Source of the DNA: an uncultured Alphaproteobacteria bacterium
GTDB lineage: Bacteria; Pseudomonadota; Alphaproteobacteria; CAAHEQ01; UBA3637
Assembly: GCA_944391735.1 (NCBI GenBank)
Contig: CALXUR010000001.1
Coordinates: forward strand, 14,924-78,923
Length of the DNA stretch: 64,000 bases
Direction of reading: 5' to 3'
A model generated the notes under the pieces. It ran no database searches. It saw nothing but the letters and a program-made list of their open reading frames with translations, and was not told where the DNA came from. Shown here in pieces: positions 1 to 64,000 of the stretch. How positions within the stretch are numbered: position 1 is the stretch's first letter; each line of letters begins with the position of its first letter. The position numbers and the translations under genes are program-made.

Positions 1-813
1 TTGTCTGCAGAGATAGTAAAATCATTAAAGTTATTATTTCCTCCTTTACCTGAGCAGGAGAAGATTGCGGGGATATTGGGGACATGGGATGAGGCGATTG
101 AAAAGCTGTCCGGTTTGATAGAGCAAAAGAAACTCCTTAAAAAAGGTCTGATGCAAAGACTCTTAACCGGCAAAACCCGCCTCAACGGCTTCACCCAACA
201 TTGGCAAAAAATAAGATTAGGAAAAATTGGAACAACATATACTGGTTTAAGTGGAAAAAATAAGGATGATTTTGGTAAAGGTGCCTATTTTATCCCCTAT
301 ATGAATATTTATCAAAACAACAAAATTGATCCAAAACAGTTGGAACTTGTTGATATTTCCGATAACGAAAATCAAAATACTGTTCAGTATGGTGATATAT
401 TTTTTACAACATCGTCTGAAACACCTGAAGAAGTTGGATTCGCTTCTGTTTTACTTTTCAAACCTGAACAAAAAATATACCTTAACAGTTTTTGCTTTGG
501 CTACAGGTTAAATGATTTTGATACATTATTACCTAATTACGCATCTTTTCTATTTCGTTCAAATCAAATACGTAAAACGATGTATAAATTGGCACAGGGA
601 GCCACTCGCTTCAATTTATCCAAAAATGAATTAATGAAGGAGGAACTTTACATTCCTTCTGATATTTCTGAGCAACAAGCCATTGCTGATGTCTTATTGA
701 CTGCAGATGATGAAATCAACCTCTTAAACCAAAAATTAGAAGCTTTGAAGGAACAAAAGAAAGGCCTAATGCAACAGCTCCTCACCGGCCAAATCAGAGT
801 GAAAGTGAACTGA
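1..813 (+). CDS. hsdS: Type I restriction-modification specificity subunit HsdS (5' end outside window)
   Basis: The ORF is open from the window edge. It carries conserved HsdS helices 'LPPLPEQEKIAGILGTWDEAIEKL' and 'EQQAIADVL...LKEQKKGLMQQLLTGQIRV' flanking a variable target-recognition domain. Confidence 0.85.
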   Translation: MSAEIVKSLKLLFPPLPEQEKIAGILGTWDEAIEKLSGLIEQKKLLKKGLMQRLLTGKTRLNGFTQHWQKIRLGKIGTTYTGLSGKNKDDFGKGAYFIPYMNIYQNNKIDPKQLELVDISDNENQNTVQYGDIFFTTSSETPEEVGFASVLLFKPEQKIYLNSFCFGYRLNDFDTLLPNYASFLFRSNQIRKTMYKLAQGATRFNLSKNELMKEELYIPSDISEQQAIADVLLTADDEINLLNQKLEALKEQKKGLMQQLLTGQIRVKVN

Positions 814-819
814 AAGGAA

Positions 820-1179
820 ATGGATATTGTAGATAATGCCAAAACCATATATGCACTAGTAAAAAAATTAGGTGATCTTGATTTATTGGAAAAAATGGCT
901 GACCTAAGAGATGAAATTTTCGAATTACGTGAGGAAAATAGAAATCTAAAAGAGAAATTAGCTGAAAAGAATAACTATGAGATGCATTTTAAGCACAATA
1001 TGTACTGGAATCCTGATGAAAAAGATGGCCCTTATTGTTCAAAATGTTGGGATGACAATAAAAAGGCTATTCGTTTACAAAAACAGAATGGAGAATATTA
1101 TTGTCCTGTTTGTCGTAAGACCGTATTAAAAGAAATCGTTGATATCACACCAATTAAATACGATAATTCAGAATGGTAA
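820..1179 (+). CDS. Hypothetical coiled-coil / zinc-ribbon protein inside the type I R-M operon
   Basis: The ATG lies 7 nt after the hsdS stop. The protein has a charged helical N-terminus (LREENRNLKEKLAEK) followed by two CxxC pairs (CSKC...CPVC). No family recognised. Confidence 0.55.
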   Translation: MDIVDNAKTIYALVKKLGDLDLLEKMADLRDEIFELREENRNLKEKLAEKNNYEMHFKHNMYWNPDEKDGPYCSKCWDDNKKAIRLQKQNGEYYCPVCRKTVLKEIVDITPIKYDNSEW

Positions 1180-1183
1180 AAAA

Positions 1184-2134
1184 ATGAAAACAGATGTATA
1201 TTTTGCACGCAAAGATGATTTTGGTTTAATCGCTTATGAAAATGGCATTAAGCAGAACATTTTCATGCAAATTGCCGCTGTTGATTATGCTCCTCAAGTT
1301 AATGAAATTATTATTTGTGATGCAAAATATGACATTAAGGAACTTATCGAAAAATATTATGAATTTGAAATAAGAGAGAAGAAAAAATTAGATATTGGAT
1401 GGAAGTACAAACACATTTGGAAACCATTAATGAATATCCACATAGAAAGAGAACTTGATATTACACAAAGTGAATTGTTTCATGCAAAGAGAGACTTAGG
1501 CATTTTAATCCAAAAATTACAAGAGATTTTGTTATTTATAGAACCTTCAGAAGATGGTCTAAAAGCATATAGCCATAAAATTAGAGAATTACTTTTTTTA
1601 GCATGTTCTGATTTAGAAAGTACTTTTAAAAAGTATAAGTTTGGCAAAAATGAACGGATGAATAATTATATTGAAATTTTAAAATTTGTTGATTTAACAA
1701 AATATAAGATTTCATTGGTTGGATATGCAAAACCTTATAAGTGTTCTCCTTTCGAAAAATGGAATGAGAAAGAACCTGCAAAATCATTAGATTGGTATGA
1801 TGCATACAATAAAATCAAGCATAATAGAGAGGATAACTTTCACTTTGCAACATTAGAAAACTGTATTAATGCTATTGCAGCTAATCTGATTATGTTTGCT
1901 GTTCGCTTTTCACCAACAACATTATATAATGAAAATGATGTTTGTTCTAATTTAGCACGAAGTGCTTTAGAATACAAAATAGAGAATAGCAAAGATTTTT
2001 ATATTCCTGTATTTGAAGGAGAACGCAAACATTTTGACACTTATATGTCTTGCAGATTTAAAAACGGAAAAGTCCTGCCTGATATTTATAAAACTTATCA
2101 TGTATTACCTTACGAAGAAAGGCCGTTAAAATGA
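1184..2134 (+). CDS. Hypothetical protein (316 aa) between hsdS and hsdR; weak HEPN-like R-x4-H motif
   Basis: The ATG lies 5 nt after the previous stop, and its stop overlaps the hsdR start (ATGA at 2131-2134). 'YNKIKHNREDNFH' contains R-E-D-N-F-H spacing. No P-loop is present. Confidence 0.55.
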   Translation: MKTDVYFARKDDFGLIAYENGIKQNIFMQIAAVDYAPQVNEIIICDAKYDIKELIEKYYEFEIREKKKLDIGWKYKHIWKPLMNIHIERELDITQSELFHAKRDLGILIQKLQEILLFIEPSEDGLKAYSHKIRELLFLACSDLESTFKKYKFGKNERMNNYIEILKFVDLTKYKISLVGYAKPYKCSPFEKWNEKEPAKSLDWYDAYNKIKHNREDNFHFATLENCINAIAANLIMFAVRFSPTTLYNENDVCSNLARSALEYKIENSKDFYIPVFEGERKHFDTYMSCRFKNGKVLPDIYKTYHVLPYEERPLK

Positions 2135-5100
2135 CACAACAATACATTCTTCCTGATTTTGATGAAGCTAGCAGTTCCCAAATCCCTGCAATTTTGCAGT
2201 TGATTAACTTGGGATATACCTATATTTCACGTCATGAAGTTGAAACTCATCGTGATGGCAAAAATCAATATATCTTGCGTGATATTGCACACCAAGCCCT
2301 ACGTAAAATTAATCCATCAGAAATATCTGATAAAAGTATTGATGAAGCCTTGTTTGCGTTGGAAAAAATTAAACTGGATGATGGTGTAGTTAAAGCCTCG
2401 GAAGACGTGTTTTCTGATTTGTTGGGGGGACGTGCTGTTTCTGAGATTATTGATGGGAAACGTACTTCTCCACAGCTTAAATTTATTGATTGGAAAGAGC
2501 TAAGTAATAATGTCTTTCATGTAGTAGCAGAGTTTGAACTGGAAGAAGATCAAAATCGCAGACCAGATATTGTTTTGTTTGTTAATGGTATTCCCTTTGC
2601 GGTTATTGAAAACAAAAAGGCCTCTGTTTCTGTGGATGAAGCTATTACACAGATGATACGTAACCAGAAATACTCCCAAACACCAAAGTTCTTTTTGTTT
2701 CCACAAATCTTGATTGCAACCAATGTTAACCAAATTAAATATGGAACTATGCTAACTCCATTTGAGTTCTACTCTGTTTGGAAAGAAAAGGAAGCTCCAA
2801 AGGATTATGAAAAAAATGTGTTGGAAAGTGTCAATAAGCCTGTTGATGTAAAAACTGTGGCTCAAATTGGGGAAGATTTGTTGAGGAGCTCCTACAAGCA
2901 AGCGAAAAAACAAACTTTAACAGCACAAGATTATGGAATTTATAGCTTATTAAAGCCAGAAAGATTATTGGATTTAGTCCGTAATTTCATCATCTATGAC
3001 AATGGCATAAAGAAAATCACCCGCTATCAACAATATTTTGCCATTAAAAAGACAATTGCCAAAATTCAAACAATGAATGAAAATGGTAAAAGACGCGGTG
3101 GCTTAATTTGGCATACCCAAGGAAGTGGTAAATCTCTGACGATGGTTATGCTTGTTAAAAATTTGATTGAAACGATTACCAATCCGCGCGTTATTGTTGT
3201 AACAGACAGAATAGATTTAGATATTCAAATTCGCGATACTTTTGCTGCTTGTAATATTAAAACAGGTGTTCAACAAGCAACATCGTGCTCCGATTTAGTT
3301 AAAAAGATTAAATCTAAAACTTTGGATGTTATTACAACTTTGGTTCACAAATTTGATAAGCCGACCAATTTTGTAGACGAGGATAACAATATATTTGTTT
3401 TAATTGACGAAGCACATCGAACTCAAGGCGGTGATGCCAATGCAATGATGAATAAAATGTTGCCAAGGGCTTGCCAAATTGCTTTTACAGGAACTCCGTT
3501 AATGAAAAAAGTTCCGGCCAGATTGGAAGGGAAAGTTATCTCTAAATCGCAATCGATTCAAAAGTTTGGTGGATTGATTGATGAATACACGATTTCGGAA
3601 GCCGAAAAAGATGGAGCGGTATTACCTCTTATCTATCAAGGACGTTTTGTTGATCAAAAAATTGATAAAATTGCAGATAAATTTTATGAACGGTTAGCCT
3701 CAAGATTCTCGGAAAGTGAACGTAAGGATTTTGCCAAGAAGTGTATTTCTTCTTCGGTTTTAGAGGAAACATCACAACGTATTGAAATGATTGCTTTGGA
3801 TGTAAATGATCATTTCTTGAAAAACTTTAAGAACACAGGTCTAAAAGGACAGTTGGTTGCTCCGAGTAAATATGCGGCTGTTATGTTTAAAAAAGCGCTG
3901 GAAATGTTGGGGAATATCAACGCAGAAGTCGTTATATCCGATACATTGGCCGAAGAAGGTAAGGATGATGTTAACTCAACCCATAAGAAGCTGGTAACTG
4001 AATATATGGCCGAACAAAAACACAAATATGGTTCCTTAGAAAGCAGAGAAAAACAAATCATTCAGGATTACAAGAAAAATCCAGAAGGATGTGAATTACT
4101 TATTGTTGTGGACAAACTTTTGACTGGTTTTGATGCGCCAAGGGATACTGTTTTGTATTTAGCCAAACAACTGAAAGATCATAACTTGTTACAGGCAATT
4201 GCTCGTGTTAACCGAGTTTTTGATGGTGATGCAAATAAACAAAGTAAAACAGCAGGCTTAATTGTAGATTATTCTAAAAACGCAAAAAACCTAAAAAATG
4301 CATTGGAACTGTTTTCAAACTATGCTCCTGAAGATATTGAAAATGCTTTATTGGATACAGAAAGCCAAATTGCACTTTTGAAGAACATATACACACGTCT
4401 ACACGATGTGTTAAAAAATGTTACTGACATTAATAATAGTAATGCCTACGTAGAATTTTTAGCAGATAAAGCTCATGAAAAGGAAAAAGAGGCATTCTAC
4501 GATGATGTTAATAAATTCATTAAACAATTTTCTGTTTGTTACTCTTTGTATGATTTTCATGATAAAATGGATCAAGATACTTTAGAGATTTACAAAAAAG
4601 ATCTGAAACGTTTTGTTGAAATCAAAAAAACAACCCAACTTGTGCTGGCAGAAAAGGTCGATTTTTCAAAATATAAAGACCAAATTATGAAATTACTGGA
4701 TAAATATGTCAGCGCAGGCGATGTTGAGGTGTTGTCTAAAGAAATTAGTTTGTCTGATATGCATGAATTTAATCAGTATATTGAAGATGAAAACAATGGA
4801 TTATCGGATAAATCTAAAGCTGATGCTATTTTAGCACAAACAAGAAAAGTTTTAAGAGAACGCTATGAGCTTCAAGATGAAGTCTTTTATGGGAAATTTA
4901 GTGAATTTATTGAAAAGCTTCTAAATGACTTGAAAATTGCAAAAAAAGAAGATTTGGCCTCTCTACTAAGTCAGGCAAAAGAAATACAAAAAAAAGTGAG
5001 TGATTATGAAGATAATGATATTCCTCAAAATATGAGAAACGCCAAGGTATATCATCCTTTTTATCGAAATATTCAAAAGTTTTTTACAACAACCGGAGAC

Positions 5101-5313
5101 GCTTATACACAAATTATTGAACATATCGTTGGCTTAATAAAATCTTCAAAAGTGGTAGATTTCCAAAATAATTTGAATGTAAAAAGAAAGATCTTTAATG
5201 AGCTGGAAGATTATTTGTTTGATGAAGTAGACGAAAAATTGTCTGCAGATACAATTGAACAAATTACAGAAACTGCTTGGAATATTGTGGTTCAAAATAA
5301 GGATATGCTCTAG
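2131..5313 (+). CDS. hsdR: Type I restriction enzyme R subunit HsdR
   Basis: Nuclease block 'RPDIVLFVNGIPFAVIENKK', helicase motif I 'HTQGSGKSLTM', motif II 'LIDEAHRTQ', 'FTGTP' and motif VI 'QAIARVNR'. Length is 1060 aa. Confidence 0.95.
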   Translation: MTQQYILPDFDEASSSQIPAILQLINLGYTYISRHEVETHRDGKNQYILRDIAHQALRKINPSEISDKSIDEALFALEKIKLDDGVVKASEDVFSDLLGGRAVSEIIDGKRTSPQLKFIDWKELSNNVFHVVAEFELEEDQNRRPDIVLFVNGIPFAVIENKKASVSVDEAITQMIRNQKYSQTPKFFLFPQILIATNVNQIKYGTMLTPFEFYSVWKEKEAPKDYEKNVLESVNKPVDVKTVAQIGEDLLRSSYKQAKKQTLTAQDYGIYSLLKPERLLDLVRNFIIYDNGIKKITRYQQYFAIKKTIAKIQTMNENGKRRGGLIWHTQGSGKSLTMVMLVKNLIETITNPRVIVVTDRIDLDIQIRDTFAACNIKTGVQQATSCSDLVKKIKSKTLDVITTLVHKFDKPTNFVDEDNNIFVLIDEAHRTQGGDANAMMNKMLPRACQIAFTGTPLMKKVPARLEGKVISKSQSIQKFGGLIDEYTISEAEKDGAVLPLIYQGRFVDQKIDKIADKFYERLASRFSESERKDFAKKCISSSVLEETSQRIEMIALDVNDHFLKNFKNTGLKGQLVAPSKYAAVMFKKALEMLGNINAEVVISDTLAEEGKDDVNSTHKKLVTEYMAEQKHKYGSLESREKQIIQDYKKNPEGCELLIVVDKLLTGFDAPRDTVLYLAKQLKDHNLLQAIARVNRVFDGDANKQSKTAGLIVDYSKNAKNLKNALELFSNYAPEDIENALLDTESQIALLKNIYTRLHDVLKNVTDINNSNAYVEFLADKAHEKEKEAFYDDVNKFIKQFSVCYSLYDFHDKMDQDTLEIYKKDLKRFVEIKKTTQLVLAEKVDFSKYKDQIMKLLDKYVSAGDVEVLSKEISLSDMHEFNQYIEDENNGLSDKSKADAILAQTRKVLRERYELQDEVFYGKFSEFIEKLLNDLKIAKKEDLASLLSQAKEIQKKVSDYEDNDIPQNMRNAKVYHPFYRNIQKFFTTTGDAYTQIIEHIVGLIKSSKVVDFQNNLNVKRKIFNELEDYLFDEVDEKLSADTIEQITETAWNIVVQNKDML

Positions 5314-5997
5314 ATGATTGATATGGATAACATTAAGGTTGTTAAAGAAAAGCGCAAATCTCTAGCAGTGGAAGTTTATCCTAATTTTACTGTTCTAGTA
5401 AAATCACCAGAACAAGCAAAAGATTTTGAAATCAAAGATTTTATTAAGAGAAAAACAACCTGGATTGAAAAACAATTAAATTATTTTAAACAGTTCAATA
5501 TGCCCGAAGATAAAGTCTATGAATCTGGTAGTTCGGCGCTATATTTAGGACGTCAATATCAGGTCATTATTGAGAAATCACCATTGCGCAATATTATAAA
5601 GGTTCTAAACAATAAAATTTATATTTTAACTCCCTCACCGCAAAAATTGGATGAAATTAATCATGCTTTGCAAAATTGGTTTATAAGGCGTGGTGAAACT
5701 ATTTTTAATGAACGTCTGAATTTTTGCATGAAAGCATTTCCTGATTTAAAGATGCCAAAATTAAAGATAAGAAAACTTAATAAGCGCTGGGGCAGTTATT
5801 TAAAAAAACATGAAATTGTTCTTAATCCAGCTTTAATTAAAGCTAGTAAACAATCTATTGATTATGTTATTTATCATGAGCTTTGTCATGCATATTACCC
5901 AAATCATACAGATGAATTTTATAATCTTCTTTCTCTTAAGATGCCTAACTGGGAAAAGATAAAAGAGAAAATGGAGTTAAAATTATTAAGTTATTAG
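5314..5997 (+). CDS. YgjP-like (DUF45 / M48-type) zinc metallohydrolase
   Basis: 'RWGSYLKKHEIVLN...IDYVIYHELCHAYYPNHTDEFYNLL' is the HExxH block typical of YgjP-family genes that follow hsdR. The ATG directly abuts the hsdR stop. Confidence 0.85.
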   Translation: MIDMDNIKVVKEKRKSLAVEVYPNFTVLVKSPEQAKDFEIKDFIKRKTTWIEKQLNYFKQFNMPEDKVYESGSSALYLGRQYQVIIEKSPLRNIIKVLNNKIYILTPSPQKLDEINHALQNWFIRRGETIFNERLNFCMKAFPDLKMPKLKIRKLNKRWGSYLKKHEIVLNPALIKASKQSIDYVIYHELCHAYYPNHTDEFYNLLSLKMPNWEKIKEKMELKLLSY

Positions 5998-6006
5998 GGA
6001 TGTCAA

Positions 6007-6465
6007 ATGATTAAAGTTTTATTCGTATGTCTTGGAAATATTTGTCGGTCGCCGATGGCGGAGTTTGTGATGAAACAAATGGTCGCCGAAAAAGGTCTGG
6101 CGGACCAATTTGAAATTGCCTCTGCCGCGACAGAGGGGTATAGCGAAATGGTGCATGAGGCGCTGGATTACCGGGCAGCGGATATGCTGAAACAGATGAA
6201 AGTCCCTTACACCGAGCATTATTCACGTCAAATTCGCAAGTCCGACTATGATAAATTTGACTATATTTTGGCAATGGATGATAATAATGTGCGGGATATT
6301 TTGGATATCGTTGGCGGGGACAAGGACCACAAGGTTCATCGCCTGCTGGACTTCACCCAAAATCTTCGTCCGGTTAAGGATCCTTGGTACACCGGTAATT
6401 TTGATGAGGCCTATTGGGATATCGTTGAAGGTTGTGATGCGTTTTTAAAAAAACTAGGTTTTTGA
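6007..6465 (+). CDS. Low-molecular-weight protein-tyrosine phosphatase
   Basis: The N-terminal CX5R(S) P-loop 'VCLGNICRSPMAE' and downstream 'DPWY' loop are present. The size (152 aa) fits the family. Confidence 0.85.
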   Translation: MIKVLFVCLGNICRSPMAEFVMKQMVAEKGLADQFEIASAATEGYSEMVHEALDYRAADMLKQMKVPYTEHYSRQIRKSDYDKFDYILAMDDNNVRDILDIVGGDKDHKVHRLLDFTQNLRPVKDPWYTGNFDEAYWDIVEGCDAFLKKLGF

Positions 6466-6478
6466 AGGATATAATACG

Positions 6479-7240
6479 GTGAACAATGAAATAATAAAAA
6501 ATATAAGCATACAAGAGCAACAAACTTCAATGCTCGAATTTATTGAAAAATCAATAAAAAAAATAAATCAAACACCATGTAGTTATAAAGAAAAAATAAT
6601 TTTAGATTGGGAACTGCGCAGAGAAGAGGCCTATAAAACATTTTTACTTCTTTATAAAAATGAACGTTTTTACGATGCAATGATTATTGCTGGTTATATT
6701 TTCGAATTATCATCTTTAATACATGATGTAACAAATATAAAGAAGACAGATCCTTACGATAAACATTTTATGATGTATGCCATTTCAAATCTTGAAACAA
6801 TTTTATTACAATGTGATTTACCAAATTGGAAGGTTACTCCTAAATTGCAATGTAAATATGCGGATTTTATCCAAATGTTGGAAAATGCTATTGAAAAAAT
6901 TCCTAATGAACCGGGTATAAAAAATGTGGATTGGAAAGGAATAATAGTTAAACTTAAAAATAAAAATATTAAAAATAGTAACAAAGTTGAACTATTAAAG
7001 CAAAACTACAAGGCTCCATCTATAAATATTCAAATAACACAATTTTTAAAATTTATGAAAAAGAAAATTAATAAAACAAACGATCCGTTCATTATGGGAA
7101 ATGAAAATTTATTTAGATTGGGCTATCAAACATACTGTATTTTAAAACATAATGGAATAGCTGCGTTTGATTTAGAAGAAGCATATATAAAACAAAGTAG
7201 TTTGTTTTTAGCATTTTGTCTTAAATATTTTGCATCATGA
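6479..7240 (+). CDS. Hypothetical protein (253 aa, Lys/Asn-rich)
   Basis: A long ORF with a GTG start 8 nt after an AAGGA. No motif recognised. Confidence 0.45.
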   Translation: MNNEIIKNISIQEQQTSMLEFIEKSIKKINQTPCSYKEKIILDWELRREEAYKTFLLLYKNERFYDAMIIAGYIFELSSLIHDVTNIKKTDPYDKHFMMYAISNLETILLQCDLPNWKVTPKLQCKYADFIQMLENAIEKIPNEPGIKNVDWKGIIVKLKNKNIKNSNKVELLKQNYKAPSINIQITQFLKFMKKKINKTNDPFIMGNENLFRLGYQTYCILKHNGIAAFDLEEAYIKQSSLFLAFCLKYFAS

Positions 7241-7441
7241 TTCCGTACTTTTCCATTTAGCGATCATTTGTTCCAATTTATGAGATAGACGATTGATTTC
7301 GTATTTGTATTTAATCGGTAGCGCTGGGGTGTTAAGTCTGCTCAGTCGTCTGTCCAGTCTATCAAGTACTCTAATTGCATGGTTATAAACCATCGGCATG
7401 CTGATTTTGTAATTTGGAGGAATGTCATTATAGTGTTTCAT
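7235..7441 (-). CDS. Hypothetical small protein (68 aa)
   Basis: An ORF in a minus-strand string of small genes, with helical, basic composition. No family recognised. Confidence 0.35.
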   Translation of the reverse strand: MKHYNDIPPNYKISMPMVYNHAIRVLDRLDRRLSRLNTPALPIKYKYEINRLSHKLEQMIAKWKSTES

Positions 7442-7522
7442 TTTCTACTCCCATGTATCGGCAATAACTTGAACCGGAAGGATCGACATAAAGCGTTGGC
7501 TTGTTGGAGCATTTTATAGCAA

Positions 7523-7741
7523 CTACTTTCGGTGGCCTGTATCATCATAACCGCCTTTACCGGATAAGAAAATGTAGTTATCCAATGGGCGTTGGCAAAA
7601 CTCCTCATACCAAGTTGGTGGTAGGTTGACAGTTTCTTCAATTAAGACCTCTTCGGCCTCATGCGTATACTTTTTGCATAAAGTTTTTACTTCCTCAAAA
7701 TCCGAAGGTTTTCGCACCATATAAACTTTAACTGTATTCAT
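7523..7741 (-). CDS. Hypothetical small protein (72 aa)
   Basis: Its ATG overlaps the stop of the upstream small ORF (ATGA at 7738-7741). Composition is protein-like. Confidence 0.4.
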   Translation of the reverse strand: MNTVKVYMVRKPSDFEEVKTLCKKYTHEAEEVLIEETVNLPPTWYEEFCQRPLDNYIFLSGKGGYDDTGHRK

Positions 7742-7908
7742 TTGGAAGCCTCTTTTATTTTTTGTATTTCTGTTTTTAATTTTTTGTTTTCTTCTTCTAC
7801 GGCTTCAATTTCGCTCATATATGCCCAAGTGCCATCTTCATCGCAAATAGCAATGCGAGCATCAAAATCAGGCGCTTCTTTTGTTTCGTGATACCATGTT
7901 ACTGTCAT
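7738..7908 (-). CDS. Hypothetical small acidic protein (56 aa; not in the ORF track)
   Basis: Hand translation gives MTVTWYHETKEAPDFDARIAICDEDGTWAYMSEIEAVEEENKKLKTEIQKIKEASK. Its stop overlaps the start of the 7523..7741 ORF. Confidence 0.35.
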   Translation of the reverse strand: MTVTWYHETKEAPDFDARIAICDEDGTWAYMSEIEAVEEENKKLKTEIQKIKEASK

Positions 7909-8048
7909 TGTGACTCCTTTCGTTACGACATAATGAATGCTTGAAAAAACAAGAAAGTCCAGTGAAATAGAAAAATTTTTGAATAATATTGTAAATTCTA
8001 AAACTTTCAGCTATTATTATGTATATAACAACAGATATGGAGGTAGAA

Positions 8049-8489
8049 ATGCCAATTAACCAGGAAAATGGAAAGCTTGGGGAACAAGAAGTTGTAGATT
8101 TGGTCTGTTGTCCTAATTGCGGTAAAAAGCTAATGCTTTTACCTCCTAATTATCCACTGTGTGATATACAATGTACTGGTTGTAATTTTAGAGCTCAAAT
8201 TAAAACATCTAATCACAAACCATCATCAATTGTACGAGGTGCGGGTTGGGATATTATGGAAAAAGTACTAAAAGCAGGGATTTTACCTCCTTTGCTTATA
8301 TTAAATTTTAAATGGAAAGAAAAGAACGTACTACACCAAGAAATTAGATTTTATCCATTTGTTCCTAAAAATCATCTAAAAAAATACACTCTGTCTCCAG
8401 AAGCTAGACGAGCTAATTATAGAATGTTTAATTATATAAATATGGATAAATTACCTCACTTTGTTCTCTATAAAAAAACCGAAAAGTAG
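8049..8489 (+). CDS. Putative PD-(D/E)xK-type nuclease with inserted zinc ribbon
   Basis: GGAGGT precedes the ATG at 8049. 'GKLGEQEVVDLV' is followed by CPNCG...D-IQCTGC...AQIKT, giving a D...(Q)xK arrangement with two CxxC pairs. The assignment rests on motifs only. Confidence 0.4.
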   Translation: MPINQENGKLGEQEVVDLVCCPNCGKKLMLLPPNYPLCDIQCTGCNFRAQIKTSNHKPSSIVRGAGWDIMEKVLKAGILPPLLILNFKWKEKNVLHQEIRFYPFVPKNHLKKYTLSPEARRANYRMFNYINMDKLPHFVLYKKTEK

Positions 8490-8506
8490 AGGTATCCTTT
8501 TTTGGC

Positions 8507-8602
8507 TTAAGGGTGGCGGTTTTTAGTTTTTTTCTTATTCTTCAATACGGTTAAGAGCGTTGGCAAGATGATTTGAGCTAGAAGTTTAAGTTGTTTTTCC
8601 AT
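8507..8602 (-). CDS. Candidate 31-aa hydrophobic peptide (type I toxin-like)
   Basis: Hand translation gives MEKQLKLLAQIILPTLLTVLKNKKKTKNRHP, preceded by GGAGAA. The peptide is a single hydrophobic helix plus a Lys-rich tail. Confidence 0.2.
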   Translation of the reverse strand: MEKQLKLLAQIILPTLLTVLKNKKKTKNRHP

Positions 8603-8651
8603 GTGTTCTCCTTTCAATTGAGGACATCACCATATATGCTCGTTTATATCA

Positions 8652-9980
8652 GTGACTCAAAATTTTAATACGGCCGACAGTATGGGACGTTTAATGCTCA
8701 ATGTTTTACTATCTTTTGCTCAATTTGAACGCGAAATATCCGGCGAGCGCATTCGGGATAAAGTAGCTGCCTCGCGTAAAAAAGGTATGTGGACAGGGGG
8801 CCGACTCCCCCTCGGATACGATGTTGTGAACAAAAAACTGATTATTAATCAAAAAGAGGCAGAAATTGTGCGCTATATTTTTAATCGGTATCCAGAGGTT
8901 CCTTCGGAGCTGATTATTGCTAACGAACTGAACGAAAAAGGTTGGCATCCGAAATTAAGAAATGCAACAAATACACCTTCTGTATTTCAGGCAAGCAATA
9001 TTTCTGCCATAATACAAAACCCCATTTACATCGGAAAAATAAAGTTTCATAATGAGTTATATGACGGTATTCATCAACCGATCATTGAAAAAAGTATTTT
9101 TGAAAAAGTAAATAAAATCAAAAAACAAAAGAATCCGGGAAGACCAAAACATCCTGAATACAAAGATGATGGTTTATTAAAAAATTTAATCCAATGCGGA
9201 TGTTGCGATAGTCCCATGCATATAACCACAATTAAACGTGGCCCAAAACGTTATCGGTATTATATCTCTGATATTGCTGAAAAGAAAGGACATAGCCACT
9301 GCGACATTGCACAAGTCAATGCCGGTGAGTTTGAAAATATTATTTTAAAAACAATCAAGCCTCTCTTTAAAACAACAAATTTTATTCAAACATTGGCAAA
9401 TGAAACCAAAAGCATTGATCTCGCTTGTCAAGAACGTGAGGTGTTTGATGCCATGAGTGATTTTGAAGAGGTTTTTGCGGGATTAAGCCTGTCAGCACGC
9501 CGAGAAATCCTACATCTGTTAATTTGTAAGATTATTGTTTATCCAGATCATATTCTGATTGATTTTAGAAACGCCACACGAGCAGTTATGCCACAAAAGA
9601 TGTTGGAATCCTTAGAACCTGGGATAAACATGATAAAAGTCCCTTATTGTTTAATTAAAAAAAGAGGTAAAACAGTTTTGTTATCTGCTCAAATGACAAA
9701 GACAGAAACAGACCAAGCTCTTATAAAAGCGATTGTCCGTGCATTTCAATGGACAAAAACAATGGAGACAGAAGGAATTACCCAAAAAGAACTGGCTAAA
9801 AGAGAGCACATTAATTGTGGATATCTTGGGAAAATCATGCGTCTGACAATTCTGGCACCGAATATTATTCAAGCTATTTTAGAGGGGAAACAACCAACTT
9901 ATCTGACAGTGGATACTTTTATGCGCAATGTTATCCCTTATCGTTGGGATGAACAACGAATCAAGTTTAAATTTAAGTAA
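8652..9980 (+). pseudogene. Large serine recombinase lacking the N-terminal catalytic Ser region
   Basis: The ORF begins in the distal part of the resolvase domain ('GRLMLNVLLSFAQFEREISGERIRDKVAASRKKGMWTGGRLPLGYD'). It continues through the recombinase domain and Zn-ribbon (CGCC...HC). About 90 aa, including the nucleophile Ser, are missing. Confidence 0.75.
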
Positions 9981-10134
9981 AAAAATAGTTTTTAAACATA
10001 CCTTTTCATTTTTCTGAATACCTTTGTATTTTTCAATATATACAAAGGGTTATTTATTGTTTCGGAATCTGTTTTTAATCACAAACTTTTGTTTGTAGAC
10101 GAAAGTCAATTAACAAACAAAAGGAGAAACAGGT

Positions 10135-10622
10135 ATGAAACAAAATCTCACACCGGTATTGCCAACTCATATTCAAAAATTCATTAAAATTCAGGTTGTT
10201 CGACTTATACGAACGCCTTTTTTTGTTATCAGGATCGAGAAGATTTAGAACAAGAACTATGGCTGTTTTATTTTCAAAAATTAAAAGCATTTCAAAACCC
10301 TCGTGTGAACGAGGGTTTCTTTTTTATCGCTATCCGCAACAAAGCATTGGAAATGTTACGAACCAAAAAACGACAAATACATTATTCCCAACAGTACATT
10401 AATGAAGAACTGCTCGCTTCCATTAAAGCAAATCCCATTAAAAACACAGAAGATCAGGAAACTGTTTCAAAAATGTTTGCGGGATTAACATTAAATAAGC
10501 GGGAATGCCTTTTGCTGATCATGGGAGGTGCTAACATCCGAGAAACGAGCCGTTTATTAAATATATCAAAGGAGTCAATTTATAAGATTTTAAAGAAATT
10601 GAAAGAAAATTTTGAAAGTTAG
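10135..10622 (+). pseudogene. Sigma-70 family (ECF/phage-type) sigma factor, frameshifted at a T7 run
   Basis: AAGGAG precedes the ATG at 10135. Frame 1 stops at 10246. Region-2-like 'YQDREDLEQELWLFYFQKLKAF...FFFIAIRNKALEMLR' and the region-4 HTH 'ECLLLIMGGANIRETSRLLNISKESIYKILKKL' continue in another frame. One extra T at 10218-10224 would join them. Confidence 0.7.
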
Positions 10623-10683
10623 CGACACTTTTGGACTGAGCGGCATTTGTAACTGATGAGGAAATAAATGAAAGGAGATTTTG

Positions 10684-10893
10684 ATGAAAAAATCTATTTC
10701 CACTTTTACACGCATCCGAAATATTCCCATTCATCAGTTGATCTGCTGGAAAACTGAAAAACTGGAAAAAACGGAACAAGATGTTCTTAAAGAAATATCA
10801 TATCTAAAAATCCAATTAAAACGAGCAAATCTAACTCTACGTTGGATTAGAGGCATTATTCGAATCAAAACCAACCGGAGGGAACATGGATAA
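10684..10893 (+). CDS. Hypothetical small protein
   Basis: An ORF whose end overlaps the next gene's start. No motif recognised. Confidence 0.3.
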   Translation: MKKSISTFTRIRNIPIHQLICWKTEKLEKTEQDVLKEISYLKIQLKRANLTLRWIRGIIRIKTNRREHG

Positions 10894-11551
10894 AAAGAGT
10901 TCTTTTATTTTCTTTCCGGCAGAATTTTTGTCAGCCATACATAATTTCCGAAAAAGTCAGGTAGCGGATTTAATAATTGCGCTCTGCGAAATTAATTATT
11001 ACGGAGACCTGTCTGTAAAATTATCAGACCCGGTAAAAAAGCGTTTAGAAAATTTACAAGCCACTATTGAAAAGAATAATGCCAAATATAAGGAAATTTG
11101 CGAAAAACGCCAAGCAAGCGGTGCAAAAGGCGGAAGCAAACGTCAAGCAAAAGACAAGCAAACACCAAGCAAACGCAAAGCAAAAGTTCCGCCACCCCAC
11201 ACGGGTGAGTCGGAGAATGAGAATGAATCGGATAATGTAAATGAAAATGGAGATAAAGATAAAGGGGCGGATTGTGTGGATAAGTCGGAATATGTCGGTG
11301 CGCCGAGTGTTGATGAGGTGGCGGCGTATTGCAAAGAAAGCGGGTACACGATTGACCCTGTTGCGTTTGTGAAATGGAATGAGGCTCGTGGCTGGATGAA
11401 TGGCAAGAAGTATATTGCCGTTGATTGGCGTAAAGCCGTTCGGAAATGGTTTTGCAAAGAAAACGGACTGTCACTCAGTGAAATGGAGACTTTCTCGGAT
11501 GTTTGTGCCGATATGCTGGACAAAGTAAAGGCGGTGCACCATGAAAGTTAA
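10886..11551 (+). CDS. Phage replication-associated protein (conserved phage C-terminus type)
   Basis: The C-terminus 'VDEVAAYCKESGYTIDPVAFVKWNEARGWMNGKKYIAVDWRKAVRKWF' matches the pattern of the conserved phage C-terminal domain (Phg_2220_C type). The middle is a low-complexity basic linker. Confidence 0.6.
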   Translation: MDKKSSFIFFPAEFLSAIHNFRKSQVADLIIALCEINYYGDLSVKLSDPVKKRLENLQATIEKNNAKYKEICEKRQASGAKGGSKRQAKDKQTPSKRKAKVPPPHTGESENENESDNVNENGDKDKGADCVDKSEYVGAPSVDEVAAYCKESGYTIDPVAFVKWNEARGWMNGKKYIAVDWRKAVRKWFCKENGLSLSEMETFSDVCADMLDKVKAVHHES

Positions 11552-11926
11552 GAGTATTGATGAAATCAAAGACATCTTGGAAACAGCCGCTTATGTTGAT
11601 CGTCTGCTTCCCGCTGTTCAGGCTCCGAAATATCGGTGTTGCATGCCGGAGATTATTTATACGCCCCAAGAAATCGCCTTTATGGATCGGCGGCCGGTTA
11701 GACCTCGCCCAACCCAAGAACAGGTCAGTTTATGGGAAATGGTTATTTTGAATGGATGCCGCTTTTAGAGATTTATGAACGGCGACTGGTTTGGAAACGT
11801 GCTAATCGTATTCCATGGAAACTGCTTTGCCGCGAATTCGGGGTTTCTCGGCAACAATTGTGGCTAAAATACGACAAAGCACTCACAAAAATTCAGTTCG
11901 GTACAAAGCCCAAAAAATGTCATTGA
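11541..11926 (+). pseudogene. Phage-type HTH-like gene split by a frameshift at a T4 run
   Basis: ORFs 11541..11768 and 11732..11926 overlap. Adding one T at 11746-11749 yields a continuous '...QVSLWEMVIFEWMPLLEIYERRLVWKRANRIPWKLLCREFGVSRQQLW...'. Confidence 0.45.
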
Positions 11927-12027
11927 CATCTTTTGGCTTTACATTTTACCCATTTTCAACCTATGTTATGGTTATAATCGGGACGAATCCATAAGGAACG
12001 TCCCTTATTTTTACAAAAAAGCATTGG

Positions 12028-12056
12028 CTCGTCAGCTCTGGCTGACGGGCTTTTTT
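12028..12056 (+). terminator. Rho-independent terminator-like hairpin just upstream of the MetK-like start
   Basis: A 9-bp stem ctcgtcagc/gctgacggg with loop tctg, followed by cTTTTTT. A weaker hairpin gggacg/cgtccc plus a T-rich tail lies at 11980-12012. Confidence 0.6.
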
Positions 12057-12077
12057 CATATCCAAAAAGGAGAAATT

Positions 12078-12773
12078 ATGAAAAAAACAGCGGAAGCGGT
12101 GTCGCTCGGACACCCCGATAAAACGGCGGACTATATCTCAAGTTACATTTTAGACCGAATGATTGCCCAAGACGAGCAAGTCAAATATGCGGTTGAAGTT
12201 ATGATTAAAGACAATACGGTGGTTTTGGGTGGCGAGATTACGGGTAATGTGGATTTATCCAATCTTGAAGAGTTTGTTAAAAATGCACTTCGTGATATCG
12301 GGTATGATGAATGTTATGCTGAAAACTGGGGTACAAATGCCATAGATGTCCGCAAAATTGAAGTCATAAACCTCATAGGTCAACAGTCAGCAGACATAAA
12401 CCAAGGTGTTATTTCCAACGGTTGGGGCGATCAAGGCGTGTTTGTTGGTTATGCTTGCAAGGGCGACGGACTTATCAGCAAGGAACAATATCTAGCCCGT
12501 TTCTTGAACAACGCCCTTTATATCAAGGCCCGCCAGAGTAAAAACCTCGGGATTGATATCAAAACGCAAATTACCCTCAATGATTACGGGCATATTGAGA
12601 CGGCAATTGTCGCCCTTCCGATGCTTGAACACGAAGATTTGAGCGGTTTTATTGTTCAAACATTGGGTGAAAAGCCCGATAACATCATCGTAAATGGCAC
12701 AGGGACGTTCAAATTGCATTCCTCCATCGCAGACTGCGGCATTACCGGTCGCAAATTAGCCTGCGATTTTTAG
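12078..12773 (+). pseudogene. metK: S-adenosylmethionine synthetase (MetK)-like gene lacking the C-terminal third
   Basis: 'VSLGHPDKTADYIS..ILD', 'QSADINQGV', 'GWGDQGVFVGYA' and 'DCGITGRKLACD' match MetK blocks. The ORF stops right after the GRK motif, and no downstream frame continues the family sequence. Confidence 0.7.
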
Positions 12774-12824
12774 AATATTCCCAAAAAATTTTAAGCATTC
12801 AGAGTTTTTCCAACAAAATAAAGT

Positions 12825-12853
12825 TTGACTTTTAAATTTATTTGTGATATAAT
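12825..12853 (+). promoter_or_regulatory. Near-consensus sigma-70 promoter with extended -10
   Basis: TTGACT (12825-12830), a 17-nt spacer ending in TG, then TATAAT (12848-12853). The next ATG is at 12862. Confidence 0.65.
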
Positions 12854-12861
12854 ACGGATTT

Positions 12862-13388
12862 ATGGATTTAAGTTATATAGAACAATATAGGTTACTTTAT
12901 AAAAACAAGCCAAGATATGGGAAGACTTCTTTATCGTTGTTTCCTATTGTGGCACCGTTAATACGACAAATGGGTTGTTCTGAAATTTTAGATTATGGTT
13001 GTGGGCAGAGCCAACTTGCTGATGTTTTGGAGAAAAAATTGAACGTATTCGTATATAAATATGATCCAGCGATTGCCAAATTTTCTATCCTTCCAACAAG
13101 AAAATTCGATTTTGTAATTTGTACAGATGTTTTACAACATATTCCAATTAAGGATTTAAATGAAGTTCTTTTACAAATAAAAAAATATTCATCTAACTGT
13201 TTTTTTATATTAAGTGTTCAAAACATCATACATTATTACCCAACGGCATGTTGGCAAATTGTACAGTTCATTCACCAAAATGGTGGCAAACCAGACTAGG
13301 CCTTTTTTTTAATATTGTTACAAAAATGCCTACGGAAGATAAAACGATTGCCTCTTTTGTAACAAAAGGAGTTCATAATGACTTATAA
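12862..13388 (+). pseudogene. Class I SAM-dependent methyltransferase, frameshifted at a T7 run
   Basis: Motif I 'ILDYGCGQSQLA' and 'FDFVICTDVLQHIP' are present. After the T-run at 13200-13206 a sensible C-terminus ('YIKCSKHHTLLPNGMLANCTVHSPKWWQTRL...') continues in the other frame to a stop at 13386-13388, overlapping the next ATG. Confidence 0.7.
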
Positions 13389-14550
13389 TATTCATATTAG
13401 AGATGAAATATTTGGTGGTACGGTTTTAAACTTGATTACAGGAAAGAGAGAATATGTTAATGAACAAGAATTATCTGATATCCTTGTATATAATAGATTT
13501 CCTACCAATTCTATTACTAAAAATATAGATCAGCATCATTATATTAAACATATTTCTATAGAGGATAGTAAAAAAATTAAGAACGGATTTAGTTTTGCTG
13601 ATGTAGCATTTATTGAATTAACCAGAGCGTGCAATTTAAAATGTCCTCACTGTTTAAACAATTCTGGTTCAAAACAAAATTCTCAAATGTCTTTCAGAGA
13701 AATTACAGAGCTTATTAAAGAACTGGCCTGTGCCGGACTGCAGGAAATCAGATTTACGGGTGGAGAACCGCTATTACATCAAAATCTTTATGATTTTATC
13801 CAATTAACAACTGATTTGGGACTATATTCATCTTTGGGAACAAATGGAACTCTATTAACTGAGGAAGTTGCGCTAAACTTAAAAAAAGCAGGATTAAGAA
13901 AAGCTGTGGTCAGTATTGATGGCACTCAAGAGCAACATGATAAAATCAGGGGGACTGGAAATTATACTAAATCATTTAATGCCTTATATTATTTAATAAA
14001 AAATGATATAGATGTACGTATTAATTCAGTGCTTATGAAATCTAACATGAAAGATATTATTGATTTTGCGAAACAAGTTCATGATAAGAAAATTTTACTT
14101 TTTATTAGACGATTCATAGAATCTGGAAGAGGGAGTTCTTTAAAAAACAATATGTTAAGCAAAAAAGATTATGATTATGTTAGACAAAGTTTAAGTAATG
14201 AACTTGAAACTGGAGGATATGTTAATGGTCACTATTTACGAAATGATGAGGGAATACATCCTCGAATTTCACTGCCATTTAAAATTAAAGCTTGTAAAGC
14301 AGGACAACGAGCATTAGCAATTATGCCTAATGGTGACATACACCTGTGTGGTTTTTTGGCGGCTCAAAATTTTCCGGCAGTTAGCAACATAAGAGAAATT
14401 CATGATTGGTCTTTGTTTTGGAAAAATCTACAAGCGTCAGATCAATTATCTGATTTATATAATAATTTAGATAAATATAATAGTGTTCCTGGTATTCAAA
14501 CAACCTATTGTTTGGCATATGTGCAAAATTTTTTAAATAAGAGGCAATAA
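13378..14550 (+). CDS. Radical SAM enzyme (PqqE-like core) with N-terminal extension and twitch/SPASM-like C-terminal region
   Basis: The CX3CX2C motif sits in 'ELTRACNLKCPHCLNN'; 'RFTGGEPLL' and 'GTNGTLL' are also present. The C-terminus has 'CKAGQRALAIMPNGDIHLCGF' plus one more Cys. An extension of about 80 aa precedes the cluster motif. Confidence 0.85.
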   Translation: MTYNIHIRDEIFGGTVLNLITGKREYVNEQELSDILVYNRFPTNSITKNIDQHHYIKHISIEDSKKIKNGFSFADVAFIELTRACNLKCPHCLNNSGSKQNSQMSFREITELIKELACAGLQEIRFTGGEPLLHQNLYDFIQLTTDLGLYSSLGTNGTLLTEEVALNLKKAGLRKAVVSIDGTQEQHDKIRGTGNYTKSFNALYYLIKNDIDVRINSVLMKSNMKDIIDFAKQVHDKKILLFIRRFIESGRGSSLKNNMLSKKDYDYVRQSLSNELETGGYVNGHYLRNDEGIHPRISLPFKIKACKAGQRALAIMPNGDIHLCGFLAAQNFPAVSNIREIHDWSLFWKNLQASDQLSDLYNNLDKYNSVPGIQTTYCLAYVQNFLNKRQ

Positions 14551-14552
14551 CA

Positions 14553-15143
14553 ATGTTAATCGCTTTAACCGGATTACATGCAGCTGGGAAAAGTCACTTC
14601 ACACACACAATCCCAGAGAAGTTTGGATTTTCTGTTTATAACAAAAAAGAAGTGATTGCTACAATTTGTCAAAATGAAACCGGACGTAAAGATTGGGATG
14701 TTTGGTATCGAGATGAATTTAGAAAAGATCCATATTTAATGACATCTAAAATTATTTCTGTTATACCTAAAAGTGAAAATAGCATATTGGATTCGGTTCA
14801 CAGCTATAATGAGTGGCAAATTATAAAACAGATAAGAGAAGAGTGTTTCTTATCAGTGGTTGTAACACCTAAGCTTATCCGTTCTTTGCGATGGGAAAAA
14901 GATGATAAAACAAAGGATTTACAACGCATTAAGTATTGGCATAGTGTATATGGAGAAGAATTAGGGTGTTTATTGGCGGAGGCAGATTGGTCGTTTAATG
15001 GGGCCGCGTCACAAGAACTAAACGAAAAGGGATTTAAAGAATTGATTGGGCTGCTTTCTCGGAAACGATGCATTTCCCATCAGATACCGTTAAAACAATT
15101 AGAGCAACAAAGACAAAGAGGGATTGAACATGACAATTGTTAA
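14553..15143 (+). CDS. P-loop NTPase / nucleotide-kinase-like protein
   Basis: An N-terminal Walker A 'LTGLHAAGKS'. The size (196 aa) and layout resemble small nucleoside or nucleotide kinases. Confidence 0.55.
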   Translation: MLIALTGLHAAGKSHFTHTIPEKFGFSVYNKKEVIATICQNETGRKDWDVWYRDEFRKDPYLMTSKIISVIPKSENSILDSVHSYNEWQIIKQIREECFLSVVVTPKLIRSLRWEKDDKTKDLQRIKYWHSVYGEELGCLLAEADWSFNGAASQELNEKGFKELIGLLSRKRCISHQIPLKQLEQQRQRGIEHDNC

Positions 15144-15576
15144 AAAAGCCGGCTGTGTTTTAATAAATAAAAAAACAAAAATGATTGGGTTAATCTATAG
15201 ACAAAAACAAAAAGATTATTCTTTTTCAAAAGGTCATTTAGAAGAGGGAGAAACTTTAGAAGAATGTGCTATAAGAGAAACAGAAGAAGAAACAGGGAGG
15301 ATGTGTACCATTATTCCATCACAACCGCTTCCAGTTTTAAGGTACATAGATTCAAAAGGTGATAAAACAGAAGCTTTTTATTTTTTAGCACAAGATATAG
15401 GGTCTTCCACAACAAGTTTTAATCCAGATCTTGTGCATGAAATTATTTGGGTTCCTTATGATAAGGTTGATAAAACTCTATCATATCCAAATTTAATTCA
15501 ATTCTGGAATGATATTAAACCATTAGTTAAGAAGGCATTGTATGAAGATACTAAAGATTTTTTTATCCAGAAATGA
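15130..15576 (+). CDS. Nudix hydrolase
   Basis: Complete Nudix box 'GHLEEGETLEECAIRETEEETG'. Confidence 0.85.
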   Translation: MTIVKKAGCVLINKKTKMIGLIYRQKQKDYSFSKGHLEEGETLEECAIRETEEETGRMCTIIPSQPLPVLRYIDSKGDKTEAFYFLAQDIGSSTTSFNPDLVHEIIWVPYDKVDKTLSYPNLIQFWNDIKPLVKKALYEDTKDFFIQK

Positions 15577-15796
15577 TGATTCCGAAATGTGTATGATTTA
15601 TGATGTTATTGTGCATCCGCATTATCAGAAAAAAGGGGTTGGCACCCTATTGATGAATGAGGTTTTAAAATACATTCAAACCAATCATTTTGCGACCGTC
15701 AGTTTGTTTTACGATACTAATAATAATACGTTAACCCGTTTTTACGAAAAATTTGGATTTATCCAAATTCCAAATACAATGCGATTAAAAAAGTAA
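15542..15796 (+). pseudogene. GNAT acetyltransferase fragment (C-terminal half only)
   Basis: Contains motif A 'VHPHYQKKGVGTLLMNEV' and the 'FYEKFGF' tail. Only about 84 aa remain, and the start overlaps the preceding Nudix gene. Confidence 0.55.
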
Positions 15797-15973
15797 AATC
15801 CTTAGGAATTGATATCTTGAACGTGCCAGAACTTTACTTTCAAAGAGATACTTTTATCAATACATATTTACAAAATTGATTTGATATTTTATTAAAACTT
15901 TTGTATATTGAAACGATAAAAAGATGTTTTGAAGGTATCACCATTTATTCCAAAATCAAAAAGAAAAGATAGA

Positions 15974-16465
15974 ATGAAAATCTATATTATCGGCGGACCC
16001 GGCAGCGGAAAAACGACTTATGCCAAAAAATTATCTGCAAAATGGTGCATTCCTCATTTTGATTTAGATGAAATCAAATGGGTTAATGGAGGCAGTCAAT
16101 CTCCTTATAATCAAAAACGATCCCCGGAAGAGCGAACACGTCTTTTAAATGATATTCTAACCCAAAACAATCATTGGATTTGTGAGGGGGTTTATTTTCA
16201 AGATTGGATAATACCCGTCATCCAACAAGCCGATATTGTCCTTATTTTACAAACTTCCACCTGGATTCGGCAATATCGCATTATTAAACGGTCTTTTAGG
16301 CGATTATTCCATTTTGATCCCCCCAAATATAAAGAAACGCCCCTCACTTTGTTTCGTTTATTGCGTTGGTCCCAGGTTTATGATACAAAATATTTACCTC
16401 AAGCATTGGCAAAAATCACAGCTGCAAAAACCAAATATCATATTATCAAACGAAGGAAAAAATGA
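15974..16465 (+). CDS. P-loop kinase of the adenylate-kinase / 'topology modulation' (FlaR-like) type
   Basis: 'MKIYIIGGPGSGKTTYAKKLS...PHFDLDEIKW'. It resembles the ORF at 25815..26339. Confidence 0.65.
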   Translation: MKIYIIGGPGSGKTTYAKKLSAKWCIPHFDLDEIKWVNGGSQSPYNQKRSPEERTRLLNDILTQNNHWICEGVYFQDWIIPVIQQADIVLILQTSTWIRQYRIIKRSFRRLFHFDPPKYKETPLTLFRLLRWSQVYDTKYLPQALAKITAAKTKYHIIKRRKK

Positions 16466-16872
16466 CATATTGCATTAAAAAATCGGCGGCGGTTTTTATT
16501 TTCCAAAAAGGAAATGAATATTTATTCCTGAAAAGGGAGCACACCGGTGCAGGGGATGGGTTTTATATGTTGCCTGCCGGACATATCGATGACGGGGAAA
16601 CTGTTTTAGAAGGGGCCGTCCGTGAAATACAAGAGGAGCTAAATGTAACGGTTCAACCTCAAGATTTAGAGTTTAAAATCGTAGTTGTCACACAAACACA
16701 CGTTAATTTTTTCTTTCAGATAAAAAAATACACGGGTGTATTAAAAAATAATGAATTAGCAAAACACAGTGATTTAAAATATCTGCCACTGACAGCAAAA
16801 GACATTTCTCCCGATATTCCTATTAAGATCTCTTTAATAGAAAAAGGGGTATATTTTTGGGAAGAAAAATGA
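16462..16872 (+). CDS. Nudix hydrolase
   Basis: Nudix box 'GHIDDGETVLEGAVREIQEELN'. The ATG overlaps the previous stop (ATGA). Confidence 0.8.
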   Translation: MTYCIKKSAAVFIFQKGNEYLFLKREHTGAGDGFYMLPAGHIDDGETVLEGAVREIQEELNVTVQPQDLEFKIVVVTQTHVNFFFQIKKYTGVLKNNELAKHSDLKYLPLTAKDISPDIPIKISLIEKGVYFWEEK

Positions 16873-16983
16873 AAAAAATCAACAGAGCAAAATATATCGG
16901 TTGTAACACAGGCGGGTAATTTAAACAGATTACGTCAGATAAAAAATTAAAGTGTAACAAAGAAGAATCAAAAGGATCCTATT

Positions 16984-17496
16984 ATGAAAATATTAAACCC
17001 CGTTCAAATGATAACTGACGATATTTGTTTTCAGACGGAAAATCAACGTCGATTTCGATTAAGGGCGGCCGGTATTATTATTGAAAACAAACAGATTTTA
17101 TTTGCCCATAATGAAAAAGAACCGTATTATTATTCTGTCGGCGGAGCAATCAAGTTGGGAGAAACTGCCGAAGAAGCCTGTATACGAGAGGTTTTTGAGG
17201 AAACCGGTATTCATTACGAAATTGACAGACTTGCCTTTATTCACGAGAACTTTTTTAAACGGGATGACGGAACACTCAAAGGATTAGACTGTCATGAAAT
17301 TAATTTTTATTTTCTCATGAAATCTCGAGGGACACAAGTTCTCAACAGTCACAGTTCAACACTCGGCATTCCGGAGCACATGGCTTGGCTACCGATGAAC
17401 GCATTGGATCAATACGAAGCCTATCCGATGTTTTTCAGAACAAAATTAAAAAACATCAAAACATCAGGCTTTGAACATATTATAACACGCGGGTAA
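16984..17496 (+). CDS. Nudix hydrolase
   Basis: Nudix box 'GGAIKLGETAEEACIREVFEETG'. Confidence 0.8.
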   Translation: MKILNPVQMITDDICFQTENQRRFRLRAAGIIIENKQILFAHNEKEPYYYSVGGAIKLGETAEEACIREVFEETGIHYEIDRLAFIHENFFKRDDGTLKGLDCHEINFYFLMKSRGTQVLNSHSSTLGIPEHMAWLPMNALDQYEAYPMFFRTKLKNIKTSGFEHIITRG

Positions 17497-17500
17497 ACAA

Positions 17501-18208
17501 ATGATAGAATTTTACGTTTCCTCGGATACCGAAAAACAAAAACTAATGGATATTTTTTGTGTCGCCCCTATCGGGAAATCTTTAATGGAACGAGCAAAAC
17601 AATACCATTTCCCCCCGGATATGGCAAAGAAAATGCAAACAAGTCCTCGGATCCAATGGGATGAGGCGTTAGAAGAGTTGTTGGAGACAACATACTTAAA
17701 ATATAAAAACGATCTCGAGGTCGCCCACTCTTTTTTTCATTGCTTCTGGAATAAAAACGGAGAAGCTTATTTATCAAAACTCGACTCTTTTTTCGGGGAG
17801 AGATTTCCGGATTATCGCGTTTTACTGGCATGTTATTTAGATGTTGTTTCCAACTGGAAAGAGTGTAACATCGTGATTAATCATGCCCTGTATAAAAAGG
17901 CAAATGTGTTATACTCTGTTTACGGCATTCTTTTTGAAATGGTTTTATCTCAAATTTTTATAAAAATACGCACCCTTAAAAATAAAACAGAAATGTCCGA
18001 TAAACAAGTATGGGGACGTTCGGAACTGGCCGCTTGCGCTATTTTAAACAAATTATATCCGGCATTTCAAAATTCCGTGAAAACAGGGTATCCCGAACTT
18101 GATTCATCGATGCCTTTATTTTTGGAGGTAATTCAAAAAGCGACGCATTTAACGCCTTTTTTAAACGAAACAATCAATCTGACACTCCCGTTTGATAGAA
18201 AAGAATGA
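17501..18208 (+). CDS. Hypothetical protein (235 aa)
   Basis: A long ORF tightly packed between its neighbours; its stop overlaps the next ATG. No motif recognised. Confidence 0.5.
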   Translation: MIEFYVSSDTEKQKLMDIFCVAPIGKSLMERAKQYHFPPDMAKKMQTSPRIQWDEALEELLETTYLKYKNDLEVAHSFFHCFWNKNGEAYLSKLDSFFGERFPDYRVLLACYLDVVSNWKECNIVINHALYKKANVLYSVYGILFEMVLSQIFIKIRTLKNKTEMSDKQVWGRSELAACAILNKLYPAFQNSVKTGYPELDSSMPLFLEVIQKATHLTPFLNETINLTLPFDRKE

Positions 18209-18567
18209 CAGAGAAAATGGAAAATTTATTTAGGAAACTGTCAACCTCTCCTTTCAGAAGTCGTTTTCATTTGACAGACATCGATCGGAAATACATTCGT
18301 GAAAAAGGAATGGCCGTTATTCGCCAACACGCTGAAGATTTTATTACCAAACGCTTGGCACCGGCCGAACCATCCCATGACGGTCGGCAAACACCTATGC
18401 GCGGTCATCCCGTTTTTATTGCTCAACACGCGACGGCAACGTGCTGTCGACAATGCTTGTTTAAATGGCACCATATACAACCGCATATCCCCCTTTCAGA
18501 AACACAACAAATCTATATTGTTGATATTATCATGTGTTGGATTGAAAAAGAAAACGGTGCTTGTTAA
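18205..18567 (+). CDS. DUF4186-family protein
   Basis: 'RLAPAEPSHDGRQTPMRGHPVFIAQHATATCCRQCLFKWHHI' matches my recollection of the DUF4186 signature. Confidence 0.7.
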   Translation: MTEKMENLFRKLSTSPFRSRFHLTDIDRKYIREKGMAVIRQHAEDFITKRLAPAEPSHDGRQTPMRGHPVFIAQHATATCCRQCLFKWHHIQPHIPLSETQQIYIVDIIMCWIEKENGAC

Positions 18568-18579
18568 AAAGCACCGTTC
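18552..18579. terminator. Bidirectional hairpin between the convergent DUF4186 gene and clpB
   Basis: Stem aacggtgc/gcaccgtt flanked by A and T runs. Confidence 0.5.
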
Positions 18580-18595
18580 ACTTTGTCCCATTCAT

Positions 18596-21106
18596 TTACC
18601 GAGCAGACAAAACCAATTTATTATCCTGAACCGTAACAATAACCGTTGTATCATCCGGAATTTCCCCCGCCAACAATTTAATCGCTAACGGGTTTTCCAC
18701 TTCTTGCTGAATCAATCGTTTCAACGGCCGGGCTCCGAATTCGGCGTCATACCCGTTTTCGGACAGCCAATCCTTGGCCTTGTCATCCAAATGCAACCGA
18801 ATATGATGATCCTCCAACCGGTGTTGCAGGCGGGCGATTTGAATATCCACGATTTGCCGGATATGTTCTTTCCCAAGCGGATGGAATCGGATAATTTCAT
18901 CCAATCGATTCAAAAATTCCGGCTTAAAAAACGTCTTTAACTTGGCCATCATATCTTTGTCTTTTTCATTGACAATCAGGTTGGACGTCAAAATAATAAA
19001 CGTATTCTTAAAATCGACAACACGTCCCTTACTGTCTGTTAAACGACCTTCATCCAAAATCTGAAGAAGTAAATTAAAGACATCCGGATGCGCCTTTTCA
19101 ACCTCGTCAAACAAAATAACCTGATAAGGCCGACGGCGCACGGCCTCCGTCAAAACGCCGCCTTCATCATAACCGACATATCCCGGAGGAGCACCGATTA
19201 ACCGGGCAACCGCGTGCTTTTCCATATACTCCGACATATCGATGCGAACATAGGCCGATTCCTCATCAAACAAAAACGCCGCCAACGCTTTGGCCAATTC
19301 CGTTTTTCCAACCCCCGTCGGCCCCAAGAACAAGAAAGATCCGATCGGTCTGTTCGGGTCTTTCAATCCCGCACGTGACCGACGAACGGCGTTTGCAACC
19401 GCCGTGATGGCGTTGTCTTGCCCGATAACGCGGCGCGCCAGTTCTTTTTCAATGTTCAATAGCTTTTCCCGTTCCGAACTCATCAATTTATCAACGGGAA
19501 TTCCCGTCCATTTGGACACGACACCGGCAATCAAATCGGGCGTGACCGTTTCGGGTGCACTGTGTTGTTGATTGAGTTGGTCAAGCTCGGCCAACTTGGC
19601 CTGCATTTCGGGAATATCCTTATACTGTAGCCGGCCGGCCAAATCATAATTCCCCTCCCGGAAAGCCCGATCAATATCGATTTTAGCCCGATCAATCTTT
19701 TCACGCAACGCATTCGCGTCACGCACAGAGTTTTTGGCCGCCAACCATTTAGCCGATTGATCCGCCGATTCCTTTTCCATTTTGTTAATACTTTGTTCGA
19801 TAACTGCCAACCGATCCCGGGACGCTTTGTCCTTTTCTTTTCGCAAAGCCTCGCGCTCAATTTTCAACTGCAACAATTTGCGATCCAATTCATCCAGTTC
19901 CTCCGGTTTTGAATCCAACGCCATTTTGAGCTTGCTGGCCGCCTCATCCACTAAATCAATGGCTTTATCCGGCAAAAAACGATCCGCGATGTATCGGTTC
20001 GACATCACCGCCGCCGCAACCAACGCCGCATCGGCAATACGCACACCGTGATGAATTTCATACTTTTCTTTAATGCCGCGCAAAATAGATATTGTTTCTT
20101 CAACCCCCGGCTCGCCGACATAAACCGGTTGAAACCGACGGGCAAACGCTGCGTCTTTTTCAATATATTTTTGATATTCTTTCAGCGTCGTCGCACCGAT
20201 ACAATGTAATTCCCCCCGAGCCAAAGCCGGCTTTAACAGGTTTGACGCATCCATAGAGCCTTCACTGGCCCCTGCCCCGACAACCGTATGCATTTCATCA
20301 ATAAACAGAATAACACCGCCGTTGGAGGCCGCAACCTCTTGCAGAACGGCTTTCAGACGCTCTTCAAACTCACCGCGGTATTTCGCACCGGCAATCAAAG
20401 CCCCCATATCCAAAGCCATCAGCCGTTTATTCGCCAAACTTTCGGGAACATCCCCGTTAATGATACGCAAAGCCAACCCTTCAACAATAGCGGTTTTACC
20501 GACCCCTGGCTCGCCGATTAAAATCGGATTATTTTTGGTTCGACGAGACAACACCTGAATCGTATGGCGGATTTCTTCATCACGACCGATAACGGGATCC
20601 AGTTTTCCCTGCCGCGCGCGATCGGTAAAATCGATGGCATACCGTTTCAAAGCCTCAAAACTATCCTCGGCCGTCGGTGATTCGGCGGTCCTCCCCTGTC
20701 GCATGCCGTTAATAACCTCGTTTAACTTTTTTAAATCAACGCCTTCGTCCTTTTCGGCCAATAAAGCCTGCAACAACCGTTCAACCGTTACATACGCGTC
20801 TTTGGCTTTATGCGCGATTTGCTCTGCCCGATCTAAAACGCGTAGTAATTCTTGGGAAGCCGACACTTGAACCGATGAACCGGACACTTTCGGTAACTTA
20901 TCTAACGCCTCATCCACCGAGCGGCTGATATCTTCGACACGGGCACCGCTTTGTGTCAACAGCTGTGCTGCCAATCCTTGTTTATCATCCAACATCACCC
21001 GCATCAAATGCGCCGGCGCAATATACGGGTTAGACAAACGGGCGGCCAACGTTTGTGCCGATTGTAAAAATCCCTTTGATCTGTCAGTAAATTGTTCTAT
21101 ATTCAT
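18596..21106 (-). CDS. clpB: Chaperone ClpB
   Basis: Two AAA+ modules ('[15 protein letters not shown]', '[15 protein letters not shown]') with a coiled-coil middle domain. The start was chosen at the second ATG, 6 nt after GGAGA. Confidence 0.95.
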
Positions 21107-21129
21107 AACCATTCTCCTTTTATGTTAAA

Positions 21130-21158
21130 ACATAAGTATATATTCCCCTTTTTTCAAG
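21130..21158 (-). promoter_or_regulatory. Possible RpoH (sigma-32)-type heat-shock promoter for clpB
   Basis: The minus strand reads CTTGAA, an N-spacer, then CTTATGT. This resembles the alphaproteobacterial CTTG-N17-CYTATNT pattern, but the spacer here is 18 nt. Confidence 0.4.
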
Positions 21159-21167
21159 AGGGAGGTT

Positions 21168-21207
21168 AAAAAATACCCCCGATCAGATAATCGGGGGAGT
21201 CTTTTTT
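21168..21207. terminator. Bidirectional terminator hairpin downstream of the flavodoxin-like gene
   Basis: Stem cccccga/tcggggg flanked by A6 and T6. Confidence 0.6.
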
Positions 21208-21215
21208 AGGAGTCT

Positions 21216-21839
21216 TTATATTTGATTCAACCAATGCGTGATTTTATTTCGAACGGCTCCATCATATTCAGAACCCATGTTGTTAAAGGATGCCCCTTGT
21301 TTAAGATTGGCCTGCCGTGCTTTGCGTTCAAAATCGGCAAAAAAGGTGCCCGCATTGCTACCCTGTGTAGAAAAAGGAACGATCGTTTTTCCTTTGAAAT
21401 CAAACTGATTCAAGAAAGACAACATTGGGGTTGCCACGGTATACCACCAAACAGGGGCTCCGACAAAAATCGTATCATAGGTGGATATATCCGGAAATTC
21501 GGTCGCGATGGTTGGATAATTTTTCATATCTAATTGACGCTTTAATGTCAGATAGAACCACGGATACCTGTTAATTGTTTTTTGCGTTTGAATGCGAAAC
21601 AAATCCCCTTGCGTTTGACGGGCGATTTCCTGAGCAATGGCGGCTGTGTGCTCGGTCAGAGAATAATAAATCACCAAAACTTTGCCCAAATGGCCGTCAT
21701 AAGCGGTTGACGCAACGGTATAGGGGGCCATTTCGGTCCGATTACGCACCGATACCCGATACATATGCAACGCCCCGATAGCACCTGACACGATAATCAA
21801 AACGCCGATTATAATTAAAAACAGTTTCATCATGGTCAT
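21216..21839 (-). CDS. Flavodoxin-like protein with N-terminal membrane anchor
   Basis: An N-terminal hydrophobic helix is followed by a flavodoxin-fold pattern ('VLVIYYSLTEHT', 'GAPVWWYT'). Confidence 0.6.
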   Translation of the reverse strand: MTMMKLFLIIIGVLIIVSGAIGALHMYRVSVRNRTEMAPYTVASTAYDGHLGKVLVIYYSLTEHTAAIAQEIARQTQGDLFRIQTQKTINRYPWFYLTLKRQLDMKNYPTIATEFPDISTYDTIFVGAPVWWYTVATPMLSFLNQFDFKGKTIVPFSTQGSNAGTFFADFERKARQANLKQGASFNNMGSEYDGAVRNKITHWLNQI

Positions 21840-21856
21840 CTCCCCCCCTTTTTATA

Positions 21857-22393
21857 TCATACGTTTTTGCCCATTTCATAGGCCTCATCAAAAGCCGGTG
21901 TTTTTTTAACTTCGCCTTTCTGCCAGGCACCCACACCATAGATGATCCCTTTCTCATGGGCGTTATCCAGACAATCCGCCGTAAACCCGCGGAACCCTTC
22001 AATGACTTTGTGCATCATACCCCGATCCGTATCGGCAGCCGCCACAATAAAGTAGAAATCTTTATCGCTGATTTCCGTATACCGCGGCACACACCGGTCA
22101 ATAAACGTCTTCATCTGTCCGTCCATACCGTAAAAATAAACGGGTGTTGCCAAAACAATCACATCGGCGTTTACCATTTTATCCAACAGATCGACCATAT
22201 CATCTTTTTGAATACAACGATGCGTTTCGTTGCATACACCGCACCCAAGGCAAAAATTGATTTTCTTTTCCTGTAAGCGAACCTTTTCCACCTGATGACC
22301 CGCGGCAATAGCACCCGCCATAAATTGGTCGCATAATATATCCGAATTACCGCCTTTGCGCGGGCTACCTGAAATAATTAACACTTTTTTCAT
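21857..22393 (-). CDS. NADPH-dependent FMN reductase / iron-sulfur flavoprotein family
   Basis: 'MKKVLIISGSPRKGGNS' plus a 'CLGCGVC' Cys motif. Confidence 0.7.
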   Translation of the reverse strand: MKKVLIISGSPRKGGNSDILCDQFMAGAIAAGHQVEKVRLQEKKINFCLGCGVCNETHRCIQKDDMVDLLDKMVNADVIVLATPVYFYGMDGQMKTFIDRCVPRYTEISDKDFYFIVAAADTDRGMMHKVIEGFRGFTADCLDNAHEKGIIYGVGAWQKGEVKKTPAFDEAYEMGKNV

Positions 22394-22394
22394 A

Positions 22395-23525
22395 TTACTC
22401 TCCTTTCACAGCTTGATCATATTCTTCATCCGTTACCGGCTCTAACCAATCCACTTTGTTCGTCGCCCCGTTTGTTTCCAAAGAAACATGTGTGAACCAG
22501 CTGTCCGGTGCCGCACCGTGCCAATGTTCCGTGTTAACGGGAATCCGCACGACGTCCCCTTTGTTTAACCGACGCGCCGGACGTCCTTTTTCCTGATAAT
22601 ATCCCGAACCGTCCAAAACAAGTAAAATCTGTCCGCCCGTATGCGTATGCCAATTCGTCCTAGCCCCGGGTTCAAACGTCACATTTGCCATTGAAGCGTG
22701 CCACACGTCATCATATTCACTCAACCGTGTCAAATACGTTGTGCCCGTAAAAAAGCGACCGTAGGGATTTACCTCTCCTTGGGCAAAAACCGTGTCAATA
22801 TCGGCCACCGGATTTTGGATCTTTTCCGGCGCGATGAAGCTGTCCAAAACAGAGCGCGCCTTGTCACCCGGTGTGCCCAGTTCGTTTTGAACAATGGTTA
22901 AAACCGCCCCGATTTGATCCGCCGTAAGCCCCGTATTCATTGCACCGGTCATATGCGCTTTTAACATCGGCCGAACATTTCCAATCGCCGCCAAAGCCGA
23001 TACGGTCGCTAATTCGCGGTCTTGAATTGACAAGACGTTCCGACCGAAAATATCGGCAAACAAATGCTCTTTCAAAAAAGTATCCGTTGCCGGCACCGTT
23101 ACCGCATATCCGGCAACACCTTTTTCCGGGCCGAACAGTTTTTCAACCACGGATTTTCCATAGGCATACCGATCCGTTCCGGCCGGCAAAGTGTGCGGTT
23201 CCTCCCCGATTGTATCCGACAGCCCCCGTTTTTGCCGTTCGGACAAAACATCCGTCAATGTGTTAATAGCACTCAAACTTTTCGGAAAACCGGTATACGC
23301 ATACATTTGAAGCAAAATCTCTTTTTCATCGTTAACCGTCAACCCCGCGTCCAAACCTCTGTTTAATGCCGTTTTCAATTTTTCCTGATTACCGGCAGCC
23401 GTCAAAGCCGCAATAGACGCAATAGACTCCTGCCGTGGTGTTAAAAGTGTTGTCATGGTTTCTGCCTTTCCTCTTAAAACAAAACACGTTAAACAAATTA
23501 TCAAAAGAATAGATAATTTTTTCAT
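22395..23525 (-). CDS. Secreted carboxymuconolactone-decarboxylase-like (two repeats) + cupin fusion protein
   Basis: A signal-peptide-like N-terminus is followed by two CMD-type helical repeats. The C-terminal cupin is 'FEPGARTNWHTHTGGQILLVLDGSGYY...HWHGA'. Confidence 0.65.
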   Translation of the reverse strand: MKKLSILLIICLTCFVLRGKAETMTTLLTPRQESIASIAALTAAGNQEKLKTALNRGLDAGLTVNDEKEILLQMYAYTGFPKSLSAINTLTDVLSERQKRGLSDTIGEEPHTLPAGTDRYAYGKSVVEKLFGPEKGVAGYAVTVPATDTFLKEHLFADIFGRNVLSIQDRELATVSALAAIGNVRPMLKAHMTGAMNTGLTADQIGAVLTIVQNELGTPGDKARSVLDSFIAPEKIQNPVADIDTVFAQGEVNPYGRFFTGTTYLTRLSEYDDVWHASMANVTFEPGARTNWHTHTGGQILLVLDGSGYYQEKGRPARRLNKGDVVRIPVNTEHWHGAAPDSWFTHVSLETNGATNKVDWLEPVTDEEYDQAVKGE

Positions 23526-23527
23526 TT

Positions 23528-25300
23528 TTACCCCCGCTTCAAAACAGATTGAATATCGGACACAATTTGCTCCGGTGTCAAGTGGTTTCTTTCATACAAA
23601 ACCGATTCCGGCATCCGATCCGTAAATTCTTTTCGACCGCCAAACGTTAACACCTTCATATCAGAATGACCGTAAAAACGGGCGATTTTCTCTCCAAATC
23701 CACCATCCAGTTGCCCGTCCTCCAATGTAACGACCAATCGATGATCGGCTTTCAATTCGTTCAACAAATCCCGATCCAATCCCGTCATATAAACCGGATT
23801 AATCAGTGTTGCCCGAATACCGGCTTCATCCGCCAGTCTTTGACAAACCGTATGTGCCAGTCCGAAGAAATTGCCCAACCCTAAAATGGCGACATCTTTT
23901 CCTTTTTCCATCACCTTAAACCGATTTAACAAACCGTAGTTTGTCGTATCCGGCCGACCTGACGACACAACATCCCCGAACGGAACACGAATGGCAACTG
24001 GATGTTCCGTTTGCGACATAGACCAATCCAACATCGCCAAATATTCCTCCTTTGTCGTCGGAGCCAAATACACCATATTCGGGATATTGCTGATCAAAGG
24101 AATATCAAAAGATCCCAAATGCGTTGCATCCGCACCGGATAAACCACCCCAAAAAACAAGAATCGTCGCCGGATTTCGGTTCAAAGCCAGATCTTGGGAT
24201 AATTGATCGTATGCACGTTGAATAAAAGAACTTAATACCATCATGACGGGTTTTCCACCGCCGGCCGCAATACCGGATGAAAAAGCGACGGCGTGTTCTT
24301 CGGCAATACCGACATCGGCATAATGAATCCCGGCTTGTTCCCGAAAAGCCGGCGTCAATCCGGTGGCTCCGGGTGTGGCCGGAGAAATGACAACAACCCG
24401 ATGATCCTCCCGATACTTTCGCGTTAAAAAATCACGTGTGATACTGTTATAATCCTCCGCCATAACCGGCACCTGTCCGGACTCTGCCGCCTCTACACCA
24501 CCGGGCACAATCCAATGAAACTGCTCTTTATTCCTCTCTGCAACGGCAAGTCCTTTTCCTTTAATCGTATGCATGTGAACCACAACCGGATGATTGATAT
24601 TTTGAACCGATCGAAAAACGGCAATCAGATTTTCTAAATCATGACCATCGTCTATATACCGATAATCAAAGCCCATTGCTTTAAAGAAATTACAATCCGC
24701 CTGTCCGTTCGTTTCCCGCAATAATTTTAAATTGTGATACAATCCTCCGTGATTGGCAGCAATAGACATATCATTATCATTGACAACAATAATCATATTA
24801 CTTCCTAAAACAGCGGCATTATTCAACCCCTCATAAGCTTCACCGCCGCTGAGCGACCCGTCACCAATAACGGCAATAACATTTTCCTTGCCTCCCTGTA
24901 AATCACGCGCTTTGGCCAATCCGCAAGCCAAACTGACCGACGTCGCCGTGTGACCGATTGTAAATAAATCATACGGACTTTCCGCCGGATTCGTGTATCC
25001 GGATACAGACCCGTATTTTTCGGGGTTTGTAAAAGCCTCACGCCGTCCCGTCAACATTTTGTGCGGGTAGGATTGATGGGACACATCAAACACAATTTTA
25101 TCCGACGGTGCGTCAAATACATAATGCAAAGCGATTGTCGCTTCAATCATACCCAGGTTCGGCCCCATATGGCCCCCCGTCATGTCCACTTTACGAATTA
25201 ACGCCGCTCGCATTTCTTCGGCTAAAACCGTTAATTCCGCCATTGAAAGCCGTTTTAAATCAGCCGGTGAATTTATTTTTTCCAATACTGTCATATTCAT
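23528..25300 (-). CDS. 1-deoxy-D-xylulose-5-phosphate synthase-like ThDP enzyme (short, divergent)
   Basis: 'GGHMGPNLGMIEATIALHYVF..DKIVFDVSHQSYPHKMLTGRR' and the ThDP motif 'IGDGSLSGGEAYEGLNNA'. At 590 aa it is shorter than typical Dxs. Confidence 0.75.
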   Translation of the reverse strand: MNMTVLEKINSPADLKRLSMAELTVLAEEMRAALIRKVDMTGGHMGPNLGMIEATIALHYVFDAPSDKIVFDVSHQSYPHKMLTGRREAFTNPEKYGSVSGYTNPAESPYDLFTIGHTATSVSLACGLAKARDLQGGKENVIAVIGDGSLSGGEAYEGLNNAAVLGSNMIIVVNDNDMSIAANHGGLYHNLKLLRETNGQADCNFFKAMGFDYRYIDDGHDLENLIAVFRSVQNINHPVVVHMHTIKGKGLAVAERNKEQFHWIVPGGVEAAESGQVPVMAEDYNSITRDFLTRKYREDHRVVVISPATPGATGLTPAFREQAGIHYADVGIAEEHAVAFSSGIAAGGGKPVMMVLSSFIQRAYDQLSQDLALNRNPATILVFWGGLSGADATHLGSFDIPLISNIPNMVYLAPTTKEEYLAMLDWSMSQTEHPVAIRVPFGDVVSSGRPDTTNYGLLNRFKVMEKGKDVAILGLGNFFGLAHTVCQRLADEAGIRATLINPVYMTGLDRDLLNELKADHRLVVTLEDGQLDGGFGEKIARFYGHSDMKVLTFGGRKEFTDRMPESVLYERNHLTPEQIVSDIQSVLKRG

Positions 25301-25484
25301 CTCCTCATATTATTTGACCGCGTTTTATCGATTCGGTGTTACCATACCATTTAAAGTTCACTCTAAGTCAAGAACTTTTTTCAAAAAAACATTTTTTATA
25401 TCGTATTAAAAGTGAAACTCAACCACAACTATTTATTCTTGACACCTCTTCTTTTTTATGCAATCCTGACTTTCGGAGTGAAAA

Positions 25485-25814
25485 ATGACAACAACATTAA
25501 CCGAAAAACCAACATTAAAAGAGATTCAGGATTATGTTTTAGCCACCAAAAAAGAACGTGGTTTTAACACGACGGACAAATTTTATGAATGTTGTCTGTT
25601 GGCCGAGGAATGCGGTGAACTGATTTCAGCGGTACGCAAAAACAACAAAGGCGGTTCGGTGGGAAGCGGGTCGACCATCGGGAACGTCGCGGAAGAACTG
25701 GCCGATGTTCTAATCTATCTTTGTTCTTTGGCCAATATGCACCAAATCGATTTGGAGCAAGCGTTCCGGGACAAAGAAGAAAAAAACAAACAACGTTCAT
25801 GGAAACGTCTGTAA
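25485..25814 (+). CDS. MazG-like nucleotide pyrophosphohydrolase
   Basis: 'LLAEECGELISAVRK' and 'EELADVLIYLCSLANMHQIDLEQAFRDKEEKNKQR' match the MazG EExxE and ExxxD helices. Confidence 0.75.
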   Translation: MTTTLTEKPTLKEIQDYVLATKKERGFNTTDKFYECCLLAEECGELISAVRKNNKGGSVGSGSTIGNVAEELADVLIYLCSLANMHQIDLEQAFRDKEEKNKQRSWKRL

Positions 25815-26339
25815 ATGAAACTTCTGATCATCGGTCTGTTGGGCAGCGGTAAATCCTCTCTGGCTTGGTATATCAACAAACAATACGGACTTCCTCGACT
25901 CAACTTGGATGAGATATTTCGCACGCCAGGCGGTGGATACGCTACTCCCGAAGAATATCAGGGCAAACTGGATTCTTTTCTAAACACCCATACCGATTGG
26001 GTGATTGAGGGATGTCAATTTGAATTATACGAACATATCCGGCCGGATACCGTTATTGTGATGGATATATCCGGCATCCGCGCCGCATGGCGATTTACCC
26101 GACGTTTCTTTCAGGCCAAACGTTTAATCGGACAATCGATAGCCAAGGATGCGCCGGTTCAAGCCTATCATTATCGACATCCGACCCCGGCCAAAATATG
26201 GGATTGGTATTGCTGTAATAAGGTTATTCATAACCAAATAACGGCTTGGTTAAAAACAATTTCGGCACCGGTGATAACGGTTTCTTCTTTCCGCGAATAC
26301 ACAAAAATAGATCGAATCTTCAATCACAAGCATATCTAG
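25815..26339 (+). CDS. P-loop kinase, FlaR/adenylate-kinase-like
   Basis: 'MKLLIIGLLGSGKSSLA...RLNLDEIF'. The ATG directly abuts the MazG-like stop. It has the same architecture as 15974..16465. Confidence 0.6.
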   Translation: MKLLIIGLLGSGKSSLAWYINKQYGLPRLNLDEIFRTPGGGYATPEEYQGKLDSFLNTHTDWVIEGCQFELYEHIRPDTVIVMDISGIRAAWRFTRRFFQAKRLIGQSIAKDAPVQAYHYRHPTPAKIWDWYCCNKVIHNQITAWLKTISAPVITVSSFREYTKIDRIFNHKHI

Positions 26340-27142
26340 CCCGTTATCATCAACACAACAGCCATCAAAAACATTCCGGCAAACAAACCGACAATCGCCG
26401 AATGATCGCTGTATCGATGAGCGGCAGGCAATAACTCGTCAAAAGAGATATAAATCATGATACCCGCCACAACCGCAAAGATACCTCCCAAAAAAGCGGG
26501 ATTGATAAACGGGTATAAAATCCAATACCCGACGACACCGCCCAAGGGTTCCGCCAAACCGGACAAGAAAGAATAAACAAACGCTTTTTGGCGACTGCCC
26601 GTCGCATAAAAAACGGGAACGGAAACGGCCATTCCCTCCGGAATATTATGGATAGCGATCGCCAAAGCAATCGGCAACGCTATTTCCGGCATTGACAAAG
26701 CAGACATGAACGTGGCCAGACCTTCCGGAAAATTATGGAGTGCCAACGCACCGGCCGTCAACAATCCGACACGCAACAAGCGTCCGCTATGCCCCCGGTA
26801 TTTCTTCAACCGCGTTAAAGCATGATGATCATGATTTCTATCATGCGGATTTTCTATTTCGGGAATGATCAGATCAATACCGGCCGTCACAAGGACGCCC
26901 CCGAAAAACAATAAAATCGTCATCCATTCGGCTTGTATTCCCCGATAAACACCGGCTAATACGGCGATTGAGTGCGGCAACAGGGAAACTAAAGAAACAT
27001 AGATCATGACACCGGCCGAAAACCCCAAGGCTAGGGATAAAAAACGAATATTGGAACGGTGCGTTACAAAAGCAATCAGTGACCCGATACCGGTTGATAA
27101 ACCGGCCAACAGCGTCAAACCGAAAGCAAACCCAAAAGACAT
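26336..27142 (-). CDS. zupT: ZIP-family zinc transporter ZupT
   Basis: A multi-TM protein with 'ALHNFPEGLA' and 'AIHNIPEGMAV' ZIP signatures. Confidence 0.85.
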   Translation of the reverse strand: MSFGFAFGLTLLAGLSTGIGSLIAFVTHRSNIRFLSLALGFSAGVMIYVSLVSLLPHSIAVLAGVYRGIQAEWMTILLFFGGVLVTAGIDLIIPEIENPHDRNHDHHALTRLKKYRGHSGRLLRVGLLTAGALALHNFPEGLATFMSALSMPEIALPIALAIAIHNIPEGMAVSVPVFYATGSRQKAFVYSFLSGLAEPLGGVVGYWILYPFINPAFLGGIFAVVAGIMIYISFDELLPAAHRYSDHSAIVGLFAGMFLMAVVLMITG

Positions 27143-27297
27143 GATAAACTCTCCCCGTTCCCAAAATATGTTTCCCTTTTATAAAACACAAGACCCGACC
27201 GGGCATGAAAAAAGAAGAAAAGAGCAAATAACATTTGACTTTCAAGAGGATTTTTTATATGCTTTTGCCAATTGTGTTATTAAAACAGGAGTCATAA

Positions 27298-29802
27298 ATG
27301 GCAGAATACAATCATCTTGAAATTGAAAAAAAATGGAAAAACTATTGGGACAAACATAAAACGTTCAAAGCCGAAATCGACAAAAACAAGCCCAAGTATT
27401 ATGTATTGGATATGTTTCCATATCCTTCGGGCGCCGGATTGCATGTCGGCCATGCCGAAAATTACACCATTTCGGATATCATGGCGCGTTACAAACGTAT
27501 GAACGGTTTCAATGTTCTGCACCCGATGGGGTGGGACGCTTTCGGTTTGCCGGCCGAACGATACGCCGAAAAAACAGGGATGCATCCCGCCGATGTTGTG
27601 AAACAAAACGCCGATGTGTTCCGGACACAGCTAAAATCAATCGGGTTATCCTATGACTGGGATCGGGAAATCAATACGACGGATCCGTCATATTATAAGT
27701 GGACTCAATATATTTTTAAAATTTTATTTGACAGAGGATTGGCTTACGAAGTTGTGACCCCGGTGAATTGGTGTCCCAAGCTGGGAACCGTTCTGGCCAA
27801 TGAAGAAGTCAAGGACGGAAAATACGTCGAAACCGGGGATGAAGTCGTCCGGAAACCGTTACGTCAATGGATGTTAAAAATAACGGCCTATGCCGAACGA
27901 TTGCTACAGGATTTGGATAAAGTCAATTGGCCCGAAAGCATTAAAACGATGCAACGGGAATGGATCGGCAAATCCACGGGAGCCGACATCACATTCAAGG
28001 TCGCCGGAAAACAAGCCGAGTTCACGGTTTACACAACTCGTCCGGACACGTTGTTCGGCGCAACCTATTGTGTATTGGCTCCGGAACATGCGCTTGTCAA
28101 AGAAATTACGACGCCGGATCAAAAAGCCGCGGTGGAGGCCTATGTTGAAGCGGCTTCAAAAAAATCGGCGCAAGATCGAATGGCGGATGTTAAAGACAAA
28201 ACCGGTGCTTTTACGGGGGCGTATGCCATTAACCCGCTCAACGGAAAAGAAATTCCGATTTATATCGCGGATTATGTCCTCGGCGATTACGGTTACGGTG
28301 CTATTATGGCCGTTCCGGCACACGATCAACGTGACTATGATTTCGCGAAAAAATTCGGTATTCCGATGATTCAGGTTATTGAAGGCGGCGATATTTCCCA
28401 AGAGGCTTGGGAAGGTGACGGTGCCTTAATTAACTCGGATTTCTTAAACGGGTTGCATGTTGCCGAATCCAAAAAGAAGATGATTGCCTATGCCGAAGAA
28501 CACGGTTTCGGAAAAGGAACCGTGAACTATAAGTTGCGGGATTGGTTGTTCGCGCGGCAACGGTATTGGGGCGAACCGTTCCCGATTATCCATTGTGAGG
28601 ACGGGACGATTAAATCGCTTCCGTTTAAAGATTTACCCGTTTTATTACCGCCTATGGCGGAATTCAAGCCGACGGCCGACGGTGAACCGCCTTTGGCGCG
28701 CTGCACGGATTGGGTCAACACAACAGATCCCGACACGGGTAAACCGGCCAAACGTGAAACGAACACGATGCCGCAATGGGCGGGCAGTTCGTGGTACTTC
28801 CTGCGTTTTTGTGATCCGCATAATGATCAGGAGTTTGTCAGTAAAGAGGCCGACAATTATTGGATGCCCGTTGATTTATATGTCGGGGGTGTTGAACATG
28901 CCGTGTTGCACCTGTTATACGCCCGATTCTGGCAAAAGGTTTTGTTTGACGCGGGTTTGGTTTCAACCGACGAACCGTTCAAACGATTGGTCAATCAAGG
29001 AATGGTTTTGGCCTATTCCTATCGGGACGACAACGGTAAATATTACTATCCGAAACAGGTGGAACGCCGTGGAAACGATTGGTATGTCAAGGATACGGAC
29101 ATCAAAGTCAACACACAAGTTGAAAAAATGAGCAAATCCCGTTTCAACGTTGTCAATCCGGATGATGTGGCGAACGAGTTCGGATCAGATTCCATGCGGC
29201 TGTATTTGATGTTCATGGGACCGATTGACGCGGAAAAACCGTGGACATCGGATGGTATCAACGGCGTCAACCGCTTTGTCAAACGGGTTTGGAACATTTT
29301 TGAAACGCCGGACAAGATTCAAGAGAGCGGAGATGCCGAATTAAGCAAGCTGATGCATAAAACCATCAAAGGTGTCACGGAAGATATGGAACGGATGACA
29401 TTCAACACCGCCATATCCAAAATGATGGAAATGGTGAATGCCATCTATAAATCCGAAAAGCCAATCGCCAAGGCCGATATGGAAAGCTTTGTCAAACTGT
29501 TATCACCATTGGCACCGTTCATTTCGGAAGAATTGTGGGAGCGGTTGGGACATACGGAAAGCATCACGTATGCCCCGTGGCCGACACATGACGAAACATT
29601 GCTGGTTAAAAACGATATGAACATTGTAATTCAAGTTCTTGGCAAGAAACGTGCCACATTAACTGTTCCTGTCGATATAACACAGGACGACCTGTTGGCT
29701 TTGGCCAAAAATGAATCGCATGTTCAAGAATTCATCGCCGGAAAGGAAATCGTTAAAGTAATTTACGTTCCCGGACGATTAATGAACATCGTTGTAAAGT
29801 AA
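27298..29802 (+). CDS. leuS: Leucyl-tRNA synthetase
   Basis: '[12 protein letters not shown]' (HIGH) and 'KMSKS' motifs in an 834-aa protein with the LeuS-type CP1 layout. Confidence 0.95.
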
Positions 29803-29807
29803 ACTAT

Positions 29808-29847
29808 ATGTGAGGATGTGGTCAACATATCCTCACATCCATTTTTA
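29808..29847 (+). terminator. Rho-independent terminator after leuS
   Basis: A 10-bp stem atgtgaggat/atcctcacat followed by a T-run. Confidence 0.75.
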
Positions 29848-29949
29848 TATTTCTTTTTATTTTTACATTCCTTCGTTCGGGACTTGATCTTTCCCGTAAA
29901 ACAAGATAATCTGAACGCACATCTTATCTTTTAACGGAAAGGAAACCCT

Positions 29950-31551
29950 ATGAAAATTATTATTATCGGTGGTGGTGCAACGGGAGCCAGCTGTGCGGCA
30001 CGACTCAGACGTTTGGACGAACGGGCGGAAATTACCCTCTTGGAACAAACGAATGAAATTTCAATAGCGAACTGTGGCCTCCCCTATTATATTTCAGACA
30101 CGATTGCCAATCGGGACGATATCTTGGTCAGCGATACGGACACATTCAAAAATTGGTTCAATATTGATGTTCATCTGAACACGCGCGTTGTCCGAATCAA
30201 GCGCGATACCCGGGAAGTCGTAACCGACACCGGCGTAACGTATCCCTATGATAAACTGGTTCTGGCTTTGGGCGCGGCACCGTTTTTACCGGATACGCCG
30301 GGCATAACAAACAGTAACGTTTTCACGCTCAGACACTTGGCTGACGCGGATAAAATAAAAGACCATATCCGACAACATGCCGTTCAAAGAGCGGTTGTCA
30401 TCGGTGGCGGTTTTATCGGCCTTGAAATGGTTGAAAATCTGAAACACATGAATATTGACGTCTCTCTTGTTGAGGCTTGCGATCAAATTCTAAATCCTTT
30501 TGATACAGACATAGCCGACGTTGCCCGAAACACCCTGTTACGGCATGGCGTTACCCTCTATTTAAATACAACCGTTCAAAAGATTGCCGGAGATCAAGTA
30601 TATTTATCTTCCGGACAGATTCTGACAACCGACATCGTGATTGCGGCCATCGGTGTTCGACCGGAAACAGGTATCGCCGTCGAAGCGGGGTTGGAAACGG
30701 GATTGCGGGGTGCCATACGGGTCAACGCGAACCTGCAAACATCCGATCCGAACATTTACGCGGGCGGAGACAGTATTGAAGTCAAAAACCTGGTATGCGG
30801 AAACGCTGCCCTTATCCCGCTGGCCGGCCCGGCAAACAGACAAGGTCGCATCATCGCCGATAACATCGCCGGTATTTCATCGATGTATCAAGCCTCCCAA
30901 GGCAGTTCAATCATCCGTCTGTTTGACACGGCGTTTGCCATGACCGGCGCAACGGAAAGAGGGCTTCAGGAACAAAACAAACCCTACCATAAAATCCATG
31001 TCTGGGCAAACTCACATGCCTCTTACTATCCGGACGCACATCCTGTCTTAATTAAGCTGTTATTCGGTCGCGACGGCACTGTTTTTGGGGCACAGGTCTA
31101 TGGTCAATCCGGCGTGGATAAAATAACAGATGTCATTGCATCCCTTATTCGTCATCAAGCAACCGTTACAGATCTTGTTGAAATAGAACTTTGCTATGCT
31201 CCGCCGTTTAATTCGGCCAAAAGCCCTGTCAACATAGCCGGTATGGCGGCCGAAAATGTTTTGCGCGGTTTCGTAACACCTTGTTTTGACTTGGATTCCG
31301 ATGCTGTGCTGATAGATGTTCGACCGGCCGCCGCCTTTGCCCGGGATGCTTTGCCCCAAGCCATCAACATCCCGATTGCCGAACTGCGAAACGCTATGCT
31401 CCGACTGCCCCAAGACAAAAAAATAATCGTCTATTGTGCTAAAGGATATACGGGATATGTTGCGGCCTGTCTTTTAAGACAAGAAGGGTTTAAAAATGTA
31501 TTCAGTTTATCCGGCGGACTGATGTTTTTAAAAGACCGAAAGACACCGTGA
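29950..31551 (+). CDS. CoA-disulfide reductase / NADH oxidase-like flavoprotein with C-terminal rhodanese domain
   Basis: 'IIIIGGGATGASCAARL', the redox Cys in 'SIANCGLPYY', a second dinucleotide fold 'VVIGGGFIGLE', and a C-terminal rhodanese-like 'IIVYCAKGYTG'. Confidence 0.8.
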   Translation: MKIIIIGGGATGASCAARLRRLDERAEITLLEQTNEISIANCGLPYYISDTIANRDDILVSDTDTFKNWFNIDVHLNTRVVRIKRDTREVVTDTGVTYPYDKLVLALGAAPFLPDTPGITNSNVFTLRHLADADKIKDHIRQHAVQRAVVIGGGFIGLEMVENLKHMNIDVSLVEACDQILNPFDTDIADVARNTLLRHGVTLYLNTTVQKIAGDQVYLSSGQILTTDIVIAAIGVRPETGIAVEAGLETGLRGAIRVNANLQTSDPNIYAGGDSIEVKNLVCGNAALIPLAGPANRQGRIIADNIAGISSMYQASQGSSIIRLFDTAFAMTGATERGLQEQNKPYHKIHVWANSHASYYPDAHPVLIKLLFGRDGTVFGAQVYGQSGVDKITDVIASLIRHQATVTDLVEIELCYAPPFNSAKSPVNIAGMAAENVLRGFVTPCFDLDSDAVLIDVRPAAAFARDALPQAINIPIAELRNAMLRLPQDKKIIVYCAKGYTGYVAACLLRQEGFKNVFSLSGGLMFLKDRKTP

Positions 31552-31609
31552 CCCGCTATTGCATCGACCAACAATCGGCCTTATATGATTTTCAAACAGA
31601 GGAGTAAAG

Positions 31610-32458
31610 ATGAAAGAGGAAATCATCCTGGCCGGCGGATGTTTTTGGGGCATTCAATCGGCTTTTGACAAAATCCCGGGCGTTATTCAAACCGAAGTCG
31701 GTTATATCGGCGGAGTAACCCAAAACCCGACATATAAAGAAGTTTGCACCGATTCCACCGGACATGCGGAGGCAGTGCGTATTTTGTATGATTCAGATAA
31801 AATCTCTTTGGCCGAATTGTTGGATATTTTTTTTATGATCCACGATCCGACGACGCCCGACCGGCAAGGACCGGACATCGGACGTCAATACAGATCGGCT
31901 GTTTTTTATACAAAAGCGAAAGACAAAAAAATCATCACACAAAAAATAAAAGAATACGGTGCCTATTTCGAACAACCGATTATAACGGAAGTAAAACAAG
32001 GCGGTATCTTTTATCCGGCCGAAACCTATCATCAAAAGTATTTTGAAAAACTGGGCAAAAAAACATGTCCCCATGTTGAAAAAAGTAAAGATGCCTTTTT
32101 GCGTAAAAAACTAACACCCGAACAATATCGAATTATGCGAGAGCAAGGGACGGAAGCACCTTTTTCAGGTAAATATATTTATTTTGATGAAAAAGGCATT
32201 TATCGGTGTGCCGCCTGCGGCCAAAAATTATTCGATTCGACAAGTAAATTCCAAACAACCTGTGGTTGGCCCGGATTTGACAAAGCTTGCCCCGATGCCG
32301 TAACACTCAAAAAAGATTTCAGCCATTTCATGGTTCGGGACGAAGTATTATGCAGTCACTGTCAATCACATTTAGGCCATCTGTTTAACGATGGTCCCAC
32401 CACGACAGGATTGCGTTATTGTATCAATTCGGCCGTTCTTGATTTTGAAAAAAAATAA
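31610..32458 (+). CDS. Bifunctional methionine sulfoxide reductase MsrA-MsrB
   Basis: The MsrA motif 'GGCFWG' lies at the N-terminus. MsrB CxxC pairs and 'RYCINS' lie at the C-terminus. Confidence 0.9.
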   Translation: MKEEIILAGGCFWGIQSAFDKIPGVIQTEVGYIGGVTQNPTYKEVCTDSTGHAEAVRILYDSDKISLAELLDIFFMIHDPTTPDRQGPDIGRQYRSAVFYTKAKDKKIITQKIKEYGAYFEQPIITEVKQGGIFYPAETYHQKYFEKLGKKTCPHVEKSKDAFLRKKLTPEQYRIMREQGTEAPFSGKYIYFDEKGIYRCAACGQKLFDSTSKFQTTCGWPGFDKACPDAVTLKKDFSHFMVRDEVLCSHCQSHLGHLFNDGPTTTGLRYCINSAVLDFEKK

Positions 32459-32464
32459 CCGCGT

Positions 32465-33601
32465 TCACTTTTTCAAGTCAACCAAAATCAACGGCACCCG
32501 CATTTCCGCCTGTGTCAATCCGGCATGAGCACTTTTCAAGTCCGGTATCACTTCACCCGGTTGATGTTGACAAATTGATTTTCCGGAAATAGATGAAATA
32601 ATATAATCTCCGATAAAATCCAATGCGCGTTCATGCGGTTTTCCGTATCCGAACAAATGTCTGTCCAAAACTTCCTGACGACTGAATAAAATAAAATCCT
32701 GCGACAAATACCGATTAAACAAGTCTAAAAAACGATCCCGCCGCCCCGGTTTCAAAGCAATACTGACCGTTCTGTCATCCAGACTGAGCGGCCTGGACAA
32801 ACAATCAACCATATCTTCAATATCATCTATATATACAACTTCTTCCAGCGGAGTATGTCCATGGTCTGCTGAGACAATCAACAAAGTATCCGTCAATTGT
32901 GCGGATAATGTTCGGATACGCCGATTTATATCCCGGACGATTTCCCTAACATCGGGGGCATATGTTCCTTGGTTGTGCATGGTATGATCCGGTTCATTCC
33001 AATAAGCGAACACATATTGCCTACCCTCTTTTCCACAGGTAACCCGAATATCCCGAAACCACTCGGATAATGTTTCGGCTTCACCACCCGGAATAGAGGC
33101 GGGATAAATACTTCTTGCTTGAACACACCCACCTGTCGCACGATTAATCCGATCCCATATCGGTTCATAGGATAGTTGATCCGCAACCGGGGGAACATCC
33201 AGCTTTTTCTGTGTATATAAATCACAATTTCGATATAATTCAATGACCTTTTCATATTCTTTAAAATAACAGGCCCAAGCCAACCATCCATGCGTAATCG
33301 GTGGCAACGCGGAACGATAAGTCGTCATCGCGGCACAGGTTGTCGGCGGAAAGACAGAGGAAATCGACCGCACAAAATGCTGTCTTAAGAAAGAACGTGG
33401 CGACAGTGTTTTTCCCAGAAAATCAACACCCATGCCATCAAAAACCATAACAACAATATTTTTATATCTCCGCTTTAAAACGGCGTCTAAATCGGATAAC
33501 GTCGCATAATCCGATGATACACCATAATGTTTTAAAATCGAATGACTTAATGATAAAATACTATCATCATAATTCGGAAAACAGACCCGTGTATCAGACA
33601 A
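32465..33601 (-). CDS. Alkaline-phosphatase-superfamily phosphodiesterase / nucleotide pyrophosphatase-like protein
   Basis: 'VVMVFDGMG', nucleophile region 'FPPTTCAAMTT', and 'VSADHGH'. Confidence 0.65.
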   Translation of the reverse strand: MSDTRVCFPNYDDSILSLSHSILKHYGVSSDYATLSDLDAVLKRRYKNIVVMVFDGMGVDFLGKTLSPRSFLRQHFVRSISSVFPPTTCAAMTTYRSALPPITHGWLAWACYFKEYEKVIELYRNCDLYTQKKLDVPPVADQLSYEPIWDRINRATGGCVQARSIYPASIPGGEAETLSEWFRDIRVTCGKEGRQYVFAYWNEPDHTMHNQGTYAPDVREIVRDINRRIRTLSAQLTDTLLIVSADHGHTPLEEVVYIDDIEDMVDCLSRPLSLDDRTVSIALKPGRRDRFLDLFNRYLSQDFILFSRQEVLDRHLFGYGKPHERALDFIGDYIISSISGKSICQHQPGEVIPDLKSAHAGLTQAEMRVPLILVDLKK

Positions 33602-33603
33602 AA

Positions 33604-34137
33604 TTATTTCTCCTCTTTCAACAACTTACTGATATAATACTCATCATGCCAACGACCATTGATAAAGGCTGTTTCTTTGGTTATACCTTCAATTGTAAAA
33701 CCACACTTTAAATACAAATGAATCGCATGATAGTTTTCCGTGCGAACCGTTCCGAATAACCGATGCACACCCTTTTCACGAGCCCCGGCCTCCAGCTGAC
33801 GCATCAATTCGGTTCCCAAACCACAATGATAAAATTCTTTCAAAATACATAAACCGAAACCGGCATTACCACCCGACCACGGATGATTCGGTTTAGGCTT
33901 TTGAAAAGAAGTCATACCGATTAATCTGCCATCCGGTAAAAACGCACCTAAAAATAAATTATCCTTGTTTTCATAGGCGGCCACCGATTTATCCCGTTCA
34001 ATATCCGGTTGTCCGGGATATTGGTTTGTAAAAATTGTTTCCGTTGAAAAAAGACGTAAAAAATCACGAACTGCCTCAAAATCAGAACCGCGTAATCGCC
34101 GAATATCAGCCTCTGAATTATTTTTTAATTTAATCAT
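33604..34137 (-). CDS. GNAT family N-acetyltransferase
   Basis: 'HCGLGTELMRQLE' (motif A) and the 'YLKCGF' tail. It sits immediately downstream of the phosphodiesterase-like gene. Confidence 0.75.
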   Translation of the reverse strand: MIKLKNNSEADIRRLRGSDFEAVRDFLRLFSTETIFTNQYPGQPDIERDKSVAAYENKDNLFLGAFLPDGRLIGMTSFQKPKPNHPWSGGNAGFGLCILKEFYHCGLGTELMRQLEAGAREKGVHRLFGTVRTENYHAIHLYLKCGFTIEGITKETAFINGRWHDEYYISKLLKEEK

Positions 34138-34248
34138 TTTTTGTCCCTCCTTTAAATTAAGATATCAAACATATTTTATAAAATCAACCTAAAAAACTTG
34201 ACTTATCCTTTTTTTCAACTCATCTTTATTTATACTAAAGGAGACAAC

Positions 34249-34683
34249 ATGAAAACATACTATATTGTCAGCGGGGGATTTGACCCGATTCACGAAGGTC
34301 ATATTGAAATGATCAAAGCCGGCGCCGCCGCCAGCGACGGTGTTATTTTATTACTAAACTCGGATGAATGGTTGATTCGTAAAAAGGGGAAAAACTTTAT
34401 GAACTTTAACACGCGCCGCGTTATTTGCGACAACATGAAAGGTGTTATTGAGGTCATTGGTTTTGATGACACGGATAACTCGGCCTCTGACGGTATCCGT
34501 AAAGTCCGCGCCAAATATCCGAACGACCACTTGGTTTTTGCCAATGGCGGAGACCGCGGCTCTGATAATATTCGGGAGGACGATGTTTGTAAAGAATGTG
34601 ATGTGGATTTAGTTTTCGGAGTCGGCGGTGATAACAAAGCCAATTCATCATCATGGATTTTGAATAACTGGTCCGAAAAATAA
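34249..34683 (+). CDS. Cytidylyl/adenylyl-transferase-like protein (HxGH nucleotidyltransferase fold)
   Basis: AAAGGAG precedes the ATG. 'SGGFDPIHEGHIEMI' is the (T/H)xGH motif. Confidence 0.65.
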   Translation: MKTYYIVSGGFDPIHEGHIEMIKAGAAASDGVILLLNSDEWLIRKKGKNFMNFNTRRVICDNMKGVIEVIGFDDTDNSASDGIRKVRAKYPNDHLVFANGGDRGSDNIREDDVCKECDVDLVFGVGGDNKANSSSWILNNWSEK

Positions 34684-34802
34684 CATAAAATAAAACACTC
34701 CGAATCCTTGGTCATACATAACCAAGGATTTTTTATGCGTTTTTTTATAAATACCAACTTTCGACGCATGCGAAAGTTAATCAATATCTCTATCATATAA
34801 TC

Positions 34803-36068
34803 ATGAAAAACATAAAATACATATTACTAATCCTATTGTTCCTGACCGGATGCCACAGCTTTGAACAAGAGTTGGCACATGATTTAGTGGCAAATACCGA
34901 ACAGACACTTTCTTTGTGTAAAATAACGGGGTTTCCCTACCACGGAATAAAAGACCACCTGAATCAAAAACAAACATTGAAAGTTCTAATGATTCACGGC
35001 ATAGGCACACACCATCCCGGGTATTCTATGCCCTTACAACAAAATCTGGCAGCTCAAATCGGATTTAACGTGTTATCCCGAGTGCCCAAAAACATGACTT
35101 TGATAGATAAAGCGGATCAAAAAACACCGATAGGTAACCTGCGCGTGACCTTGTGGGAAAACACAACCGATTCGCGTCAAATGTTATTTTACGAATTAAC
35201 CTGGTCGGAAATAACACAACCCTATAAAAAAATTTTGAGTTTCGACATGACCGAGGAATACACCTCCGACCGGGTTCCTTTTAACAACACCATGAAAGGC
35301 TTTTTGGATAATCTGTTGCCTGATCCGATGATTTACCTGACGGATCCGCACCATCTGATACTGCATGCCGGACAACAGGCTTTTTGTTGGATGTTGGCCT
35401 CGGAATGGGAAACGTTCCCGACTGATAAAAAAACAAACTGTCCTTTGCCGACAACCGATATCGTCGGGAAAATGGCCGATGAAAACATTCTTTTTATTAC
35501 ACACAGTTTGGGCAGTGAAATCCTGACAGACACAATCGTTTCCGTCGCCGATGCAATTGAAAGCGAACAACTGCATCAATCTCCCGCGTTAAGTGATAAA
35601 ATAAACAAACTTCAAAATAAAAAATTAACGGTTTTCATGATGGCTAATCAACTGCCGATTTTAAGAATTGACAAACCTAAACCGCGCGTCCACAATCAAA
35701 TTGCCGCCTATTGCGAACCGAACGGCACAGATTACGCTAAACGATTATTTAAAGGATTGAATATTGTCGCGTTCACGGATCCCAACGATATACTCAGTTA
35801 TGAAATACCCCAAACCTTTGCGGACACTTACCTGGACTCCCGACTCTGCCCGCTTGTCAGTAACGTAACCGTCAACGTCGCTCCCGAAATGGCGGCATTC
35901 GGGATCGGCGTTGTTAATCCGATAACCGCTCACACGGCTTATGATACAAATAAAAAAGTCATTTCCTTAATGGTTTCGGGAACAGAAAACTTTAAGGCGG
36001 ATACGACTTTAAACCATATGTGCCGCATGATTTCCCTGAAAGACAACAACCGTATGGACGCCGATTAA
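34803..36068 (+). CDS. Lipoprotein, alpha/beta-hydrolase-like
   Basis: Lipobox 'LLFLTGC' and a GxSxG-like 'THSLGSE'. No closer family recognised. Confidence 0.55.
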   Translation: MKNIKYILLILLFLTGCHSFEQELAHDLVANTEQTLSLCKITGFPYHGIKDHLNQKQTLKVLMIHGIGTHHPGYSMPLQQNLAAQIGFNVLSRVPKNMTLIDKADQKTPIGNLRVTLWENTTDSRQMLFYELTWSEITQPYKKILSFDMTEEYTSDRVPFNNTMKGFLDNLLPDPMIYLTDPHHLILHAGQQAFCWMLASEWETFPTDKKTNCPLPTTDIVGKMADENILFITHSLGSEILTDTIVSVADAIESEQLHQSPALSDKINKLQNKKLTVFMMANQLPILRIDKPKPRVHNQIAAYCEPNGTDYAKRLFKGLNIVAFTDPNDILSYEIPQTFADTYLDSRLCPLVSNVTVNVAPEMAAFGIGVVNPITAHTAYDTNKKVISLMVSGTENFKADTTLNHMCRMISLKDNNRMDAD

Positions 36069-36225
36069 TTATCCTCGGCAGATGGCAACGGCTTTGTCCG
36101 ACATGTATTAAATAAATCCAAATTGGTATCATAAAGCCGAAATAGAATGTCAACAAACAGATCAATACTCCGGAACCGATTTCCCGTTCCGTTTTTTTAT
36201 AAGTCAACCCCATCTTTTCCTCCAT

Positions 36226-36597
36226 TTAATTAAAAGCAATCGGAATTAAAATCAGGCTCCAGACAAGCCCTGTTGCCGCGAAAGCGATTAAAACCAACAA
36301 GCTGCCGATATCTTTTGCTTTTTTGGACAAATCATGGTAATCCGGCGAAATACGGTCTACCACGGTTTCAATGGCTGTATTAATCAATTCCATCAATAAA
36401 ATAAGAATCAATGTCAAAGCCATCAAAGCCGTTTGTTCAAGTGTGACGGGTAAAAAGAACAACAACCCGCCGGCAATCAAACAAAACAGCAAGTCTTGCC
36501 GAAACGCCGCCTCGCTTTTAAAAGCGGCATAAAAACCGTCATATGAATATAAAAAGGCCTTTAAAATACGTTTTAAACCAACATCCGATGATTTCAT
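36226..36597 (-). CDS. dgkA: Diacylglycerol kinase
   Basis: A 123-aa three-TM protein. 'AAFRQDL' and 'ELINTAIETVVDRISPDYH..AKDIGS' match prokaryotic DgkA. Confidence 0.85.
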   Translation of the reverse strand: MKSSDVGLKRILKAFLYSYDGFYAAFKSEAAFRQDLLFCLIAGGLLFFLPVTLEQTALMALTLILILLMELINTAIETVVDRISPDYHDLSKKAKDIGSLLVLIAFAATGLVWSLILIPIAFN

Positions 36598-36694
36598 GTC
36601 CGGGCTCTCCTTAAGTCTAAGGGAGTATGACCGATTTTTGATTCAAACGCAAGTCTTTCTTGACAGTTTTTCTATTTTAGCATACAAAAAGTTT

Positions 36695-37305
36695 ATGGAT
36701 AGTCTGTTATTAACCAATCACCTTCCCGCCGACATCTACCAAAAAGATCCTTTCTGGTTGGTGAAACATGTTATTTTAGGTTCCTATTTATGTAGTCTTG
36801 TCGATGGGGCATTCACGGCCGGAAAGATAACAGAGGCAGAAGTTTATCTGGGATCAGATGATAAAGCCGCCCACGCCTGCGGATACAAAAAACACCCCGA
36901 ACCGCCGTTCAGTTTTTAGAGGGCGGATACGCCTATACGTTCTTGATTTACGGTATGTATGATCAGTTTTGTGTCACCACAAGTCCCGCCGGCCAACCGG
37001 ACACGATTTTAATCCGGGCGTTAGAACCCGTCGCGGGCATTGAAACCATGCAACAACGCCGAAAAACCACTATCATCAAAAACCTGACAACCGGACCGGG
37101 GAAATTATGCCAAGCCCTCGGCATCACAAAACATCATAACGGTGAATCGTTAAACGGATCGTTAATATGGCTGTCACCGCGTCAAGATAAAATCCGCCTG
37201 TCCGATATCGCCGCGACACCCCGAATCGGTATTGATGGTGCAGGTGACTATCGGGACAAACCCTGGCGTTTTATCTTAAAAAACTCCCCGTATCTCAGCC
37301 GCTAA
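36695..37305 (+). pseudogene. mpg: DNA-3-methyladenine glycosylase (Mpg/AAG family), frameshifted at an A6 run
   Basis: 'ILGSYL...GKITEAEVYLGSDDKAAHA' continues, after the A-run at 36887-36892, in another frame as 'KKTPRTAVQFLEGGYAYTFLIYGMYDQFCVTT...ILIRALEP..GPGKLCQALGI...RIGI'. Confidence 0.75.
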
Positions 37306-37426
37306 CCGGCCATCCGTTACCGTTCGGAACCCACCTGCATCAAGCCTTGTCGCAATGCACCGACTCTTATCGTATTTTTTAATTTATTAAAAGACATTGT
37401 GTCTTCCTACCCGTTTTTATCGACCA

Positions 37427-38773
37427 TCATCTTGTTGTCCCCGCAATGATGACAGGCCTTTTTTCCGATGTAACCTGAGCCACTTCTTTTTGACCACGCA
37501 CCGCTTCCAAAACCCGACGATCGGATGCCAATTCATCGGTTCTTCTCTTCATGCCACCCTGCATCCGTGCAGTTGCTTCAATCATATCTTTATTTTGCGC
37601 CAACGCATCCATCTGTTGACGTGCCACGGCTTGATTGAATGAAGCCACAAGCGTCGGCTTAACCTTTTCTTCAATCTGATCCCGTATCATATTATCTGTC
37701 ATACATGTAGCGGCTACGCTGACCGATGCCCGGGCGATTGATTTTCCCGCATTTTTCAAACGTCGCCCCCAACCGCCGAAAAAACCTTCATCTTCAGTAG
37801 CTTTCTCATTACCACCGACCATTTTTTGACCAGCAATCTTCGTTAAATCGATCGCTCCATATTTATCCATGGCCATTACGTTTTCCTGAACCATGTCATA
37901 AAACAAATCTGCGTCCTTTTCCGTGGCCAAACGCACTTTTCCGGAAGGTTCTTTAACAGAAATGGTATAGTTTTTAGGAATCATCGCGCTCAACCGATTT
38001 GTCATTTTTTCTTTCAAATCGGAGGTAACGTTCATATCTTCGGCCAGTTTCCCGCTATTAAAATCGGCCGCCATTTTCGCAAGATAATCTTTCTGTTCTT
38101 CAGAAGATTTACCCGCCATTCCGTCTATGGAGGCACCGGCTTTTTGTATCACACCGCTCTGTTCCAAATCCGCATAAGCGGCGGACATTCCCTGAACCAG
38201 ACGGGTAACCTCCTGTTGCGGAACGTTAATGATAAAGGATGGTTTTGAAGAATCCTTGGCCGAATCCGGATATGTCAACACTAAATTCAATCCATTGCTC
38301 ATATCCACCGACGATCCGCTGTTCGCCCAAAAATCCCGCAATCCTTTCGGATTCATGGAATAACCGGCAAAAGAAATATCCTTGTCTCCGGCCAACGGGC
38401 GAAACAGATAATCAACCGCGCTTTTCACGACAAATTGTCGGTGTTCCAACGGTTCCCCCGCCTTTTCCATTTGAGTGTTCAATTGGACAGCATATTTTGA
38501 AATCGCGGGAAAAGCTTTTTTATCCAAATTACCGTCCCGATCGGATGAATAAACGGATAATCCCGTCAGATAATTATTGAAATCCAGTGTTTTTTTCAGG
38601 TCTTCCTGAGATTTTTCCATCGGAAGCGTTTCGGCCTGTTGTGTTATCCGAACATCGTCCGGTGCCTCCGTTTTATCCGTATTCGGAGCCGCCCGCGTCA
38701 CGGAAGCCGCAACAACATTCATTCCAAGCAATCCGGCTTGCGCCACTTTTTGAAATTGTTTTTTTAACGACAT
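37427..38773 (-). CDS. Hypothetical secreted protein (448 aa)
   Basis: The N-terminus is signal-peptide-like ('AQAGLLGMNVVAASVTRA'). No motif recognised. Confidence 0.55.
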   Translation of the reverse strand: MSLKKQFQKVAQAGLLGMNVVAASVTRAAPNTDKTEAPDDVRITQQAETLPMEKSQEDLKKTLDFNNYLTGLSVYSSDRDGNLDKKAFPAISKYAVQLNTQMEKAGEPLEHRQFVVKSAVDYLFRPLAGDKDISFAGYSMNPKGLRDFWANSGSSVDMSNGLNLVLTYPDSAKDSSKPSFIINVPQQEVTRLVQGMSAAYADLEQSGVIQKAGASIDGMAGKSSEEQKDYLAKMAADFNSGKLAEDMNVTSDLKEKMTNRLSAMIPKNYTISVKEPSGKVRLATEKDADLFYDMVQENVMAMDKYGAIDLTKIAGQKMVGGNEKATEDEGFFGGWGRRLKNAGKSIARASVSVAATCMTDNMIRDQIEEKVKPTLVASFNQAVARQQMDALAQNKDMIEATARMQGGMKRRTDELASDRRVLEAVRGQKEVAQVTSEKRPVIIAGTTR

Positions 38774-38919
38774 TTAAGATACCTCCAACTTCCTATTTTC
38801 TTTTAGTTTACCACAAATCGCTTTTTCTGTCAACACATAACGCAAACCGGTCGTTTATAAAAAGCTTGCTTTTCATACCCGTTTCAGATTATACTGTAAT
38901 CAATCAGTGGGAGGTTATC

Positions 38920-39846
38920 ATGACAAAAGCAACAAAATCATTGTCCGAAGAAGCTGTTCCGGTTAACGAGATCAAAGCGCCGACGCCCCGTTCGTTTCGC
39001 CGTTTTTTCAAATCCGTTCTGGTTGTCTTTTTATCCGTTCTGTGTGTCGGTGCGGGTGTCTTAATTTATCAAATACACCACCGATTGGATCAATTCCATC
39101 CGATTTTACCGACATTGCGCCCCGCCCCACTGGCTCCGCTATCCCAGCGGCCTAAACCGGCAAGCCCCTCAATCAATCAGACGGCAACAGCATCAAATCG
39201 TGTTCTTCCGAATGCGGAAAAGCAACCGTCCGAGTCAAAGCAAGGGTTGGCGCGTATCACCTCCGAAGATACAGCGGTCACGGTGATTGAACCGGATCCG
39301 GCCGCCAATATCGAAAAACAACCGGAAACATCTTTACCCGTTTTTACCCTGAGTGATGCATTAACCTTGCGAGATCACCTGAACAGTGCTGTTTCCTGTC
39401 GGGAAGATCTGCAAACACTTTTAAAAAGCAGAATTCCCGGGGACGAGTGGAACTCAATGGTTGAAAAATTAACACCTATCTGTGTTACGGATGAAACCAT
39501 CATGACGGAAATGAATACGTTGTTTCGTCGAAATAAAAAAAGAGCCGTTATCGCCTATTACCATAAAAACAATCCGTGGTGGCTGGCTTATTTAAAAGCG
39601 GTTTCGGTAGCAATCATAGAAATACGGCGCATCAATCCTCAAACGGAAACACCATCGGACATTTTATCCGCGGCACAAAATCAATTAGCGCAACGAGATA
39701 TCGGAGGAACCGCCGATCTCATTCGTAAATTACCTTCGGAAATGCAAACCGCGTTTCAATCTTTTTTGGATAAAGCCGATGATTACAAGGCCGCCCAACA
39801 AGAAGTTGACAGGCTGATTTTATTATTTGAACGGAAAGGAAAATAA
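38920..39846 (+). CDS. Membrane-anchored protein, possible alphaproteobacterial Mic60-like (COG4223-type)
   Basis: GGGAGGT precedes the ATG at 38920. The protein has one N-terminal TM helix and a Pro-rich linker. Its C-terminus ('AAQNQLAQRDIGGTADLIRKLPSEMQTAFQSFLDKADDYKAAQQEVDRL') resembles the mitofilin-like tail. It lies directly upstream of a hemY-like gene. Confidence 0.45.
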   Translation: MTKATKSLSEEAVPVNEIKAPTPRSFRRFFKSVLVVFLSVLCVGAGVLIYQIHHRLDQFHPILPTLRPAPLAPLSQRPKPASPSINQTATASNRVLPNAEKQPSESKQGLARITSEDTAVTVIEPDPAANIEKQPETSLPVFTLSDALTLRDHLNSAVSCREDLQTLLKSRIPGDEWNSMVEKLTPICVTDETIMTEMNTLFRRNKKRAVIAYYHKNNPWWLAYLKAVSVAIIEIRRINPQTETPSDILSAAQNQLAQRDIGGTADLIRKLPSEMQTAFQSFLDKADDYKAAQQEVDRLILLFERKGK

Positions 39847-39848
39847 CC

Positions 39849-41033
39849 ATGATGAAACTTGTTGTCTCGCTGATCGGCATTTTTTTACTGGGTTTTCTGA
39901 TCGTTAACGACACTTGGTCGGTTACAATTATCGGGTTCGGATATGAAGTAACATCATCCGTGTTTTTATTTATAGCCGCAGTGCTCATAATGATTTATCT
40001 CTTATCTCTGATTCGAAAACCTTTCGGTTGGTTCGGCGGATATCAAAATTGGTGCCGGACACGCAAACAAAATCAAAAAGAGGCTTACTTAATCTTGGCT
40101 TTAAAAACGGCTTTGGATCGTAACGAAAAAAACATTGATCTCTTAATGAAACAGCGCAAAGCCGTTTTTCCGCCAAAATCAAATGAATCTTTGATGATTG
40201 AGGCGTTATTTCAACCATCTCCCCATGTATTTGAACAATTGCTTCATCGCGACGGAACGGAAATGACAGGCATCCGCGGATTGTTGGAATACGCCCAGAA
40301 AAACGGAGATTTAACAGAAGTCGGGCGATTGTTGCAAAAAGCGGTGGCAAAGGTTCCCGATGAATCGTGGATACAAGAATCCCTTTGGTCGTTGCAAACC
40401 CTTCAGAGCGATTGGGGCGATGCGCTCAACACCTTGGAAATACTGAAAAAAAGAGATTTAATCGATAAAAAAACTTATTTTGTCCGAAAATCGTGTTTAT
40501 TATTAAAGCTGGGACGTGCTCGGGACGCATTCAATCTAACCCCTGACAATCCGGCAGCGGCGATAGCCTATGCCAAACAAGTCCCCCAGAAAGCCTTGAG
40601 TATCCTGATTGATTCGTGGGCTCAAACACCGTGTTGGGAAACTTATGTTTTGTTCCGTGACAACATTCGGAATGAAAAGCCGGCCAAACAAATGAAGCTG
40701 GTTGAAAAACTGGTTCGCAAGAATAAAGAAAGTCGCTTATCTTTCATTGCATTAGCGCAAACCGCCATGGATGCACACATGTGGGGTGCGGCAAAAGAAC
40801 ATATGACGGCTTATTTCAACGCTTATCCGATCACACCGCAGACCGCCCGAATGATGGCCGAGATTGAACGTGAAGGCTGGCATCATGAGGAAGGAGCTGC
40901 AGAATGGGAGGAAAAAGCAACAACATCTGAAGAACTCGGGGGTTGGGGGTGTTCTGTTTGCAACCATGCCACCGAGTCATGGGAGGCCTGTTGTCCTACC
41001 TGTAACACCTTTGGAAGCATACGGTATAAATAA
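39849..41033 (+). CDS. HemY-like membrane/TPR protein with C-terminal zinc ribbon
   Basis: Two N-terminal TM helices sit in a HemY_N-like arrangement. The body is helical-repeat, and the C-terminus is 'CSVCNHATESWEACCPTCNTFGSI'. Confidence 0.6.
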   Translation: MMKLVVSLIGIFLLGFLIVNDTWSVTIIGFGYEVTSSVFLFIAAVLIMIYLLSLIRKPFGWFGGYQNWCRTRKQNQKEAYLILALKTALDRNEKNIDLLMKQRKAVFPPKSNESLMIEALFQPSPHVFEQLLHRDGTEMTGIRGLLEYAQKNGDLTEVGRLLQKAVAKVPDESWIQESLWSLQTLQSDWGDALNTLEILKKRDLIDKKTYFVRKSCLLLKLGRARDAFNLTPDNPAAAIAYAKQVPQKALSILIDSWAQTPCWETYVLFRDNIRNEKPAKQMKLVEKLVRKNKESRLSFIALAQTAMDAHMWGAAKEHMTAYFNAYPITPQTARMMAEIEREGWHHEEGAAEWEEKATTSEELGGWGCSVCNHATESWEACCPTCNTFGSIRYK

Positions 41034-41097
41034 AATCTATTGACAAAAAGACAAACCTTTCATATACTATCATTGAAACAACAAGGGTTGTATAAAA

Positions 41098-41844
41098 ATG
41101 ATGACAGATGCAGCATATCATCGGTTGGGAAGGACATGCGTCAAACGGCAAAATGATTTAAGGCAAGCCGGAGAAATGGCGGTAGAAGCTTTTTTCAAGA
41201 TGCCCGCCCTTTCTGTCAACATAAAAAACATTTCGCATGTATCCGAACCCGTTTTTATTCCGTTGTTTTGCCAAAACCTACTAACAGAAAGTCGGCACAA
41301 AAATTACTTTATTCGAACGGTTCTCTGGAAAACACCTTTATCAACCATCTTATGGAATCGTTCCGTAACACCGATGTTGTTGACAACGGAAAAATGTCAA
41401 AACATTAACGATATGATTGCCTCTGCCGAAAGGGAGTTGACTCTGTTTAAGGCAAGTCCCTTATATCGTTTAACAATTCGCACTCATCAAGAATGGGATC
41501 GGGAAACCGGGCGGCGATACCAAGTGTTATTTGACAAGGCATTTGATAACCTTGAAAAAACGGTCTGTCCCCACACGCATCCGTTCCCATCATCCGACAT
41601 AAAAAACGAAATAAAAAAACTCCTTTTCAAAATAGCCTGTTATGCCACTATAAAAGATAGCTTCGGATGCACGGTTCAGTTGGAAATGAATCCCGCTCAA
41701 TTAAAGCGTATTCAATCGGGCATTGCCGAAAAAATACCGGATTTAAGCGTTCCTTTTCAAAAGGCCTGTGTTAAAATCCGGAGCCATGAAAGCCCGTTGC
41801 CCATCATTTCAAATTACTATAAAAAAGGCCTGGACAGGTCTTGA
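41098..41844 (+). CDS. Hypothetical protein, tandem paralog A
   Basis: Shares a block with the next ORF (C-x3-DM-x2-A...PL...RYQ-x-L-x-D...NL). Confidence 0.5.
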   Translation: MMTDAAYHRLGRTCVKRQNDLRQAGEMAVEAFFKMPALSVNIKNISHVSEPVFIPLFCQNLLTESRHKNYFIRTVLWKTPLSTILWNRSVTPMLLTTEKCQNINDMIASAERELTLFKASPLYRLTIRTHQEWDRETGRRYQVLFDKAFDNLEKTVCPHTHPFPSSDIKNEIKKLLFKIACYATIKDSFGCTVQLEMNPAQLKRIQSGIAEKIPDLSVPFQKACVKIRSHESPLPIISNYYKKGLDRS

Positions 41845-41864
41845 TTTGCTGAAAGGAAAAAGAT

Positions 41865-42563
41865 ATGAACGATCAAGAATATCAAGATATGCAAACCATT
41901 TATTGGCAAATAAAAGATAAAGAAAAAGATCTTTTAGAGGACGAGATAGGTTGGTTTTTGTCAGAAATCAATGGCAAAACAATAGTTGCGTATGAAGGGC
42001 AAGAAGAGACATCCCTTCGGAATGTTTGCCGAGATATGTTGCGTATGTCCCGCATGGACGCTGTGGAGGTCAGGACAGTCCTTGAAAGAGATGAAGATAT
42101 TTTTTTCTTATCCACTGCCGGATGTGAAACGGAGCGAGACATGGTTCAAGCGGCGAAAAAAAGACGAAACGAATTGCGGCAAAAACCTTTAAGCCGCCAT
42201 TTATTGAAGATTCAAAAACAATTGGACGAAGAACATAGTGCCCGATATCAAAAATTATTAGATGTCACATGGCAAAATTTGGCTCGATCATTACAAAAAC
42301 TGACAAACCAACCCCGCACCCGGGAGGATGTATATACATTCGGAAATCAAATAAAGCGCCTCTCCGTCTTGTCAGAAACGCGCGGATTGAATAATAAAAG
42401 ATTACCGCTGCACTTATCCTCGGAACAGCAAGAATATATGAAAAAACATATTAACAGTACCGCTCAAACGGAACAACAACTGGCCAAGCTGATTGCCTCT
42501 CGAATTAATCAGCATCGTCCCCTTAATATCCGTGTTTTTTTCGCTGACAATACACGGGAATAA
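41865..42563 (+). CDS. Hypothetical protein, tandem paralog B
   Basis: See paralog A. Its block reads 'CETERDMVQAAKKRRNELRQKPLSRHLLKIQKQLDEEHSARYQKLLDVTWQNL'. Confidence 0.5.
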   Translation: MNDQEYQDMQTIYWQIKDKEKDLLEDEIGWFLSEINGKTIVAYEGQEETSLRNVCRDMLRMSRMDAVEVRTVLERDEDIFFLSTAGCETERDMVQAAKKRRNELRQKPLSRHLLKIQKQLDEEHSARYQKLLDVTWQNLARSLQKLTNQPRTREDVYTFGNQIKRLSVLSETRGLNNKRLPLHLSSEQQEYMKKHINSTAQTEQQLAKLIASRINQHRPLNIRVFFADNTRE

Positions 42564-42603
42564 ATAAAGGACCGCCCCGGCGGTCCTTATATTATCATAC
42601 TGT

Positions 42604-44190
42604 TTATTCTTTTATTTTAAGCAGATGAATTTCCGGAAAATCTTCCTCCGCTTTTCCCAAATGCCAAGCGTTCCGAGCCAAGAAAACCGGTGCGCCGTCA
42701 TGATCCGTCGCCATAGTTCCCCGATTAACCGAAACAAACTTTTCAACATCGTGATCATTGCCGCTGACCCAACGTGCCGTATAGTAAGAGGTCGGCTCAA
42801 AAATAACAGGAACATCAAATTCTGTCCGAATACGATCGGCTAAAACTTCAAATTGCAATGCGCCGACAACCCCGACAATCCAATCCGATCCGATAGCCGG
42901 TTTAAAAACGCTTGCCCCGCCCTCTTCCGCAATCTGTTCCAAGGCTTTTCCCAAATGTTTGGCTTTCAAAGGGTCCACCGCTCTTACTTTTTGTAACAAT
43001 TCCGGTGCAAAGGACGGGATTCCCTTAAATGACAGCATTTCCCCTTCCGAAAAAGAATCACCGATACGCATACCGCCATGATTCGGCAAACCGACAATAT
43101 CCCCCGCATAAGCCTCTTCGGCCAACTCTCTATCCTGCGCTAAAAACATAACGGGATTATGCAAAATCATCTGCTTTTGGGATCGTAAATGCATCAATTT
43201 CATACCTCGTTTAAAATGTCCCGAACAAATGCGCATAAAAGCAATACGATCTCGATGTTTCGGATCCATATTCGCCTGAATCTTAAAAACAAATCCCGTT
43301 ACTTTGTCTTCCGACGGCATAATTTTCCGCGAGGCCGCTTCCTGCGGTCTGGGACTGGGGGCCAAAGTAACCAAGGCATCCAGCAACTCCCGCACACCAA
43401 AATTATTCACCGCCGAACCAAAGAAAACCGGCGTCAAATAGCCCTCGCTATAGGCCTCCTTATCCACCGGCTTACACAAAGCACGCACCATTTCGACATC
43501 TTCACGTAACTGTTGCACTTGGTCTGCCGGAATACAGGTATCCAGCTTTGCATCATGAACACCGTTAATAACCTCAAGCGGTGCCGATAAAACGGATTTG
43601 TCAGCATTTCGCTCCATTAAATTCAAACGATCATGCATTAAATCGAAACACCCTTTAAAACTACGTCCCATCCCGATCGGCCAAACCGCCGGTGCCACCT
43701 CCAAAGCCAACGTTTGTTCGATTTCTTCCAACAAGGCAAACGGATCCTTTCCTTCACGATCCAACTTGTTAATAAACGTAATAATGGGAATATCGCGCAA
43801 ACGACACACTTCAAACAATTTTTTAGTCTGTGCTTCAATACCTTTGGCGCAGTCAATCACCATAACGGCCGAATCCACCGCCGTCAAAACGCGATACGTA
43901 TCTTCCGAAAAATCCTCGTGCCCCGGGGTATCCAGTAAATTAAACGTGCATCCGCCGTAATCAAAAGTCATAACGGATGAGGCAACCGAAATCCCGCGTT
44001 CCCGTTCAACTTTCATCCAATCCGAATGAGCCCGGCGCGTATCCCCTCTGGCTTTAACGGCACCGGCCTGGTTAATGGCACCCCCGAACAACAAAAGCTT
44101 TTCGGTTAAAGTGGTCTTACCGGCATCCGGGTGAGAAATAATCGCAAACGTCCGCCGTTTTGAAACAATATCTTGAAGCTGATCTGACAT
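42604..44190 (-). CDS. prfC: Peptide chain release factor 3
   Basis: 'RRTFAIISHPDAGKTTLTEKLLLFGGAI', 'DTPGHEDF' and 'NKLDR'. The start was taken at MSDQ (44190). Confidence 0.95.
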   Translation of the reverse strand: MSDQLQDIVSKRRTFAIISHPDAGKTTLTEKLLLFGGAINQAGAVKARGDTRRAHSDWMKVERERGISVASSVMTFDYGGCTFNLLDTPGHEDFSEDTYRVLTAVDSAVMVIDCAKGIEAQTKKLFEVCRLRDIPIITFINKLDREGKDPFALLEEIEQTLALEVAPAVWPIGMGRSFKGCFDLMHDRLNLMERNADKSVLSAPLEVINGVHDAKLDTCIPADQVQQLREDVEMVRALCKPVDKEAYSEGYLTPVFFGSAVNNFGVRELLDALVTLAPSPRPQEAASRKIMPSEDKVTGFVFKIQANMDPKHRDRIAFMRICSGHFKRGMKLMHLRSQKQMILHNPVMFLAQDRELAEEAYAGDIVGLPNHGGMRIGDSFSEGEMLSFKGIPSFAPELLQKVRAVDPLKAKHLGKALEQIAEEGGASVFKPAIGSDWIVGVVGALQFEVLADRIRTEFDVPVIFEPTSYYTARWVSGNDHDVEKFVSVNRGTMATDHDGAPVFLARNAWHLGKAEEDFPEIHLLKIKE

Positions 44191-44328
44191 TTTCTTTCCT
44201 TTTAAAACAGGCGATATTATACTGAAAAACCGAATGATTGTCAAGGCAGTCCTGCACCCGAAAAACAATCTTGACTTTTATCAAAAATCATGAGATAATA
44301 ATAACTAGGATATTTAAAGGAGGTTATC

Positions 44329-44583
44329 ATGGTCAAATCACTTTTGGAAACACATTCCGCTCCCAAAAAAATTCGGATTGAAAAAAGTAACACGGTCTCC
44401 GGCGGCTTTACAAATGAAGATAAAAAAGTTATTGAAGGCGCGAAAATGCAGGCCAACATAGCCAAAGCCGTCAAAGCATTTGGTTTAACCGCCATCAAAG
44501 AATTAATTGTGCCGGCTCCGATTATCACACTCGGACTCGTCAAAGCGGTTAAAGCCGCCGTTAAGGCATATACGGGGCGTTAA
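44329..44583 (+). CDS. Hypothetical small protein (84 aa)
   Basis: GGAGGT precedes the ATG. The C-terminus is hydrophobic and Ala/Lys-rich. Confidence 0.4.
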   Translation: MVKSLLETHSAPKKIRIEKSNTVSGGFTNEDKKVIEGAKMQANIAKAVKAFGLTAIKELIVPAPIITLGLVKAVKAAVKAYTGR

Positions 44584-44585
44584 GC

Positions 44586-44891
44586 ATGCCGATTTTAGAA
44601 AACCGAAATTATTTTATTCAGCCGACTCAAGAGGGTATTTACATTTTATTAATTAAAGCGCGTGAGGAAGATGCTCGCGCGTCGGCGATTTTATATGACG
44701 GGCGGGACAATGCTTTATTTTTAAGGCGGCCGAAAGAGACAATTCTGTTGGATTACATCAATCCCGTTATTCATCAAAAGTTATTGGAATCCCCCTATGT
44801 GATTGTGCTGGAATTAAATATTGAGAATGAAAACGTTTTGCGCAGTTATCAGGTTCCGATGCAACGTGTGGATGAAGTTTTTGTCGCTTAA
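44586..44891 (+). CDS. Hypothetical small protein (101 aa)
   Basis: Starts 2 nt after the previous stop. No motif recognised. Confidence 0.4.
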   Translation: MPILENRNYFIQPTQEGIYILLIKAREEDARASAILYDGRDNALFLRRPKETILLDYINPVIHQKLLESPYVIVLELNIENENVLRSYQVPMQRVDEVFVA

Positions 44892-45031
44892 TTTGTTCAA
44901 AAATCGAGTTTCATCCCGTGAGTTTTGTTTTTAATTGTTTTCAAATGAATTAAAAACAGGATTTTTTCGATGATTTTGCATAAAACGCTTTCCTTTCGCG
45001 GTAAAATGTGCTATGTGTAAAACGCTTTTAT

Positions 45032-45114
45032 GCGGACGTGGTGGAATGGTAGACACGACGGTCTTAGAAGCCGTTGCCAAAAGCGTGTGGGTTCAAGTCC
45101 CTCCGTCCGCACCA
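45032..45114 (+). tRNA. tRNA-Leu (anticodon UAG), CCA encoded
   Basis: Acceptor gcggacg/cgtccgc, anticodon stem acggt/gccgt with loop cuUAGaa, a long variable arm and a TTCAAGT T-loop. The T-stem has one mismatch. Confidence 0.85.
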
Positions 45115-45139
45115 ATGATTGATGAAAAAAGGATATGAA

Positions 45140-46483
45140 ATGACAAAAAACAAATTAGCTCACTCTTTGACAGTGACGATTCCCGCTAAAGCGTTCGCGG
45201 ATAAAATTGAAGCGAAGTTGAAAGAAATCCAAAAAGAAGCAAAACTACCGGGATTTCGTCCGGGTCAAGCCCCGATGAACCTGATTAAAAACAAATATGA
45301 AAACGCCGTAAAAGGAGAGGCTTTGGATTCTTTGGTTCAGGAAGAAGTTGAAAAAACATTTAAAAAAGAAAATATCAAACCGGCTCTTCGCCCGAAAGTC
45401 GAACTGACAAAATTTGAAGACGGAAAAGATATCGAAGTTAAAATTGACGTAGAAGCCTTACCGGAAGTCAAAGTTGCCGACCTGAAAGGCATCGCCATCG
45501 ATAAAATGAAAGCAGAAGCCGGCGACGTTGAAATAGCCGAAGCCTTGGAAAAGCTGGCTCAGGCTAAAAAATCGACCGAAATCGTCGATGAAAAACGACC
45601 GACGAAAACAGGAGATGTCATCGTCATTGACTTTGTCGGCTCTATCAACGGTGAAGAGTTCCGCGGCGGAACAGGAAAAGATTACTATCTGGCATTAGGA
45701 TCAAACACGTTTATTCCGGGTTTTGAAGAACAGCTGACAGGTCATGCCGTCGGTGAAAAAGTGGATGTAAATGTTTCCTTCCCCAACAATTACCATGCCA
45801 AAGAATTGGCCGGAAAGAAAGCCTTATTCAAGGTTGACATCAAAGAATTACGCAAATTCAAAACACCTGAAATCAATGATGAGTTTGCAAAATTATTCGG
45901 GATGGATTCTTTGGATAAATTAAAAGAAATGATCAAAGCCGAGCTGAACAAAGAATACAACCACGTTGCCCGCACACATGCGAAACGCGCGTTGTTGGAC
46001 GCTTTGGCAACAGCCCATAACTTTGATGTTCCGCAAGGTATGGTTGATTTGGAATTCAATTCCATCTGGGCACAATTTGAGCAGGCCAAAAAAGCCGGAC
46101 AGCTGGATGAAGAAGAAAAATCAAAATCCGAAGATGATTTGAAAAAAGAATACCGTGATATTGCGGAACGTCGCGTTCGTCTGGGGTTACTGCTGGCGGA
46201 AATCGCCAATCAAAACAAGGTCACGCTGACACAGGAAGATCTGACAAATGCGATCATGGCCGAAGCCCGCCGTTATCCGGGACAAGAGAAAATGGTTTTT
46301 GAATACTATCAGAAAAACCCGCAGGCTTTGGATTCTTTGAAAGCACCGCTTTTTGAAGAAAAGGTTGTTGACTTTATTCTTGGCATTGTTAAACTGAATG
46401 AAAAAGCAGTATCCGCGAAAGAGCTGTATGAATTCAATCCGGATGCCCCCAAAACCAAGAAAACAACAAAAAAAGAAAAATAG
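45140..46483 (+). CDS. tig: Trigger factor
   Basis: 'GFRPGQAPMNLIKNKY' and an FKBP-like middle domain 'GDVIVIDFVGSINGEEFRGG', upstream of clpP-clpX. Confidence 0.9.
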   Translation: MTKNKLAHSLTVTIPAKAFADKIEAKLKEIQKEAKLPGFRPGQAPMNLIKNKYENAVKGEALDSLVQEEVEKTFKKENIKPALRPKVELTKFEDGKDIEVKIDVEALPEVKVADLKGIAIDKMKAEAGDVEIAEALEKLAQAKKSTEIVDEKRPTKTGDVIVIDFVGSINGEEFRGGTGKDYYLALGSNTFIPGFEEQLTGHAVGEKVDVNVSFPNNYHAKELAGKKALFKVDIKELRKFKTPEINDEFAKLFGMDSLDKLKEMIKAELNKEYNHVARTHAKRALLDALATAHNFDVPQGMVDLEFNSIWAQFEQAKKAGQLDEEEKSKSEDDLKKEYRDIAERRVRLGLLLAEIANQNKVTLTQEDLTNAIMAEARRYPGQEKMVFEYYQKNPQALDSLKAPLFEEKVVDFILGIVKLNEKAVSAKELYEFNPDAPKTKKTTKKEK

Positions 46484-46492
46484 GAAATAAGC

Positions 46493-47104
46493 ATGAATTG
46501 GACTGACACTTCTATGAATACTTTGGTTCCGACGGTCGTTGAACAAACCGGCCGCGGGGAACGCGCTTTTGATATTTATTCGCGCCTGTTAAAAGAACGG
46601 ATTGTTTTTCTGACAGGTCAGGTAAATGATGAAGTGGCCAGTCTGATTTGTGCGCAACTTTTATTTTTAGAAGCCGAAAATCCTAAAAAAGAAATTTCAT
46701 TTTATATCAACTCTCCTGGCGGTGTTGTTACATCCGGCCTGGCTATTTTGGACACCATGAATTACATCAAGTGTCCGGTATCCACGGTCGTGATGGGACA
46801 AGCCGCCTCGATGGGGAGTCTGCTGTTATGTTGCGGCACAAAAGGACGACGATTCGCCCTGCCGAATGCGCGTGTCATGATTCATCAACCGTCCGGCGGT
46901 TTTCAAGGACAGGCGACAGATATTGAAATCCATGCCAAGGAAATTTTAGCCATCAAAGCGCGCCTGAATCAAATTTATGTTCAGCAGACGGGACAAACCT
47001 TGGATACCATTGAACGAGCCATGGAGCGGGATAATTTTATGACGGCGGAAGAAGCCAAAAAATTCGGGCTGATTGATGATGTTATCGTAACAAAACCGGA
47101 GTAG
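46493..47104 (+). CDS. clpP: ATP-dependent Clp protease proteolytic subunit
   Basis: '[11 protein letters not shown]' (active-site Ser) and 'MIHQPSGG'. Confidence 0.95.
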
Positions 47105-47109
47105 AAACA

Positions 47110-48405
47110 ATGACAGAGCATACCGACAACGAAACCAGACGCTGTTCTTTCTGTGGCAAAAACCAAAATGAGGTTCGACGGCTTATTTCAGGACGAGCCC
47201 TAAAATCAAACGACGGCGAAATCAAAACCGTTTTTATTTGTGATGAATGCGTTGATTTATGCCGGGATGTTATCACGGCCGGCACCGAAGAGGGACAGGA
47301 GAACCAAGCAACAGATAACGTAACCCTGCCGTTAAAAACGCCACAAGAAATCCACAAAACACTGGATGATTATGTTATCGGGCAGGATCGGGCCAAAAAA
47401 GTGCTGTCCGTTGCTGTTTACAATCACTATAAACGCTTAAACAACAAAGAAAAAAAAGGGGATGTGGAACTGGAAAAATCCAACATCCTTCTATTGGGAC
47501 CGACCGGTTCCGGTAAAACCTTGTTGGCCAAGACTTTGGCACGGACGTTGGATGTGCCGTTTGCCATCGCCGATGCAACAACACTGACAGAAGCGGGTTA
47601 TGTCGGGGAAGACGTTGAAAATGTTGTTTTAAAATTATTACAGAACGCCAATTATGATGTAGCAAAAGCCGAGCGCGGTATTATTTATATTGATGAAATA
47701 GATAAAATCTCACGTAAGTCTGACGGACCATCCATTACACGGGATGTTTCGGGTGAAGGTGTTCAACAGGCTTTGCTGAAAATGATGGAGGGGACGATTG
47801 CCTCTCTGCCCCCCCAAGGCGGGCGAAAACATCCGAATCAGGAATATATCCAGGTCAACACACAACATATTTTATTCATCTGCGGCGGTGCCTTTGCGGG
47901 GCTAGATAAAGTCATTGAACGCAGGGAAGCGACCTATTCCGTCGGCTTCGGTGCCGACATCAAAGAGAAAGGTAATAAAAAAACCGGGGAATTATTGTCA
48001 AAGTTAGAGCCGGATGATTTGTTGAAATACGGCTTAATTCCCGAATTTATCGGACGGTTACCGGTTGTTGTCAGTCTGGAGGACTTAGATGAAAACGCGT
48101 TAATTCGAATTTTGACGGAACCTAAAAATGCATTGGTAAAGCAATATCAGGCTTTGTTCGCCATGGAGGGTGTTACGTTGACATTCGTGCCTGAAGCACT
48201 GACTGCAATCGCCAAACAGGCTATGGCACGGAATACGGGAGCCCGCGGATTGCGTTCAATCATGGAGGGATTGCTACTTGATTTGATGTATGACTTACCG
48301 ACAAAGAAAGACTTAAAAGAAGTTATCATCAATCAGGAAACCGCCGAGGGAAAAACGAAGCCTGTTTTTGTCTATGAAAACGATACAGACCAAAAGGCCG
48401 GTTAG
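47110..48405 (+). CDS. clpX: ATP-dependent Clp protease ATP-binding subunit ClpX
   Basis: An N-terminal Zn-binding 'CSFCGK...CDEC', Walker A '[11 protein letters not shown]' and '[10 protein letters not shown]'. Confidence 0.95.
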
Positions 48406-48479
48406 CACATAAAGTATTATGTATTCGCCCCTTGACATCCGATATTGACATACATATATAGTCTCAAAAAGGAGTTTTG

Positions 48480-50816
48480 ATGACAACATTAACATTGACA
48501 GACGGTGTTTATCCTGTATTACCGTTACGCGATATGGTTGTTTTTCCGCATGTTGTTGTTCCGTTGTTTGTCGGACGGGACAAATCCATCGCGGCATTAG
48601 ATAACGCCGTCGCATTTAATAAACCGATTTTATTAGCGGCACAAACAGATTCCATGATGGATACACCGCATACCGGTGATTTATATCCGGTCGGAACACT
48701 GGCGATCATTTTGCAAATGATTAAGTTGCCTGATGGGACAGTTAAAATTTTAGTTGAAGGTAAAAGCCGTGCCCGTGTAAAAGATTGGGTTCAAAATGAT
48801 CTGTTTTTTGAAGCACATACGGAAATCATTGCGGATAAACCGGAACGGGAAAGTGAAATTGAGGCATTGTCCCGATCTGTCCGCGATTCATTCACAGATT
48901 ATGCACGGTTAAATAAACAAACAAATCCGGAAGTTTTGGTAGCAATTGAAAAAATACTGAAACCGGATGAACTGGCAGACATTATTGCAACACACCTGAA
49001 TACCAAAATTGAGGAAAAGCAAAAATTACTGGAGCAACCCTCGCTGGCCGCGCGGCTTGAAACATTGTTCCGTTTAATGGAAAAAGAAATTGAAGTTCTT
49101 CAGGTGGAGCGAAAAATCCGGAAACGCGTCAAAAAACAAATGGAAAAAAGCCAACGTGAATATTACCTGAATGAGCAAATGAAAGCCATTCAACAAGAGT
49201 TAGGCGACGATGACGGAACAGATATCAAGGACCTGGAGAAAAAAATCAAAGACGCGGGTATGTCTAAAGAAGCGACAGAAAAAGCCCTGTCCGAATTAAA
49301 AAAATTGAAAATGATGGGGCCCATGTCCGCAGAAGCCGGGGTTATCAGAAATTATTTGGATTGGTTAATCGCCCTGCCCTGGCAACAAAAGAAAACGTTG
49401 CAAACAGACTTGGCCGAGGCTAAACGTATTTTAGATGAAGACCACTATGGCTTGGAAAAAGTCAAAGAACGCATTTTAGAATTTCTGGCCGTCCAAAAGC
49501 GTACCAATAGTGTTAAAGGCTCTATTTTATGTCTAGTCGGCCCACCGGGCGTTGGAAAAACATCATTGGGACAATCCATAGCCCGTGCCACGGGACGAAC
49601 ATTTGTTCGCGCGTCACTGGGCGGTATGCGTGATGAAGCCGAAATACGCGGACATCGCCGCACCTATATCGGTTCCCTACCCGGTAAAATCATCCAAAAC
49701 ATGAAAAAAGCCAAAAACATCAATCCATTGTTTTTGTTAGACGAAATTGACAAGTTGGGAAACGATTACCGGGGCGACCCTTCGTCGGCGTTGTTGGAGG
49801 TTTTAGATCCGGAGCAAAATATAACTTTTAACGACCATTATTTGGAAGTTGATTATGACTTGTCGCATGTCATGTTCATTACCACGGCCAATACGCTTAA
49901 AATGCCGCGGCCGTTGCTGGATCGAATGGAAATCATTCAATTGTCCGGCTATACCGAAAAAGAAAAAGTCGAAATCGCCAAGTGCCACCTGATCAAAAAA
50001 CAATTGGAAACAGCGGGGTTAAAACCGGAAGAACTTACCATTACCGATGATAGTTTGCTAGAGCTAATTCGGCGATACACCCGTGAATCCGGTGTCAGAA
50101 ACCTGGAACGTGAAATTGCCAATATTGCCCGAAAGGTTGTCAAAGAAATTCAAATTGAACATTTGGACTCTGTAACCGTTACACCGGACAATTTGAAGAA
50201 ATATGCGGGAGTCCCCAAATACAGCTTTGGAGTTGCCGAACAAGAAGATCAGATCGGGACAACAACAGGGTTGGCATGGACAGAGGTTGGCGGAGAAATT
50301 TTATCAATTGAAGCCGTAACCATGCCCGGAAAAGGGAACACATTGTTAACCGGGCAACTGGGTGATGTGATGAAGGAATCAATTGAGGCAGCAAAATCAT
50401 TTGTCCGTTCTCGAAACGCACAGTTTGGTATTCCCGCCGAAGTATTTGAAAAAAATGATATCCATGTTCATGTGCCGGAGGGGGCAACACCGAAAGACGG
50501 TCCGTCCGCCGGTATCGCCATGATGACGTCTCTGGTATCCGCATTGACGGGTATTCCTGTGCGTAAAGATGTGGCTATGACCGGCGAAATTACGCTTCGG
50601 GGACATGTCCTGCCTATCGGAGGATTAAAAGAAAAACTGTTGGCGGCGTTACGTGCCGGAATTAAAACAGTGTTGATTCCCGAAGAAAATAAAAAAGATT
50701 TAGAAGAGATTCCGGATGATGTCAAACAAAATATAGAATTGATTCCGGTATCTAAAGCTGAACAGGTTTTAGAAGTTGCGTTGACAAAAAAATTAACGCC
50801 GCTCCCTCGGATTTAA
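48480..50816 (+). CDS. lon: Lon protease
   Basis: 'GPPGVGKTSLG', the catalytic 'PKDGPSAGI', and the LON N-domain 'PVLPLRDMVVFPH'. Confidence 0.95.
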   Translation: MTTLTLTDGVYPVLPLRDMVVFPHVVVPLFVGRDKSIAALDNAVAFNKPILLAAQTDSMMDTPHTGDLYPVGTLAIILQMIKLPDGTVKILVEGKSRARVKDWVQNDLFFEAHTEIIADKPERESEIEALSRSVRDSFTDYARLNKQTNPEVLVAIEKILKPDELADIIATHLNTKIEEKQKLLEQPSLAARLETLFRLMEKEIEVLQVERKIRKRVKKQMEKSQREYYLNEQMKAIQQELGDDDGTDIKDLEKKIKDAGMSKEATEKALSELKKLKMMGPMSAEAGVIRNYLDWLIALPWQQKKTLQTDLAEAKRILDEDHYGLEKVKERILEFLAVQKRTNSVKGSILCLVGPPGVGKTSLGQSIARATGRTFVRASLGGMRDEAEIRGHRRTYIGSLPGKIIQNMKKAKNINPLFLLDEIDKLGNDYRGDPSSALLEVLDPEQNITFNDHYLEVDYDLSHVMFITTANTLKMPRPLLDRMEIIQLSGYTEKEKVEIAKCHLIKKQLETAGLKPEELTITDDSLLELIRRYTRESGVRNLEREIANIARKVVKEIQIEHLDSVTVTPDNLKKYAGVPKYSFGVAEQEDQIGTTTGLAWTEVGGEILSIEAVTMPGKGNTLLTGQLGDVMKESIEAAKSFVRSRNAQFGIPAEVFEKNDIHVHVPEGATPKDGPSAGIAMMTSLVSALTGIPVRKDVAMTGEITLRGHVLPIGGLKEKLLAALRAGIKTVLIPEENKKDLEEIPDDVKQNIELIPVSKAEQVLEVALTKKLTPLPRI

Positions 50817-50876
50817 CGATTTCCGAATCGTCAAACAACTTATTTCTCTTTCTTTTTTAAAGAAAAAAACGATTAA

Positions 50877-50902
50877 AAGGCTTGTTAAACAAGCCTTTTT
50901 TT
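50877..50902 (+). terminator. Rho-independent terminator after lon
   Basis: Stem aaggcttg/caagcctt followed by a T-run. Confidence 0.7.
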
Positions 50903-51071
50903 GATGTTTTACATAATCAAAAATTTATTTTTAATAAAAAAAATCATTTTTTTGTCTTTTTTTGTATGTATTTTGCAAAAAAGATGTTGACAGCCGCCAA
51001 AAACAAGGCTTTACTAGGGATTAGCAGGGATAAAGTCTGCTAAAACATAATCTTAATCAAAGGAGTGTATT

Positions 51072-51347
51072 ATGAATAAACAAGAATTAATCGACGCAAT
51101 GGCAAAAACAGCCGGTTTAACAAAAGCCGCGGCGGCCGACGCTTTGGAAGCTTTTATTGAAGTTGTTACAAAAGCTCTGAAAAAAGGCGATGAAGTACGC
51201 GTAACCAATTTTGGTACATTTGCCGTTGCTAAACGTGCTGCGACAACAGGCCGTAACCCGCGCACAGGTGCTACGATTAAGATTCCGGCTTCCAAACAGC
51301 CGAAGTTCCGTGCCGGAAAAGGTCTGAAAGATATCGTTAACAAATAA
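51072..51347 (+). CDS. hupB: DNA-binding protein HU
   Basis: '[11 protein letters not shown]...[40 protein letters not shown]'. Confidence 0.95.
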
Positions 51348-51397
51348 TTTGTTGACAAGACTTGAAAAGGATGATATAAAGGTGTCATCCTTTTTAT

Positions 51398-51474
51398 GGG
51401 CGGTTAGCTCAGCTGGCTAGAGCATCTCGTTTACACCGAGAGGGTCGGGAGTTCAAATCTCTCACCGCCTACCA
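51398..51474 (+). tRNA. tRNA-Val (anticodon UAC), CCA encoded
   Basis: Cloverleaf: acceptor gggcggt/accgcct, D-stem gctc/gagc, anticodon stem tctcg/cgaga with loop uuUACac, and a TTCAAAT T-loop. Confidence 0.9.
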
Positions 51475-51970
51475 CTTAAAAAACACTGGTTAACAGTGTT
51501 TTTTTATTTTTATAAAATCTGCTTTATTTTGATTAAAAAATGAAAAAGGTTCTTTCATTTATTAAAATCCAAATATTCCAAAAGAGCGGATATGGAGTAA
51601 AAATTTCTTAAAGAAGCGCGTTTTTATTACACATAAAACACTGCTTTTATCATACCCAAAAGTCAAGACTAAGTGTTTTTCATAAAAATTTAACGACCCT
51701 ATAAGTTTTACACTTTTGTATAACATATAATCGTATTCAAAATCAATCTAAAAAATAAATAATACAAAATATTATATCAAAAAATATATTCGCCTTCTTT
51801 TTCCTTAAAAGTATAAAAATTTAATGGTCATTAAATTTTTATATTAAATCAGGAGACGATAAATGCAAATAAAAAAAATATTCGAATAATTAAATCCCAA
51901 AAAAATCGTTTTATCAAACATATATCAAAACATATCACTTCTTTTATTCCCCCGTCCGACAGACATACTC

Positions 51971-52393
51971 ATGCATAATCCCAATCTTTATATTGATAAA
52001 ACTTTTTTCGATCGTTGTCTGAAAGGAAAATGGCTTGCCGGAATACGTTATGGACGCGTTAAAACCGGCCAATTCAAAAGGCAAATTGACAAGAAAATAT
52101 ATTTGTTAAAGGATTTACCCTTATATCAAAAGTTGATACAACAGGATAAAGAGAATTCAAATCACGAATTTAAAAAATCAATCAACAGCATTCAGACAAA
52201 CGGATTTAATCCTGAAAGCGTTATTATCTGTAAATACAGGTCTAACCTTATTAAAGACGGACAACACCGAGCTATGTACCTATTATGGCGATACGGTGAC
52301 GATTATGAAGTTAACACAATTCATATCAGGGTCAAAAACACATTGCTGCGACATAAAATTTTTCCATGGCTGAATCGGAAAAGTCAAAAATGA
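51971..52393 (+). CDS. ParB/Srx-fold nuclease-like protein (N-terminus uncertain, possibly degraded)
   Basis: 'SIQTNGFNPESVIICKYRSNLIKDGQHRAMYLL' resembles the ParB-like DGxHR motif. Two other upstream frames are also open, so the start is unclear. Confidence 0.35.
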   Translation: MHNPNLYIDKTFFDRCLKGKWLAGIRYGRVKTGQFKRQIDKKIYLLKDLPLYQKLIQQDKENSNHEFKKSINSIQTNGFNPESVIICKYRSNLIKDGQHRAMYLLWRYGDDYEVNTIHIRVKNTLLRHKIFPWLNRKSQK

Positions 52394-52589
52394 AGTAAAT
52401 CGGGGCTCCCCCCAAACCCTTATTTTTATTCCGTTACCATCTATCGCTAGTCCGGTCAACCCAATAAAACACAACCTGCCCTGAAGCTGTATTATAGTCT
52501 TTTTTTACCAAAGCACATTAAAAAAGGTTGATTTTTTGATAAGAATAGCTATAGTATGTATCATTCATATATGAAGAAAGGAAAAAGCA

Positions 52590-52946
52590 ATGTTAATTTC
52601 TCAAGCTTTCGCACAGACAGCTCAAACCGCAACCGAAGCAGGGGCTTCAGGTTCCCCGGATATGATGAGCATGGTTGCCCAATTTATTCTGATTATTTTA
52701 ATTGTTTATTTTCTGTTAATTCGCCCACAACAAAAACGCGTCAAACAGCATGAAATGGAGCTGAACGCCATTATTAAAGGCACAAAAATCATCGTGGCGG
52801 GATTGGTTGGAACCGTTGTTGAGGTATGCGAAGACAACAAATTAGTGGTGGAATTAGCCGACGGTGTTCGTGTAACGGTTATGCGTCCGTATGTGTCCCA
52901 AGTTATTTTTGACACACCCGCACCGTCAAAAAAGAAAAAAGCATAA
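52590..52946 (+). CDS. yajC: Preprotein translocase subunit YajC
   Basis: 'ILIILIVYFLLIRPQQKRVKQHEMELNAIIKGTKIIVAGLVGTV', upstream of secD-secF. Confidence 0.9.
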   Translation: MLISQAFAQTAQTATEAGASGSPDMMSMVAQFILIILIVYFLLIRPQQKRVKQHEMELNAIIKGTKIIVAGLVGTVVEVCEDNKLVVELADGVRVTVMRPYVSQVIFDTPAPSKKKKA

Positions 52947-52969
52947 GATTGACAACGAAAGGAATCGTT

Positions 52970-54538
52970 ATGTTCGGATACTCAAAATTTAAAATTGGTC
53001 TTATTTGTGCCATCATGGTATTAGGCATTTTTTTTGCATTGCCGAATTTTATGCCAAAAGAGATGTATAACCGACTGCCAAAAGAGATGCAATCCTGGTT
53101 TCGCCCCATCACACTCGGGTTGGATTTACAGGGAGGATCTTACCTGTTGATGGAAGTTGACACACAGGATCTGATCAAAGAAAAACTGGAATCTTTGGCC
53201 GATCTGACCCGCTCTGCTTTACGTGAGGGTAAGATTCGCTTTGCGGGATTATCCGTTATCGACGGACATATGCAGGTAAAAATCTTAAATTCGGCACAAG
53301 TTATGGCCGCACGAGATCTGATTCGTAAACAAGACAGTGCCCCGTTGGATATTTCGGCAGACGGCTCGCTCTTAACGGTTTCTTATACGGCCGAAGCATT
53401 GGATCAAATGAAAAAACAGGCAGTTGAACAATCCATTGATATTGTTCGTCGCCGTATTGACGAAATGGGGACAAAGGAACCTCAAATTCAACAACAAGGC
53501 ATTGACCGAATTGTTATTCAGTTGCCGGGAGTTCAAGATCCTTCCGAAATCAAAGCCATTATGGGCAAAACGGCCAAAATGACATTCCATCTGGTTGATG
53601 AAGAAACGACACCACAAGCGGCTCAAATGGGTAAACTATCTCCGGACTCCATGTTGATCAGTGGCGATGAAACAGGATACATCGTGTTAAAACGAGCCGT
53701 TGTTGTCGGCGGTGAAAGTCTGGAAGATGCGCGACAAACATATGATGAAAGCGGAGCACCCGCCGTGTCATTCAGCTTTAAATCCATGGGTGCTAAAAAA
53801 TTTGCAAACGCAACACGGGACAACGTAGGTCGACGTCTGGCTATCGTCTTGGACGGAAAAGTGATCAGCGCGCCGAATATCAATACCCCTATTACAGGCG
53901 GAAAAGGTATCATCACGGGTAACTTTACGGTTCAATCTGCCAATGACCTTGCCTTACTGCTTCGTTCCGGCGCATTACCCGCACCATTGATCGTTGCGGA
54001 AGAACGCGTTGTCGGCCCGGGATTGGGTGAAGATTCCATTAAAGCCGGCACAACGGCATGTATCGTCGGTCTGATAGCCGTATTCGTTTTTATGCTGATT
54101 GTCTACGGATTCTTCGGCATTATCGCGGATTTAACACTGTTGGCCAACGGTATCTTGTTATTGGCAGTATTAAGCCTGTTGGGTGCAACATTGACTTTAC
54201 CGGGATTGGCCGGAATTGCATTGACCATTGCCATGGCCGTGGACGCAAACATTTTAATCCTGGAGCGAATGAAAGAGGAAATGGCTGCCGGAATTACGGT
54301 TCCTGTAGAAGTGATGAAACGCGGTTTTGCCGACTCTTTTTCGGCAATCCTTGATGGGCAGCTTACCACCTTGTTTGCGGCGCTGTTCCTGTTCTGGTTG
54401 GGCTCCGGTCCTGTGCGCGGTTTCGGCGTTACGCTGGGTCTGGGGTTGGCAACAACTATGTTTGCGGCTATCTTTATTAACAAAATTTTGTTAATTGCAT
54501 GGGTTGCCGTTAAAAAGCCCAAAAAGATTAATTTATAA
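52970..54538 (+). CDS. secD: Protein translocase subunit SecD
   Basis: 'LGLDLQGG' and the C-terminal six-TM block 'GIALTIAMAVDANILILER'. The ATG at 52970 follows AAAGGA. Confidence 0.9.
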   Translation: MFGYSKFKIGLICAIMVLGIFFALPNFMPKEMYNRLPKEMQSWFRPITLGLDLQGGSYLLMEVDTQDLIKEKLESLADLTRSALREGKIRFAGLSVIDGHMQVKILNSAQVMAARDLIRKQDSAPLDISADGSLLTVSYTAEALDQMKKQAVEQSIDIVRRRIDEMGTKEPQIQQQGIDRIVIQLPGVQDPSEIKAIMGKTAKMTFHLVDEETTPQAAQMGKLSPDSMLISGDETGYIVLKRAVVVGGESLEDARQTYDESGAPAVSFSFKSMGAKKFANATRDNVGRRLAIVLDGKVISAPNINTPITGGKGIITGNFTVQSANDLALLLRSGALPAPLIVAEERVVGPGLGEDSIKAGTTACIVGLIAVFVFMLIVYGFFGIIADLTLLANGILLLAVLSLLGATLTLPGLAGIALTIAMAVDANILILERMKEEMAAGITVPVEVMKRGFADSFSAILDGQLTTLFAALFLFWLGSGPVRGFGVTLGLGLATTMFAAIFINKILLIAWVAVKKPKKINL

Positions 54539-54551
54539 AGGAATTTGACAA

Positions 54552-55466
54552 ATGATAAAATTATTTTCAAAACATCAATTCAATTTTAATTTCATAAGCC
54601 AGAGAAAATGGGCATACTTGTTCTCCGTAACATTATTGGCTATCTCATTGGCATCTTTCTTAACACGCGGATTAAACTATGGAATTGATTTTGAAGGCGG
54701 CATTCTGGTCGAAGCTTCATCAGAAACGCCGGTTGACATGGAAGAAGTCCGAGAAAAACTCTCTTTCTTAAGAGATTTATCCATTCAATCCGCGGGGACA
54801 GAGGGTAAAACAATTTTAATTCAGGCAAAACCGGAAGCCGATGAAAACGCCAATCAATTGGTTAATCAAATGAAAGAAGTCCTTGGTTCCGGATATTCAT
54901 ATGATCAAGTTGAAGTTGTCGGCCCGACTATCGGAAACGAATTAAAAGAAAAGAGCTTGCTGGCCTCCATCTTGGCATTGCTGGCCATTTCAATTTATAT
55001 TTGGTTTCGTTTTGAATGGCCGTTCGCTATCGGTTGTATGGCCTCCTTGACACATGATTTAATTATTGTCGTCGGATTCTTTTCATTTTTTCAAATTGAA
55101 TTTGATATGATTGTCGTTGCCGGTTTGCTGTCATTGGCCGGTTATGATTGTAACGATACAATCGTCACGTATGACCGTGTCCGAGAAAATCTACGTAAAT
55201 TCAGAAAAATGGAAGTCGACGGTATCCTGAACAAAAGTGTGAATGAAACATTATCCCGCACCCTGTTGACCAGTCTGACGACGCTGTTTGTTGTTCTGAT
55301 CCTGCTTGTCATGGGGGGCGCAACTTTGGAAGGCTTTTCCATTGCAATGGTGTTAGGAACAATTTTCGGAACTTATTCTTCCATCTATGTGGCCGTTCCG
55401 CTCCTGCGTTACTTTGATATTAAAAGTATGGGAGAACCGGTTGATTCGGCAATTAAAAACAACTAA
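54552..55466 (+). CDS. secF: Protein translocase subunit SecF
   Basis: 'NYGIDFEGG' and 'GYDCNDTIVTYDRVREN'. Confidence 0.9.
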   Translation: MIKLFSKHQFNFNFISQRKWAYLFSVTLLAISLASFLTRGLNYGIDFEGGILVEASSETPVDMEEVREKLSFLRDLSIQSAGTEGKTILIQAKPEADENANQLVNQMKEVLGSGYSYDQVEVVGPTIGNELKEKSLLASILALLAISIYIWFRFEWPFAIGCMASLTHDLIIVVGFFSFFQIEFDMIVVAGLLSLAGYDCNDTIVTYDRVRENLRKFRKMEVDGILNKSVNETLSRTLLTSLTTLFVVLILLVMGGATLEGFSIAMVLGTIFGTYSSIYVAVPLLRYFDIKSMGEPVDSAIKNN

Positions 55467-55472
55467 AACACA

Positions 55473-55499
55473 AAGGGGGCCGAACGGCTCCCTTTTTTC
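55473..55499 (+). terminator. Rho-independent terminator after secF
   Basis: A GC-rich stem (aagggggcc/ggctccctt) with loop gaac, followed by T6. Confidence 0.7.
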
Positions 55500-55513
55500 A
55501 GATTAAATAGCAC

Positions 55514-55542
55514 TTGACAAAGCGGCTAAAATCACATATAAT
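55514..55542 (+). promoter_or_regulatory. Consensus sigma-70 promoter for rpmI-rplT
   Basis: TTGACA (55514-55519), a 17-nt spacer, then TATAAT (55537-55542). Confidence 0.65.
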
Positions 55543-55619
55543 AGCGCCGTGTTTGGCCAAAGAGGCTAAAAATTGGCTGCCTCAAGGTCGTTGTTTAATT
55601 TATCACAAAGGAAAAAGAA

Positions 55620-55811
55620 ATGCCAAAAGTAAAAACAAAAAGTGCTGTCAAAAAACGGTTTAAACAAACCGCGACAGGTAAAATTAAAGGCGGGCACGCT
55701 TATAAACGCCACCTTCTTATCAATAAACCGAAAAAGATGAAACGCAAAGCACGCGGCAGTTATGTTGTCTGTGAAGTTATTGCAAACATCGTTAAGAAAT
55801 TTATGCATTAA
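55620..55811 (+). CDS. rpmI: 50S ribosomal protein L35
   Basis: '[23 protein letters not shown]'. Confidence 0.95.
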
Positions 55812-55822
55812 GGAGAGCGGCA

Positions 55823-56176
55823 ATGGCAAGAGTAAAACGTGGCACGATTGTTCGTGCAAAACACAACAAAATTTTAAAAATGGCCAAAGGTTACCGTGGC
55901 CGCAACTCTAAAGTTTTTACGGTTGCTAAACAAAAAGTCGAAAAAGGCTTGCAATATGCCTATCGTGATCGTCGGAAAAAGAAAACCGAAATCCGTCAAT
56001 TGTGGATTGTCCGTATTAACGCGGCGGTTCGCGCAAACGGAATGGTTTATTCCAAGTTTATGAATGGATTAAGCAAGGCCGGCATTGCCTTGGATCGTAA
56101 GGTTTTGGCGGATATCGCTTTAAATGATGCGAAAGCATTTGCTGATCTGGTTGCAAAAGCGAAAGCCGCTTTGTAA
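55823..56176 (+). CDS. rplT: 50S ribosomal protein L20
   Basis: '[27 protein letters not shown]...[10 protein letters not shown]'. Confidence 0.95.
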
Positions 56177-56197
56177 TTTGATTAAGCAGTTGTTTTT

Positions 56198-56224
56198 AAT
56201 CCCCGGTATTACCGGGGATTTTTC
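56198..56224. terminator. Terminator hairpin between convergent rplT and the hydrolase gene
   Basis: A 10-bp stem aatccccggt/accggggatt with a 3-nt loop, followed by a T-run. Confidence 0.7.
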
Positions 56225-56267
56225 ATTTGAATAAAAAATAATTTTCAATTGAAAGAGTCAATTTTTT

Positions 56268-57113
56268 TTAATACTCTCTTAACCACTCTAATAAACTGTC
56301 AAAGAATCCGTTTTCAGGTAACGACCGGTGATCTGCCGTATCCGATGAAAAGAAAACTTTCGGATTGGGTGCCGCATTAAAAACGGCTACTCCCTGATGA
56401 TAGGGAACAGTATTATCCTGACGACCGTGCGCCACAAAAAGACGTGTGTTAATATGACCTATTTTATCTATTAAAAAATATCCGTCAGGCATCAACAAAC
56501 CAACCGGCAACAAATGGTAAACCGTATCGGCCGCCACGTCAACCAAAGAGGTAAAAGGTGCCTCTAAAACAAGCGCATGAAACGGCTGTGTTTTTCCCAG
56601 TTCCACCGACGCATCAACAGCCAAATACGTCCCCAAAGAATAACCATACAAAATAATATCCCGATTCGCATATCCCCGTCGATTTAAATAACGAACAGCC
56701 GCCCGCACATCTTGTTCCAAAACAGACTGCCTGATATCTCCGAGAATACCGCCAAACCCCGTATACTCCGCCATCATAACACCATATCCGACATCAACAA
56801 ACGGCCGAACCCGAGATAAGAAAGCATTTAAATGATACGAATTACCATGCAGGAACAAGACAACCTGTTTTTGCCGTGTCGGTTGCGTAAAAAAACCATA
56901 CAATGATCGACCGTCCGACGTTTGATACGATACTTCCCTTAAAGAAGGAATGACTTTCTGCGCTTCCCGAATATCGGATTTATTCGGATTCGGATGATAC
57001 AGCAACTGATCCCGCATCAGAACAACACCGATACAAATTCCCACATAAACACTAAGAATAACAAGGATTATCTGTATCCATTGATTTTTGGAACGAAACA
57101 TATTTTGAATCAT
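56268..57113 (-). CDS. Alpha/beta hydrolase with N-terminal membrane anchor
   Basis: 'VLFLHGNS' and the nucleophile elbow 'GYSLGT'. The start was taken at MIQNMF (57113) to avoid overlapping the upstream gene. Confidence 0.7.
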   Translation of the reverse strand: MIQNMFRSKNQWIQIILVILSVYVGICIGVVLMRDQLLYHPNPNKSDIREAQKVIPSLREVSYQTSDGRSLYGFFTQPTRQKQVVLFLHGNSYHLNAFLSRVRPFVDVGYGVMMAEYTGFGGILGDIRQSVLEQDVRAAVRYLNRRGYANRDIILYGYSLGTYLAVDASVELGKTQPFHALVLEAPFTSLVDVAADTVYHLLPVGLLMPDGYFLIDKIGHINTRLFVAHGRQDNTVPYHQGVAVFNAAPNPKVFFSSDTADHRSLPENGFFDSLLEWLREY

Positions 57114-57156
57114 GGGACGGATTATATCCCGTTTCGTCCCAAAAGTCAAAAAAGTT

Positions 57157-58431
57157 CTATTTATGGCAATAGAACATATGGTTAGAGGATAAGTCGGAAA
57201 GACCAACTTGTCCATAAATACTGCTCACCCAGAACCCTGAACAATTATCCGCTTTTTTATCTAACCAATGAGCTGCATCTCCGAAATGTCCCCACATCAT
57301 ATGCGCACACACACGCTGTCCAAGTGTTCCATCCCAATCTGGACACGCCTCGTTCATAGAGGCTAAATGGGCACCAATCGCCTGACACCAATTTTTAGCC
57401 GCCCAGTAAGATAAGCGCATCCCCTCGGTATAATAAAAGGAATCTTGATTATCTGTTGTCTGCCATTCTATAATCTCTCCGATTTTTTGACAACTCCCTC
57501 GAAAATTAGTATATGAGCATGAAGTCCCTCCTGTTTTGGTTGCAAGAATTTGACAGAACTCATCTTCCTGACAATCCCGATTTGTTGTGCAGTTACCGGA
57601 AACATCAATACATGCCCCATTCTCACATCGTTGATACTCACCACAACAAATCGTTCCGCATTGATATTCGGATAAACACCGACAGACACCGTTTTGACAA
57701 CTTTGATTCCTCGGACATTCATAGTCGCCGGCACATGCGGTGGCCCCCTCCTCCAAACAATCCGCACAAGGCCTCAATTCTTTTGTAAAAACAAACCCCA
57801 TGGTCGTTTCCAATTCACCACAAGCCTCCGGATTGTCTTTCGTCACAACAACATCATCAGCCGTTATTTGAATGGGACGATCATAGCCGCTGTTGATAAT
57901 GTGACGACAGCTGGCCGACGAAACTTCCGTTACTTTGACTCGAAACAGCTGTGATCCCAATTTTTCTCCCGTTACGACAGAACTGCCCAGATTCTTTTCA
58001 TTTTCAAATTCGGTAGAAGACAGATCCCCGTTTGCAATCATCTGTTGAGAGTAAACGACAGAGCGTCGATTGACTTCGTTAATGATATTATTCGCCATCG
58101 CGCGTTCCATCGCCATATTATATCCTTTAGCCCCCAGAATGGCTAATAATCCCATCAAAGCCAAGACACCTAACATCTCCACCATTGATTTACCCGATTC
58201 GGAATCGTTTTTGGGACTTCCCTTTTTATGGATTCCCGTGCGCTCCTCTTCTTTCGTCATTCCCGTGCGCTCCTCTTCTTTCGTCATTCCCGTGCTCTGA
58301 CACGGGAATCCAGTAATACGTATATCCATTTTTATGGATTCCGGCTCGGAGGCCGGAATGACGGGGCGTGTATTTTCCGATTCGTTTTTAGCCGCTTTCG
58401 TATTGAGGGTAACCTTTTGTTTTTCCGTCAT
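57157..58431 (-). CDS. Type IV pilin-like protein with Cys-rich modules and a C-type-lectin-like C-terminal domain (start uncertain: 58431, 58287 or 58260)
   Basis: Prepilin-type motif 'G|KSMVEMLGVLALMGLLAILG' with Glu at +5. A Cys-rich stretch follows ('CADCLEEGATACAGDYECPRNQSCQNGVCRC...CENGACID..NCTTNRDCQEDEFC'). The C-terminus reads 'LSYWAAKNWCQAIGAHLASMNEAC...FYCHK'. Confidence 0.6.
   Translation of the reverse strand: MTEKQKVTLNTKAAKNESENTRPVIPASEPESIKMDIRITGFPCQSTGMTKEEERTGMTKEEERTGIHKKGSPKNDSESGKSMVEMLGVLALMGLLAILGAKGYNMAMERAMANNIINEVNRRSVVYSQQMIANGDLSSTEFENEKNLGSSVVTGEKLGSQLFRVKVTEVSSASCRHIINSGYDRPIQITADDVVVTKDNPEACGELETTMGFVFTKELRPCADCLEEGATACAGDYECPRNQSCQNGVCRCLSEYQCGTICCGEYQRCENGACIDVSGNCTTNRDCQEDEFCQILATKTGGTSCSYTNFRGSCQKIGEIIEWQTTDNQDSFYYTEGMRLSYWAAKNWCQAIGAHLASMNEACPDWDGTLGQRVCAHMMWGHFGDAAHWLDKKADNCSGFWVSSIYGQVGLSDLSSNHMFYCHK
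58223..58362. repeat. Cluster of short palindromic (REP/RPE-like) elements plus a 27-bp tandem duplication
   Basis: The unit cgctcctcttctttcgtcattcccgtg occurs at 58241-58267 and again at 58268-58294. Palindromes are attcccgtg/cacgggaat (58286-58309) and attccggc/gccggaat (58338-58359). The direct repeat tttttatggattcc occurs at 58223 and 58329. Confidence 0.85.
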
Positions 58432-58684
58432 AAAATCCTTCCTTTCAATGTTAAAAAATAACGGTCATTATTTTTTTACATTTTCGGAAAGATGCCCAAA
58501 ATACGCTCCTTTCTTGGAAATTCAATGAAAAAGTCCTTGCCAGACGATAGCCCTCTATGTTATAAAATCTATAACATTTTACTGACCCTTTTTTCGTTAT
58601 AATCCAGTACACCAAAAGCAAGAATATCCCTCTTAATGATAAACATGCTCTTTTAAAAGCTAAAAATTGTTATTTTAGGATAAA

Positions 58685-58880
58685 AAAAGAAAGGGGGAAG
58701 GAAGAAGCCCCCTTTCTCAAAACAGAAACACAGGAAGAAGTTTCTGTTTTACCGTCGGCATTTGAGTTTAAGGTCTATTAAAATTTCGCCGACGTTTTGT
58801 GATCTAACAGCTTATTCAGCCGCCGACCGCAAAAGTGTTCCATCAAAAATCAATCCCAAACTCATATCTCTCTCCTTAAC
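58685..58880 (-). ncRNA. Candidate small transcript: strong SD + 17-codon ORF, then three hairpins ending in an intrinsic terminator
   Basis: On the minus strand, AAGGAG (58877-58872) precedes an ATG at 58865, with the stop at 58812. Hairpins lie at 58753-58794, 58719-58750 (11 bp) and 58689-58716 (9 bp, GC-rich), the last followed by T7. Confidence 0.3.
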
Positions 58881-59226
58881 GTTATATAGGTAACAGGTTA
58901 TTTTTTTCAATTCTTTTTTGATAAAAAGCTTTGCTTTTTCGTCTATCCGTTCCCATATTAACTGTATAAAAAGTCGCCGTGATGAAGGGCGACTGGAAGT
59001 TGGAAACTACAAGAGAATATAGTGTTGTGTATTTGGGAAATTATCCCTTATTCCACGACCTTCCAGACGCATTTGCGGTTAAAAGGTCAGAGACCTTTTT
59101 CTCTTCAGTTTTCCAAAACCCGAATCAGGAACCACCCAACTCAGGTTCCTAAAATAGCATGATTTTTTTGAAGCGTCAAGTTTATTTTTATCAAAAAACA
59201 GATTTTTTTAATTTTTGAGATTTTCC

Positions 59227-59351
59227 GTTATGGTGGTGGCCGGACAAAGAAGCAGGGTAACAACAAAAGTAACATGCCACAGGAAGAAACAGCATTTTGA
59301 TTCACTTTTGTAATAGCCCCTCGCCATTCCGCGTCCGGCCGCCACCATAAC
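59227..59351. repeat. 19-bp imperfect inverted repeat enclosing 87 nt (structured RNA or MITE-like element)
   Basis: gttatggtggtggccggac (59227-59245) pairs with gtccggccgccaccataac (59333-59351), 18/19 complementary. The interior hairpin atgc/gcat carries the same cacaggaagaa motif as 58730-58739. Confidence 0.6.
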
Positions 59352-59386
59352 AAAAAAAAACGCCCCGTCCACAACACCGGCGTTTC
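59352..59386 (-). terminator. Minus-strand intrinsic terminator about 190 nt downstream of tolA
   Basis: The minus strand reads aacgccgg...cggggcgtt followed by T9. Confidence 0.55.
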
Positions 59387-59573
59387 AACACATTTTAATC
59401 ACTACTTTACGGGTATATAAATACCCAACACTTTTTCTTGTGATAATGAGGTTTCGACGCCCCGAAGCAGAGTTTTCTGTTCCTATTTTAGGATAACAGC
59501 AAAACAACCAAAAGTAAAGAGGATATTTAAAAATACTGTCAATTAATTTTTATTTCACACATTGAACGGTCAA

Positions 59574-60467
59574 TTAAAACACACCGCCGTCCATCGGATT
59601 AAAACGCAGATACAACTCTTTCCATGTGCCGTAATGCTCGGCGTATTTATCCGCCAATATCTTAAACGGAGATTCATCCTCTTTGGCATTACAAATCCAA
59701 ACAGCCCGCCGCGCACTTTCGGCAATGGCCCGAAAAGCAGAATCCGATTTCATATTTAAAATTCGAACATCACGAACCGTTCCGTCTTTATTGAGAGACG
59801 CCTGAATTTCAATAATCATATTGTCAACCCCTTCGGCACCGGCATCCACGTTCCACCACTTTTTCAGTTGATTCGCAATCAAATCCCGCTCCGAAATTGT
59901 CAAGACTTGGGAAAAACTACCTTCCGTTCCCCCTTCTATACCATCGTTTTGCCGTGGCAAATCATCCGGCTCCTCCGGAACAGGCGAAACCGGTGCTTGC
60001 CTCCGAACTTTTTCAACCGAGGCCAAAAGACTCTTCATATCATACGTCGGTTTAGCCGATTGTTTATTTTTTGATTTTGATACAGAGGACGGCTTATCCG
60101 ATTTTGGTTTTGATGTTTTTGGGGCTTGCGTTTTTTTCTTGGGTTCCACAACGGGAACAGCGTCCTTAACAGGAGGTTGCGGCAAAGGCTTGGGTGCTTC
60201 CGGTTTTGCCGCGCGCACCTGTGTCGGACGACTCTTTTCAACTTGAGGCGGTTTCGGCGGCTGAGGTTTCGGGGATTTTTTTAGTTTTGCCTGGGCTTTG
60301 GGCGGTAAGTTCGTTTTATCGGAAACTTGAACTTTTGTCAAATCAACCATTAACAAGGCCGGCGGCGCTTTATGTTCTTCCCAACGGGCAAGGGAAAAAT
60401 CCATAACCATTAAGGCCAAAACCACACCATGCAAAACAGCCGATGAAACAAATGATTTGGATGACAC
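59574..60467 (-). CDS. tolA: TolA-like protein
   Basis: An N-terminal TM helix, a long Lys/Pro-rich linker and a TonB/TolA-type C-terminal domain, downstream of tolQ-tolR. Confidence 0.75.
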   Translation of the reverse strand: MSSKSFVSSAVLHGVVLALMVMDFSLARWEEHKAPPALLMVDLTKVQVSDKTNLPPKAQAKLKKSPKPQPPKPPQVEKSRPTQVRAAKPEAPKPLPQPPVKDAVPVVEPKKKTQAPKTSKPKSDKPSSVSKSKNKQSAKPTYDMKSLLASVEKVRRQAPVSPVPEEPDDLPRQNDGIEGGTEGSFSQVLTISERDLIANQLKKWWNVDAGAEGVDNMIIEIQASLNKDGTVRDVRILNMKSDSAFRAIAESARRAVWICNAKEDESPFKILADKYAEHYGTWKELYLRFNPMDGGVF

Positions 60468-60895
60468 TATTTCCTCTTATTTTCAAAACTCATGATTTTC
60501 GCATCCGTTTTTAAACCGACTTGTGTAAATCCGGCCGTCCTTAAAAGAGCCATCACTTCAATCACCTGTCCGTAAGACGAATCGCGATCACCGCTGATAA
60601 CCATTTGAATTTTAGGATTTTCAGAAACAATGGCTTTTACTTTCGGAACAATGTCTTTTAAGGCAACCCGTTGCGTTCCGATAAAAACATTCCCTTTCGG
60701 ATCAACCCCGATATCCAATGTTTTTTCTTGCCCTTCTATCTGTTTCCCATCCCCTTTCGGCAAATTCAGGGGAATACCGCTTGTCAACAGCGGGGCGGTA
60801 ATCATAAAAATAGCCAACAGTGACGTCATAACATCAATTAATGGCGTCAGATTCACCTCCGATTTAACAGTATTCCGACGTTTGACTCTGGCCAT
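60467..60895 (-). CDS. tolR: TolR (ExbD family)
   Basis: 'INLTPLIDVMTSLLAIFMITAP'. The stop overlaps the tolA start. Confidence 0.85.
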   Translation of the reverse strand: MARVKRRNTVKSEVNLTPLIDVMTSLLAIFMITAPLLTSGIPLNLPKGDGKQIEGQEKTLDIGVDPKGNVFIGTQRVALKDIVPKVKAIVSENPKIQMVISGDRDSSYGQVIEVMALLRTAGFTQVGLKTDAKIMSFENKRK

Positions 60896-61594
60896 TTAAT
60901 CCTCCGACTGCTCCATTTGACGCGACAAAATAGCCCCCAATTCATCAGAAAAAGTTTCCATACGTTGAGCCATACGTTCAATATCATTGGTCAATTTATT
61001 ATAGGCAATAACGGCAGGAATGGCGGCGATTAAGCCAACGGCCGTTGTAAACAAAGCCTCGGCCACACCGGGGGCGACGGCTGCTATATTCGTACTTTGA
61101 GTCGCTCCGATCGCATTAAAGCTATCCATAATTCCCCACACGGTCCCGAACAACCCCAGCAACGGCGCAACGGATCCGGTCGAAGCCAAAAAAGTCATCC
61201 GTGTTTCCATTTTATCCACCTGTTTATCAATGGCGATTTGCATCACTTTATCAATCCGTTCGGACACCTTGATAGCCGCATGCGCCTTACGACGTTCGGA
61301 CATAGAACGCCGCCATTCCTGAATCGCACTGACAAAGATAACAGACAACGGATCCTTGGGAGATTTGGCATAAGCCAGAAATAATTCCTCCAGCGAACCG
61401 CCGGACCAAAATTTTTCTTCAAAAGCTTTCATGGCCAGGCGAATTTTTTTAAAGGTGGCAACCTTATCAAAAATAATAGCCCAGCACCAAACGGATGTAA
61501 ACAGTAAGCCGAGGATCAGAACTTTCATAAACAGATCCGAATCCATAAACATGCCATACATAGACAGGGATGAGCGAACAGCTTCCGGTTGCAT
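60896..61594 (-). CDS. tolQ: TolQ (MotA/ExbB family)
   Basis: 'LASTGSVAPLLGLFGTVWGIMDSF' and 'VAPGVAEALFTTAVGLIAAIPAVIAYN'. Confidence 0.9.
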   Translation of the reverse strand: MQPEAVRSSLSMYGMFMDSDLFMKVLILGLLFTSVWCWAIIFDKVATFKKIRLAMKAFEEKFWSGGSLEELFLAYAKSPKDPLSVIFVSAIQEWRRSMSERRKAHAAIKVSERIDKVMQIAIDKQVDKMETRMTFLASTGSVAPLLGLFGTVWGIMDSFNAIGATQSTNIAAVAPGVAEALFTTAVGLIAAIPAVIAYNKLTNDIERMAQRMETFSDELGAILSRQMEQSED

Positions 61595-61595
61595 T

Positions 61596-62012
61596 TTAAT
61601 TTTCTCCTTGTGGTTTCATATATTTTTCAAACAATGTTTTGACATCAGCGGGCACACGTATCGGCCGCATTGAGTGCGGATCAACGAAAGCTAATTGAAG
61701 CCTCATTCGCACTAATTCCGTCTCACCGCGACAAACGACCTGTTCCATAACAACGCTGGCATTTTTGATATCGGCAATTTGTGTTTTAACAGTCAGCAAA
61801 TCATCCAATTTAGCCGAAGCCCGAAAATCCATTTCCAAACGCCGGACGACAAAAGCGACACCTTTTTCGATCAATGCCGTATTGGACAAGCCCAACGCAT
61901 ACAAAAACTCACTCCGGGCTCGTTCGGCATAATCCAGATAATTGGAATGATAGACAATCCCCCCGGCATCGGTATCCTGAAAATAAATTCTGATTGGTGT
62001 TTCGTGTTGCAT
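61596..62012 (-). CDS. ybgC: Tol-Pal-associated acyl-CoA thioesterase YbgC
   Basis: Hot-dog fold 'IYFQDTDAGGIVYHSNYLDYAERAR', in the position upstream of tolQ. Confidence 0.85.
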   Translation of the reverse strand: MQHETPIRIYFQDTDAGGIVYHSNYLDYAERARSEFLYALGLSNTALIEKGVAFVVRRLEMDFRASAKLDDLLTVKTQIADIKNASVVMEQVVCRGETELVRMRLQLAFVDPHSMRPIRVPADVKTLFEKYMKPQGEN

Positions 62013-62015
62013 TAT

Positions 62016-63044
62016 TTATAAATCCTCCAACAATGTCGGCTGTATGCTTGACACAGACGGCGCAACCATCCCCAAATGTTTAAAACCGGCGACAGACAAC
62101 ATCCGGCCGCGCGGTGTCCGCATAACCAAGCCCAACTGCATTAAATACGGTTCAATCACTTCCTCTATCGTATCACGTTCTTCGGACAAGGCCGCACTGA
62201 GCGTATCGGCACCAACAGGCCCCCCCGCATATTTTTCGGCAATACACCTTAAATACCGCCGATCCATCATATCCAAGCCGGCTTTATCCACATCCAACCG
62301 TGTTAATGCCCGATCGGCCAACGCCGCATCAACAGGATGACTTCCCGCAAAATCGCGAACGCGGCGCAATAACCGTCCCGCGACACGCGGCGTTCCCCGC
62401 GACCGTTTAGCGATTTCATGAGCGCCGTCATCCGTCATATCCAAATTAAGCAACCGCGCCCCCCGACACACAATTTTCATTAAATCATCGGTTGTGTAAA
62501 ATTCCAACCGCATCGGTATACCGAATCGATCCCGAAGCGGCGTAGACAACAATCCCGATCGGGTTGTCGCCCCCACAAGCGTAAACGGCGGCAAATCAAT
62601 TCGGACAGATCGGGCGGCCGGCCCCTCCCCGATGATAATATCCAATTGAAAATCCTCCATGGCGGAATATAATACTTCCTCAACCGTCGGATTTAAACGA
62701 TGAATTTCATCAATAAACAAAACATCCCGCGGTTCAAGGTTTGTCAAAATAGCCGCCAAATCCCCGGCTTTGGAAATCATCGGCCCGGCCGTCGGACGAA
62801 AACCGACGCCTAATTCTTTGGAAATAATCTGTGCCAACGTTGTCTTACCCAATCCCGGCGGTCCGAACAATAACGTGTGATCCAACGCGTCACCCCGCTT
62901 TTTAGCCGCCTCGATAAATACGCGCAGATTTTCACACAAGCCTTTCTGACCGACAAAATCATCCAGAAACTGCGGCCGCAAACCGGTATACAGCTCTTCA
63001 TCACCGGCTATTTTTTGAGGCGTGATAATCCGATTTTCAACCAT
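62016..63044 (-). CDS. ruvB: Holliday junction helicase RuvB
   Basis: '[15 protein letters not shown]', 'LFIDEIHRL' and '[15 protein letters not shown]'. Confidence 0.95.
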
Positions 63045-63659
63045 TTAGAGAGCCCCCTTTCCCAATTCTTTCAAGGAAAGGCGAATAATCTCCCCAAGCG
63101 AGGATTCCGGATATCGGCGTATCATATCCGCCGCAACCATACCCGCCTCCGTTCTTGAATACCCCAGGTTAACCAATGCAGAGATCGCTTCCGACATGAT
63201 ACGATTATCCACATGACCGGACGTTCCCGCGGGAGCCATTTCCGCATTACACCCAAGGCTGCCTAATTTGCCTTTTAATTCCGTTACAATCCGAACCCCC
63301 AGCTTCGGGCCGACACCGCTGGCTCGCGTAAAAGCTTTTGAATCGCCGGTCATAACGGCCATCTGAATTTCGGTCGGAGAAAGTGCGGATAAAATAGCCA
63401 ACGCCACACGGGATCCCACCCCTTGAACCGTGCTTAATAATCCGAAAGCCTGTTGCTCCGTCGCATCGGCAAACCCGATCAAATGGATATAATCTTCATG
63501 CACCAACGTTTCAATCAATAAACTGAGCGTTCCACCTTTAACCGGCAGTTTCCCGATTGTTTTCGCAGAACAAAAGACTCGATAACCGACACCATTCACA
63601 TCAAGGATTATATAACCTTCAAAAACAGAGTCCAATAAACCGGTTAATTTTGCAATCAT
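63045..63659 (-). CDS. ruvA: Holliday junction DNA-binding protein RuvA
   Basis: 'MIAKLTGLL......ILDVNGVGYRV' and the HhH motifs 'VQGVGSRVALAILS' and 'ASGVGPKLGVRIV'. Confidence 0.95.
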   Translation of the reverse strand: MIAKLTGLLDSVFEGYIILDVNGVGYRVFCSAKTIGKLPVKGGTLSLLIETLVHEDYIHLIGFADATEQQAFGLLSTVQGVGSRVALAILSALSPTEIQMAVMTGDSKAFTRASGVGPKLGVRIVTELKGKLGSLGCNAEMAPAGTSGHVDNRIMSEAISALVNLGYSRTEAGMVAADMIRRYPESSLGEIIRLSLKELGKGAL

Positions 63660-63891
63660 TTCATCAGTTCCTTATCATGAAAGCATTGTAACCGAAAGCT
63701 TTTTAAAAAGCAAATCTTTTTCACCAAAAACGGTCAAAAGAAAACAAGCCCGTAATTAAAGACATAATTTAAACTGATACAAATAACTCCACGACACAAC
63801 AAAAGATCGGGGCGTTAAAACTTTTCCCTCTTGTATTTTACCCCGAAATAGTGTAGACTTCGTTTCGATTATAAAACCCGAGGATGCATAG

Positions 63892-64000
63892 ATGGATATT
63901 GTGACAGAAACAAATCGGATTCCCCCCCAAAATATTGAGGCCGAACAGGCTTTGCTCGGGGCTATTTTATCCAACAACAGAGCTTTGGAAAAAGTATCCG
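63892..64000 (+). CDS. dnaB: Replicative DNA helicase DnaB (N-terminus only; runs off the window)
   Basis: Hand translation gives MDIVTETNRIPPQNIEAEQALLGAILSNNRALEKVS, the canonical DnaB N-terminal motif. Confidence 0.8.
   Translation, partial: MDIVTETNRIPPQNIEAEQALLGAILSNNRALEKVS

What the first reader, a model, noticed from the sequence alone, without database searches (positions are those of the whole stretch)
820..2134. Two unknown, translationally coupled genes wedged between hsdS and hsdR
The operon is packed very tightly. hsdS stops at 813 and the next ATG is at 820. That ORF stops at 1179 and the next ATG is at 1184. The second ORF's stop overlaps the hsdR ATG (ATGA at 2131-2134). 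The slot between the specificity and restriction genes is where the anticodon nuclease prrC sits in the E. coli prr locus, and restriction-linked ('rlo') genes occupy comparable slots in other type I loci. Here the cargo is different. One gene encodes a 119-aa coiled-coil protein with two CxxC pairs. The other encodes a 316-aa protein with no P-loop whose only suggestive motif is 'YNKIKHNREDNFH' (R-x4-H spacing as in HEPN RNases). This may be an R-M-guarded abortive-infection or backup toxin module of an undescribed type.
Basis: partly seen in the sequence, partly recalled or inferred. Interest (0 to 1): 0.6.

Follow-up and report, generated by a model that had tools for sequence, protein, structure and literature searches.

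The report
Two independent cargo genes in restriction operon
Two real but unnamed genes sit between the specificity and restriction genes of a type I restriction operon; they are not a pair, and the larger one belongs to a very large uncharacterised family that keeps turning up in phage-defence hotspots, so it is a good but untested candidate for a new single-gene anti-phage defence.

Summary
Gene A (820-1179, 119 aa) and gene B (1184-2134, 316 aa) are packed between hsdS and hsdR exactly as described, and both evolve under purifying selection.

- A and B are not a module. A occurs in this slot without B in 5 of 9 resolved contexts, and B usually occurs without A.
- The proposed R-x4-H is not conserved, because H220 varies. 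The conserved motif is W-Y-x-A-Y-N-x-x-K-H-x-R.
- No Pfam, NCBIfam, PADLOC or PDB match exists.
- Fold search shows only a weak, non-significant likeness of the helical core to HepT HEPN toxins.

B belongs to a family of about 3,000 clusters (50% identity). One long-branch clade is almost always embedded between hsdS and hsdR. Within near-identical operons B is swapped as a cassette. Other clades sit in the P2 prophage gpA-gpQ defence hotspot and next to AIPR, KAP NTPase and R-M genes.

Best reading: B is an autonomous defence effector with a fast-evolving beta part (putative sensor) and a conserved, enzyme-like helical core. A is a zinc-ribbon/coiled-coil protein specific to this slot, of unknown role.

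The scan met the B family before in five other genomes.

The parts
1..813 (+). 3' part of hsdS. The full gene is 406 aa and starts upstream of the window.
   Evidence: Pfam Methylase_S 2e-15. The full gene is L081 7517-8737, Methylase_S 5.6e-33.
814..819 (+). 6-nt spacer AAGGAA (Shine-Dalgarno-like) between the hsdS stop and the gene A start
   Evidence: Read directly from the sequence.
820..1179 (+). Gene A: a 119-aa protein with an N-terminal coiled coil and a C-terminal CxxC...CxxC zinc ribbon. It is a sporadic cargo gene specific to this slot.
   Evidence: ORF. Four Cys plus G70, P71 and W77 are invariant in 21 homologues. PHROG 1244 at 2.4e-10, function unknown. Every context examined is in the hsdS->hsdR slot. 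Absent as a clean indel in L003 and L008. dN/dS 0.16-0.38.
1184..2134 (+). Gene B: a 316-aa member of a large unnamed family (PHROG 19461). Candidate single-gene defence effector.
   Evidence: ORF. PHROG 19461 at 5.9e-40. 3,005 clusters at 50% identity. AF2 model pLDDT 92.6. Embedded clade. dN/dS 0.05-0.21.
1184..1423 (+). B residues 1-80: fast-evolving N-terminal beta-rich part (putative sensor or recognition part, together with the C-terminal strands)
   Evidence: DSSP strands at 2-75. 59% identity to L003 against 89% for the core, although hsdR is 99% identical.
1433..1972 (+). B residues 84-263: conserved helical core carrying the conserved polar residues E120, H131, K132, R134, E135, E143, E145, D161, N209, K212, H213 and R215
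   Evidence: Alignments. Core-only model pLDDT 92.5. Weak likeness to HepT HEPN toxins, TM up to 0.54 with E>1.
1793..1828 (+). Signature motif W204-Y-D-A-Y-N-K-I-K-H-N-R215. W204, Y208, K212 and H213 are invariant across 118 diverse members.
1973..2131 (+). B residues 264-316: fast-evolving C-terminal beta strands
   Evidence: DSSP. 49% identity to L003.
2131..5313 (+). hsdR (1,060 aa). Its ATG overlaps the gene B stop (ATGA).
   Evidence: Homologues carry the Pfam domains HSDR_N, ResIII, SWI2_SNF2 and T1R_D3-like. 98-100% DNA identity to L003, while B is 69-86% identical.
5314..5997 (+). YgjP-like metallopeptidase gene, the constant last gene of this operon family
   Evidence: Pfam YgjP-like 1.3e-47. 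Present after hsdR in nearly all related loci whose sequence reaches that far.

Best explanation
Window 820-2134 holds two separate cargo genes in the hsdS->hsdR slot of a cargo-laden type I R-M operon. The operon reads half-hsdS, hsdM, Fic, SieB-like, hsdS, A, B, hsdR, YgjP-like. It lies on a mosaic island of a small-genome gut alphaproteobacterium.

Gene B is the main item. It is a member of a very large, unnamed, horizontally mobile family that most likely acts as an autonomous single-protein anti-phage (abortive-infection-type) effector. The conserved helical core (residues ~84-263) carries an invariant polar cluster: N209, K212, H213, R215, R134, E143, E145. I infer that this is the catalytic part, most plausibly a nuclease or RNase with a HEPN-like helical topology but a non-canonical motif. 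The fast-evolving N- and C-terminal beta parts are inferred to recognise the trigger.

In this clade B is co-transcribed and translationally coupled with hsdR. It is therefore made alongside the restriction enzyme as a second defence layer, and it is exchanged as a cassette between operons.

Gene A is an independent coiled-coil zinc-ribbon protein found only in this slot. Its role is unknown; a regulator or adaptor of the operon is possible.

Shown: gene reality, family size, embedding, cassette swapping, independence of A and B, hotspot contexts, and absence of a canonical HEPN motif.
Inferred: defence function, enzymatic core, sensor role of the beta parts.
For: Operon make-up:
- Defined.
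- The same operon family carries known defence cargo. The B slot also holds Shedu and a Panacea antitoxin-domain gene. The hsdM|hsdS slot holds RhuM, TIR, CBASS, DUF1016 and Fic.

Embedding of B:
- 26 of the 28 best loci in species genomes place B between hsdS and hsdR.
- Together with the window, these 27 form one clade on a 1.84-long branch with aLRT 100. One non-embedded locus, L026, lies inside that clade.

Cassette exchange:
- The L001 B is 80% identical to the window's, but its hsdR is only 34% identical. The L008 B is 60% identical, but its hsdR is 98% identical.
- Against L003, hsdR and YgjP DNA are 98-100% identical while B is 69-86% identical, with a sharp boundary at the B/hsdR junction.
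- dS between the B alleles is about 1.4.

Domains:
- The core is 87-89% conserved against 49-59% for the beta parts in that background.

Stand-alone relatives:
- In the P2 gpA-gpQ hotspot of phage SEN8 and of an E. coli C21 prophage. The hotspot is defined in PMC9122126.
- On 45 IMG/VR contigs, at least 10 of them beside a P2-type portal gene.
- Next to AIPR + helicase + T5orf172, KAP NTPase, type I R-M and type IIG R-M genes.
- Upstream neighbours include NucC, PifA, MADS and PDC-M11B.

Distribution and literature:
- Patchy: 1 of 9 other species in the same genus, 0 of 15 in the other genera of the family searched.
- Embedding as a predictor of defence: Payne et al. 2024.
- 6 of 8 randomly chosen unknown loci in P4 hotspots protected against phages: PMC13586616.
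Against: - No experiment was done, and no match to any validated defence family exists. PADLOC gave no family hit for the window protein, and only three weak single-member hits (E>=1.6e-4) among 118 members scanned.
- The enzymatic nature of the core rests only on conserved polar residues.
- No fold match has E<1. hhalign to DUF4145 and HepT gives probabilities of at most 1.3%, and the motifs are not superposed.
- Most stand-alone loci have ordinary neighbours.
- The strict slot fidelity of the embedded clade could instead mean a role inside the R-M machinery.
- Nothing is known about the function of A.
Confidence: 0.5

Rival explanations
1. A and B together form a two-gene toxin/antitoxin or abortive-infection module held in check by the R-M complex.
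For: The spacing is tight: 4 nt between A and B, and the ATGA overlap with hsdR. A directly precedes B in four A clusters: the window, P0128, P0143/L022 and P0127.
Against: A sits in the slot without B in five clusters: P0144, P0129, P0137, P0133 and P0135. Of the 26 other embedded B loci, 25 lack A. A is a clean indel in otherwise near-identical operons. Stand-alone B has no recurrent neighbour.
Confidence: 0.08
2. In the embedded clade, B is an accessory or regulatory subunit of this type I R-M lineage and not an independent defence. It might act as a guard that senses inhibition of HsdR, as PrrC does, or as a modulator of restriction or restriction alleviation.
For: Near-strict placement between hsdS and hsdR, kept even when hsdR is only 33-34% identical. 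A long, well-supported branch separates the embedded clade, and its N-terminal part differs from the rest of the family. The stop/start overlap with hsdR recurs.
Against: Homologues over the full length function outside any R-M context, in P2 hotspots, on plasmids and next to other defence genes. L026 lies inside the clade but is not embedded. Operons with 98-99% identical hsdR tolerate B alleles that are 60-75% identical, which argues against a tight co-evolved interface.
Confidence: 0.17
3. B is a canonical HEPN RNase that uses R215-x4-H220.
For: The window sequence reads YNKIKHNREDNFH. HepT HEPN toxins are the only recurring family in the core-only fold search, with 14 of the top 50 hits and a best TM of 0.54.
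Against: H220 is not conserved, and R215 is about 90% conserved. No HEPN Pfam family is hit by about 170 members. Foldseek E-values are 1.6-4. hhalign does not align the motif, although the positive control (HepT against DUF4145) also reached a probability of only 3%.
Confidence: 0.05
4. B is not a defence gene. It would be a selfish or mobile-element-benefit gene (addiction, exclusion of competing elements, or a phage counter-defence or host-takeover factor) that hitch-hikes in variable loci.
For: It is carried by temperate phages and plasmids. Many stand-alone loci have unremarkable neighbours. Variable hotspots also hold non-defence morons.
Against: Embedding inside R-M operons together with Shedu, TIR, CBASS and Fic cargo. 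Location in the P2 locus that holds old and tin. Published high hit rates for unknown genes in such loci.
Confidence: 0.15

Closest known systems
PrrC (EcoprrI locus) and RloC anticodon nucleases embedded in type I R-M operons
   Same: A single cargo gene placed between type I R-M genes and co-expressed with them. Payne et al. cite PrrC as a system found almost only embedded in type I R-M.
   Different: No sequence or domain relation. B has no P-loop/ABC ATPase domain and no PADLOC (PrrC) hit. Most of the B family lives outside R-M operons, so latency enforced by the R-M complex cannot be a general requirement.
Guilt-by-embedding candidates (HEC/PDC) of Payne et al. 2024, and TgvAB embedded in the V. 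cholerae VPI-2 type I R-M
   Same: The same genomic logic: unknown genes nested in type I R-M operons that turn out to be defence systems.
   Different: B matches none of the HEC or PDC models in PADLOC-DB v2.0.0. The window protein had no hit, and 118 members gave only three weak single-member hits. That copy does contain PDC models. B is not GmrSD-like.
HepT/DUF86 HEPN toxins of HEPN-MNT systems (e.g. PDB 7ae2, 7ae8, 8xeh) and the R-M-linked HEPN family DUF4145
   Same: An all-helical core of similar size. HepT chains are the only recurring family in the core-only fold search (TM 0.41-0.54). The spacing Y205-x3-N209-x3-H213 mirrors R-x3-N-x3-H of DUF4145.
   Different: Not significant (E>1). 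There is no conserved Arg at the HEPN position, where Y or F stands instead. Profile comparison gives probabilities of at most 1.3%. B has additional beta parts.
PHROG 19461 (phage protein family of unknown function)
   Same: B matches it at 5.9e-40 over residues 70-278. A BFVD fragment of a Siphoviridae protein superposes with TM 0.77.
   Different: The family carries no functional annotation, so membership adds no information on function.
old/tin and other systems of the P2 gpA-gpQ defence hotspot (Rousset et al. 2022)
   Same: Stand-alone B homologues occupy exactly this locus in phage SEN8 and in E. coli prophages.
   Different: No homology to old, tin or any system in PADLOC. The B family has not been tested.

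Membership tests
HEPN superfamily | Conserved R-x4-6-H catalytic motif | tested here: not met
   R215 is about 90% conserved, but H220 is variable. The invariant residues are W204, Y208, K212 and H213, and the position equivalent to the HEPN Arg is Y or F.
HEPN superfamily | Four-helix up-down bundle core similar to solved HEPN domains | tested here: inconclusive
   Core-only model, pLDDT 92.5. HepT toxins recur, with a best TM of 0.54 normalised to the target, rmsd 6.2 and E=2.0. Nothing has E<1. The whole-protein search gave 7ae8 at E=1.7.
HEPN superfamily | Sequence-profile similarity to a HEPN family | tested here: not met
   No HEPN Pfam hit for the window protein or for 56+58 members. 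hhalign against DUF4145 gave probability 0.07%, and against HepT 0.6-1.3%. The control between two true HEPN families gave only 3%, so this test has low power.
PrrC/RloC anticodon nucleases | Gene located inside a type I R-M operon next to hsdS/hsdR | tested here: met
PrrC/RloC anticodon nucleases | N-terminal ABC-ATPase (P-loop) domain and homology to PrrC | tested here: not met
   No ATPase or any other Pfam domain, and no PADLOC hit at E<=1.
PADLOC HEC/PDC embedded defence candidates | Match to a PADLOC-DB v2.0.0 model | tested here: not met
   0 hits for B and only a spurious LmuB hit (0.0094) for A. 118 family members gave three weak chance-level hits.
PHROG 19461 | Profile match | tested here: met
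   5.9e-40 over residues 70-278. Function unknown.
Two-gene toxin-antitoxin / Abi module (A+B) | Obligate co-occurrence of the two genes | tested here: not met
   A occurs without B in 5 of 9 resolved A clusters. B occurs without A in 25 of the 26 other embedded loci.
Zinc-ribbon proteins (gene A) | Two conserved CxxC pairs | tested here: met
   C73, C76, C95 and C98 are invariant in 21 sequences. Only sub-threshold Pfam zinc-ribbon hits. Metal binding was not tested.
Type I R-M operon (context) | hsdM, hsdS and hsdR present and contiguous | tested here: met
   N6_Mtase 2.2e-104 and Methylase_S 5.6e-33. hsdR domains seen in homologues.

The most novel reading that the evidence does not exclude
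The B family is a new, very widespread single-protein abortive-infection system. It would have a previously unseen fold combination (a variable beta sensor wrapped around a helical core) and a new catalytic signature, N-x2-K-H-x-R with E143/E145 and R134. The R-M-embedded clade would be specialised as a PrrC-like guard that fires when phage anti-restriction proteins disable HsdR. Gene A would be a zinc-ribbon adaptor that tunes this slot.
Probability: 0.25. Interest if true: 0.75.

Novelty: new member of a known kind. Interest (0 to 1): 0.55.

Why it matters
Genes nested in restriction operons and in prophage hotspots have repeatedly turned out to be new immune systems. Examples are PrrC, TgvAB, the HEC systems, and six of eight unknown P4-hotspot loci that were tested.

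The case for B:
- It has about 3,000 clusters at 50% identity across many phyla.
- It is absent from Pfam, NCBIfam, PADLOC and the PDB.
- It has a confident predicted structure with no known relative.

If it defends against phages, it would add a common single-gene system and possibly a new enzymatic motif. E. coli alleles are already available for testing.

The allele swapping of B inside otherwise identical operons resembles hsdS target-domain swapping. It gives a natural series of alleles for mapping what the variable part recognises.

The result also corrects the idea that A and B form a toxin pair.

Tried and rejected
**Searches that found nothing**
- Pfam, NCBIfam and PADLOC scans of A and B found nothing above threshold.
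- Pfam scans of 56 and 58 diverse B members, and a PADLOC scan of 118, found no family.
- PDB sequence-profile searches with two profiles gave zero hits at E<=10.
- Foldseek of the whole model against the PDB gave nothing significant. The top hits were sliding clamps on about 83 columns.
- Foldseek against BFVD gave only one homologous fragment.

**HEPN tests**
- I used the second structure job and the last fold search on the helical core alone. This gave only a weak HepT signal.
- hhalign against DUF4145 and HepT alignments built from genome hits was negative, but the positive control showed low power.

**Partners, fusions and literature**
- I looked for a conserved partner of stand-alone B among 92 upstream neighbours and found none.
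- I looked for informative domain fusions. P0064 (441 aa) looks like a chimera with a Hint/terminase-like N-terminus, and the others have only longer N-termini.
- I checked whether the new P4-hotspot systems (Bandua, Aernus, Toga, Reve, Crouga, Hailong) could be B. They carry named domains, so they are not.
- A in phage collections gave only weak relatives. IMG/VR relatives of A (32-34% identity) sit just before a small-terminase-like gene, which does not explain its role.

Full report
**1. The observation**

- The hsdS frame stops at 811-813.
- Six bases (AAGGAA) later, gene A opens at 820 and ends at 1179 (119 aa).
- Four bases later, gene B opens at 1184. Its TGA at 2132-2134 overlaps the hsdR ATG at 2131 (316 aa).
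- hsdR runs to 5313, and a YgjP-like metallopeptidase gene follows (Pfam 1.3e-47).
- No convincing terminator or above-chance promoter lies between these genes.

Both ORFs are real genes.
- A has 22 homologous clusters.
- B has 148 homologous clusters at 90% identity and 3,005 at 50% identity with E<=1e-3, of which 835 have E<=1e-30.
- dN/dS is 0.05-0.21 for B and 0.16-0.38 for A.

**2. The operon as a whole**

The window starts inside hsdS. In the genome (contig C1) the upstream DNA (L081) completes the operon:
- a half-size hsdS;
- hsdM (N6_Mtase, 2.2e-104);
- a Fic + wHTH gene;
- a SieB-like gene;
- hsdS, then A, B, hsdR and the YgjP-like gene.

So there are two cargo slots, hsdM|hsdS and hsdS|hsdR. 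Related operons in gut metagenome bins fill these slots with known defence modules.
- hsdM|hsdS slot: RhuM, a TIR protein, CD-NTase + Cap15 (CBASS), DUF1016/YhcG and Fic.
- hsdS|hsdR slot, next to B: Shedu (SduA_C, 8e-23) and a Panacea antitoxin-domain gene.

This is the 'embedding' pattern of Payne et al. 2024 and of TgvAB in Vibrio cholerae.

**3. Gene B: family and distribution**

B has no Pfam, NCBIfam or PADLOC hit, even at E<=1. It matches only PHROG 19461, of unknown function (5.9e-40).
- Scans of 56 and 58 diverse members against Pfam found nothing.
- A scan of 118 members against PADLOC found nothing. That PADLOC copy does contain the PDC/HEC candidates, since a neighbour in L026 hit PDC-M11B.

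In one genome per species, 146 loci encode a relative and 79 were kept. Of the 28 closest loci, 26 place B between hsdS and hsdR. On a tree these form one clade with the window. One non-embedded locus, L026, lies inside it. The clade sits on a long branch (1.84, aLRT 100).

The clade spans gut Alphaproteobacteria, Melainabacteria and Elusimicrobia. Among relatives of the host genome, B was found in 1 of 9 other species of the genus and in none of 15 other genera of the family that were searched.

**4. B is a swappable cassette**

The phylogeny of B disagrees with that of hsdR.
- The closest B (L001, 80% identical) sits beside an hsdR that is only 34% identical.
- L008 has a 98% identical hsdR but a B that is 60% identical.

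Against L003, the hsdR and YgjP DNA is 98-100% identical and the hsdS 3' end is 93% identical. B is only 69-86% identical, with a sharp boundary at the B/hsdR junction. dS between the two B alleles is about 1.4.

In the L003 comparison the helical core is conserved (89% identical). The N- and C-terminal beta parts are not (59% and 49%). This is the pattern expected of a conserved effector joined to a diversifying recognition part. It parallels hsdS target-domain swapping in the same operons.

**5. B outside R-M operons**

The remaining clades are stand-alone genes without a recurrent partner, but defence contexts recur.
- L029 follows hsdR-hsdM-hsdS of a different type I family.
- L031 follows AIPR, a helicase and T5orf172.
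- L032 follows a KAP NTPase.
- L068 follows a type IIG R-M enzyme.
- Other neighbours include NucC, PifA and MADS genes.

In Salmonella phage SEN8 and in E. coli prophages (16 of 5,426 genomes), B lies between gpA and the portal gene gpQ, next to cos. This is the P2 hotspot that carries old and tin (Rousset et al. 2022, PMC9122126).

Forty-five IMG/VR contigs carry the family, at least ten of them beside a P2-type portal gene in two different lineages. A 2026 study found that six of eight randomly chosen unknown loci in P4 hotspots protected against phages. None of its named systems fits B (PMC13586616).

**6. Structure and the HEPN question**

AlphaFold2 gives a confident model (pLDDT 92.6) with three parts:
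- beta strands at residues 2-75;
- a helical core at ~87-261;
- beta strands at 262-313.

H220 is variable and R215 is about 90% conserved. Across 118 diverse members the conserved residues are as follows.
- Invariant: P121, W193, W204, Y208, K212, H213.
- Nearly invariant: R134, E143, E145, D161, Y162, Y205, N209.

The signature is W-Y-x-A-Y-N-x-x-K-H-x-R. The spacing Y205-x3-N209-x3-H213 mirrors the R-x3-N-x3-H of DUF4145 HEPN domains, but with Tyr or Phe in place of Arg.

The searches gave no significant match.
- Foldseek of the whole model found nothing significant.
- A second model of the core alone (pLDDT 92.5) again gave no hit with E<1.
- HepT HEPN toxins were the only recurring family, with 14 of the top 50 hits and a best TM of 0.54.
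- hhalign against DUF4145 and HepT alignments gave probabilities of at most 1.3% without superposing the motifs. The control between those two true HEPN families reached only 3%, so the test is weak.

Verdict: a HEPN-like topology is possible, and canonical HEPN membership is not supported.

**7. Gene A**

A is a coiled coil followed by a zinc ribbon. C73, C76, C95, C98, G70, P71 and W77 are invariant. It matches PHROG 1244, of unknown function.

In all ten A clusters examined, A lies in the hsdS->hsdR slot of this operon family.
- In four clusters it lies directly before B: the window, P0128, P0143/L022 and P0127.
- In five clusters there is no B: P0144, P0129, P0137, P0133 and P0135.
- One cluster was unresolved.

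Relative to L003 and L008, A is a clean insertion between the hsdS stop and the B start. Of the 26 other embedded B loci, only one also has A. A and B are therefore independent cargo and not a toxin-antitoxin pair.

Distant phage relatives of A (32-34% identical) sit between a late-regulator-like gene and a small-terminase-like gene. This does not reveal a function.

**8. Conclusion**

The best-supported reading is that B is an autonomous, mobile, single-gene defence effector. In one clade it has settled in the hsdS|hsdR slot, where it is co-expressed with hsdR as a second layer.

The chemistry is unknown. I lean towards a nuclease or RNase with a non-canonical, HEPN-like helical core. That step is inferred, not shown. 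A guard function like that of PrrC remains possible for the embedded clade only. A is a separate small protein specific to this slot, of unknown role.

The scan met the B family before in five other genomes. Two earlier follow-ups reached the same general reading. New here are:
- the independence of A and B;
- the allelic cassette replacement of B;
- the failure of the R-x4-H motif, and the true conserved signature;
- the core-only fold test;
- the family size.

Noticed in passing
L081 5992-7527 (own genome, just upstream of the window; G000:C1 ~12991-14526): The hsdM|hsdS slot of the same operon holds a Fic/DOC + winged-helix gene (352 aa) and a SieB-like superinfection-exclusion gene (158 aa). 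In L003, which is otherwise about 95% identical, the SieB-like gene is replaced by a different 173-aa gene.
   Followed up: partly
L081 3868-4485 and equivalent ~205-212-aa genes in L003-L028 and L085-L087: A half-size hsdS gene (one target-recognition domain, Methylase_S 1.4e-7) precedes hsdM throughout this operon family, so each operon has one half and one full specificity gene.
   Followed up: no
window 5314-5997: A YgjP-like/SprT-like metallopeptidase gene directly follows hsdR here and in nearly all related operons whose sequence reaches that far, whatever the cargo. It looks like a constant, unexplained component of this type I lineage.
   Followed up: partly
L081 85-1335 and window 8652-9980: Serine-recombinase genes flank the operon on both sides, and the downstream one is N-terminally truncated. 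Together with the phage-like small ORFs at 7235-7908, this places the R-M operon on a mosaic mobile island.
   Followed up: no
L026 7036-7407 and 7995-8945: The one member of the embedded clade that is not in an R-M operon sits just downstream of an ASCH-domain gene that matches PADLOC candidate PDC-M11B at 2.3e-46.
   Followed up: no
L088 128-2142 (phage SEN8) and L090 6001-7568 (E. coli C21 prophage): In the P2 gpA-gpQ hotspot, the B homologue is accompanied by a convergent HNH endonuclease gene in one prophage lineage. In another P2-like lineage (L179-L181) B sits right next to the portal gene, and no SEN8-type HNH gene was detected there.
   Followed up: partly
L140 4836-6033 and L141 4347-6185 (IMG/VR contigs): Distant homologues of gene A (32-34% identical, same coiled coil + CxxC...CxxC) lie immediately upstream of a small-terminase-like gene. 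In L141 the homologue also lies downstream of an ArpU/RinA-like late regulator.
   Followed up: no
P0064 (441 aa, metagenome protein): This is a B-clade protein whose first ~165 residues look like a terminase/Hint (intein-like) fragment. It is probably an assembly chimera or a broken gene and not an informative fusion.
   Followed up: no
L094/L095 and L190/L191: Other unnamed genes recur in the hsdS|hsdR slot around gene A: a 214-aa protein, a 223-aa protein, and a Vpar_1526-family protein of 356-375 aa. They are further untested cargo candidates.
   Followed up: no

Follow-up and report, generated by a model that had tools for sequence, protein, structure and literature searches.

The closest described counterparts of the gene cassette considered here are systems built around radical S-adenosylmethionine (rSAM) enzymes. 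SkfB, SuiB and CteB are RRE-bearing maturases of the twitch/SPASM type, in which an N-terminal domain precedes the rSAM core and a Cys-rich C-terminal domain that opens with a C-x13-G-x4-C hairpin. RiPP pathways can also include ATP-grasp enzymes and protein-kinase-like (RIO-like) proteins. BlsE is an rSAM enzyme acting on a nucleoside sugar, and blasticidin-type peptidyl-nucleoside pathways rely in addition on a ligase of the ATP-grasp type and on a SAM methyltransferase. MoaA, the GTP 3',8-cyclase, carries out radical SAM chemistry on a nucleotide and possesses a C-terminal auxiliary cluster with three Cys ligands, so one iron can bind substrate. In the pVip systems, as with eukaryotic viperin and CMPK2, the rSAM gene adjoins a P-loop kinase of the NMP-kinase fold, within a set of nucleotide-type partners of mobile, sporadic distribution. 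The cassette shares features with each of these systems, matches no curated family, and a literature search found no published description of it; it is a widely conserved, uncharacterised operon.

The copy analysed lies in a 64,000-nucleotide stretch of DNA (the window) from an uncultured gut alphaproteobacterium. The initial annotation had presented eleven same-strand genes here as one compact cluster acting on SAM or nucleotides. All eleven + strand ORFs are present, as are the ATGA overlaps at 16462 and 18205 and the 11-nt overlap between the rSAM gene, with its ATG at 13378, and the 3' part of the frameshifted methyltransferase gene, which runs to 13388. The domain calls also stand: besides S-AdoMet_synt_N (E = 7e-23), Methyltransf_23, Radical_SAM (E = 2e-26) and DUF4186 there are two P-loop kinases, three NUDIX domains and a GNAT domain of which the C-terminal half is present (profile positions 53-116 of 116). 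The single cluster was not borne out. Comparison with sister strains and 22 other species divides the 6.5-kb stretch into a mosaic of three modules with separate histories: the 5' two-thirds of a phage metK-like gene that is the last gene of a decayed prophage (12078-12773, GC 0.41), a horizontally acquired operon, the cassette, with its own promoter (12825-15576, GC 0.32), and a right-hand group of small genes adjoining clpB (15577-18567, GC 0.36; clpB itself 0.48). The surroundings are as annotated, an AT-rich island (GC about 0.33 against 0.45-0.50 outside) that also holds type I R-M genes and the phage remnant.

The cassette opens with a sigma-70-like promoter (12825..12853, + strand; TTGACT, 17-nt spacer, TATAAT, extended -10 TG), the best site of the region, which matches at 11/12 positions and whose -10 box ends 8 nt upstream of the methyltransferase ATG. 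The sequence upstream of this ATG holds no Shine-Dalgarno motif. The class I methyltransferase (Methyltransf_23; 12862..13388, +), inactivated in the window by a -1 frameshift, is 43% identical over its domain to the N-terminal domain of 559-aa methyltransferase-rSAM fusions. It is followed on the same strand by a 390-aa rSAM enzyme (13378..14550), a 196-aa P-loop kinase of the NMP-kinase fold (14553..15143) and a 148-aa Nudix hydrolase, the first of three in the region (15130..15576, with 15130 the likely start). The kinase has a conserved Walker A motif, GLHxxGK[ST]. In 15/22 species the rSAM gene is followed by a gene that is 40-52% identical to it, and the best match of the kinase profile is the adenylate-kinase-like (AdkA-like) SSO1041 (E = 8e-9). 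The Nudix enzyme is 44-58% identical to the cassette Nudix in other species, and among solved structures it comes closest to the Ap6A hydrolase Ndx1 of T. thermophilus (E = 1.6e-10) and to MutT1 of M. smegmatis (E = 7e-9).

A GTDB scan of 185,579 species revealed rSAM homologues of 34-59% identity, N-terminal domain included, in at least 22 species among the best 80 loci. The hosts are gut Clostridia, Bacilli, Tenericutes and bacteria of the candidate phyla radiation (CPR). Every sufficiently long locus from the 22 species (20/20) combines the rSAM gene with at least one kinase and a Nudix gene, so homologues of the core are found together rather than scattered. An HMM census placed an ATP-grasp enzyme, part of the operon in its intact form, in 19 of the 22 species and the cassette kinase in 15. 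The likeness of this ATP-grasp enzyme to inositol-phosphate kinases is weak, and so is its likeness to ligases. The kinase, ATP-grasp, Zeta-like, metallo-beta-lactamase (MBL) and RIO-like families were all absent from 58 unrelated SPASM rSAM loci. Fusions join the same functions, with the 559-aa methyltransferase-rSAM protein recurring in dozens of clusters and rSAM-ATP-grasp and Nudix-ATP-grasp fusions also verified. Variant cassettes bring in more enzymes of nucleotide type: Zeta-toxin-like kinases, a cytidylyltransferase-like enzyme, an SDR of the NDP-sugar dehydratase/epimerase type, a phosphodiesterase-like MBL and a RelA/SpoT-like pyrophosphokinase. In 6 of about 20 loci an integrase lies no more than three genes away.

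The rSAM enzyme itself appears intact and was modelled with AlphaFold2 at a pLDDT of 87.7. As annotated, it has an N-terminal extension and only three conserved C-terminal Cys: about 84 residues precede the CxxxCxxC motif (C85, C89, C92), and the twitch-like domain carries C306, C324 and C378. Residues 1-75 form a beta-sheet domain that occurs in this rSAM family only. In general layout the enzyme agrees with SkfB, SuiB and CteB, including the C-x13-G-x4-C hairpin with which the C-terminal domain opens. Among the top Foldseek matches are SkfB, SuiB, MoaA and BlsE; SkfB comes first (E = 4e-18), followed by SuiB and CteB, while BlsE ranks 8th. The sequence profile likewise places SkfB at the top of the solved structures, with BlsE second (2e-23). 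MoaA gives good matches in both sequence and fold, but its Cys spacing differs, it has no N-terminal domain, and the cassette has no molybdopterin gene context. BlsE, despite its rank, is only about 21% identical to the cassette enzyme, and the cassette lacks any Bls-type glycosyltransferase, aminotransferase or nucleotide hydrolase and is hosted by gut anaerobes and CPR bacteria, not actinomycetes.

We favour a reading, at a probability of roughly 0.6, in which the stretch is a three-module mosaic and the cassette is mobile cargo for the radical tailoring of a phosphorylated nucleotide-type metabolite. The mosaic, the conservation of the cassette with its fusions, and the lesions are observed; substrate class, sequence of steps and biological role are deduced from them and from the enzyme families. 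The modified-nucleotide pathway put forward in the initial annotation is the best reading for the cassette because the partner enzymes are of nucleotide type; it does not extend to all eleven genes. The substrate class is suggested by family-level similarity of these partners, none at a curated cut-off, and the theme recurs among the best rSAM matches, where BlsE and MoaA have nucleosides or nucleotides as substrates. In the order of steps that we infer, one or more kinases would phosphorylate a nucleoside or nucleotide-type substrate and the rSAM enzyme would perform the key C-H activation, while its three-Cys auxiliary cluster would keep one iron open to a small ligand in the manner of MoaA. 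The product would then be decorated by the methyltransferase and ATP-grasp enzyme, and the Nudix enzyme would trim a polyphosphate or protect the producer. Because the cassette is mobile and patchily distributed, its product probably serves in conflict, as an antiviral or an antimetabolite.

This reading is weakened by the equally weak likeness of the ATP-grasp enzyme to two enzyme types, and by the best structural matches of the rSAM enzyme, which are peptide maturases with an N-terminal peptide-recognition domain. A serious rival, although one we consider unlikely, is a role in peptide or protein modification. The N-terminal domain would then be a truncated RRE that docks the peptide, the rSAM enzyme would cross-link or epimerise it, and ligation or cyclisation would fall to the ATP-grasp enzyme and side-chain phosphorylation to the kinases, on a substrate encoded elsewhere or on a host or phage protein. 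The Foldseek alignments with SkfB, SuiB and CteB extend past the rSAM core, SkfB also leads the sequence profiles, NCBIfam matches include MftC, StsB, WgkB, PqqE and other maturases, and the ATP-grasp and RIO-like types of the cassette are known from RiPP pathways. The N-terminal domain gives sub-threshold matches to MftB, and its conserved motif IREExFGG aligns with the MftB motif LRPEPFGA, which favours a peptide substrate. Against this, Pfam PqqD does not match the domain even at E <= 10, hhalign with MftB gives a probability below 1%, and in the model a single helix follows three strands, so the domain, shorter than an RRE, lacks the full winged helix. The RRE/PqqD-like extension considered in the initial annotation was thus not recovered by sequence, the likeness consisting of fold ranking and a short motif. 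The family also has three auxiliary Cys where the maturases have seven. Its Nudix, NMP-kinase-like, RelA/SpoT-like, cytidylyltransferase-like and NDP-sugar SDR partners are not usual in RiPP pathways, and none of the small ORFs found up to 1.2 kb from the cassette in 20 loci is conserved, the recurrent ones all being antisense shadows of conserved genes. The earlier observation that no precursor peptide accompanies the rSAM gene holds across these loci.

It is also possible, and in our judgement distinctly improbable, that the cassette is a viperin-type anti-phage system in which the kinase supplies an NTP, the rSAM enzyme makes a chain-terminating analogue and accessory enzymes widen or control the product. 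The arrangement of an rSAM gene beside an NMP-kinase-like gene is that of pVip and CMPK2, the distribution is mobile and patchy with integrases nearby, the window copy shares its island with type I R-M and DpnI-like genes, and the Zeta-like and RelA/SpoT-like enzymes of variant cassettes are of toxin type. Matches of pVip HMMs to the rSAM enzyme reach about 1e-24 (PADLOC models at 6e-24 and 4e-23), but they span only the generic core, residues 81-270, and the viperins are distant structural matches, standing below 24 other structures in Foldseek at TM 0.44-0.52. Both the conserved 75-residue N-terminal domain and the three-Cys auxiliary domain are absent from viperins. Unlike pVip, the cassette has ATP-grasp and Nudix enzymes as further obligatory partners, and methyltransferase, SDR, MBL, Zeta-like and RelA/SpoT-like enzymes as optional ones. 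The defence-system prediction proposed earlier, run with PADLOC, matched no known system, and the cassette flanks show no enrichment in defence genes; both results also count against the main reading. Relatives were also not found in phage and viral collections, which carries no weight either way for a defence role.

The gene to the left of the cassette, a MetK remnant assigned to the cluster in the initial annotation, is indeed truncated and belongs to the prophage. The 231-aa fragment (12078..12773, +) matches phrog_1569 (E = 1e-48, profile positions 3-227 of 346) and reaches 126.7 bits against TIGR01034, the bacterial metK equivalog, where the cut-off is 309. In relatives the gene is part of a prophage early region, and full-length versions of 332-333 aa occur in sister strain L094 (333 aa) and in the intact prophage L091, where the gene is flanked by DUF6362 and a ParB-methylase gene. 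Compared with these the window copy lacks the last ~100 residues, including the C-terminal domain; homology with L094 ends at position 12772, the gene being cut where the cassette starts. The serine recombinase of the prophage remnant has likewise lost its catalytic N-terminus. A TTG at 12024 was rejected as the start in favour of the ATG at 12078; the TTG falls within a terminator-like hairpin upstream of the gene (12026..12051, +; 11-bp stem with 7 G-C pairs, then a T run).

The right-hand module is a separate, strain-conserved group of small genes of house-cleaning type, beginning with a GNAT remnant. L094 retains the entire module and has other cargo in place of the cassette, so that the second kinase, two Nudix enzymes, 235-aa protein and DUF4186 protein do not belong to the cluster; in no other species were these genes found beside the rSAM gene. 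The second kinase (15974..16465, +; likely start 15974) is adenylate-kinase-like, resembles PRK06217 and the topology-modulation protein family (E = 4.5e-23), and is without homologues in the rSAM loci of all other species. Nudix hydrolase 2 (16462..16872, +) is kept in both L093 and L094; its similarity to the Nudix enzymes of type B cassettes is no more than generic, at 27-34%. A 39-bp filler (16885..16923) stands where the sister strains have 746 bp including a Ham1-like (ITPase) gene, and Nudix hydrolase 3 follows (16984..17496, +). The 235-aa all-helical protein (17501..18208, +) is restricted to this lineage, with only 9 clusters in 5.8 billion proteins and no match in Pfam, NCBIfam, PADLOC or PHROGs; its AlphaFold2 model (pLDDT 74.7) found no PDB fold match. 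The last gene encodes a 120-aa DUF4186 protein (PF13811; 18205..18567, +) and converges on clpB across a terminator-like hairpin (18552..18579, - strand). The view that all the genes act on SAM or nucleotides fails for the 235-aa and DUF4186 proteins, which have no assignable function, and for the GNAT piece, which would use acetyl-CoA. A last reading, highly improbable in our view, takes the whole 6.5 kb beside clpB as a recombination hotspot that collects unrelated small genes and contains no functional unit, the nucleotide theme arising by chance from families as common as Nudix and P-loop kinases. It agrees with the three different contents at this site in three strains, the unlike GC of the modules and the assorted APH, HAD, Ham1, GNAT and Nudix neighbours that relatives of the 235-aa protein have elsewhere. 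It suits the right-hand module but not the methyltransferase-rSAM-kinase-Nudix core, whose order, orientation and tight spacing are kept from Alphaproteobacteria to CPR bacteria and whose genes are fused in several lineages.

The decay suspected in the initial annotation is real and heavier than noted. The methyltransferase has a run of seven T (T7 at 13200-13206). In sister strain L093 the run is T8 and the gene, intact, encodes a 175-aa protein, 99% identical over the aligned stretch; adding back one T yields a 176-aa methyltransferase. The frameshift was seen in only two assemblies, perhaps from one sample, and a residual chance remains that the frameshift is a homopolymer assembly error or reflects phase variation. 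A 2445-bp deletion has removed the equivalent of L093 4922-7366. In L093 this segment encodes a 247-aa ATP-grasp enzyme, a kinase of 188 aa and the N-terminal half of the GNAT, and it also holds a 78-aa ORF. The deletion thereby created the supposed half GNAT (15542..15796, +), which does hold only the C-terminal half but is a chimera rather than a plain fragment: its opening 10 codons (MKILKIFLSR) are those with which the lost ATP-grasp gene begins, joined to the GNAT part at 15575-15577 through a 3-bp GAT microhomology. With the methyltransferase frameshifted and the ATP-grasp gene deleted, the window cassette is very probably non-functional or reduced in function, although its rSAM, kinase and Nudix genes look intact.

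The eleven consecutive forward-strand ORFs between 12024 and 18567, which the initial annotation took for one cluster of SAM- and nucleotide-acting enzymes, are borne out by the ORF listing, as are the ATGA overlaps at 16462 and 18205 and the 11-nt overlap at 13378. The domain calls are all supported by Pfam and NCBIfam (MetK N-terminal domain, Methyltransf_23, Radical_SAM, two P-loop kinases, three NUDIX and the C-terminal half of a GNAT domain), with the DUF4186 assignment taken from precomputed hits. The single cluster does not survive comparison with sister-strain contigs sharing the clpB flank, by which the run separates into three modules: a phage MetK-like fragment (12078-12773), a cassette (12825-15576) of methyltransferase, radical SAM (rSAM), P-loop kinase and Nudix genes that includes an ATP-grasp gene when intact, and a right-hand module (15577-18567) beside clpB. 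The GC contents of the modules, 0.41, 0.32 and 0.36 from left to right, agree with this division. An integron-like cassette array was set aside, as neighbouring genes of a module mostly overlap or lie 2-4 nt apart, with no room for attC sites.

One sister strain, L093, carries in order the MetK fragment, a methyltransferase (175 aa), the rSAM, kinase, Nudix and ATP-grasp (247 aa) genes, a 78-aa ORF, a 188-aa kinase and a complete GNAT, followed by a second kinase, a Nudix, Ham1, another Nudix, a 235-aa protein, DUF4186 and clpB. The other, L094, lacks the cassette and keeps a full 333-aa metK-like gene; its homology with the window ends exactly at 12772, where the MetK fragment ends, and restarts at 15575, and its right-hand module is that of the window with a MazG-like gene in addition. 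Different cargo occupies the cassette site of L094 (positions 3685-7172 of that locus), consisting of a 162-aa ORF, a Peptidase_S66 (MccF-like) gene, an unlike rSAM of 319 aa on the opposite strand, a Nudix and a GNAT; the behaviour of the site is that of a hotspot at which cargo genes handling nucleotides or antimetabolites are swapped.

The MetK-like ORF scores 126.7 bits against TIGR01034 (cut-off 309.4), covers profile positions 3-246 of 377 and lacks the C-terminal domain, and phrog_1569 is a better match to it than bacterial metK. An intact lambda-like prophage (L091) carries a metK-like gene after DUF6291 and DUF6362 genes and before a ParB-methylase gene and the terminase. Taken with L094 and the phrog_1569 match, this identifies the MetK remnant as phage debris cut at the left edge of the cassette. 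The sister-strain comparison also marks the genes from GNAT to DUF4186 as residents of the site that are independent of the cassette, and these right-hand genes have no specific counterpart beside the rSAM in the other species compared. Cargo, remnant and resident genes were thus told apart, and every gene that had seemed damaged in the initial annotation was accounted for; the lesson for annotation is that a tidy same-strand run of thematically alike genes can still be a mosaic. As to the function of the 235-aa resident, searches of Pfam, NCBIfam, PADLOC, PHROGs and PDB sequences, together with Foldseek on an AF2 model, returned nothing. Remoter relatives (53-62% identity) at loci L104 and L105 sit amid APH, HAD, Ham1, GNAT, Nudix, AAA_33-kinase and methyltransferase genes, and the lineage seems to gather small detoxification or house-cleaning enzymes in clusters.

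The cassette, by comparison across genomes, is real, conserved and unstudied, a radical-SAM-centred tailoring operon of which full-text literature searches found no description. More than 560 clusters of rSAM homologues (54-62% identity) come almost entirely from gut metagenomes, those of humans and animals, in which the cassette is common, and many of these homologues are 559-aa proteins with a Methyltransf_23 domain fused at the N-terminus. A scan of one genome per species (185,579 species) places true relatives, 34-59% identical with the N-terminal domain included, in at least 22 species among the best 80 loci, the remainder of which (31% identity or less) are generic SPASM enzymes and were left out of the 22. 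These species are uncultured Clostridia, Bacilli, Erysipelotrichaceae, Tenericutes and two CPR bacteria, and with the present alphaproteobacterium the cassette spans phyla. The window genes at 12862-15576 are orthologues of its first four components, and those at 13378-15576 share 54-59% (rSAM), 40-52% (kinase) and 44-58% (Nudix) identity with the corresponding Firmicutes genes, keeping their order and lying on one strand. The co-localisation of rSAM, kinase and Nudix in other genomes, by which the initial annotation had proposed to judge its cluster, is therefore found for the genes at 12862-15576 only.

Two arrangements recur. Type A runs from rSAM through P-loop kinase, an optional small helical protein and Nudix to ATP-grasp, and continues 3′ into either an NDP-sugar-type SDR or a small-protein/Zeta-kinase pair, while type B runs through rSAM, ATP-grasp, an optional SDR, a metallo-beta-lactamase (MBL)-fold protein, Nudix, the small-protein/Zeta-kinase pair and a RIO-like kinase. 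By HMM census, ATP-grasp is found in 19 of the 22 species and the cognate kinase in 15 (both counted within the best 80 loci listed), and each locus of sufficient length has a Nudix with at least one kinase. In 58 control loci around unrelated SPASM enzymes, none of the kinase, ATP-grasp, Zeta-like, MBL and RIO-like families was found. Components also occur fused, as methyltransferase with rSAM, rSAM with ATP-grasp (643 aa) and Nudix with ATP-grasp (382-389 aa). At one Bacilli locus (L025, 5967-8185) a 265-aa protein, a RelA/SpoT-like pyrophosphokinase and a cytidylyltransferase-like enzyme replace Nudix and ATP-grasp. The small protein of the pair, a helical protein of 65-76 aa with no Pfam match, lies directly 5′ of the Zeta-toxin-like kinase within the cassettes of L008, L017, L020-L024 and L027, an epsilon/zeta-like pairing (for example L017 13120-14219) that is present twice in L017.

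The window instance is a decaying copy. Its methyltransferase has lost one T from a run of eight (T7 at 13200-13206) in sequence otherwise 99% identical to L093; the difference need not be fixed decay and could reflect phase variation or an error of assembly. A deletion of 2445 bp, with GAT as microhomology at 15575-15577, has removed the 78-aa ORF, the 188-aa kinase, the first half of the GNAT and the ATP-grasp gene, which is intact in L093; the deletion leaves an 84-aa ORF that opens with the first ten ATP-grasp codons. Further to the right, 746 bp bearing Ham1 are replaced by 39 unrelated bases. The rSAM, kinase and first Nudix appear intact, and 5′ of them, at 12825-12853, lies a promoter close to consensus. 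In the stretch 12848-12864 its −10 box ends 8 nt 5′ of the methyltransferase ATG, with no Shine-Dalgarno sequence, and the mRNA from which this first gene is translated may be leaderless or nearly so. For experiment the window copy is a poor start; the intact copies of L093, or of Clostridia loci that carry the 559-aa fusion (L004, for example), are better.

The rSAM enzyme has about 84 residues ahead of the CxxxCxxC motif, where the initial annotation gave ~80, and, as stated there, three C-terminal cysteines. The seven-Cys SPASM motif is absent, only C306, C324 and C378 being conserved after the core in a twitch-like manner, and all curated family scores, those of the SPASM-family NCBIfam models included, fall far below their cut-offs. 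In a confident AF2 model (pLDDT 87.7), three strands and a single helix at the N-terminus come before a TIM-like core, and the C-terminal domain opens with a C-x13-G-x4-C hairpin. Foldseek ranks SkfB, SuiB, MoaA, BlsE, CteB, PqqE and anSME at the top and viperins far lower, in agreement with profile searches. The N-terminal domain is strongly conserved: the whole family, those from CPR bacteria among them, keeps R8, E10, F12, G13, G22 and R24 without exception, and K23 almost without. With this domain (78 residues) as the query, an exhaustive phmmer search recovered only members of the family and their fragments.

The partner enzymes speak for nucleotides. An archaeal adenylate-kinase-like protein is the likeness of the kinase, and the Nudix resembles Ap6A hydrolase and MutT1-type enzymes. 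Zeta-like, RelA/SpoT-like, cytidylyltransferase-like, NDP-sugar SDR and phosphodiesterase-like proteins make up the optional partners. The ATP-grasp enzyme matches ITPK1/PPIP5K and RimK weakly, which allows ligase and kinase readings alike. These likenesses of kinase, Nudix and optional partners, taken with the lack of a conserved precursor ORF, favour a nucleotide-type substrate, and our preferred reading is that the cassette tailors, by radical chemistry, a phosphorylated small molecule of nucleotide type. The three-Cys cluster of MoaA has an open iron site, and that of the rSAM would offer one likewise. If the cassette does make a modified nucleotide, bioactive nucleotides would be reached by a second radical SAM route, one with no structural relationship to viperin, and a set of tailoring enzymes with natural fusion proteins would be at hand to guide biochemistry. 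The initial annotation had proposed synthesis or clearance of a modified nucleotide; the nucleotide part of that proposal accords with the partner enzymes, and the biological role is one that we infer.

The main rival is a peptide-directed role, in which the rSAM would act as a maturase. RRE-bearing maturases lead the fold search, the rSAM architecture is closest to SkfB-type maturases, and an N-terminal IREExFGG motif is common to the family and MftB. On an RRE/PqqD-like N-terminal extension, which the initial annotation had raised, the evidence is divided. The three strands and one helix of the model and the ranking by fold stand on one side; on the other, the domain occurs in this family only, Pfam PqqD gives no match at E ≤ 10, the NCBIfam search gives sub-threshold MftB hits (0.07 and 0.2) in two of eight sequences, and hhalign against two MftB proteins from plasmid records gives a probability below 1%. 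A classic RiPP cluster was rejected for want of a conserved precursor: clustering of the ORFs of 18-110 aa that lie no more than 1.2 kb from 20 cassettes gave antisense shadow ORFs and two helical accessory proteins as the only recurrent ones, in keeping with the initial annotation, which had seen no such ORF beside the rSAM. Membership of the prokaryotic viperins (pVip) was likewise rejected. The logic of the cassette is most like that of kinase-associated viperins, an NMP-kinase-fold gene lying directly 3′ of the rSAM in the window and in 15 of the 22 species, but the PADLOC pVip hits cover only residues 81-270, the rSAM core, viperin structures rank 25th or lower (TM 0.44-0.52), and the family adds its N-terminal domain and three-Cys C-terminal domain. 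A phage or plasmid origin of the rSAM family is dismissed, as no relatives above about 30% identity were found in the GenBank phage collection, IMG/VR or PLSDB. The likely substrate class is closest to that of BlsE or MoaA, and the cassette departs from the viperin, SkfB-type and BlsE/MoaA families in at least one defining feature tested for each.

Nucleotide tailoring can be taken further, into a new mobile family with a defined order of steps, to which we give a probability of only about one in five. A kinase (P-loop, Zeta-like or RelA/SpoT-like according to the variant) would first phosphorylate a nucleotide, possibly at the 3′ position, and the twitch-type rSAM would then use the phosphate as a leaving group or handle to yield a previously unknown modified nucleotide. 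ATP-grasp and methyltransferase would decorate the product further, giving an antiviral or antibacterial antimetabolite from which the Nudix would protect the producer.

The cassette is rare (at least 22 among 185,579 species, within the best 80 loci), patchy and cross-phylum, and often has an integrase within three genes, from which we infer that a role in conflict or competition would suit it. Against such a role, the 106 flanking proteins of the 22 loci are without defence-gene enrichment, only integrases, Fic/Doc and miscellaneous housekeeping genes recurring, and the components match no one system in PADLOC-DB v2. The hits there are generic ones to the rSAM core and Nudix (PDC-S07) and weak partial ones (E ~1e-4) for the Zeta-like kinase, MBL and RIO-like kinase, with none for the kinase, ATP-grasp, SDR, RelA/SpoT-like and cytidylyltransferase-like proteins.

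In the window the gene run lies within a low-GC island of about 18.6 kb (GC ~0.33, against 0.45-0.50 in the host) with clpB at its end, and ClpB homologues assign the host to uncultured Alphaproteobacteria. Type I R-M genes, a DpnI-like gene, phage early genes and a serine recombinase share the island. Its left part (1-8489), upstream of the prophage remnant, is a neighbourhood of defence type, in which the S and R subunits of type I R-M, separated by two small genes, are accompanied by a YgjP-like metallopeptidase, a low-molecular-weight phosphatase, a 253-aa protein and the DpnI-like gene (8019-8489). The last of these adjoins the large serine recombinase (8652-9980), whose first ~110 residues, the catalytic resolvase N-terminus, are missing, stop codons closing every one of the three frames upstream, and the element has thus probably lost its mobility. 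The phage DUF6362 gene (11541-11926) is split into two overlapping ORFs of 75 and 64 aa that match consecutive parts of phrog_6836, relatives being one gene of 128-142 aa. A second GC dip (0.33) at 51000-52000 adjoins a tRNA-Val (51398-51474) and may be another small insertion.

Follow-up and report, generated by a model that had tools for sequence, protein, structure and literature searches.

A probable modular type IVb pilin with a C-type-lectin-fold head, one of a large dispersed family in gut Alphaproteobacteria

Background

What is a protein for that begins like a prepilin, continues with a cysteine-rich stretch and ends like a C-type lectin, and whose gene lies beside no pilus gene at all? 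An open reading frame of this kind (424 residues and a stop codon, 57157..58431, minus strand) was read from a 64,000-nucleotide stretch of an uncultured alphaproteobacterial genome, here called the window. The original prediction saw in it a eukaryote-like lectin displayed on a pilus or pseudopilus, a novel adhesin architecture plausibly directed at host glycans.

Several known systems bear on the question. In modular type IV pilins, a functional module is grafted via a linker onto a pilin module, as in PilB and PilC of S. sanguinis, which carry a vWA and a ConA-like lectin module respectively (PMC8179133). CofB of the ETEC CFA/III pilus has an H-type lectin-fold head at the pilus tip and forms an assembly-initiating trimer (PMC6048534; PMC5207764). 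PilV, a minor pilin of IncI plasmids R64 and TP114, joins a constant pilin part to alternative C-terminal parts that set binding specificity (PMC9045228, PMC5430464).

Results and discussion

The gene, its upstream region and an inserted leader

A database look-up finds the identical protein on ENA ERZ28613925 scaffold_22, and the 424-residue translation contains every cysteine-rich and C-terminal string quoted in the original prediction. A Shine-Dalgarno-like sequence, GAAAGGAAGG (58437..58446, minus strand), is read 5 nt 5' of the ATG. The P0001 allele has almost the same sequence over the final ~90 nt ahead of the ATG, and over the ~30 nt around GAAAGGAAGG the L085 allele matches exactly as well. 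Farther upstream lies an AT-rich non-coding region, presumably the promoter or a regulatory region (58447..59573, unstranded; GC 36.5% over 58432-59573), where synteny breaks: the next gene upstream is TolA at the window locus and UvrA at the P0001 allele. This 1.14-kb gap shows no Rfam match and no gene remnant, and is not a decayed paralog. Comparison of the window gene with a diverged allele gives dN/dS of ~0.10; the gene is under purifying selection.

Translation and homolog comparison place the leader peptide at residues 1-80, ending in Gly80 (58192..58431, minus strand). To our knowledge, 80 residues far exceeds the leader length of known prepilins, which counts against calling the protein a pilin, and leaders among 101 paralogs are mostly of 6-20 residues. 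The unusual length is due to an insertion. A repeat element of 183 nt (58194..58376, minus strand), flanked by a GAATCGG(G) duplication, sits in frame in the leader as residues 19-79; it is missing from the 95%-identical P0001 allele, where the site is empty. The element holds two copies of a 27-nt tandem repeat (58232-58285) and a hairpin, ATTCCCGTG..CACGGGAAT. The L085 allele carries a related, shorter element at the same site, and no second copy occurs within the window. The original prediction had overlooked this insertion.

A prepilin signal on a type IVb pilin module

The signal core, G80|KSMVEMLGVLALMGLLAILG (58132..58194, minus strand), has Gly at -1, Lys at +1, Glu85 at +5 and a hydrophobic start to alpha1. 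A hydrophilic leader ending in Gly-1, Glu+5 and about 20 hydrophobic residues together make a class III signal, and the cleavage motif originally placed at residues 80-100 is thus confirmed by the translation, the paralogs and the homolog alignment. Gly-1 recurs in all 101 paralogs from related genomes (the search pattern permitted G, A or S), -3 is Glu in 85 of them, and the +1 position is taken by Arg in 95 and by Lys in 4. With Gly-1 invariant and +1 and -3 so strongly biased, the motif is not a product of chance. Glu+5 was fixed by the search pattern, so the 101 paralogs are no test of it, but it is invariant in an alignment of 25 homologs that were found without the pattern. The Lys or Arg at +1 is atypical, not hydrophobic, and this counts against a pilin.

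Library searches are of little help here. Pfam and NCBIfam give nothing significant for the window protein. The N_methyl search (PF07963) suggested with the original prediction and the NCBIfam prepilin-type N-terminal model return no match to it at E<=10, although N_methyl appears below threshold in 8 of 17 family members (best E 0.033). The protein also falls below the Pfam thresholds of PilS and Bundlin, a further point against a pilin, and matches the pseudopilin XpsH in NCBIfam weakly, at E 0.13. The identities of both the N-terminal and the C-terminal domain therefore rest on profile and fold evidence.

For residues 81-220 (57772..58191, minus strand) that evidence is consistent. The AF2 model opens with a 52-residue N-terminal helix (4-55 in mature numbering) and continues with strands, so that the predicted structure shows the long alpha1 helix lying against an antiparallel sheet, together with a disulfide-bonded region. 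The cysteine pair is conserved, Cys175 being invariant in the 25-sequence alignment and Cys204 kept in at least 90% of homologs. Foldseek matches the model to TcpA, CofA and PilS (E 4e-3 to 0.2, TM about 0.43). A profile of the N-terminal module searched against the PDB finds pilins in five of its six matches, with TcpA on top. In hhalign, the family module aligns with PilS/bundlin-type pilins over 107 columns (probability 99.3%, E 9.8e-21), and the alignment reaches into the globular part, the conserved Cys included; the whole module is homologous to recognised type IVb pilins. These comparisons support a putative class III signal on a real type IVb pilin module, and the pilin-like module of the original prediction stands on all three of them (hhalign, PDB profile, AF2 with Foldseek).

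The cysteine-rich stalk and the compact head of predicted C-type-lectin fold

The mature part of the protein has 24 Cys, 2 in the head of the pilin module, 6 in the last 115 residues and 16 in the stretch between them, a disulfide-rich stalk of residues 221-309 (57505..57771, minus strand). It has mini-modules of the type C-x-[ND]-G-x-C-x-C, contains the strings CQNGVCRC, CENGACID and NCTTNRDCQEDEFC, and is modelled by AF2 at pLDDT 63-77. The suggestion that these are EGF-type modules was not borne out by the searches: no EGF, EB or Dickkopf-type match rises above a curated threshold, the window protein reaching Dickkopf_N at a sub-threshold E of 3.1. Among 25 relatives, EB is seen in 9 (best E 2.7e-4) and Dickkopf_N in 8 (best E 9e-4), E-values that come without per-member bit scores and are read as weak.

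Residues 310-424 (57160..57504, minus strand) contain the strings MRLSYWAAKNWCQAIGAHLASMNEAC...HWLDKKADNC...FYCHK. They follow the pattern of C-type lectin-like domains (CTLDs): alpha1 carries W-x-x-A-x-x-W-C, HWL corresponds to the WIGL-like strand, and F-Y-C stands at the end. The head-domain alignment shows no variation at C40, W80 and C113. The AF2 domain model (pLDDT 87.6, pTM 0.80) is matched in the PDB by CTLD-fold structures throughout the best 50 Foldseek results (TM 0.5-0.66, probability 1.00). These are named C-type lectin or C-type lectin-like domains together with Bd2740 and the C-terminal domains of Lcl, the latter being, we assume, of CTLD fold. An hmmsearch of the PDB with the head profile gives 28 matches (PLA2R 3.6e-5, mosGCTL-1 0.003), all of which we take to be CTLD- or FGE-fold proteins. 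Fold and sequence signature of a CTLD are thus both present. The C-terminus proposed from the sequence is upheld by AF2, Foldseek and the PDB profile, and the CTLD-like fold whose absence was to count against it is predicted.

Pfam sees little of this. Lectin_C (PF00059), also suggested at the outset, matches neither the window protein nor any of 25 relatives, and Lcl_C matches a single family member at E 0.048. One related protein passes the whole-protein Pfam cut-off, to Xlink (presumably a compact CTLD form), with no single stretch passing alone. The WIGL-like Trp and the last Cys are only ~33 residues apart, so that there is no long loop region, and none of the Ca2+/sugar motifs EPN, QPD and WND occurs in the head sequence. 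As modelled, the head is a compact C-type lectin-like domain, and with the long loop and the Ca2+/sugar motifs missing, lectin activity is not implied. No ligand site is recognisable in the head, which counts against an adhesin. Related CTLD modules occur on Sec-signal proteins as well.

A dispersed family and a type IVb pilus cluster in related genomes

The window gene belongs to a dispersed paralog family of at least 534 loci, almost all in metagenome-assembled genomes (MAGs) of gut Alphaproteobacteria; samples of this bacterial group come from humans, ruminants and rabbits. The richest MAG has at least 11 copies. At least 2 lie on the window's scaffold, where the window gene is joined by P0008, and P0021 comes from the same sample. 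Family members share the G|(R/K)SMVEMLGVLA pilin module and differ in their C-terminal heads, which are very variable in the alignment of homologs; a CTLD tail is found in 24 of 101 paralogs. The genes are scattered among housekeeping genes, and clustering of 1114 ORFs around 80 paralogs shows no recurrent neighbour. We know of no precedent for dozens of minor pilins in one genome, which counts against a pilin.

No pilus machinery lies nearby. The neighbours of the window gene include RuvAB, TolQRA, an S9 hydrolase, L20/L35, SecDF, Lon and ClpXP, and its scaffold carries a DsbA gene, a point in favour of the pilin reading. The original statement that no pilus-assembly genes are adjacent is correct for the window from 3378 to its end and for 4.4 kb beyond. 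The 64-kb window and the 10 kb around each modular paralog yielded neither an A24 prepilin peptidase nor pilus machinery, which counts against the pilin reading, and the unannotated genes at 37.4-42.6 kb, when read through, show no family prepilin motif and no sign of pilus function. Regular expressions for GspE Walker A, A24 GxGD-K, Flp and TadE motifs find nothing in the first 80 genome loci; over all 168 loci the A24 motif is likewise absent, and the GspE-type Walker A occurs only in the metagenome loci L155, L157, L160 and L166. A phmmer search of all ORFs in ~2 Mb of related loci with an approximate PilD query gave no match and is a weak test.

Machinery does appear, though only in related genomes, represented by human-gut contigs and one alphaproteobacterial MAG. 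There, pilins that begin with the same G|RSMVEMLGVLAIIGVLS score above threshold for Pfam PilS_N and Bundlin and directly follow TcpQ, PilN-type secretin, PilO, PilP, T2SSE ATPase and T2SSF platform genes. This is an R64-like type IVb pilus cluster. Two TrbC-like genes adjoin it, it contains no PilV-like or PilU-like gene, and even in these genomes the 10 kb around the type IVb ATPase hold no A24 peptidase.

A proposed modular minor pilin and its relation to known designs

With moderate confidence, we read the gene as coding for a modular type IVb minor pilin, probably a pilus-tip adhesin and an extension of a known design. The precursor would be inserted into the inner membrane, and a prepilin peptidase would cut the cytoplasmic leader off after Gly80. 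The pilin module (81-220) would then join a type IVb pilus of the R64 thin-pilus, TCP or CFA/III kind, most likely at the tip, and the pilus would display the 16-Cys stalk, with up to 8 disulfide bonds, and the compact, Ca2+-independent C-type-lectin-fold head. The head may bind a surface ligand, which could be of host or bacterial origin, protein or glycan. Paralogs with differing C-terminal heads would give the cell a repertoire of alternative adhesins.

CofB and TcpB (of V. cholerae TCP) resemble the window protein in having an N-terminal type IVb pilin module and extra C-terminal domains. They differ from it in the linker (a beta-repeat linker rather than a 16-Cys stalk), in the +1 residue (Lys or Arg in the window family, unlike both) and in gene setting, their genes lying in the pilus operon, one per genome, whereas the window gene lies outside any such operon and has many paralogs. 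The CofB head, moreover, has an H-type lectin fold and that of the window protein a compact C-type lectin-like one. The PilN/PilO/PilP/PilQ/PilR/PilS pilus of R64, to which PilV belongs, is of the same machinery type as that in the related gut Alphaproteobacteria. However, PilV varies by DNA inversion at one locus and the window family by way of dispersed genes, and the heads of the family, unlike those of PilV, are Cys-rich or CTLD domains. Bdellovibrio Bd2740, Legionella Lcl and phage Mtd likewise recognise their targets through Ca-independent heads of C-type-lectin fold, carried at the far end of a fibre. Their heads stand on trimeric coiled or collagen-like fibres and that of the window protein on a pilin; Bd2740 and Lcl are among its best fold matches, at a sequence identity of only 14-18%.

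The domains IPR001304, IPR011460 and IPR005532, which we take to be the C-type lectin-like, Lcl C-terminal/DUF1566 and FGE-type domains, have their place here. Each is catalogued in InterPro architectures together with IPR012902 (PMC8179133). The window protein fits the definition of a modular type IV pilin as pilin module, linker and non-pilin module (PMC8179133). The catalogued examples were found by the N_methyl signature and are mostly type IVa-like, while the window family is type IVb, greatly expanded, and escapes both the N_methyl and the Lectin_C models. The original claim of a novel adhesin architecture was therefore overstated, since CofB, S. sanguinis PilC and the InterPro-catalogued combinations of pilin and lectin module were already known.

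Alternative explanations

The N-terminal segment might instead be an uncleaved signal anchor that keeps the protein fixed to the inner membrane, its stalk and CTLD reaching into the periplasm, where they might for example bind a component of the cell envelope. That neither peptidase nor machinery was found close to a paralog or across ~2 Mb of related loci would fit, as would the dispersal of the genes among housekeeping genes, the Lys or Arg at +1 (in agreement with the positive-inside rule) and the long, variable leaders that tolerate repeat insertions. We nevertheless consider an anchor unlikely: a plain one needs neither an invariant Gly-1 and Glu+5 nor a 50-residue helix on a pilin-type sheet, the module has homologs among the pilins of type IVb pilus operons, whose signal is identical, and CTLD modules are found on Sec-signal proteins also, so a dedicated pilin module suggests another route. 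It is more doubtful still that the protein serves another type IV filament as subunit or substrate, for instance a Tad-like system or the pseudopilus of type II secretion. The match to XpsH (E 0.13) points that way, against which type IVb pilins are the best matches in both sequence and fold, the first 80 genome loci contain no Flp or TadE motif by regular expression, and where this signal type is linked to machinery at all, the machinery is that of a PilN/PilO/PilP type IVb pilus.

Other alternatives concern the head. That it is a true Ca2+-dependent, eukaryote-derived C-type lectin for host glycans, much as the original prediction had it, we regard as very improbable, even though the best profile matches are animal CTLDs (PLA2R, mosquito GCTL-1, langerin) and the organism dwells in the gut. 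What was found is a compact CTLD with no Ca2+-sugar site, no long loop, none of EPN, QPD and WND, and no Pfam Lectin_C match; bacterial fibre tips, the Ca-independent heads of Bd2740 and Lcl, are among its close fold matches, and Xlink is the one Pfam family matched at the whole-protein cut-off among relatives. The lectin-fold head of CofB binds a peptide and not a sugar (PMC6048534). Diversification by a diversity-generating retroelement, as in Mtd, is suggested by the great variability of the family heads, by the CTLD fold being a classic scaffold for it, and by the trimer arrangement of the fold match Bd2740, which is paralleled only by Mtd. This idea was rejected as scarcely credible: no repeat of the gene, and specifically no template-repeat-like copy of its 3' end, occurs anywhere in the window, the annotated neighbour genes include no reverse transcriptase, and the variation lies between paralogs, with dN/dS of 0.10 between alleles. 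A modular type IVb minor pilin remains our preferred reading.

Implications

Taken further, and tentatively, the preferred reading suggests that uncultured gut Alphaproteobacteria might use, in place of the single minor pilin or the shufflon of classical type IVb pili, a dispersed gene family that provides ten to dozens of interchangeable tip pilins in each genome. Such a family would share a common, previously unrecognised class III signal with Arg or Lys at +1, and its differing disulfide-rich heads (compact CTLDs or Cys-knot repeats) would form a combinatorial adhesin repertoire directed at the surfaces of hosts or bacteria. For palindromic elements that insert in frame, the leader-coding site would be a hotspot, and such insertions might tune expression or processing.

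Domain libraries miss a whole prepilin signal subclass, G|(R/K)SMVEM, and a compact bacterial CTLD family of 956 clusters at 50% identity, so that many modular pilins are missed and surveys based on such libraries undercount them. If the members of this family are pilus-tip adhesins, a widespread and poorly known group of gut Alphaproteobacteria devotes a large gene family to type IVb surface recognition, and this would offer a way into the question of how these uncultured bacteria adhere to mucus, to host cells or to other bacteria.

Pilin module and type IVb machinery

The ORF at 57157..58431 (-) encodes 424 residues behind a good Shine-Dalgarno sequence; its translation contains every string quoted in the original prediction, and the window corresponds to positions 14,554-78,553 of ENA ERZ28613925 scaffold_22 (229,891 bp). 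Residues 80-100 read G|KSMVEMLGVLALMGLLAILG, with Glu at +5, and the mature protein carries 24 Cys, two in the pilin module (81-220), 16 in the stalk (221-309) and six in the head (310-424). The prediction of a pilin fused to EGF-type Cys modules and a eukaryote-like lectin finds no counterpart in direct HMM searches: against Pfam and NCBIfam the protein gives nothing significant, with no N_methyl, Lectin_C or EGF match, and the best sub-significant matches are XpsH (E 0.13) and Dickkopf_N (E 3.1). Further assignment must therefore draw on relatives, on profiles and on structure prediction, which bear out part of that interpretation.

All 29 relatives from a protein search lack a Pfam domain, and N_methyl is sub-threshold in eight of 17 family members. 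An AF2 model from an alignment of 25 sequences (pLDDT 75.9) has a 52-residue N-terminal helix followed by beta-sheet, and Foldseek matches it to CofA, TcpA and PilS, all type IVb pilins (E 4e-3 to 0.2). Five of six PDB matches to a profile of the N-terminal module are pilins (TcpA, PAK pilin, others), all sub-threshold.

The link to pilus machinery was found by a metagenome scan seeded with the family's small pilins, on human-gut contigs L155, L157, L160 and L166 (76-457 kb) and MAG contig CALXTQ010000004.1 (L169). Here pilins of 187-200 aa stand in tandem, two or three together; they start ...G|RSMVEMLGVLAIIGVLSVGGIAGY and score above the Pfam thresholds of both PilS_N (E 2.5e-17) and Bundlin. 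The set of type IVb pilus genes directly upstream encodes a TcpQ-like protein, a PilN-type secretin (TIGR02520, 280.6 bits), PAP_PilO, a PilP-family protein, a T2SSE ATPase, a T2SSF platform protein and a bundlin-like minor pilin; a PilT-like ATPase gene comes after the pilins. For that ATPase, a homolog (P0067; 88% identity) bears the NCBI name "GspE/PulE family protein [Alphaproteobacteria bacterium]". This R64-like type IVb pilus cluster of gut Alphaproteobacteria occupies L169:1-16089 and is seen also on L155, L157, L160, L166, L168 and L170; a PilU-like peptidase and a PilV-like pilin are both absent from it. Immediately upstream of the cluster lie two TrbC/VirB2-like genes and a gene for an 886-aa coiled-coil membrane protein, and a link of the cluster to conjugation is possible.

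Profile-profile comparison of the family's N-terminal module with the machinery-cluster pilins gives 99.3% probability (E 9.8e-21, 107 columns); the alignment covers the conserved Cys and continues from the helix into the sheet. Given this homology, the type IVb system of this lineage, which resembles the R64 thin pilus, has G|(R/K)SMVEM as its prepilin signal. Profiles and predicted structure alike point to a type IVb pilin as the N-terminal module.

The main rival reading makes the protein an inner-membrane anchor that escapes cleavage. Searches of the window, of ~2 Mb of related loci and of the 10-kb surroundings of the type IVb ATPase turned up no A24 prepilin peptidase, and it is by analogy with relatives that the organism itself would possess both the pilus machinery and a peptidase. 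Against the anchor stands the constancy of Gly at position -1, which all 101 paralogs from related loci have although Ala and Ser were also admitted by the search pattern. Among these paralogs, 95 have Arg and four Lys at +1, 85 have Glu at -3, and most have a leader of 6-20 aa. We consider the anchor reading unlikely.

CTLD head and Cys-rich stalk

Modelled alone, residues 310-424 give a confident prediction (pLDDT 87.6, pTM 0.80) with the CTLD fold that had been proposed for the C-terminal part. The best 50 Foldseek matches in the PDB are all CTLD-fold structures, among them LLT1 (E 6e-4), MGL, Ly49C (TM 0.66), langerin, CLEC12A and CD94, and the bacterial Bdellovibrio Bd2740 fibre tip and Legionella Lcl C-terminal domain. 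A sequence profile of the head matches 28 PDB sequences (PLA2R 3.6e-5, mosGCTL-1 0.003), all of which we take to be CTLD- or FGE-fold proteins, and the alpha1 Cys, the WIGL-like Trp and the C-terminal Cys are invariant in the head alignment. By predicted fold the head is a compact C-type lectin-like domain, and to this extent the earlier claim holds. Its other parts, lectin activity and eukaryotic origin, are not supported: only about 33 residues separate the WIGL-like Trp from the last Cys, so the long loop region is missing; EPN, QPD and WND motifs are absent from the target head; and none of 25 relatives matches Pfam Lectin_C (Lcl_C and FGE-sulfatase give one weak match each among them).

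Searched against 1.84 billion representative proteins, the head profile reaches 956 clusters at E<=1e-3. The compact CTLD module (examples are P0150, P0151 of 4335 aa, P0164 and P0194) occurs with Cys-rich linkers in giant proteins, with 20 copies in the 6368 aa of P0150, and also on small proteins whose signal peptides are of the ordinary Sec type. Pfam is blind to the ten CTLD-module proteins examined, barring P0160, which matches Xlink as a whole protein only (30.8 bits) with no single stretch passing.

The 16 Cys of the stalk fall in repeated C-x-[ND]-G-x-C-x-C-like units, modelled with moderate confidence (pLDDT 63-77). The Cys-rich repeats are as described originally; EGF membership is not borne out, the similarities among relatives being to EB-module and Dickkopf_N and sub-threshold only, and we treat the stalk as a putative disulfide-rich spacer rather than an EGF-family member. 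A DsbA gene lies on the same scaffold.

Paralog family and genomic neighbourhood

A scan of species-representative genomes finds at least 534 loci encoding the family, with many copies per MAG (SUUT01, for example, has at least 11 across eight loci). Among the matches listed, almost all relatives come from MAGs of uncultured Alphaproteobacteria, sampled from the guts of humans, buffalo, goats and rabbits. By size there are three classes of member, namely plain small pilins (mature length 116-142 aa), proteins of 300-450 aa, and larger ones that reach 1145 aa and contain 10-15% Cys; a C-terminal domain of the target's type is present in 24 of the 101 paralogs, in two copies in one. A second CTLD-tailed paralog (P0008) lies on the target's own scaffold between dnaJ and ybaB/recR, and a third (P0021) on scaffold_72 of the same sample between ssb and gyrA; no recurrent neighbour gene of the paralogs was found. 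Small pilins with the signal G|RSMVEML stand in tandem, four at L076:15995-18173 and two at L056:8933-10206. They share contigs with CTLD-tailed members, are distinct from the PilS-like machinery-cluster pilins (~180 aa mature), and may be other minor pilins.

The target gene is flanked by tolQRA, across an AT-rich gap, and by a gene for an S9-type hydrolase, past which come rplT, rpmI, secDF, yajC, hupB, lon, clpXP and tig. As first noted, no pilus-assembly genes are adjacent, and no pilus gene was found from window position 3378 to the end or for 4.4 kb beyond. The gap between the tolA-like gene and the target (58432-59573; 1.14 kb, 36.5% GC) contains no gene, Rfam match or paralog remnant, and tolB and pal are absent directly after tolQRA. 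On L175 the upstream neighbour of the P0001 allele, a 95%-identical version of the gene, is uvrA and not the tolA-like gene, which places a synteny breakpoint just upstream of the target. With its called start, the S9 hydrolase gene shares 59 nt with the target's 3' end (window 57157-57215), an overlap that a start at an internal Met (residue 35) would abolish; the pair is co-oriented and may share a transcript.

Elsewhere in the window, the low-GC stretch 1-18200 (31-36% against about 44%), with all its genes on the + strand, is probably a defence or mobile island that has integrated. It encodes a type I restriction HsdR (1060 aa), a DpnI-like protein, a serine recombinase, a SAM-synthetase-like protein, a methyltransferase, a radical SAM protein and three NUDIX proteins. 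For five consecutive genes at 37427-42563 (448, 308, 394, 248 and 232 aa) no Pfam match is recorded; by eye only, the middle two look like HemX/HemY-kind membrane proteins, and the rest are charged proteins.

Leader insertion and selection

Residues 19-79 are encoded by a 183-nt in-frame insertion at 58194-58376 (-), with a GAATCGG(G) target duplication on its flanks. In the P0001 allele this site is unoccupied, and in the diverged L085 allele, which comes from another sample, it holds a shorter relative of the element. The insertion is a palindromic or MITE-like element containing a hairpin and a 2 x 27-nt tandem repeat; the window holds no further copies. Many paralogs have leaders filled with similar repeat-derived peptides (IPAFAGMT, SFLGLTRES, VTGFPCRSTGMT). 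As read from the sequence, GAGGAG-N9-ATG in the second 27-nt unit could serve as an alternative start giving a 23-aa leader.

Comparison of the mature part with the L085 allele (dS 0.21, dN 0.020, dN/dS 0.10) shows that the gene is maintained. The L085 ortholog itself (L085:20052-21259 (-), ERZ16268090 scaffold_280) has a frameshift in the pilin module, leaving ORFs of 166 and 229 aa; either that strain carries a pseudogene or the assembly is at fault.

Known designs and interpretation

We take IPR001304, IPR011460 and IPR005532 to be the C-type lectin-like, Lcl C-terminal/DUF1566 and FGE-type domains. Modular pilins have been described as widespread, and a published catalogue pairs N_methyl with each of these three (PMC8179133). 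That type IVb minor pilins at the pilus tip can carry added C-terminal domains is well established (PMC6048534, PMC5207764), and alternative C-termini of IncI plasmid PilV determine binding specificity (PMC9045228, PMC5430464). The design of pilin plus module is therefore already known, and the claim of a novel adhesin architecture is overstated. What is new is the type IVb context with an Arg/Lys+1 signal missed by current models, the Cys-rich stalk, and the size of the family, its dispersal and its restriction, among the matches listed, to uncultured gut Alphaproteobacteria. On balance we favour a modular type IVb minor pilin whose head is a compact CTLD and which probably acts as a tip adhesin.

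Follow-up and report, generated by a model that had tools for sequence, protein, structure and literature searches.

The minus strand of the window, the whole 64,000-nt stretch of DNA analysed here, carries at 58910–58682 a compact unit that we tentatively read as an independent gene for a non-coding sRNA of ~190 nt. It would be the stand-alone member of a lineage-restricted family of RNA modules, of the Hfq type and with CU-rich loops directed against ribosome-binding sites (RBSs). Transcription from a sigma70-like promoter would start near 58876, and the ~190-nt transcript would fold into four helices (P1–P4) and end at a terminator with a tail of seven U residues. The invariant CU-rich loops, UUCCUGU in P3 and CUUCUUCCUU in P4, would pair with purine-rich ribosome-binding regions and block the initiation of translation. 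The other members of the family are found as the 3′UTR and terminator of pilin-like adhesin genes.

To our knowledge, next to nothing is known of regulatory RNAs in uncultured gut Alphaproteobacteria with reduced genomes, to which the unit would contribute a new family of “pyrimidine-loop” riboregulators. The module is linked to pilus adhesins, a very large and fast-changing family, and may help to control which surface adhesins are displayed.

Position and anatomy of the unit

The host genome (G000) is a metagenome assembly of 1.0 Mb in 20 contigs, with a GC content of 43.8% and ~75% complete. Between tolA (59574–60467, minus strand) and a gene for a 424-aa pilin-like protein (57157–58431, minus strand) there is a gap of 1.1 kb without ORFs. 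The unit is one of three structured pieces in this gap, the others being a 125-bp element closed by a stem (59351–59227) and a further RNA unit (~59179–58968). Its features are listed below.

58905–58910, minus strand: −35-like box TTGAAA, the same in 7/7 variants of both lineages
58883–58889, minus strand: −10-like box (C)TATATA, with CCTATAT unchanged in both lineages
58812–58877, minus strand: SD-like AAGGAG and 17-codon ORF (MSLGLIFDGTLLRSAAE), probably not translated
58795–58834, minus strand: P1, imperfect hairpin overlapping the 3′ end of the ORF, loop GAAUA; alike in the folds of every variant
58753–58794, minus strand: P2, 8-bp GC-rich stem CGUCGGCG/UGCCGACG with a 26-nt A/U-rich loop; from folding and covariation
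58719–58750, minus strand: P3, 11-bp stem, loop UUCUUCCUGU (58739–58730) with the invariant core UUCCUG; from folding and comparison
58682–58718, minus strand: P4, intrinsic terminator, loop CUUCUUCCUU (58707–58698), U7 at 58688–58682; from folding and comparison

An earlier note, made from the sequence alone, had pointed out the promoter-like boxes, the SD, the 17-codon ORF and the two CU-rich loops, and all of them are found on the minus strand where it had placed them. Read directly, TTGAAA (58910–58905) and TATATA (58888–58883) are separated by a spacer of 16 nt, and AAGGAG (58877–58872) precedes an ATG at 58865 that opens the ORF ending with TAA at 58814–58812. The hairpins of the note are there as well, its last two being P3 and P4, but folding gives four helices instead of three. 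The minus strand from 58880 to 58680 folds with −60.6 kcal/mol against a shuffle mean of −46.8 (z = −3.5), and 0 of 200 shuffled sequences did as well. The GC-rich P4 has a core of 58716–58689 that can be extended to 58718–58687 (9–11 bp) and is followed by U7, so that the 3′ end consists of a terminator hairpin and a U-tail of at least six residues, as is typical of Hfq-type sRNAs.

Between the two species lineages the spacer of the promoter-like pair is identical at only 5 of 15 positions, whereas the boxes themselves are invariant in all seven variants. A consensus promoter scan did not list the pair, because TATATA lacks a T at position 6 of the hexamer. We infer that the unit is transcribed; judged from the −10 box TATATA, the predicted start lies near 58876, which is inside the SD-like AAGGAG.

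Conservation and synteny

Homologues of the unit were found only in strains of the window lineage and in one sister species (the G007 lineage). They comprise seven distinct variants, five from the window lineage (94.6–98.8% identical) and two from the G007 lineage. A BLAST search of 40 relatives gave a single homologue, in the congener G007; identity is 76% across the 3′ 156 nt, and the place after tolA is the same. Further strain contigs were obtained with TolA relatives as handles. Synteny places the unit between tolA and an alpha/beta-hydrolase gene in both species lineages, while in other members of the genus the region 3′ of tolA is not conserved. When 80 genomes of the family were scanned for the terminator 18-mer with up to two mismatches, it was found in G000 and G007 only, and a 20-mer scan of JGI metagenomes gave a single 21-nt chance match. 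On these comparisons, the unit has evidently been retained since before the split of the two species.

The earlier note had also raised the possibility that the unit is a leader or attenuator of the pilin-like gene (57157–58431), which lies about 250 nt downstream. The gene is indeed close and on the same strand, and the module family is associated with pilin-like genes. Synteny contradicts this reading, however. The G007 lineage keeps the unit without the pilin gene and has the promoter of the hydrolase gene within ~60 nt of the terminator; in strains of the window lineage, the unit is followed by a pilin gene of 424 aa, one of 420 aa or a broken one. The ~200-nt 5′ region of the pilin gene is its own and recurs in paralogues on contigs C5 and C6, where the unit is missing, and no alternative anti-terminator fold is evident. 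The claim thus did not hold up, and we regard a leader function as extremely improbable.

The module as 3′UTR of pilin-like genes

As the earlier note had advised, we searched for further copies. A covariance model trained on the orthologues of the unit only (R1) gave full-length matches at six other places, with 45–50 bits, the next best match having at most 14 bits. All six lie directly after the stop codon of pilin-like genes, five in G000 and one in G007. With a second model (R2), run over 80 genomes of the family, seven copies were found in G000, namely the unit, five 3′UTRs and one partial copy. G007 has four, of which the two that had no part in training (99 and 59 bits) directly follow pilin-like ORFs. 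The unit scored 176 bits and the 3′UTR copies 59–122 bits, the two untrained ones included, in a comparison where the E-values of home-made covariance models are rough and paralogues are not independent observations. R2 matches in other genera (24–32 bits) were rejected, as only the terminator was aligned and UUCCUG was missing. The search thus showed that several pilin-like adhesin genes of the two species have the module as their 3′UTR and terminator.

Throughout the family, unrelated P3 stems carry a constant loop core: UUCCUG is present with AAAACAGAAAC in the window unit, GGGUAGAAUU in the G007 unit, GGGGAUGGAU in the G000 3′UTR copies and GAGGAAAG in the G007 3′UTR copies. P2 is kept GC-rich via strand-swapped pairs, and P4 is always a terminator. 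The unit itself has the four helices P1–P4, UUCCUG in the loop of P3, a terminator in P4 and a full-length match to the model. Judged from sequence, it is the sole stand-alone copy in the family with a promoter-like element.

Two copies have unusual surroundings. The partial one (P2 loop, P3 and P4; L104, G000:C10:14265–14375) overlaps, in antisense, the promoter and start region of a pilin-like gene of class I. The P2 loop of the module is thus the reverse complement of the pilin 5′ box of that class, and this copy is possibly a trace of an origin of the module by inverted duplication. At G007:C13:38931–39084 (L101), a pilin-like ORF continues into the 5′ part of the RNA module, and the boundary between gene and 3′UTR has therefore been reshuffled there.

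Structural conservation and strand

Each variant was folded independently and gave the same P1–P4. The inner helix of P1, GGCGGCU/AGCUGUU, reads GGCGACU/AGUCGUC in variant L060. Between the window unit and the G007 unit the stem of P3 changes from AAAACAGAAAC/GUUUCUGUUUU to GGGUAGAAUU/AAUUCUAUCC by five double compensatory changes and one single change, and its loop retains UUCCUGU despite the near-total replacement of the stem. P4 with its loop and U-tail is 100% identical over 37 nt between the species; among the strains, L058–L060 have one A·C mismatch in this helix. The earlier note had reported an identical loop motif on successive hairpins. This is true of the window lineage, where the P3 and P4 loops of the unit have 9 nt in common (CUUCUUCCU), but the P3 loop of the sister species, UUCCUGU, shares only UUCCU with the P4 loop.

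Covariation was counted over a model-guided alignment of ten family members, which was fitted to the structure and represents about four independent lineages; in it, 29 of 46 pairs have changes on both sides, against 13.5 in shuffled alignments and 3–8 when the partners were slid. Such double changes are seen at 10 of 16 pairs in P1, at 4 of 8 in P2 (with 95% of cells paired) and at 10 of 11 in P3. Over the whole structure 94.4% of cells are paired, compared with 79.8 ± 1.1 in shuffles. Cells with G-U outnumber those with A-C by 37:5 in the family and by 27:1 in the orthologues of the unit itself, and the U-run after P4 exists on the minus strand only. The folded strand is therefore the minus strand. 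The compensatory helices, invariant loops, G-U asymmetry and U-tail all support the view of the earlier note that the minus strand has a discrete unit here, from promoter to terminator, with conserved CU-rich loops of the “anti-SD” type.

The main rival to an sRNA gene is a module that acts in cis and at 3′ ends only. The unit would then be a displaced or retained copy of a pilin 3′UTR, serving as a terminator, insulator or stability element, for example as a barrier to transcripts that run on from tolA and the upstream RNA gene; there would be no role in trans, and the boxes would be incidental. In its favour, every other family member is a 3′UTR plus terminator that immediately follows the stop codon of a pilin-like gene. 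The terminator P4 is strong, the −10 box is imperfect and the predictions described below yield no specific target. However, the upstream RNA unit already has its own terminator ~55 nt before the −35 box. Selection acts on P1–P3 and on the loop of P3, whereas P4 alone would suffice for a terminator, and the −35 and −10 boxes are kept across species amid diverged sequence. Finally, no remnant of pilin-like coding sequence was found between tolA and the unit. We consider a purely cis-acting module rather unlikely; if it were one, the finding would be of local interest only.

The 17-codon ORF

In the window genome a good SD, AAGGAG, stands 6 nt before the ATG, and the earlier note had suggested a dual function, as an sRNA and as the message for the 17-aa peptide MSLGLIFDGTLLRSAAE. 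The variants argue against this half of its proposal. The SD reads AATGAG with an additional 1-nt deletion in L053/L055 and in L054/L056, and AAGGTG in L049, so that, of the five distinct window-lineage variants, it is destroyed in two and weakened in one more. In L058–L060 the peptide carries three residue changes (G4E, L5V and A16T) and the stop comes one codon earlier. The whole 5′ segment is unalignable in the G007 lineage, where no ATG and no ATG-initiated ORF are present at the corresponding place. In addition, the predicted start of transcription lies inside the SD. Both substitutions within the ORF of L049 are synonymous, as would be expected of a coding sequence, but they also maintain the pairing of P1. 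The ORF is thus not conserved; as judged from these sequences, it is probably not under coding selection and not translated, and a dual function can hardly be upheld.

Comparison with known sRNAs

An Rfam covariance scan, another step that the earlier note had advised, gave no family at threshold. Over the whole window nothing reached the gathering score for the unit, and in the region 58400–59600 at E ≤ 10 there were 22 matches, all sub-threshold and at chance level, with no alphaproteobacterial sRNA family among them. The best match over P3–P4 (58682–58763) was LhrC (RF00616), with 24.5 bits against a gathering score of 110 (E = 0.45).

In Listeria, LhrC has three redundant CU-rich sites, including one in its terminator loop, that pair with the purine-rich region before the start codon of the adhesin mRNA lapB (PMC4132741). 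The unit would be similar to LhrC1-5 of Listeria monocytogenes in being a short sRNA with CU-rich sites in a stem-loop and in the terminator loop. The two are not homologous: the motif of the unit is UUCCUG or CUUCUUCCUU and not UCCC, and the one comes from an alphaproteobacterium, the other from a firmicute. LhrC is also multicopy, but while its copies are tandem sRNA genes, the paralogues of the unit are mRNA 3′UTRs.

The cuckoo RNAs consist of two to four adjacent hairpins, each with CCUCCUCCC in its loop (PMC4615179). Together with ar14, CcsR (RSs0680) and NfeR1 they share with the unit an alphaproteobacterial origin, adjacent hairpins, variable stems and pyrimidine-rich loops of anti-SD-like character (PMC4615179, PMC8034643, PMC10746234). 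The unit differs from them in that CCUCCUCCC is absent, that only two of its four loops are CU-rich and these are non-identical in the sister species, and that it is confined to two species lineages. CCTCCTCCC does not occur in 58680–58920. The earlier note was correct that the motif is different from this precedent: the unit, with the loops GAAUA, an A/U-rich 26-mer, UUCUUCCUGU and CUUCUUCCUU, is not a member of the cuckoo/ar14 family. In sX13 of Xanthomonas, C-rich hairpin loops are functional seeds against purine-rich motifs near ribosome-binding sites (PMC3771888). Like it, the unit would be a structured sRNA with seeds in its loops, but the motif differs and no similarity of sequence or model was detected.

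By analogy, the unit resembles LhrC, cuckoo and sX13 in its architecture, i.e., variable stems, invariant pyrimidine loops that include the terminator loop, and a U-tail, and it is a member of none of them. The same analogy leads us, tentatively, to a mechanism of the anti-RBS sRNA kind. Its family is new, narrowly distributed and not in Rfam.

Among 3′UTR-derived or paralogous sRNAs, such as CpxQ, SroC and DapZ, the module ends mRNAs and may be a separate RNA that shares the terminator of the mRNA. The unit, in contrast, has a locus to itself and promoter-like boxes of its own, and is neither processed from nor nested in a pilin mRNA. The distinctive trait of its family is that the same module is both the 3′UTR of adhesin genes and a free-standing gene. 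It would be an unusually clear case of one RNA module as both mRNA tail and free-standing gene, with a bearing on the origin of sRNAs from 3′UTRs.

Pilin-like genes as candidate targets

Pilin-like genes number ~30 in the 1-Mb G000 and 21 in G007. These paralogues have unusual start regions, ACAGGAAAGGGAAAUG and GAAAGGAAGGAUUUUAUG, with …UUUUUACAGGAAAGGGAAAUG in class I and …UGAAAGGAAGGAUUUUAUG in class II. CAUUAAAUUUUUACAGGAAAGGGAAAUG occurs in eleven pilin-like genes, ACAGGAA being complementary to UUCCUGU, and UGAAAGGAAGGAUUUUAUG in five, AAGGAAGGA being able to pair with UUCUUCCUU. Among the 25 start regions with ACAGGAA, 11 belong to pilin-like genes, as do 5 of the 24 with AAGGAAG, but none of the ~100–126 with the canonical AAGGAGA or AAAGGAG. 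The P2 loop of the 3′UTR copies runs antisense to the 5′ box of class I, and for 42% of pilin 5′ regions the duplex energy lies below the 5% level of the background.

The pairing of the loops of the unit and its targets are what we infer from such complementarity. Enrichment for pilin start regions was weak: P3 gave p = 0.002 on paralogues that are not independent, and a control with reversed P4 sequence gave p = 0.006. Antisense local alignment of the unit with pilin 5′ regions scored 26, which is not above the 95% level of shuffles (27). The target prediction advised by the earlier note thus yielded complementarity of the loops to some pilin start regions but no specific target, with a reversed control equal to the enrichment. 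The best duplexes of the unit were with generic strong SDs; the top-scoring partner, a gene for a 153-aa secreted protein at G000:C10:21243, has a start region, CAGGAGGAA, that is conserved in G007, yet this is an ordinary strong SD. A methyltransferase-like gene (295 aa) was dropped as a candidate, having no orthologue in G007. Pilin-like mRNAs are the most attractive candidate targets, as an unproven lead only. Hfq is encoded in the host genome (PF17209 match at G000:C5:28512–28688, 63.5 bits against a cut-off of 27), whereas a search of G000 for ProQ/FinO found none.

The complementarities could also be parts of a larger scheme, in which the UUCCUG module is a trans-acting silencer in the choice among the ~30 pilin-like paralogues, as an RNA-based mutual exclusion. 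Every pilin mRNA expressed from one class would bear 3′UTR loops able to pair with start regions of the others, namely the P3 loop UUUUUUCCUGU with UACAGGAAAGGG and the P2 loop with the class I 5′ box, to which it is antisense. From its place near tolA, the stand-alone gene would be a source of these loops that depends on no pilin gene. We hold this scheme to be unlikely.

Instead of pairing with RNA, the UUCCUG loop could be the site of a protein that handles pilin mRNAs, in their stability, localisation or translation, and the stand-alone copy would then be a decoy or sponge. The constancy of the loop over four unrelated stems in both species and the unspecific base-pairing targets would be compatible with such a protein. 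On the other hand, no candidate protein was identified, with the search for ProQ/FinO being negative, and CU-rich loops are the classical anti-RBS signature (PMC4132741, PMC4615179). A role as a protein-binding RNA seems distinctly unlikely to us, and an anti-RBS sRNA stays our preferred, if tentative, reading.

The eleven class I genes are preceded by a 5′ module of the form AAAAAGACTTCCTGTATTTT…(62 bp)…TTTTTACAGGAAAGGGAAATG (e.g., G000:C1:140877–140961, C2:19701–19785 and C3:18103–18187). It contains an 8-bp inverted repeat, TTCCTGTA/TACAGGAA, and has a single orientation in all copies of the G000 assembly. The repeat could sequester the start region in the RNA, or it could mark a small DNA switch.

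If the unit acted at the level of DNA, the P3 palindrome with its TTCCTGT core would be a recombination site for the shuffling or insertion of pilin cassettes. The 8-bp core TTCCTGTA/TACAGGAA also flanks the 62-bp segment 5′ of the class I pilin genes, and the locus just 3′ of the unit is variable among strains and species. Nevertheless, the arms of P3 differ completely while its centre is kept, which is the opposite of a recombinase site and typical of an RNA hairpin, and the 37:5 asymmetry of G-U over A-C also speaks for RNA. The breakpoints between strains lie outside P3, and the 150 nt 3′ of the terminator are conserved. No flipped class I junction was found in the host genome or in species-representative genomes, where a scan of contigs gave one unrelated match only. 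Two class I pilin proteins, looked up as exact sequences, were not found on any other contig. We therefore regard a DNA element as very unlikely.

Neighbouring elements in the tolA–pilin gap

A second RNA unit with promoter and terminator lies directly upstream on the same strand (58968–59179), with TTGACG-17-TATTTT at 59179–59151. The ~185 nt that follow fold with −64.1 kcal/mol (z = −5.3). Its terminator, GUCGCC-CUUCAUCAC-GGCGAC-U5 (58993–58968), ends ~55 nt before the −35 box of the sRNA unit. At 83% identity in G007 this second unit is more highly conserved than the sRNA unit, and its core is weakly similar to sRNA-Xcc1 (24.9 bits against a gathering score of 53). Its fold is unlike that of 6S RNA (RF00013), of which none was detectable at E ≤ 1 in the 75%-complete G000 assembly; 6S RNA may be in the missing part of the assembly or too divergent for the model.

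The 125-bp element further upstream (59227–59351, minus strand) is closed by a stem of 19 bp. Its inner hairpin, AUGCUGU-UUCUUCCU-GUGGCAU (59295–59274), displays the UUCUUCCUGUG string of P3. The element is found in all strains of the window lineage (96–98% identical) and is absent from the G007 lineage; BLAST gave no further copy in the genome, and it has no match to model R2.

On the other side of the unit, a segment of ~70 nt 5′ of the pilin-like gene (58481–58550) is substituted by unrelated sequence between window-lineage strains; inversion was ruled out, the segment being a replacement. The pilin-like gene itself, at 57157–58431, has 424 or 420 aa or is split into short ORFs, depending on the strain, and the whole pilin cassette is missing after the unit in the G007 lineage. 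The region just 3′ of the terminator looks like a hot spot of pilin-cassette turnover.
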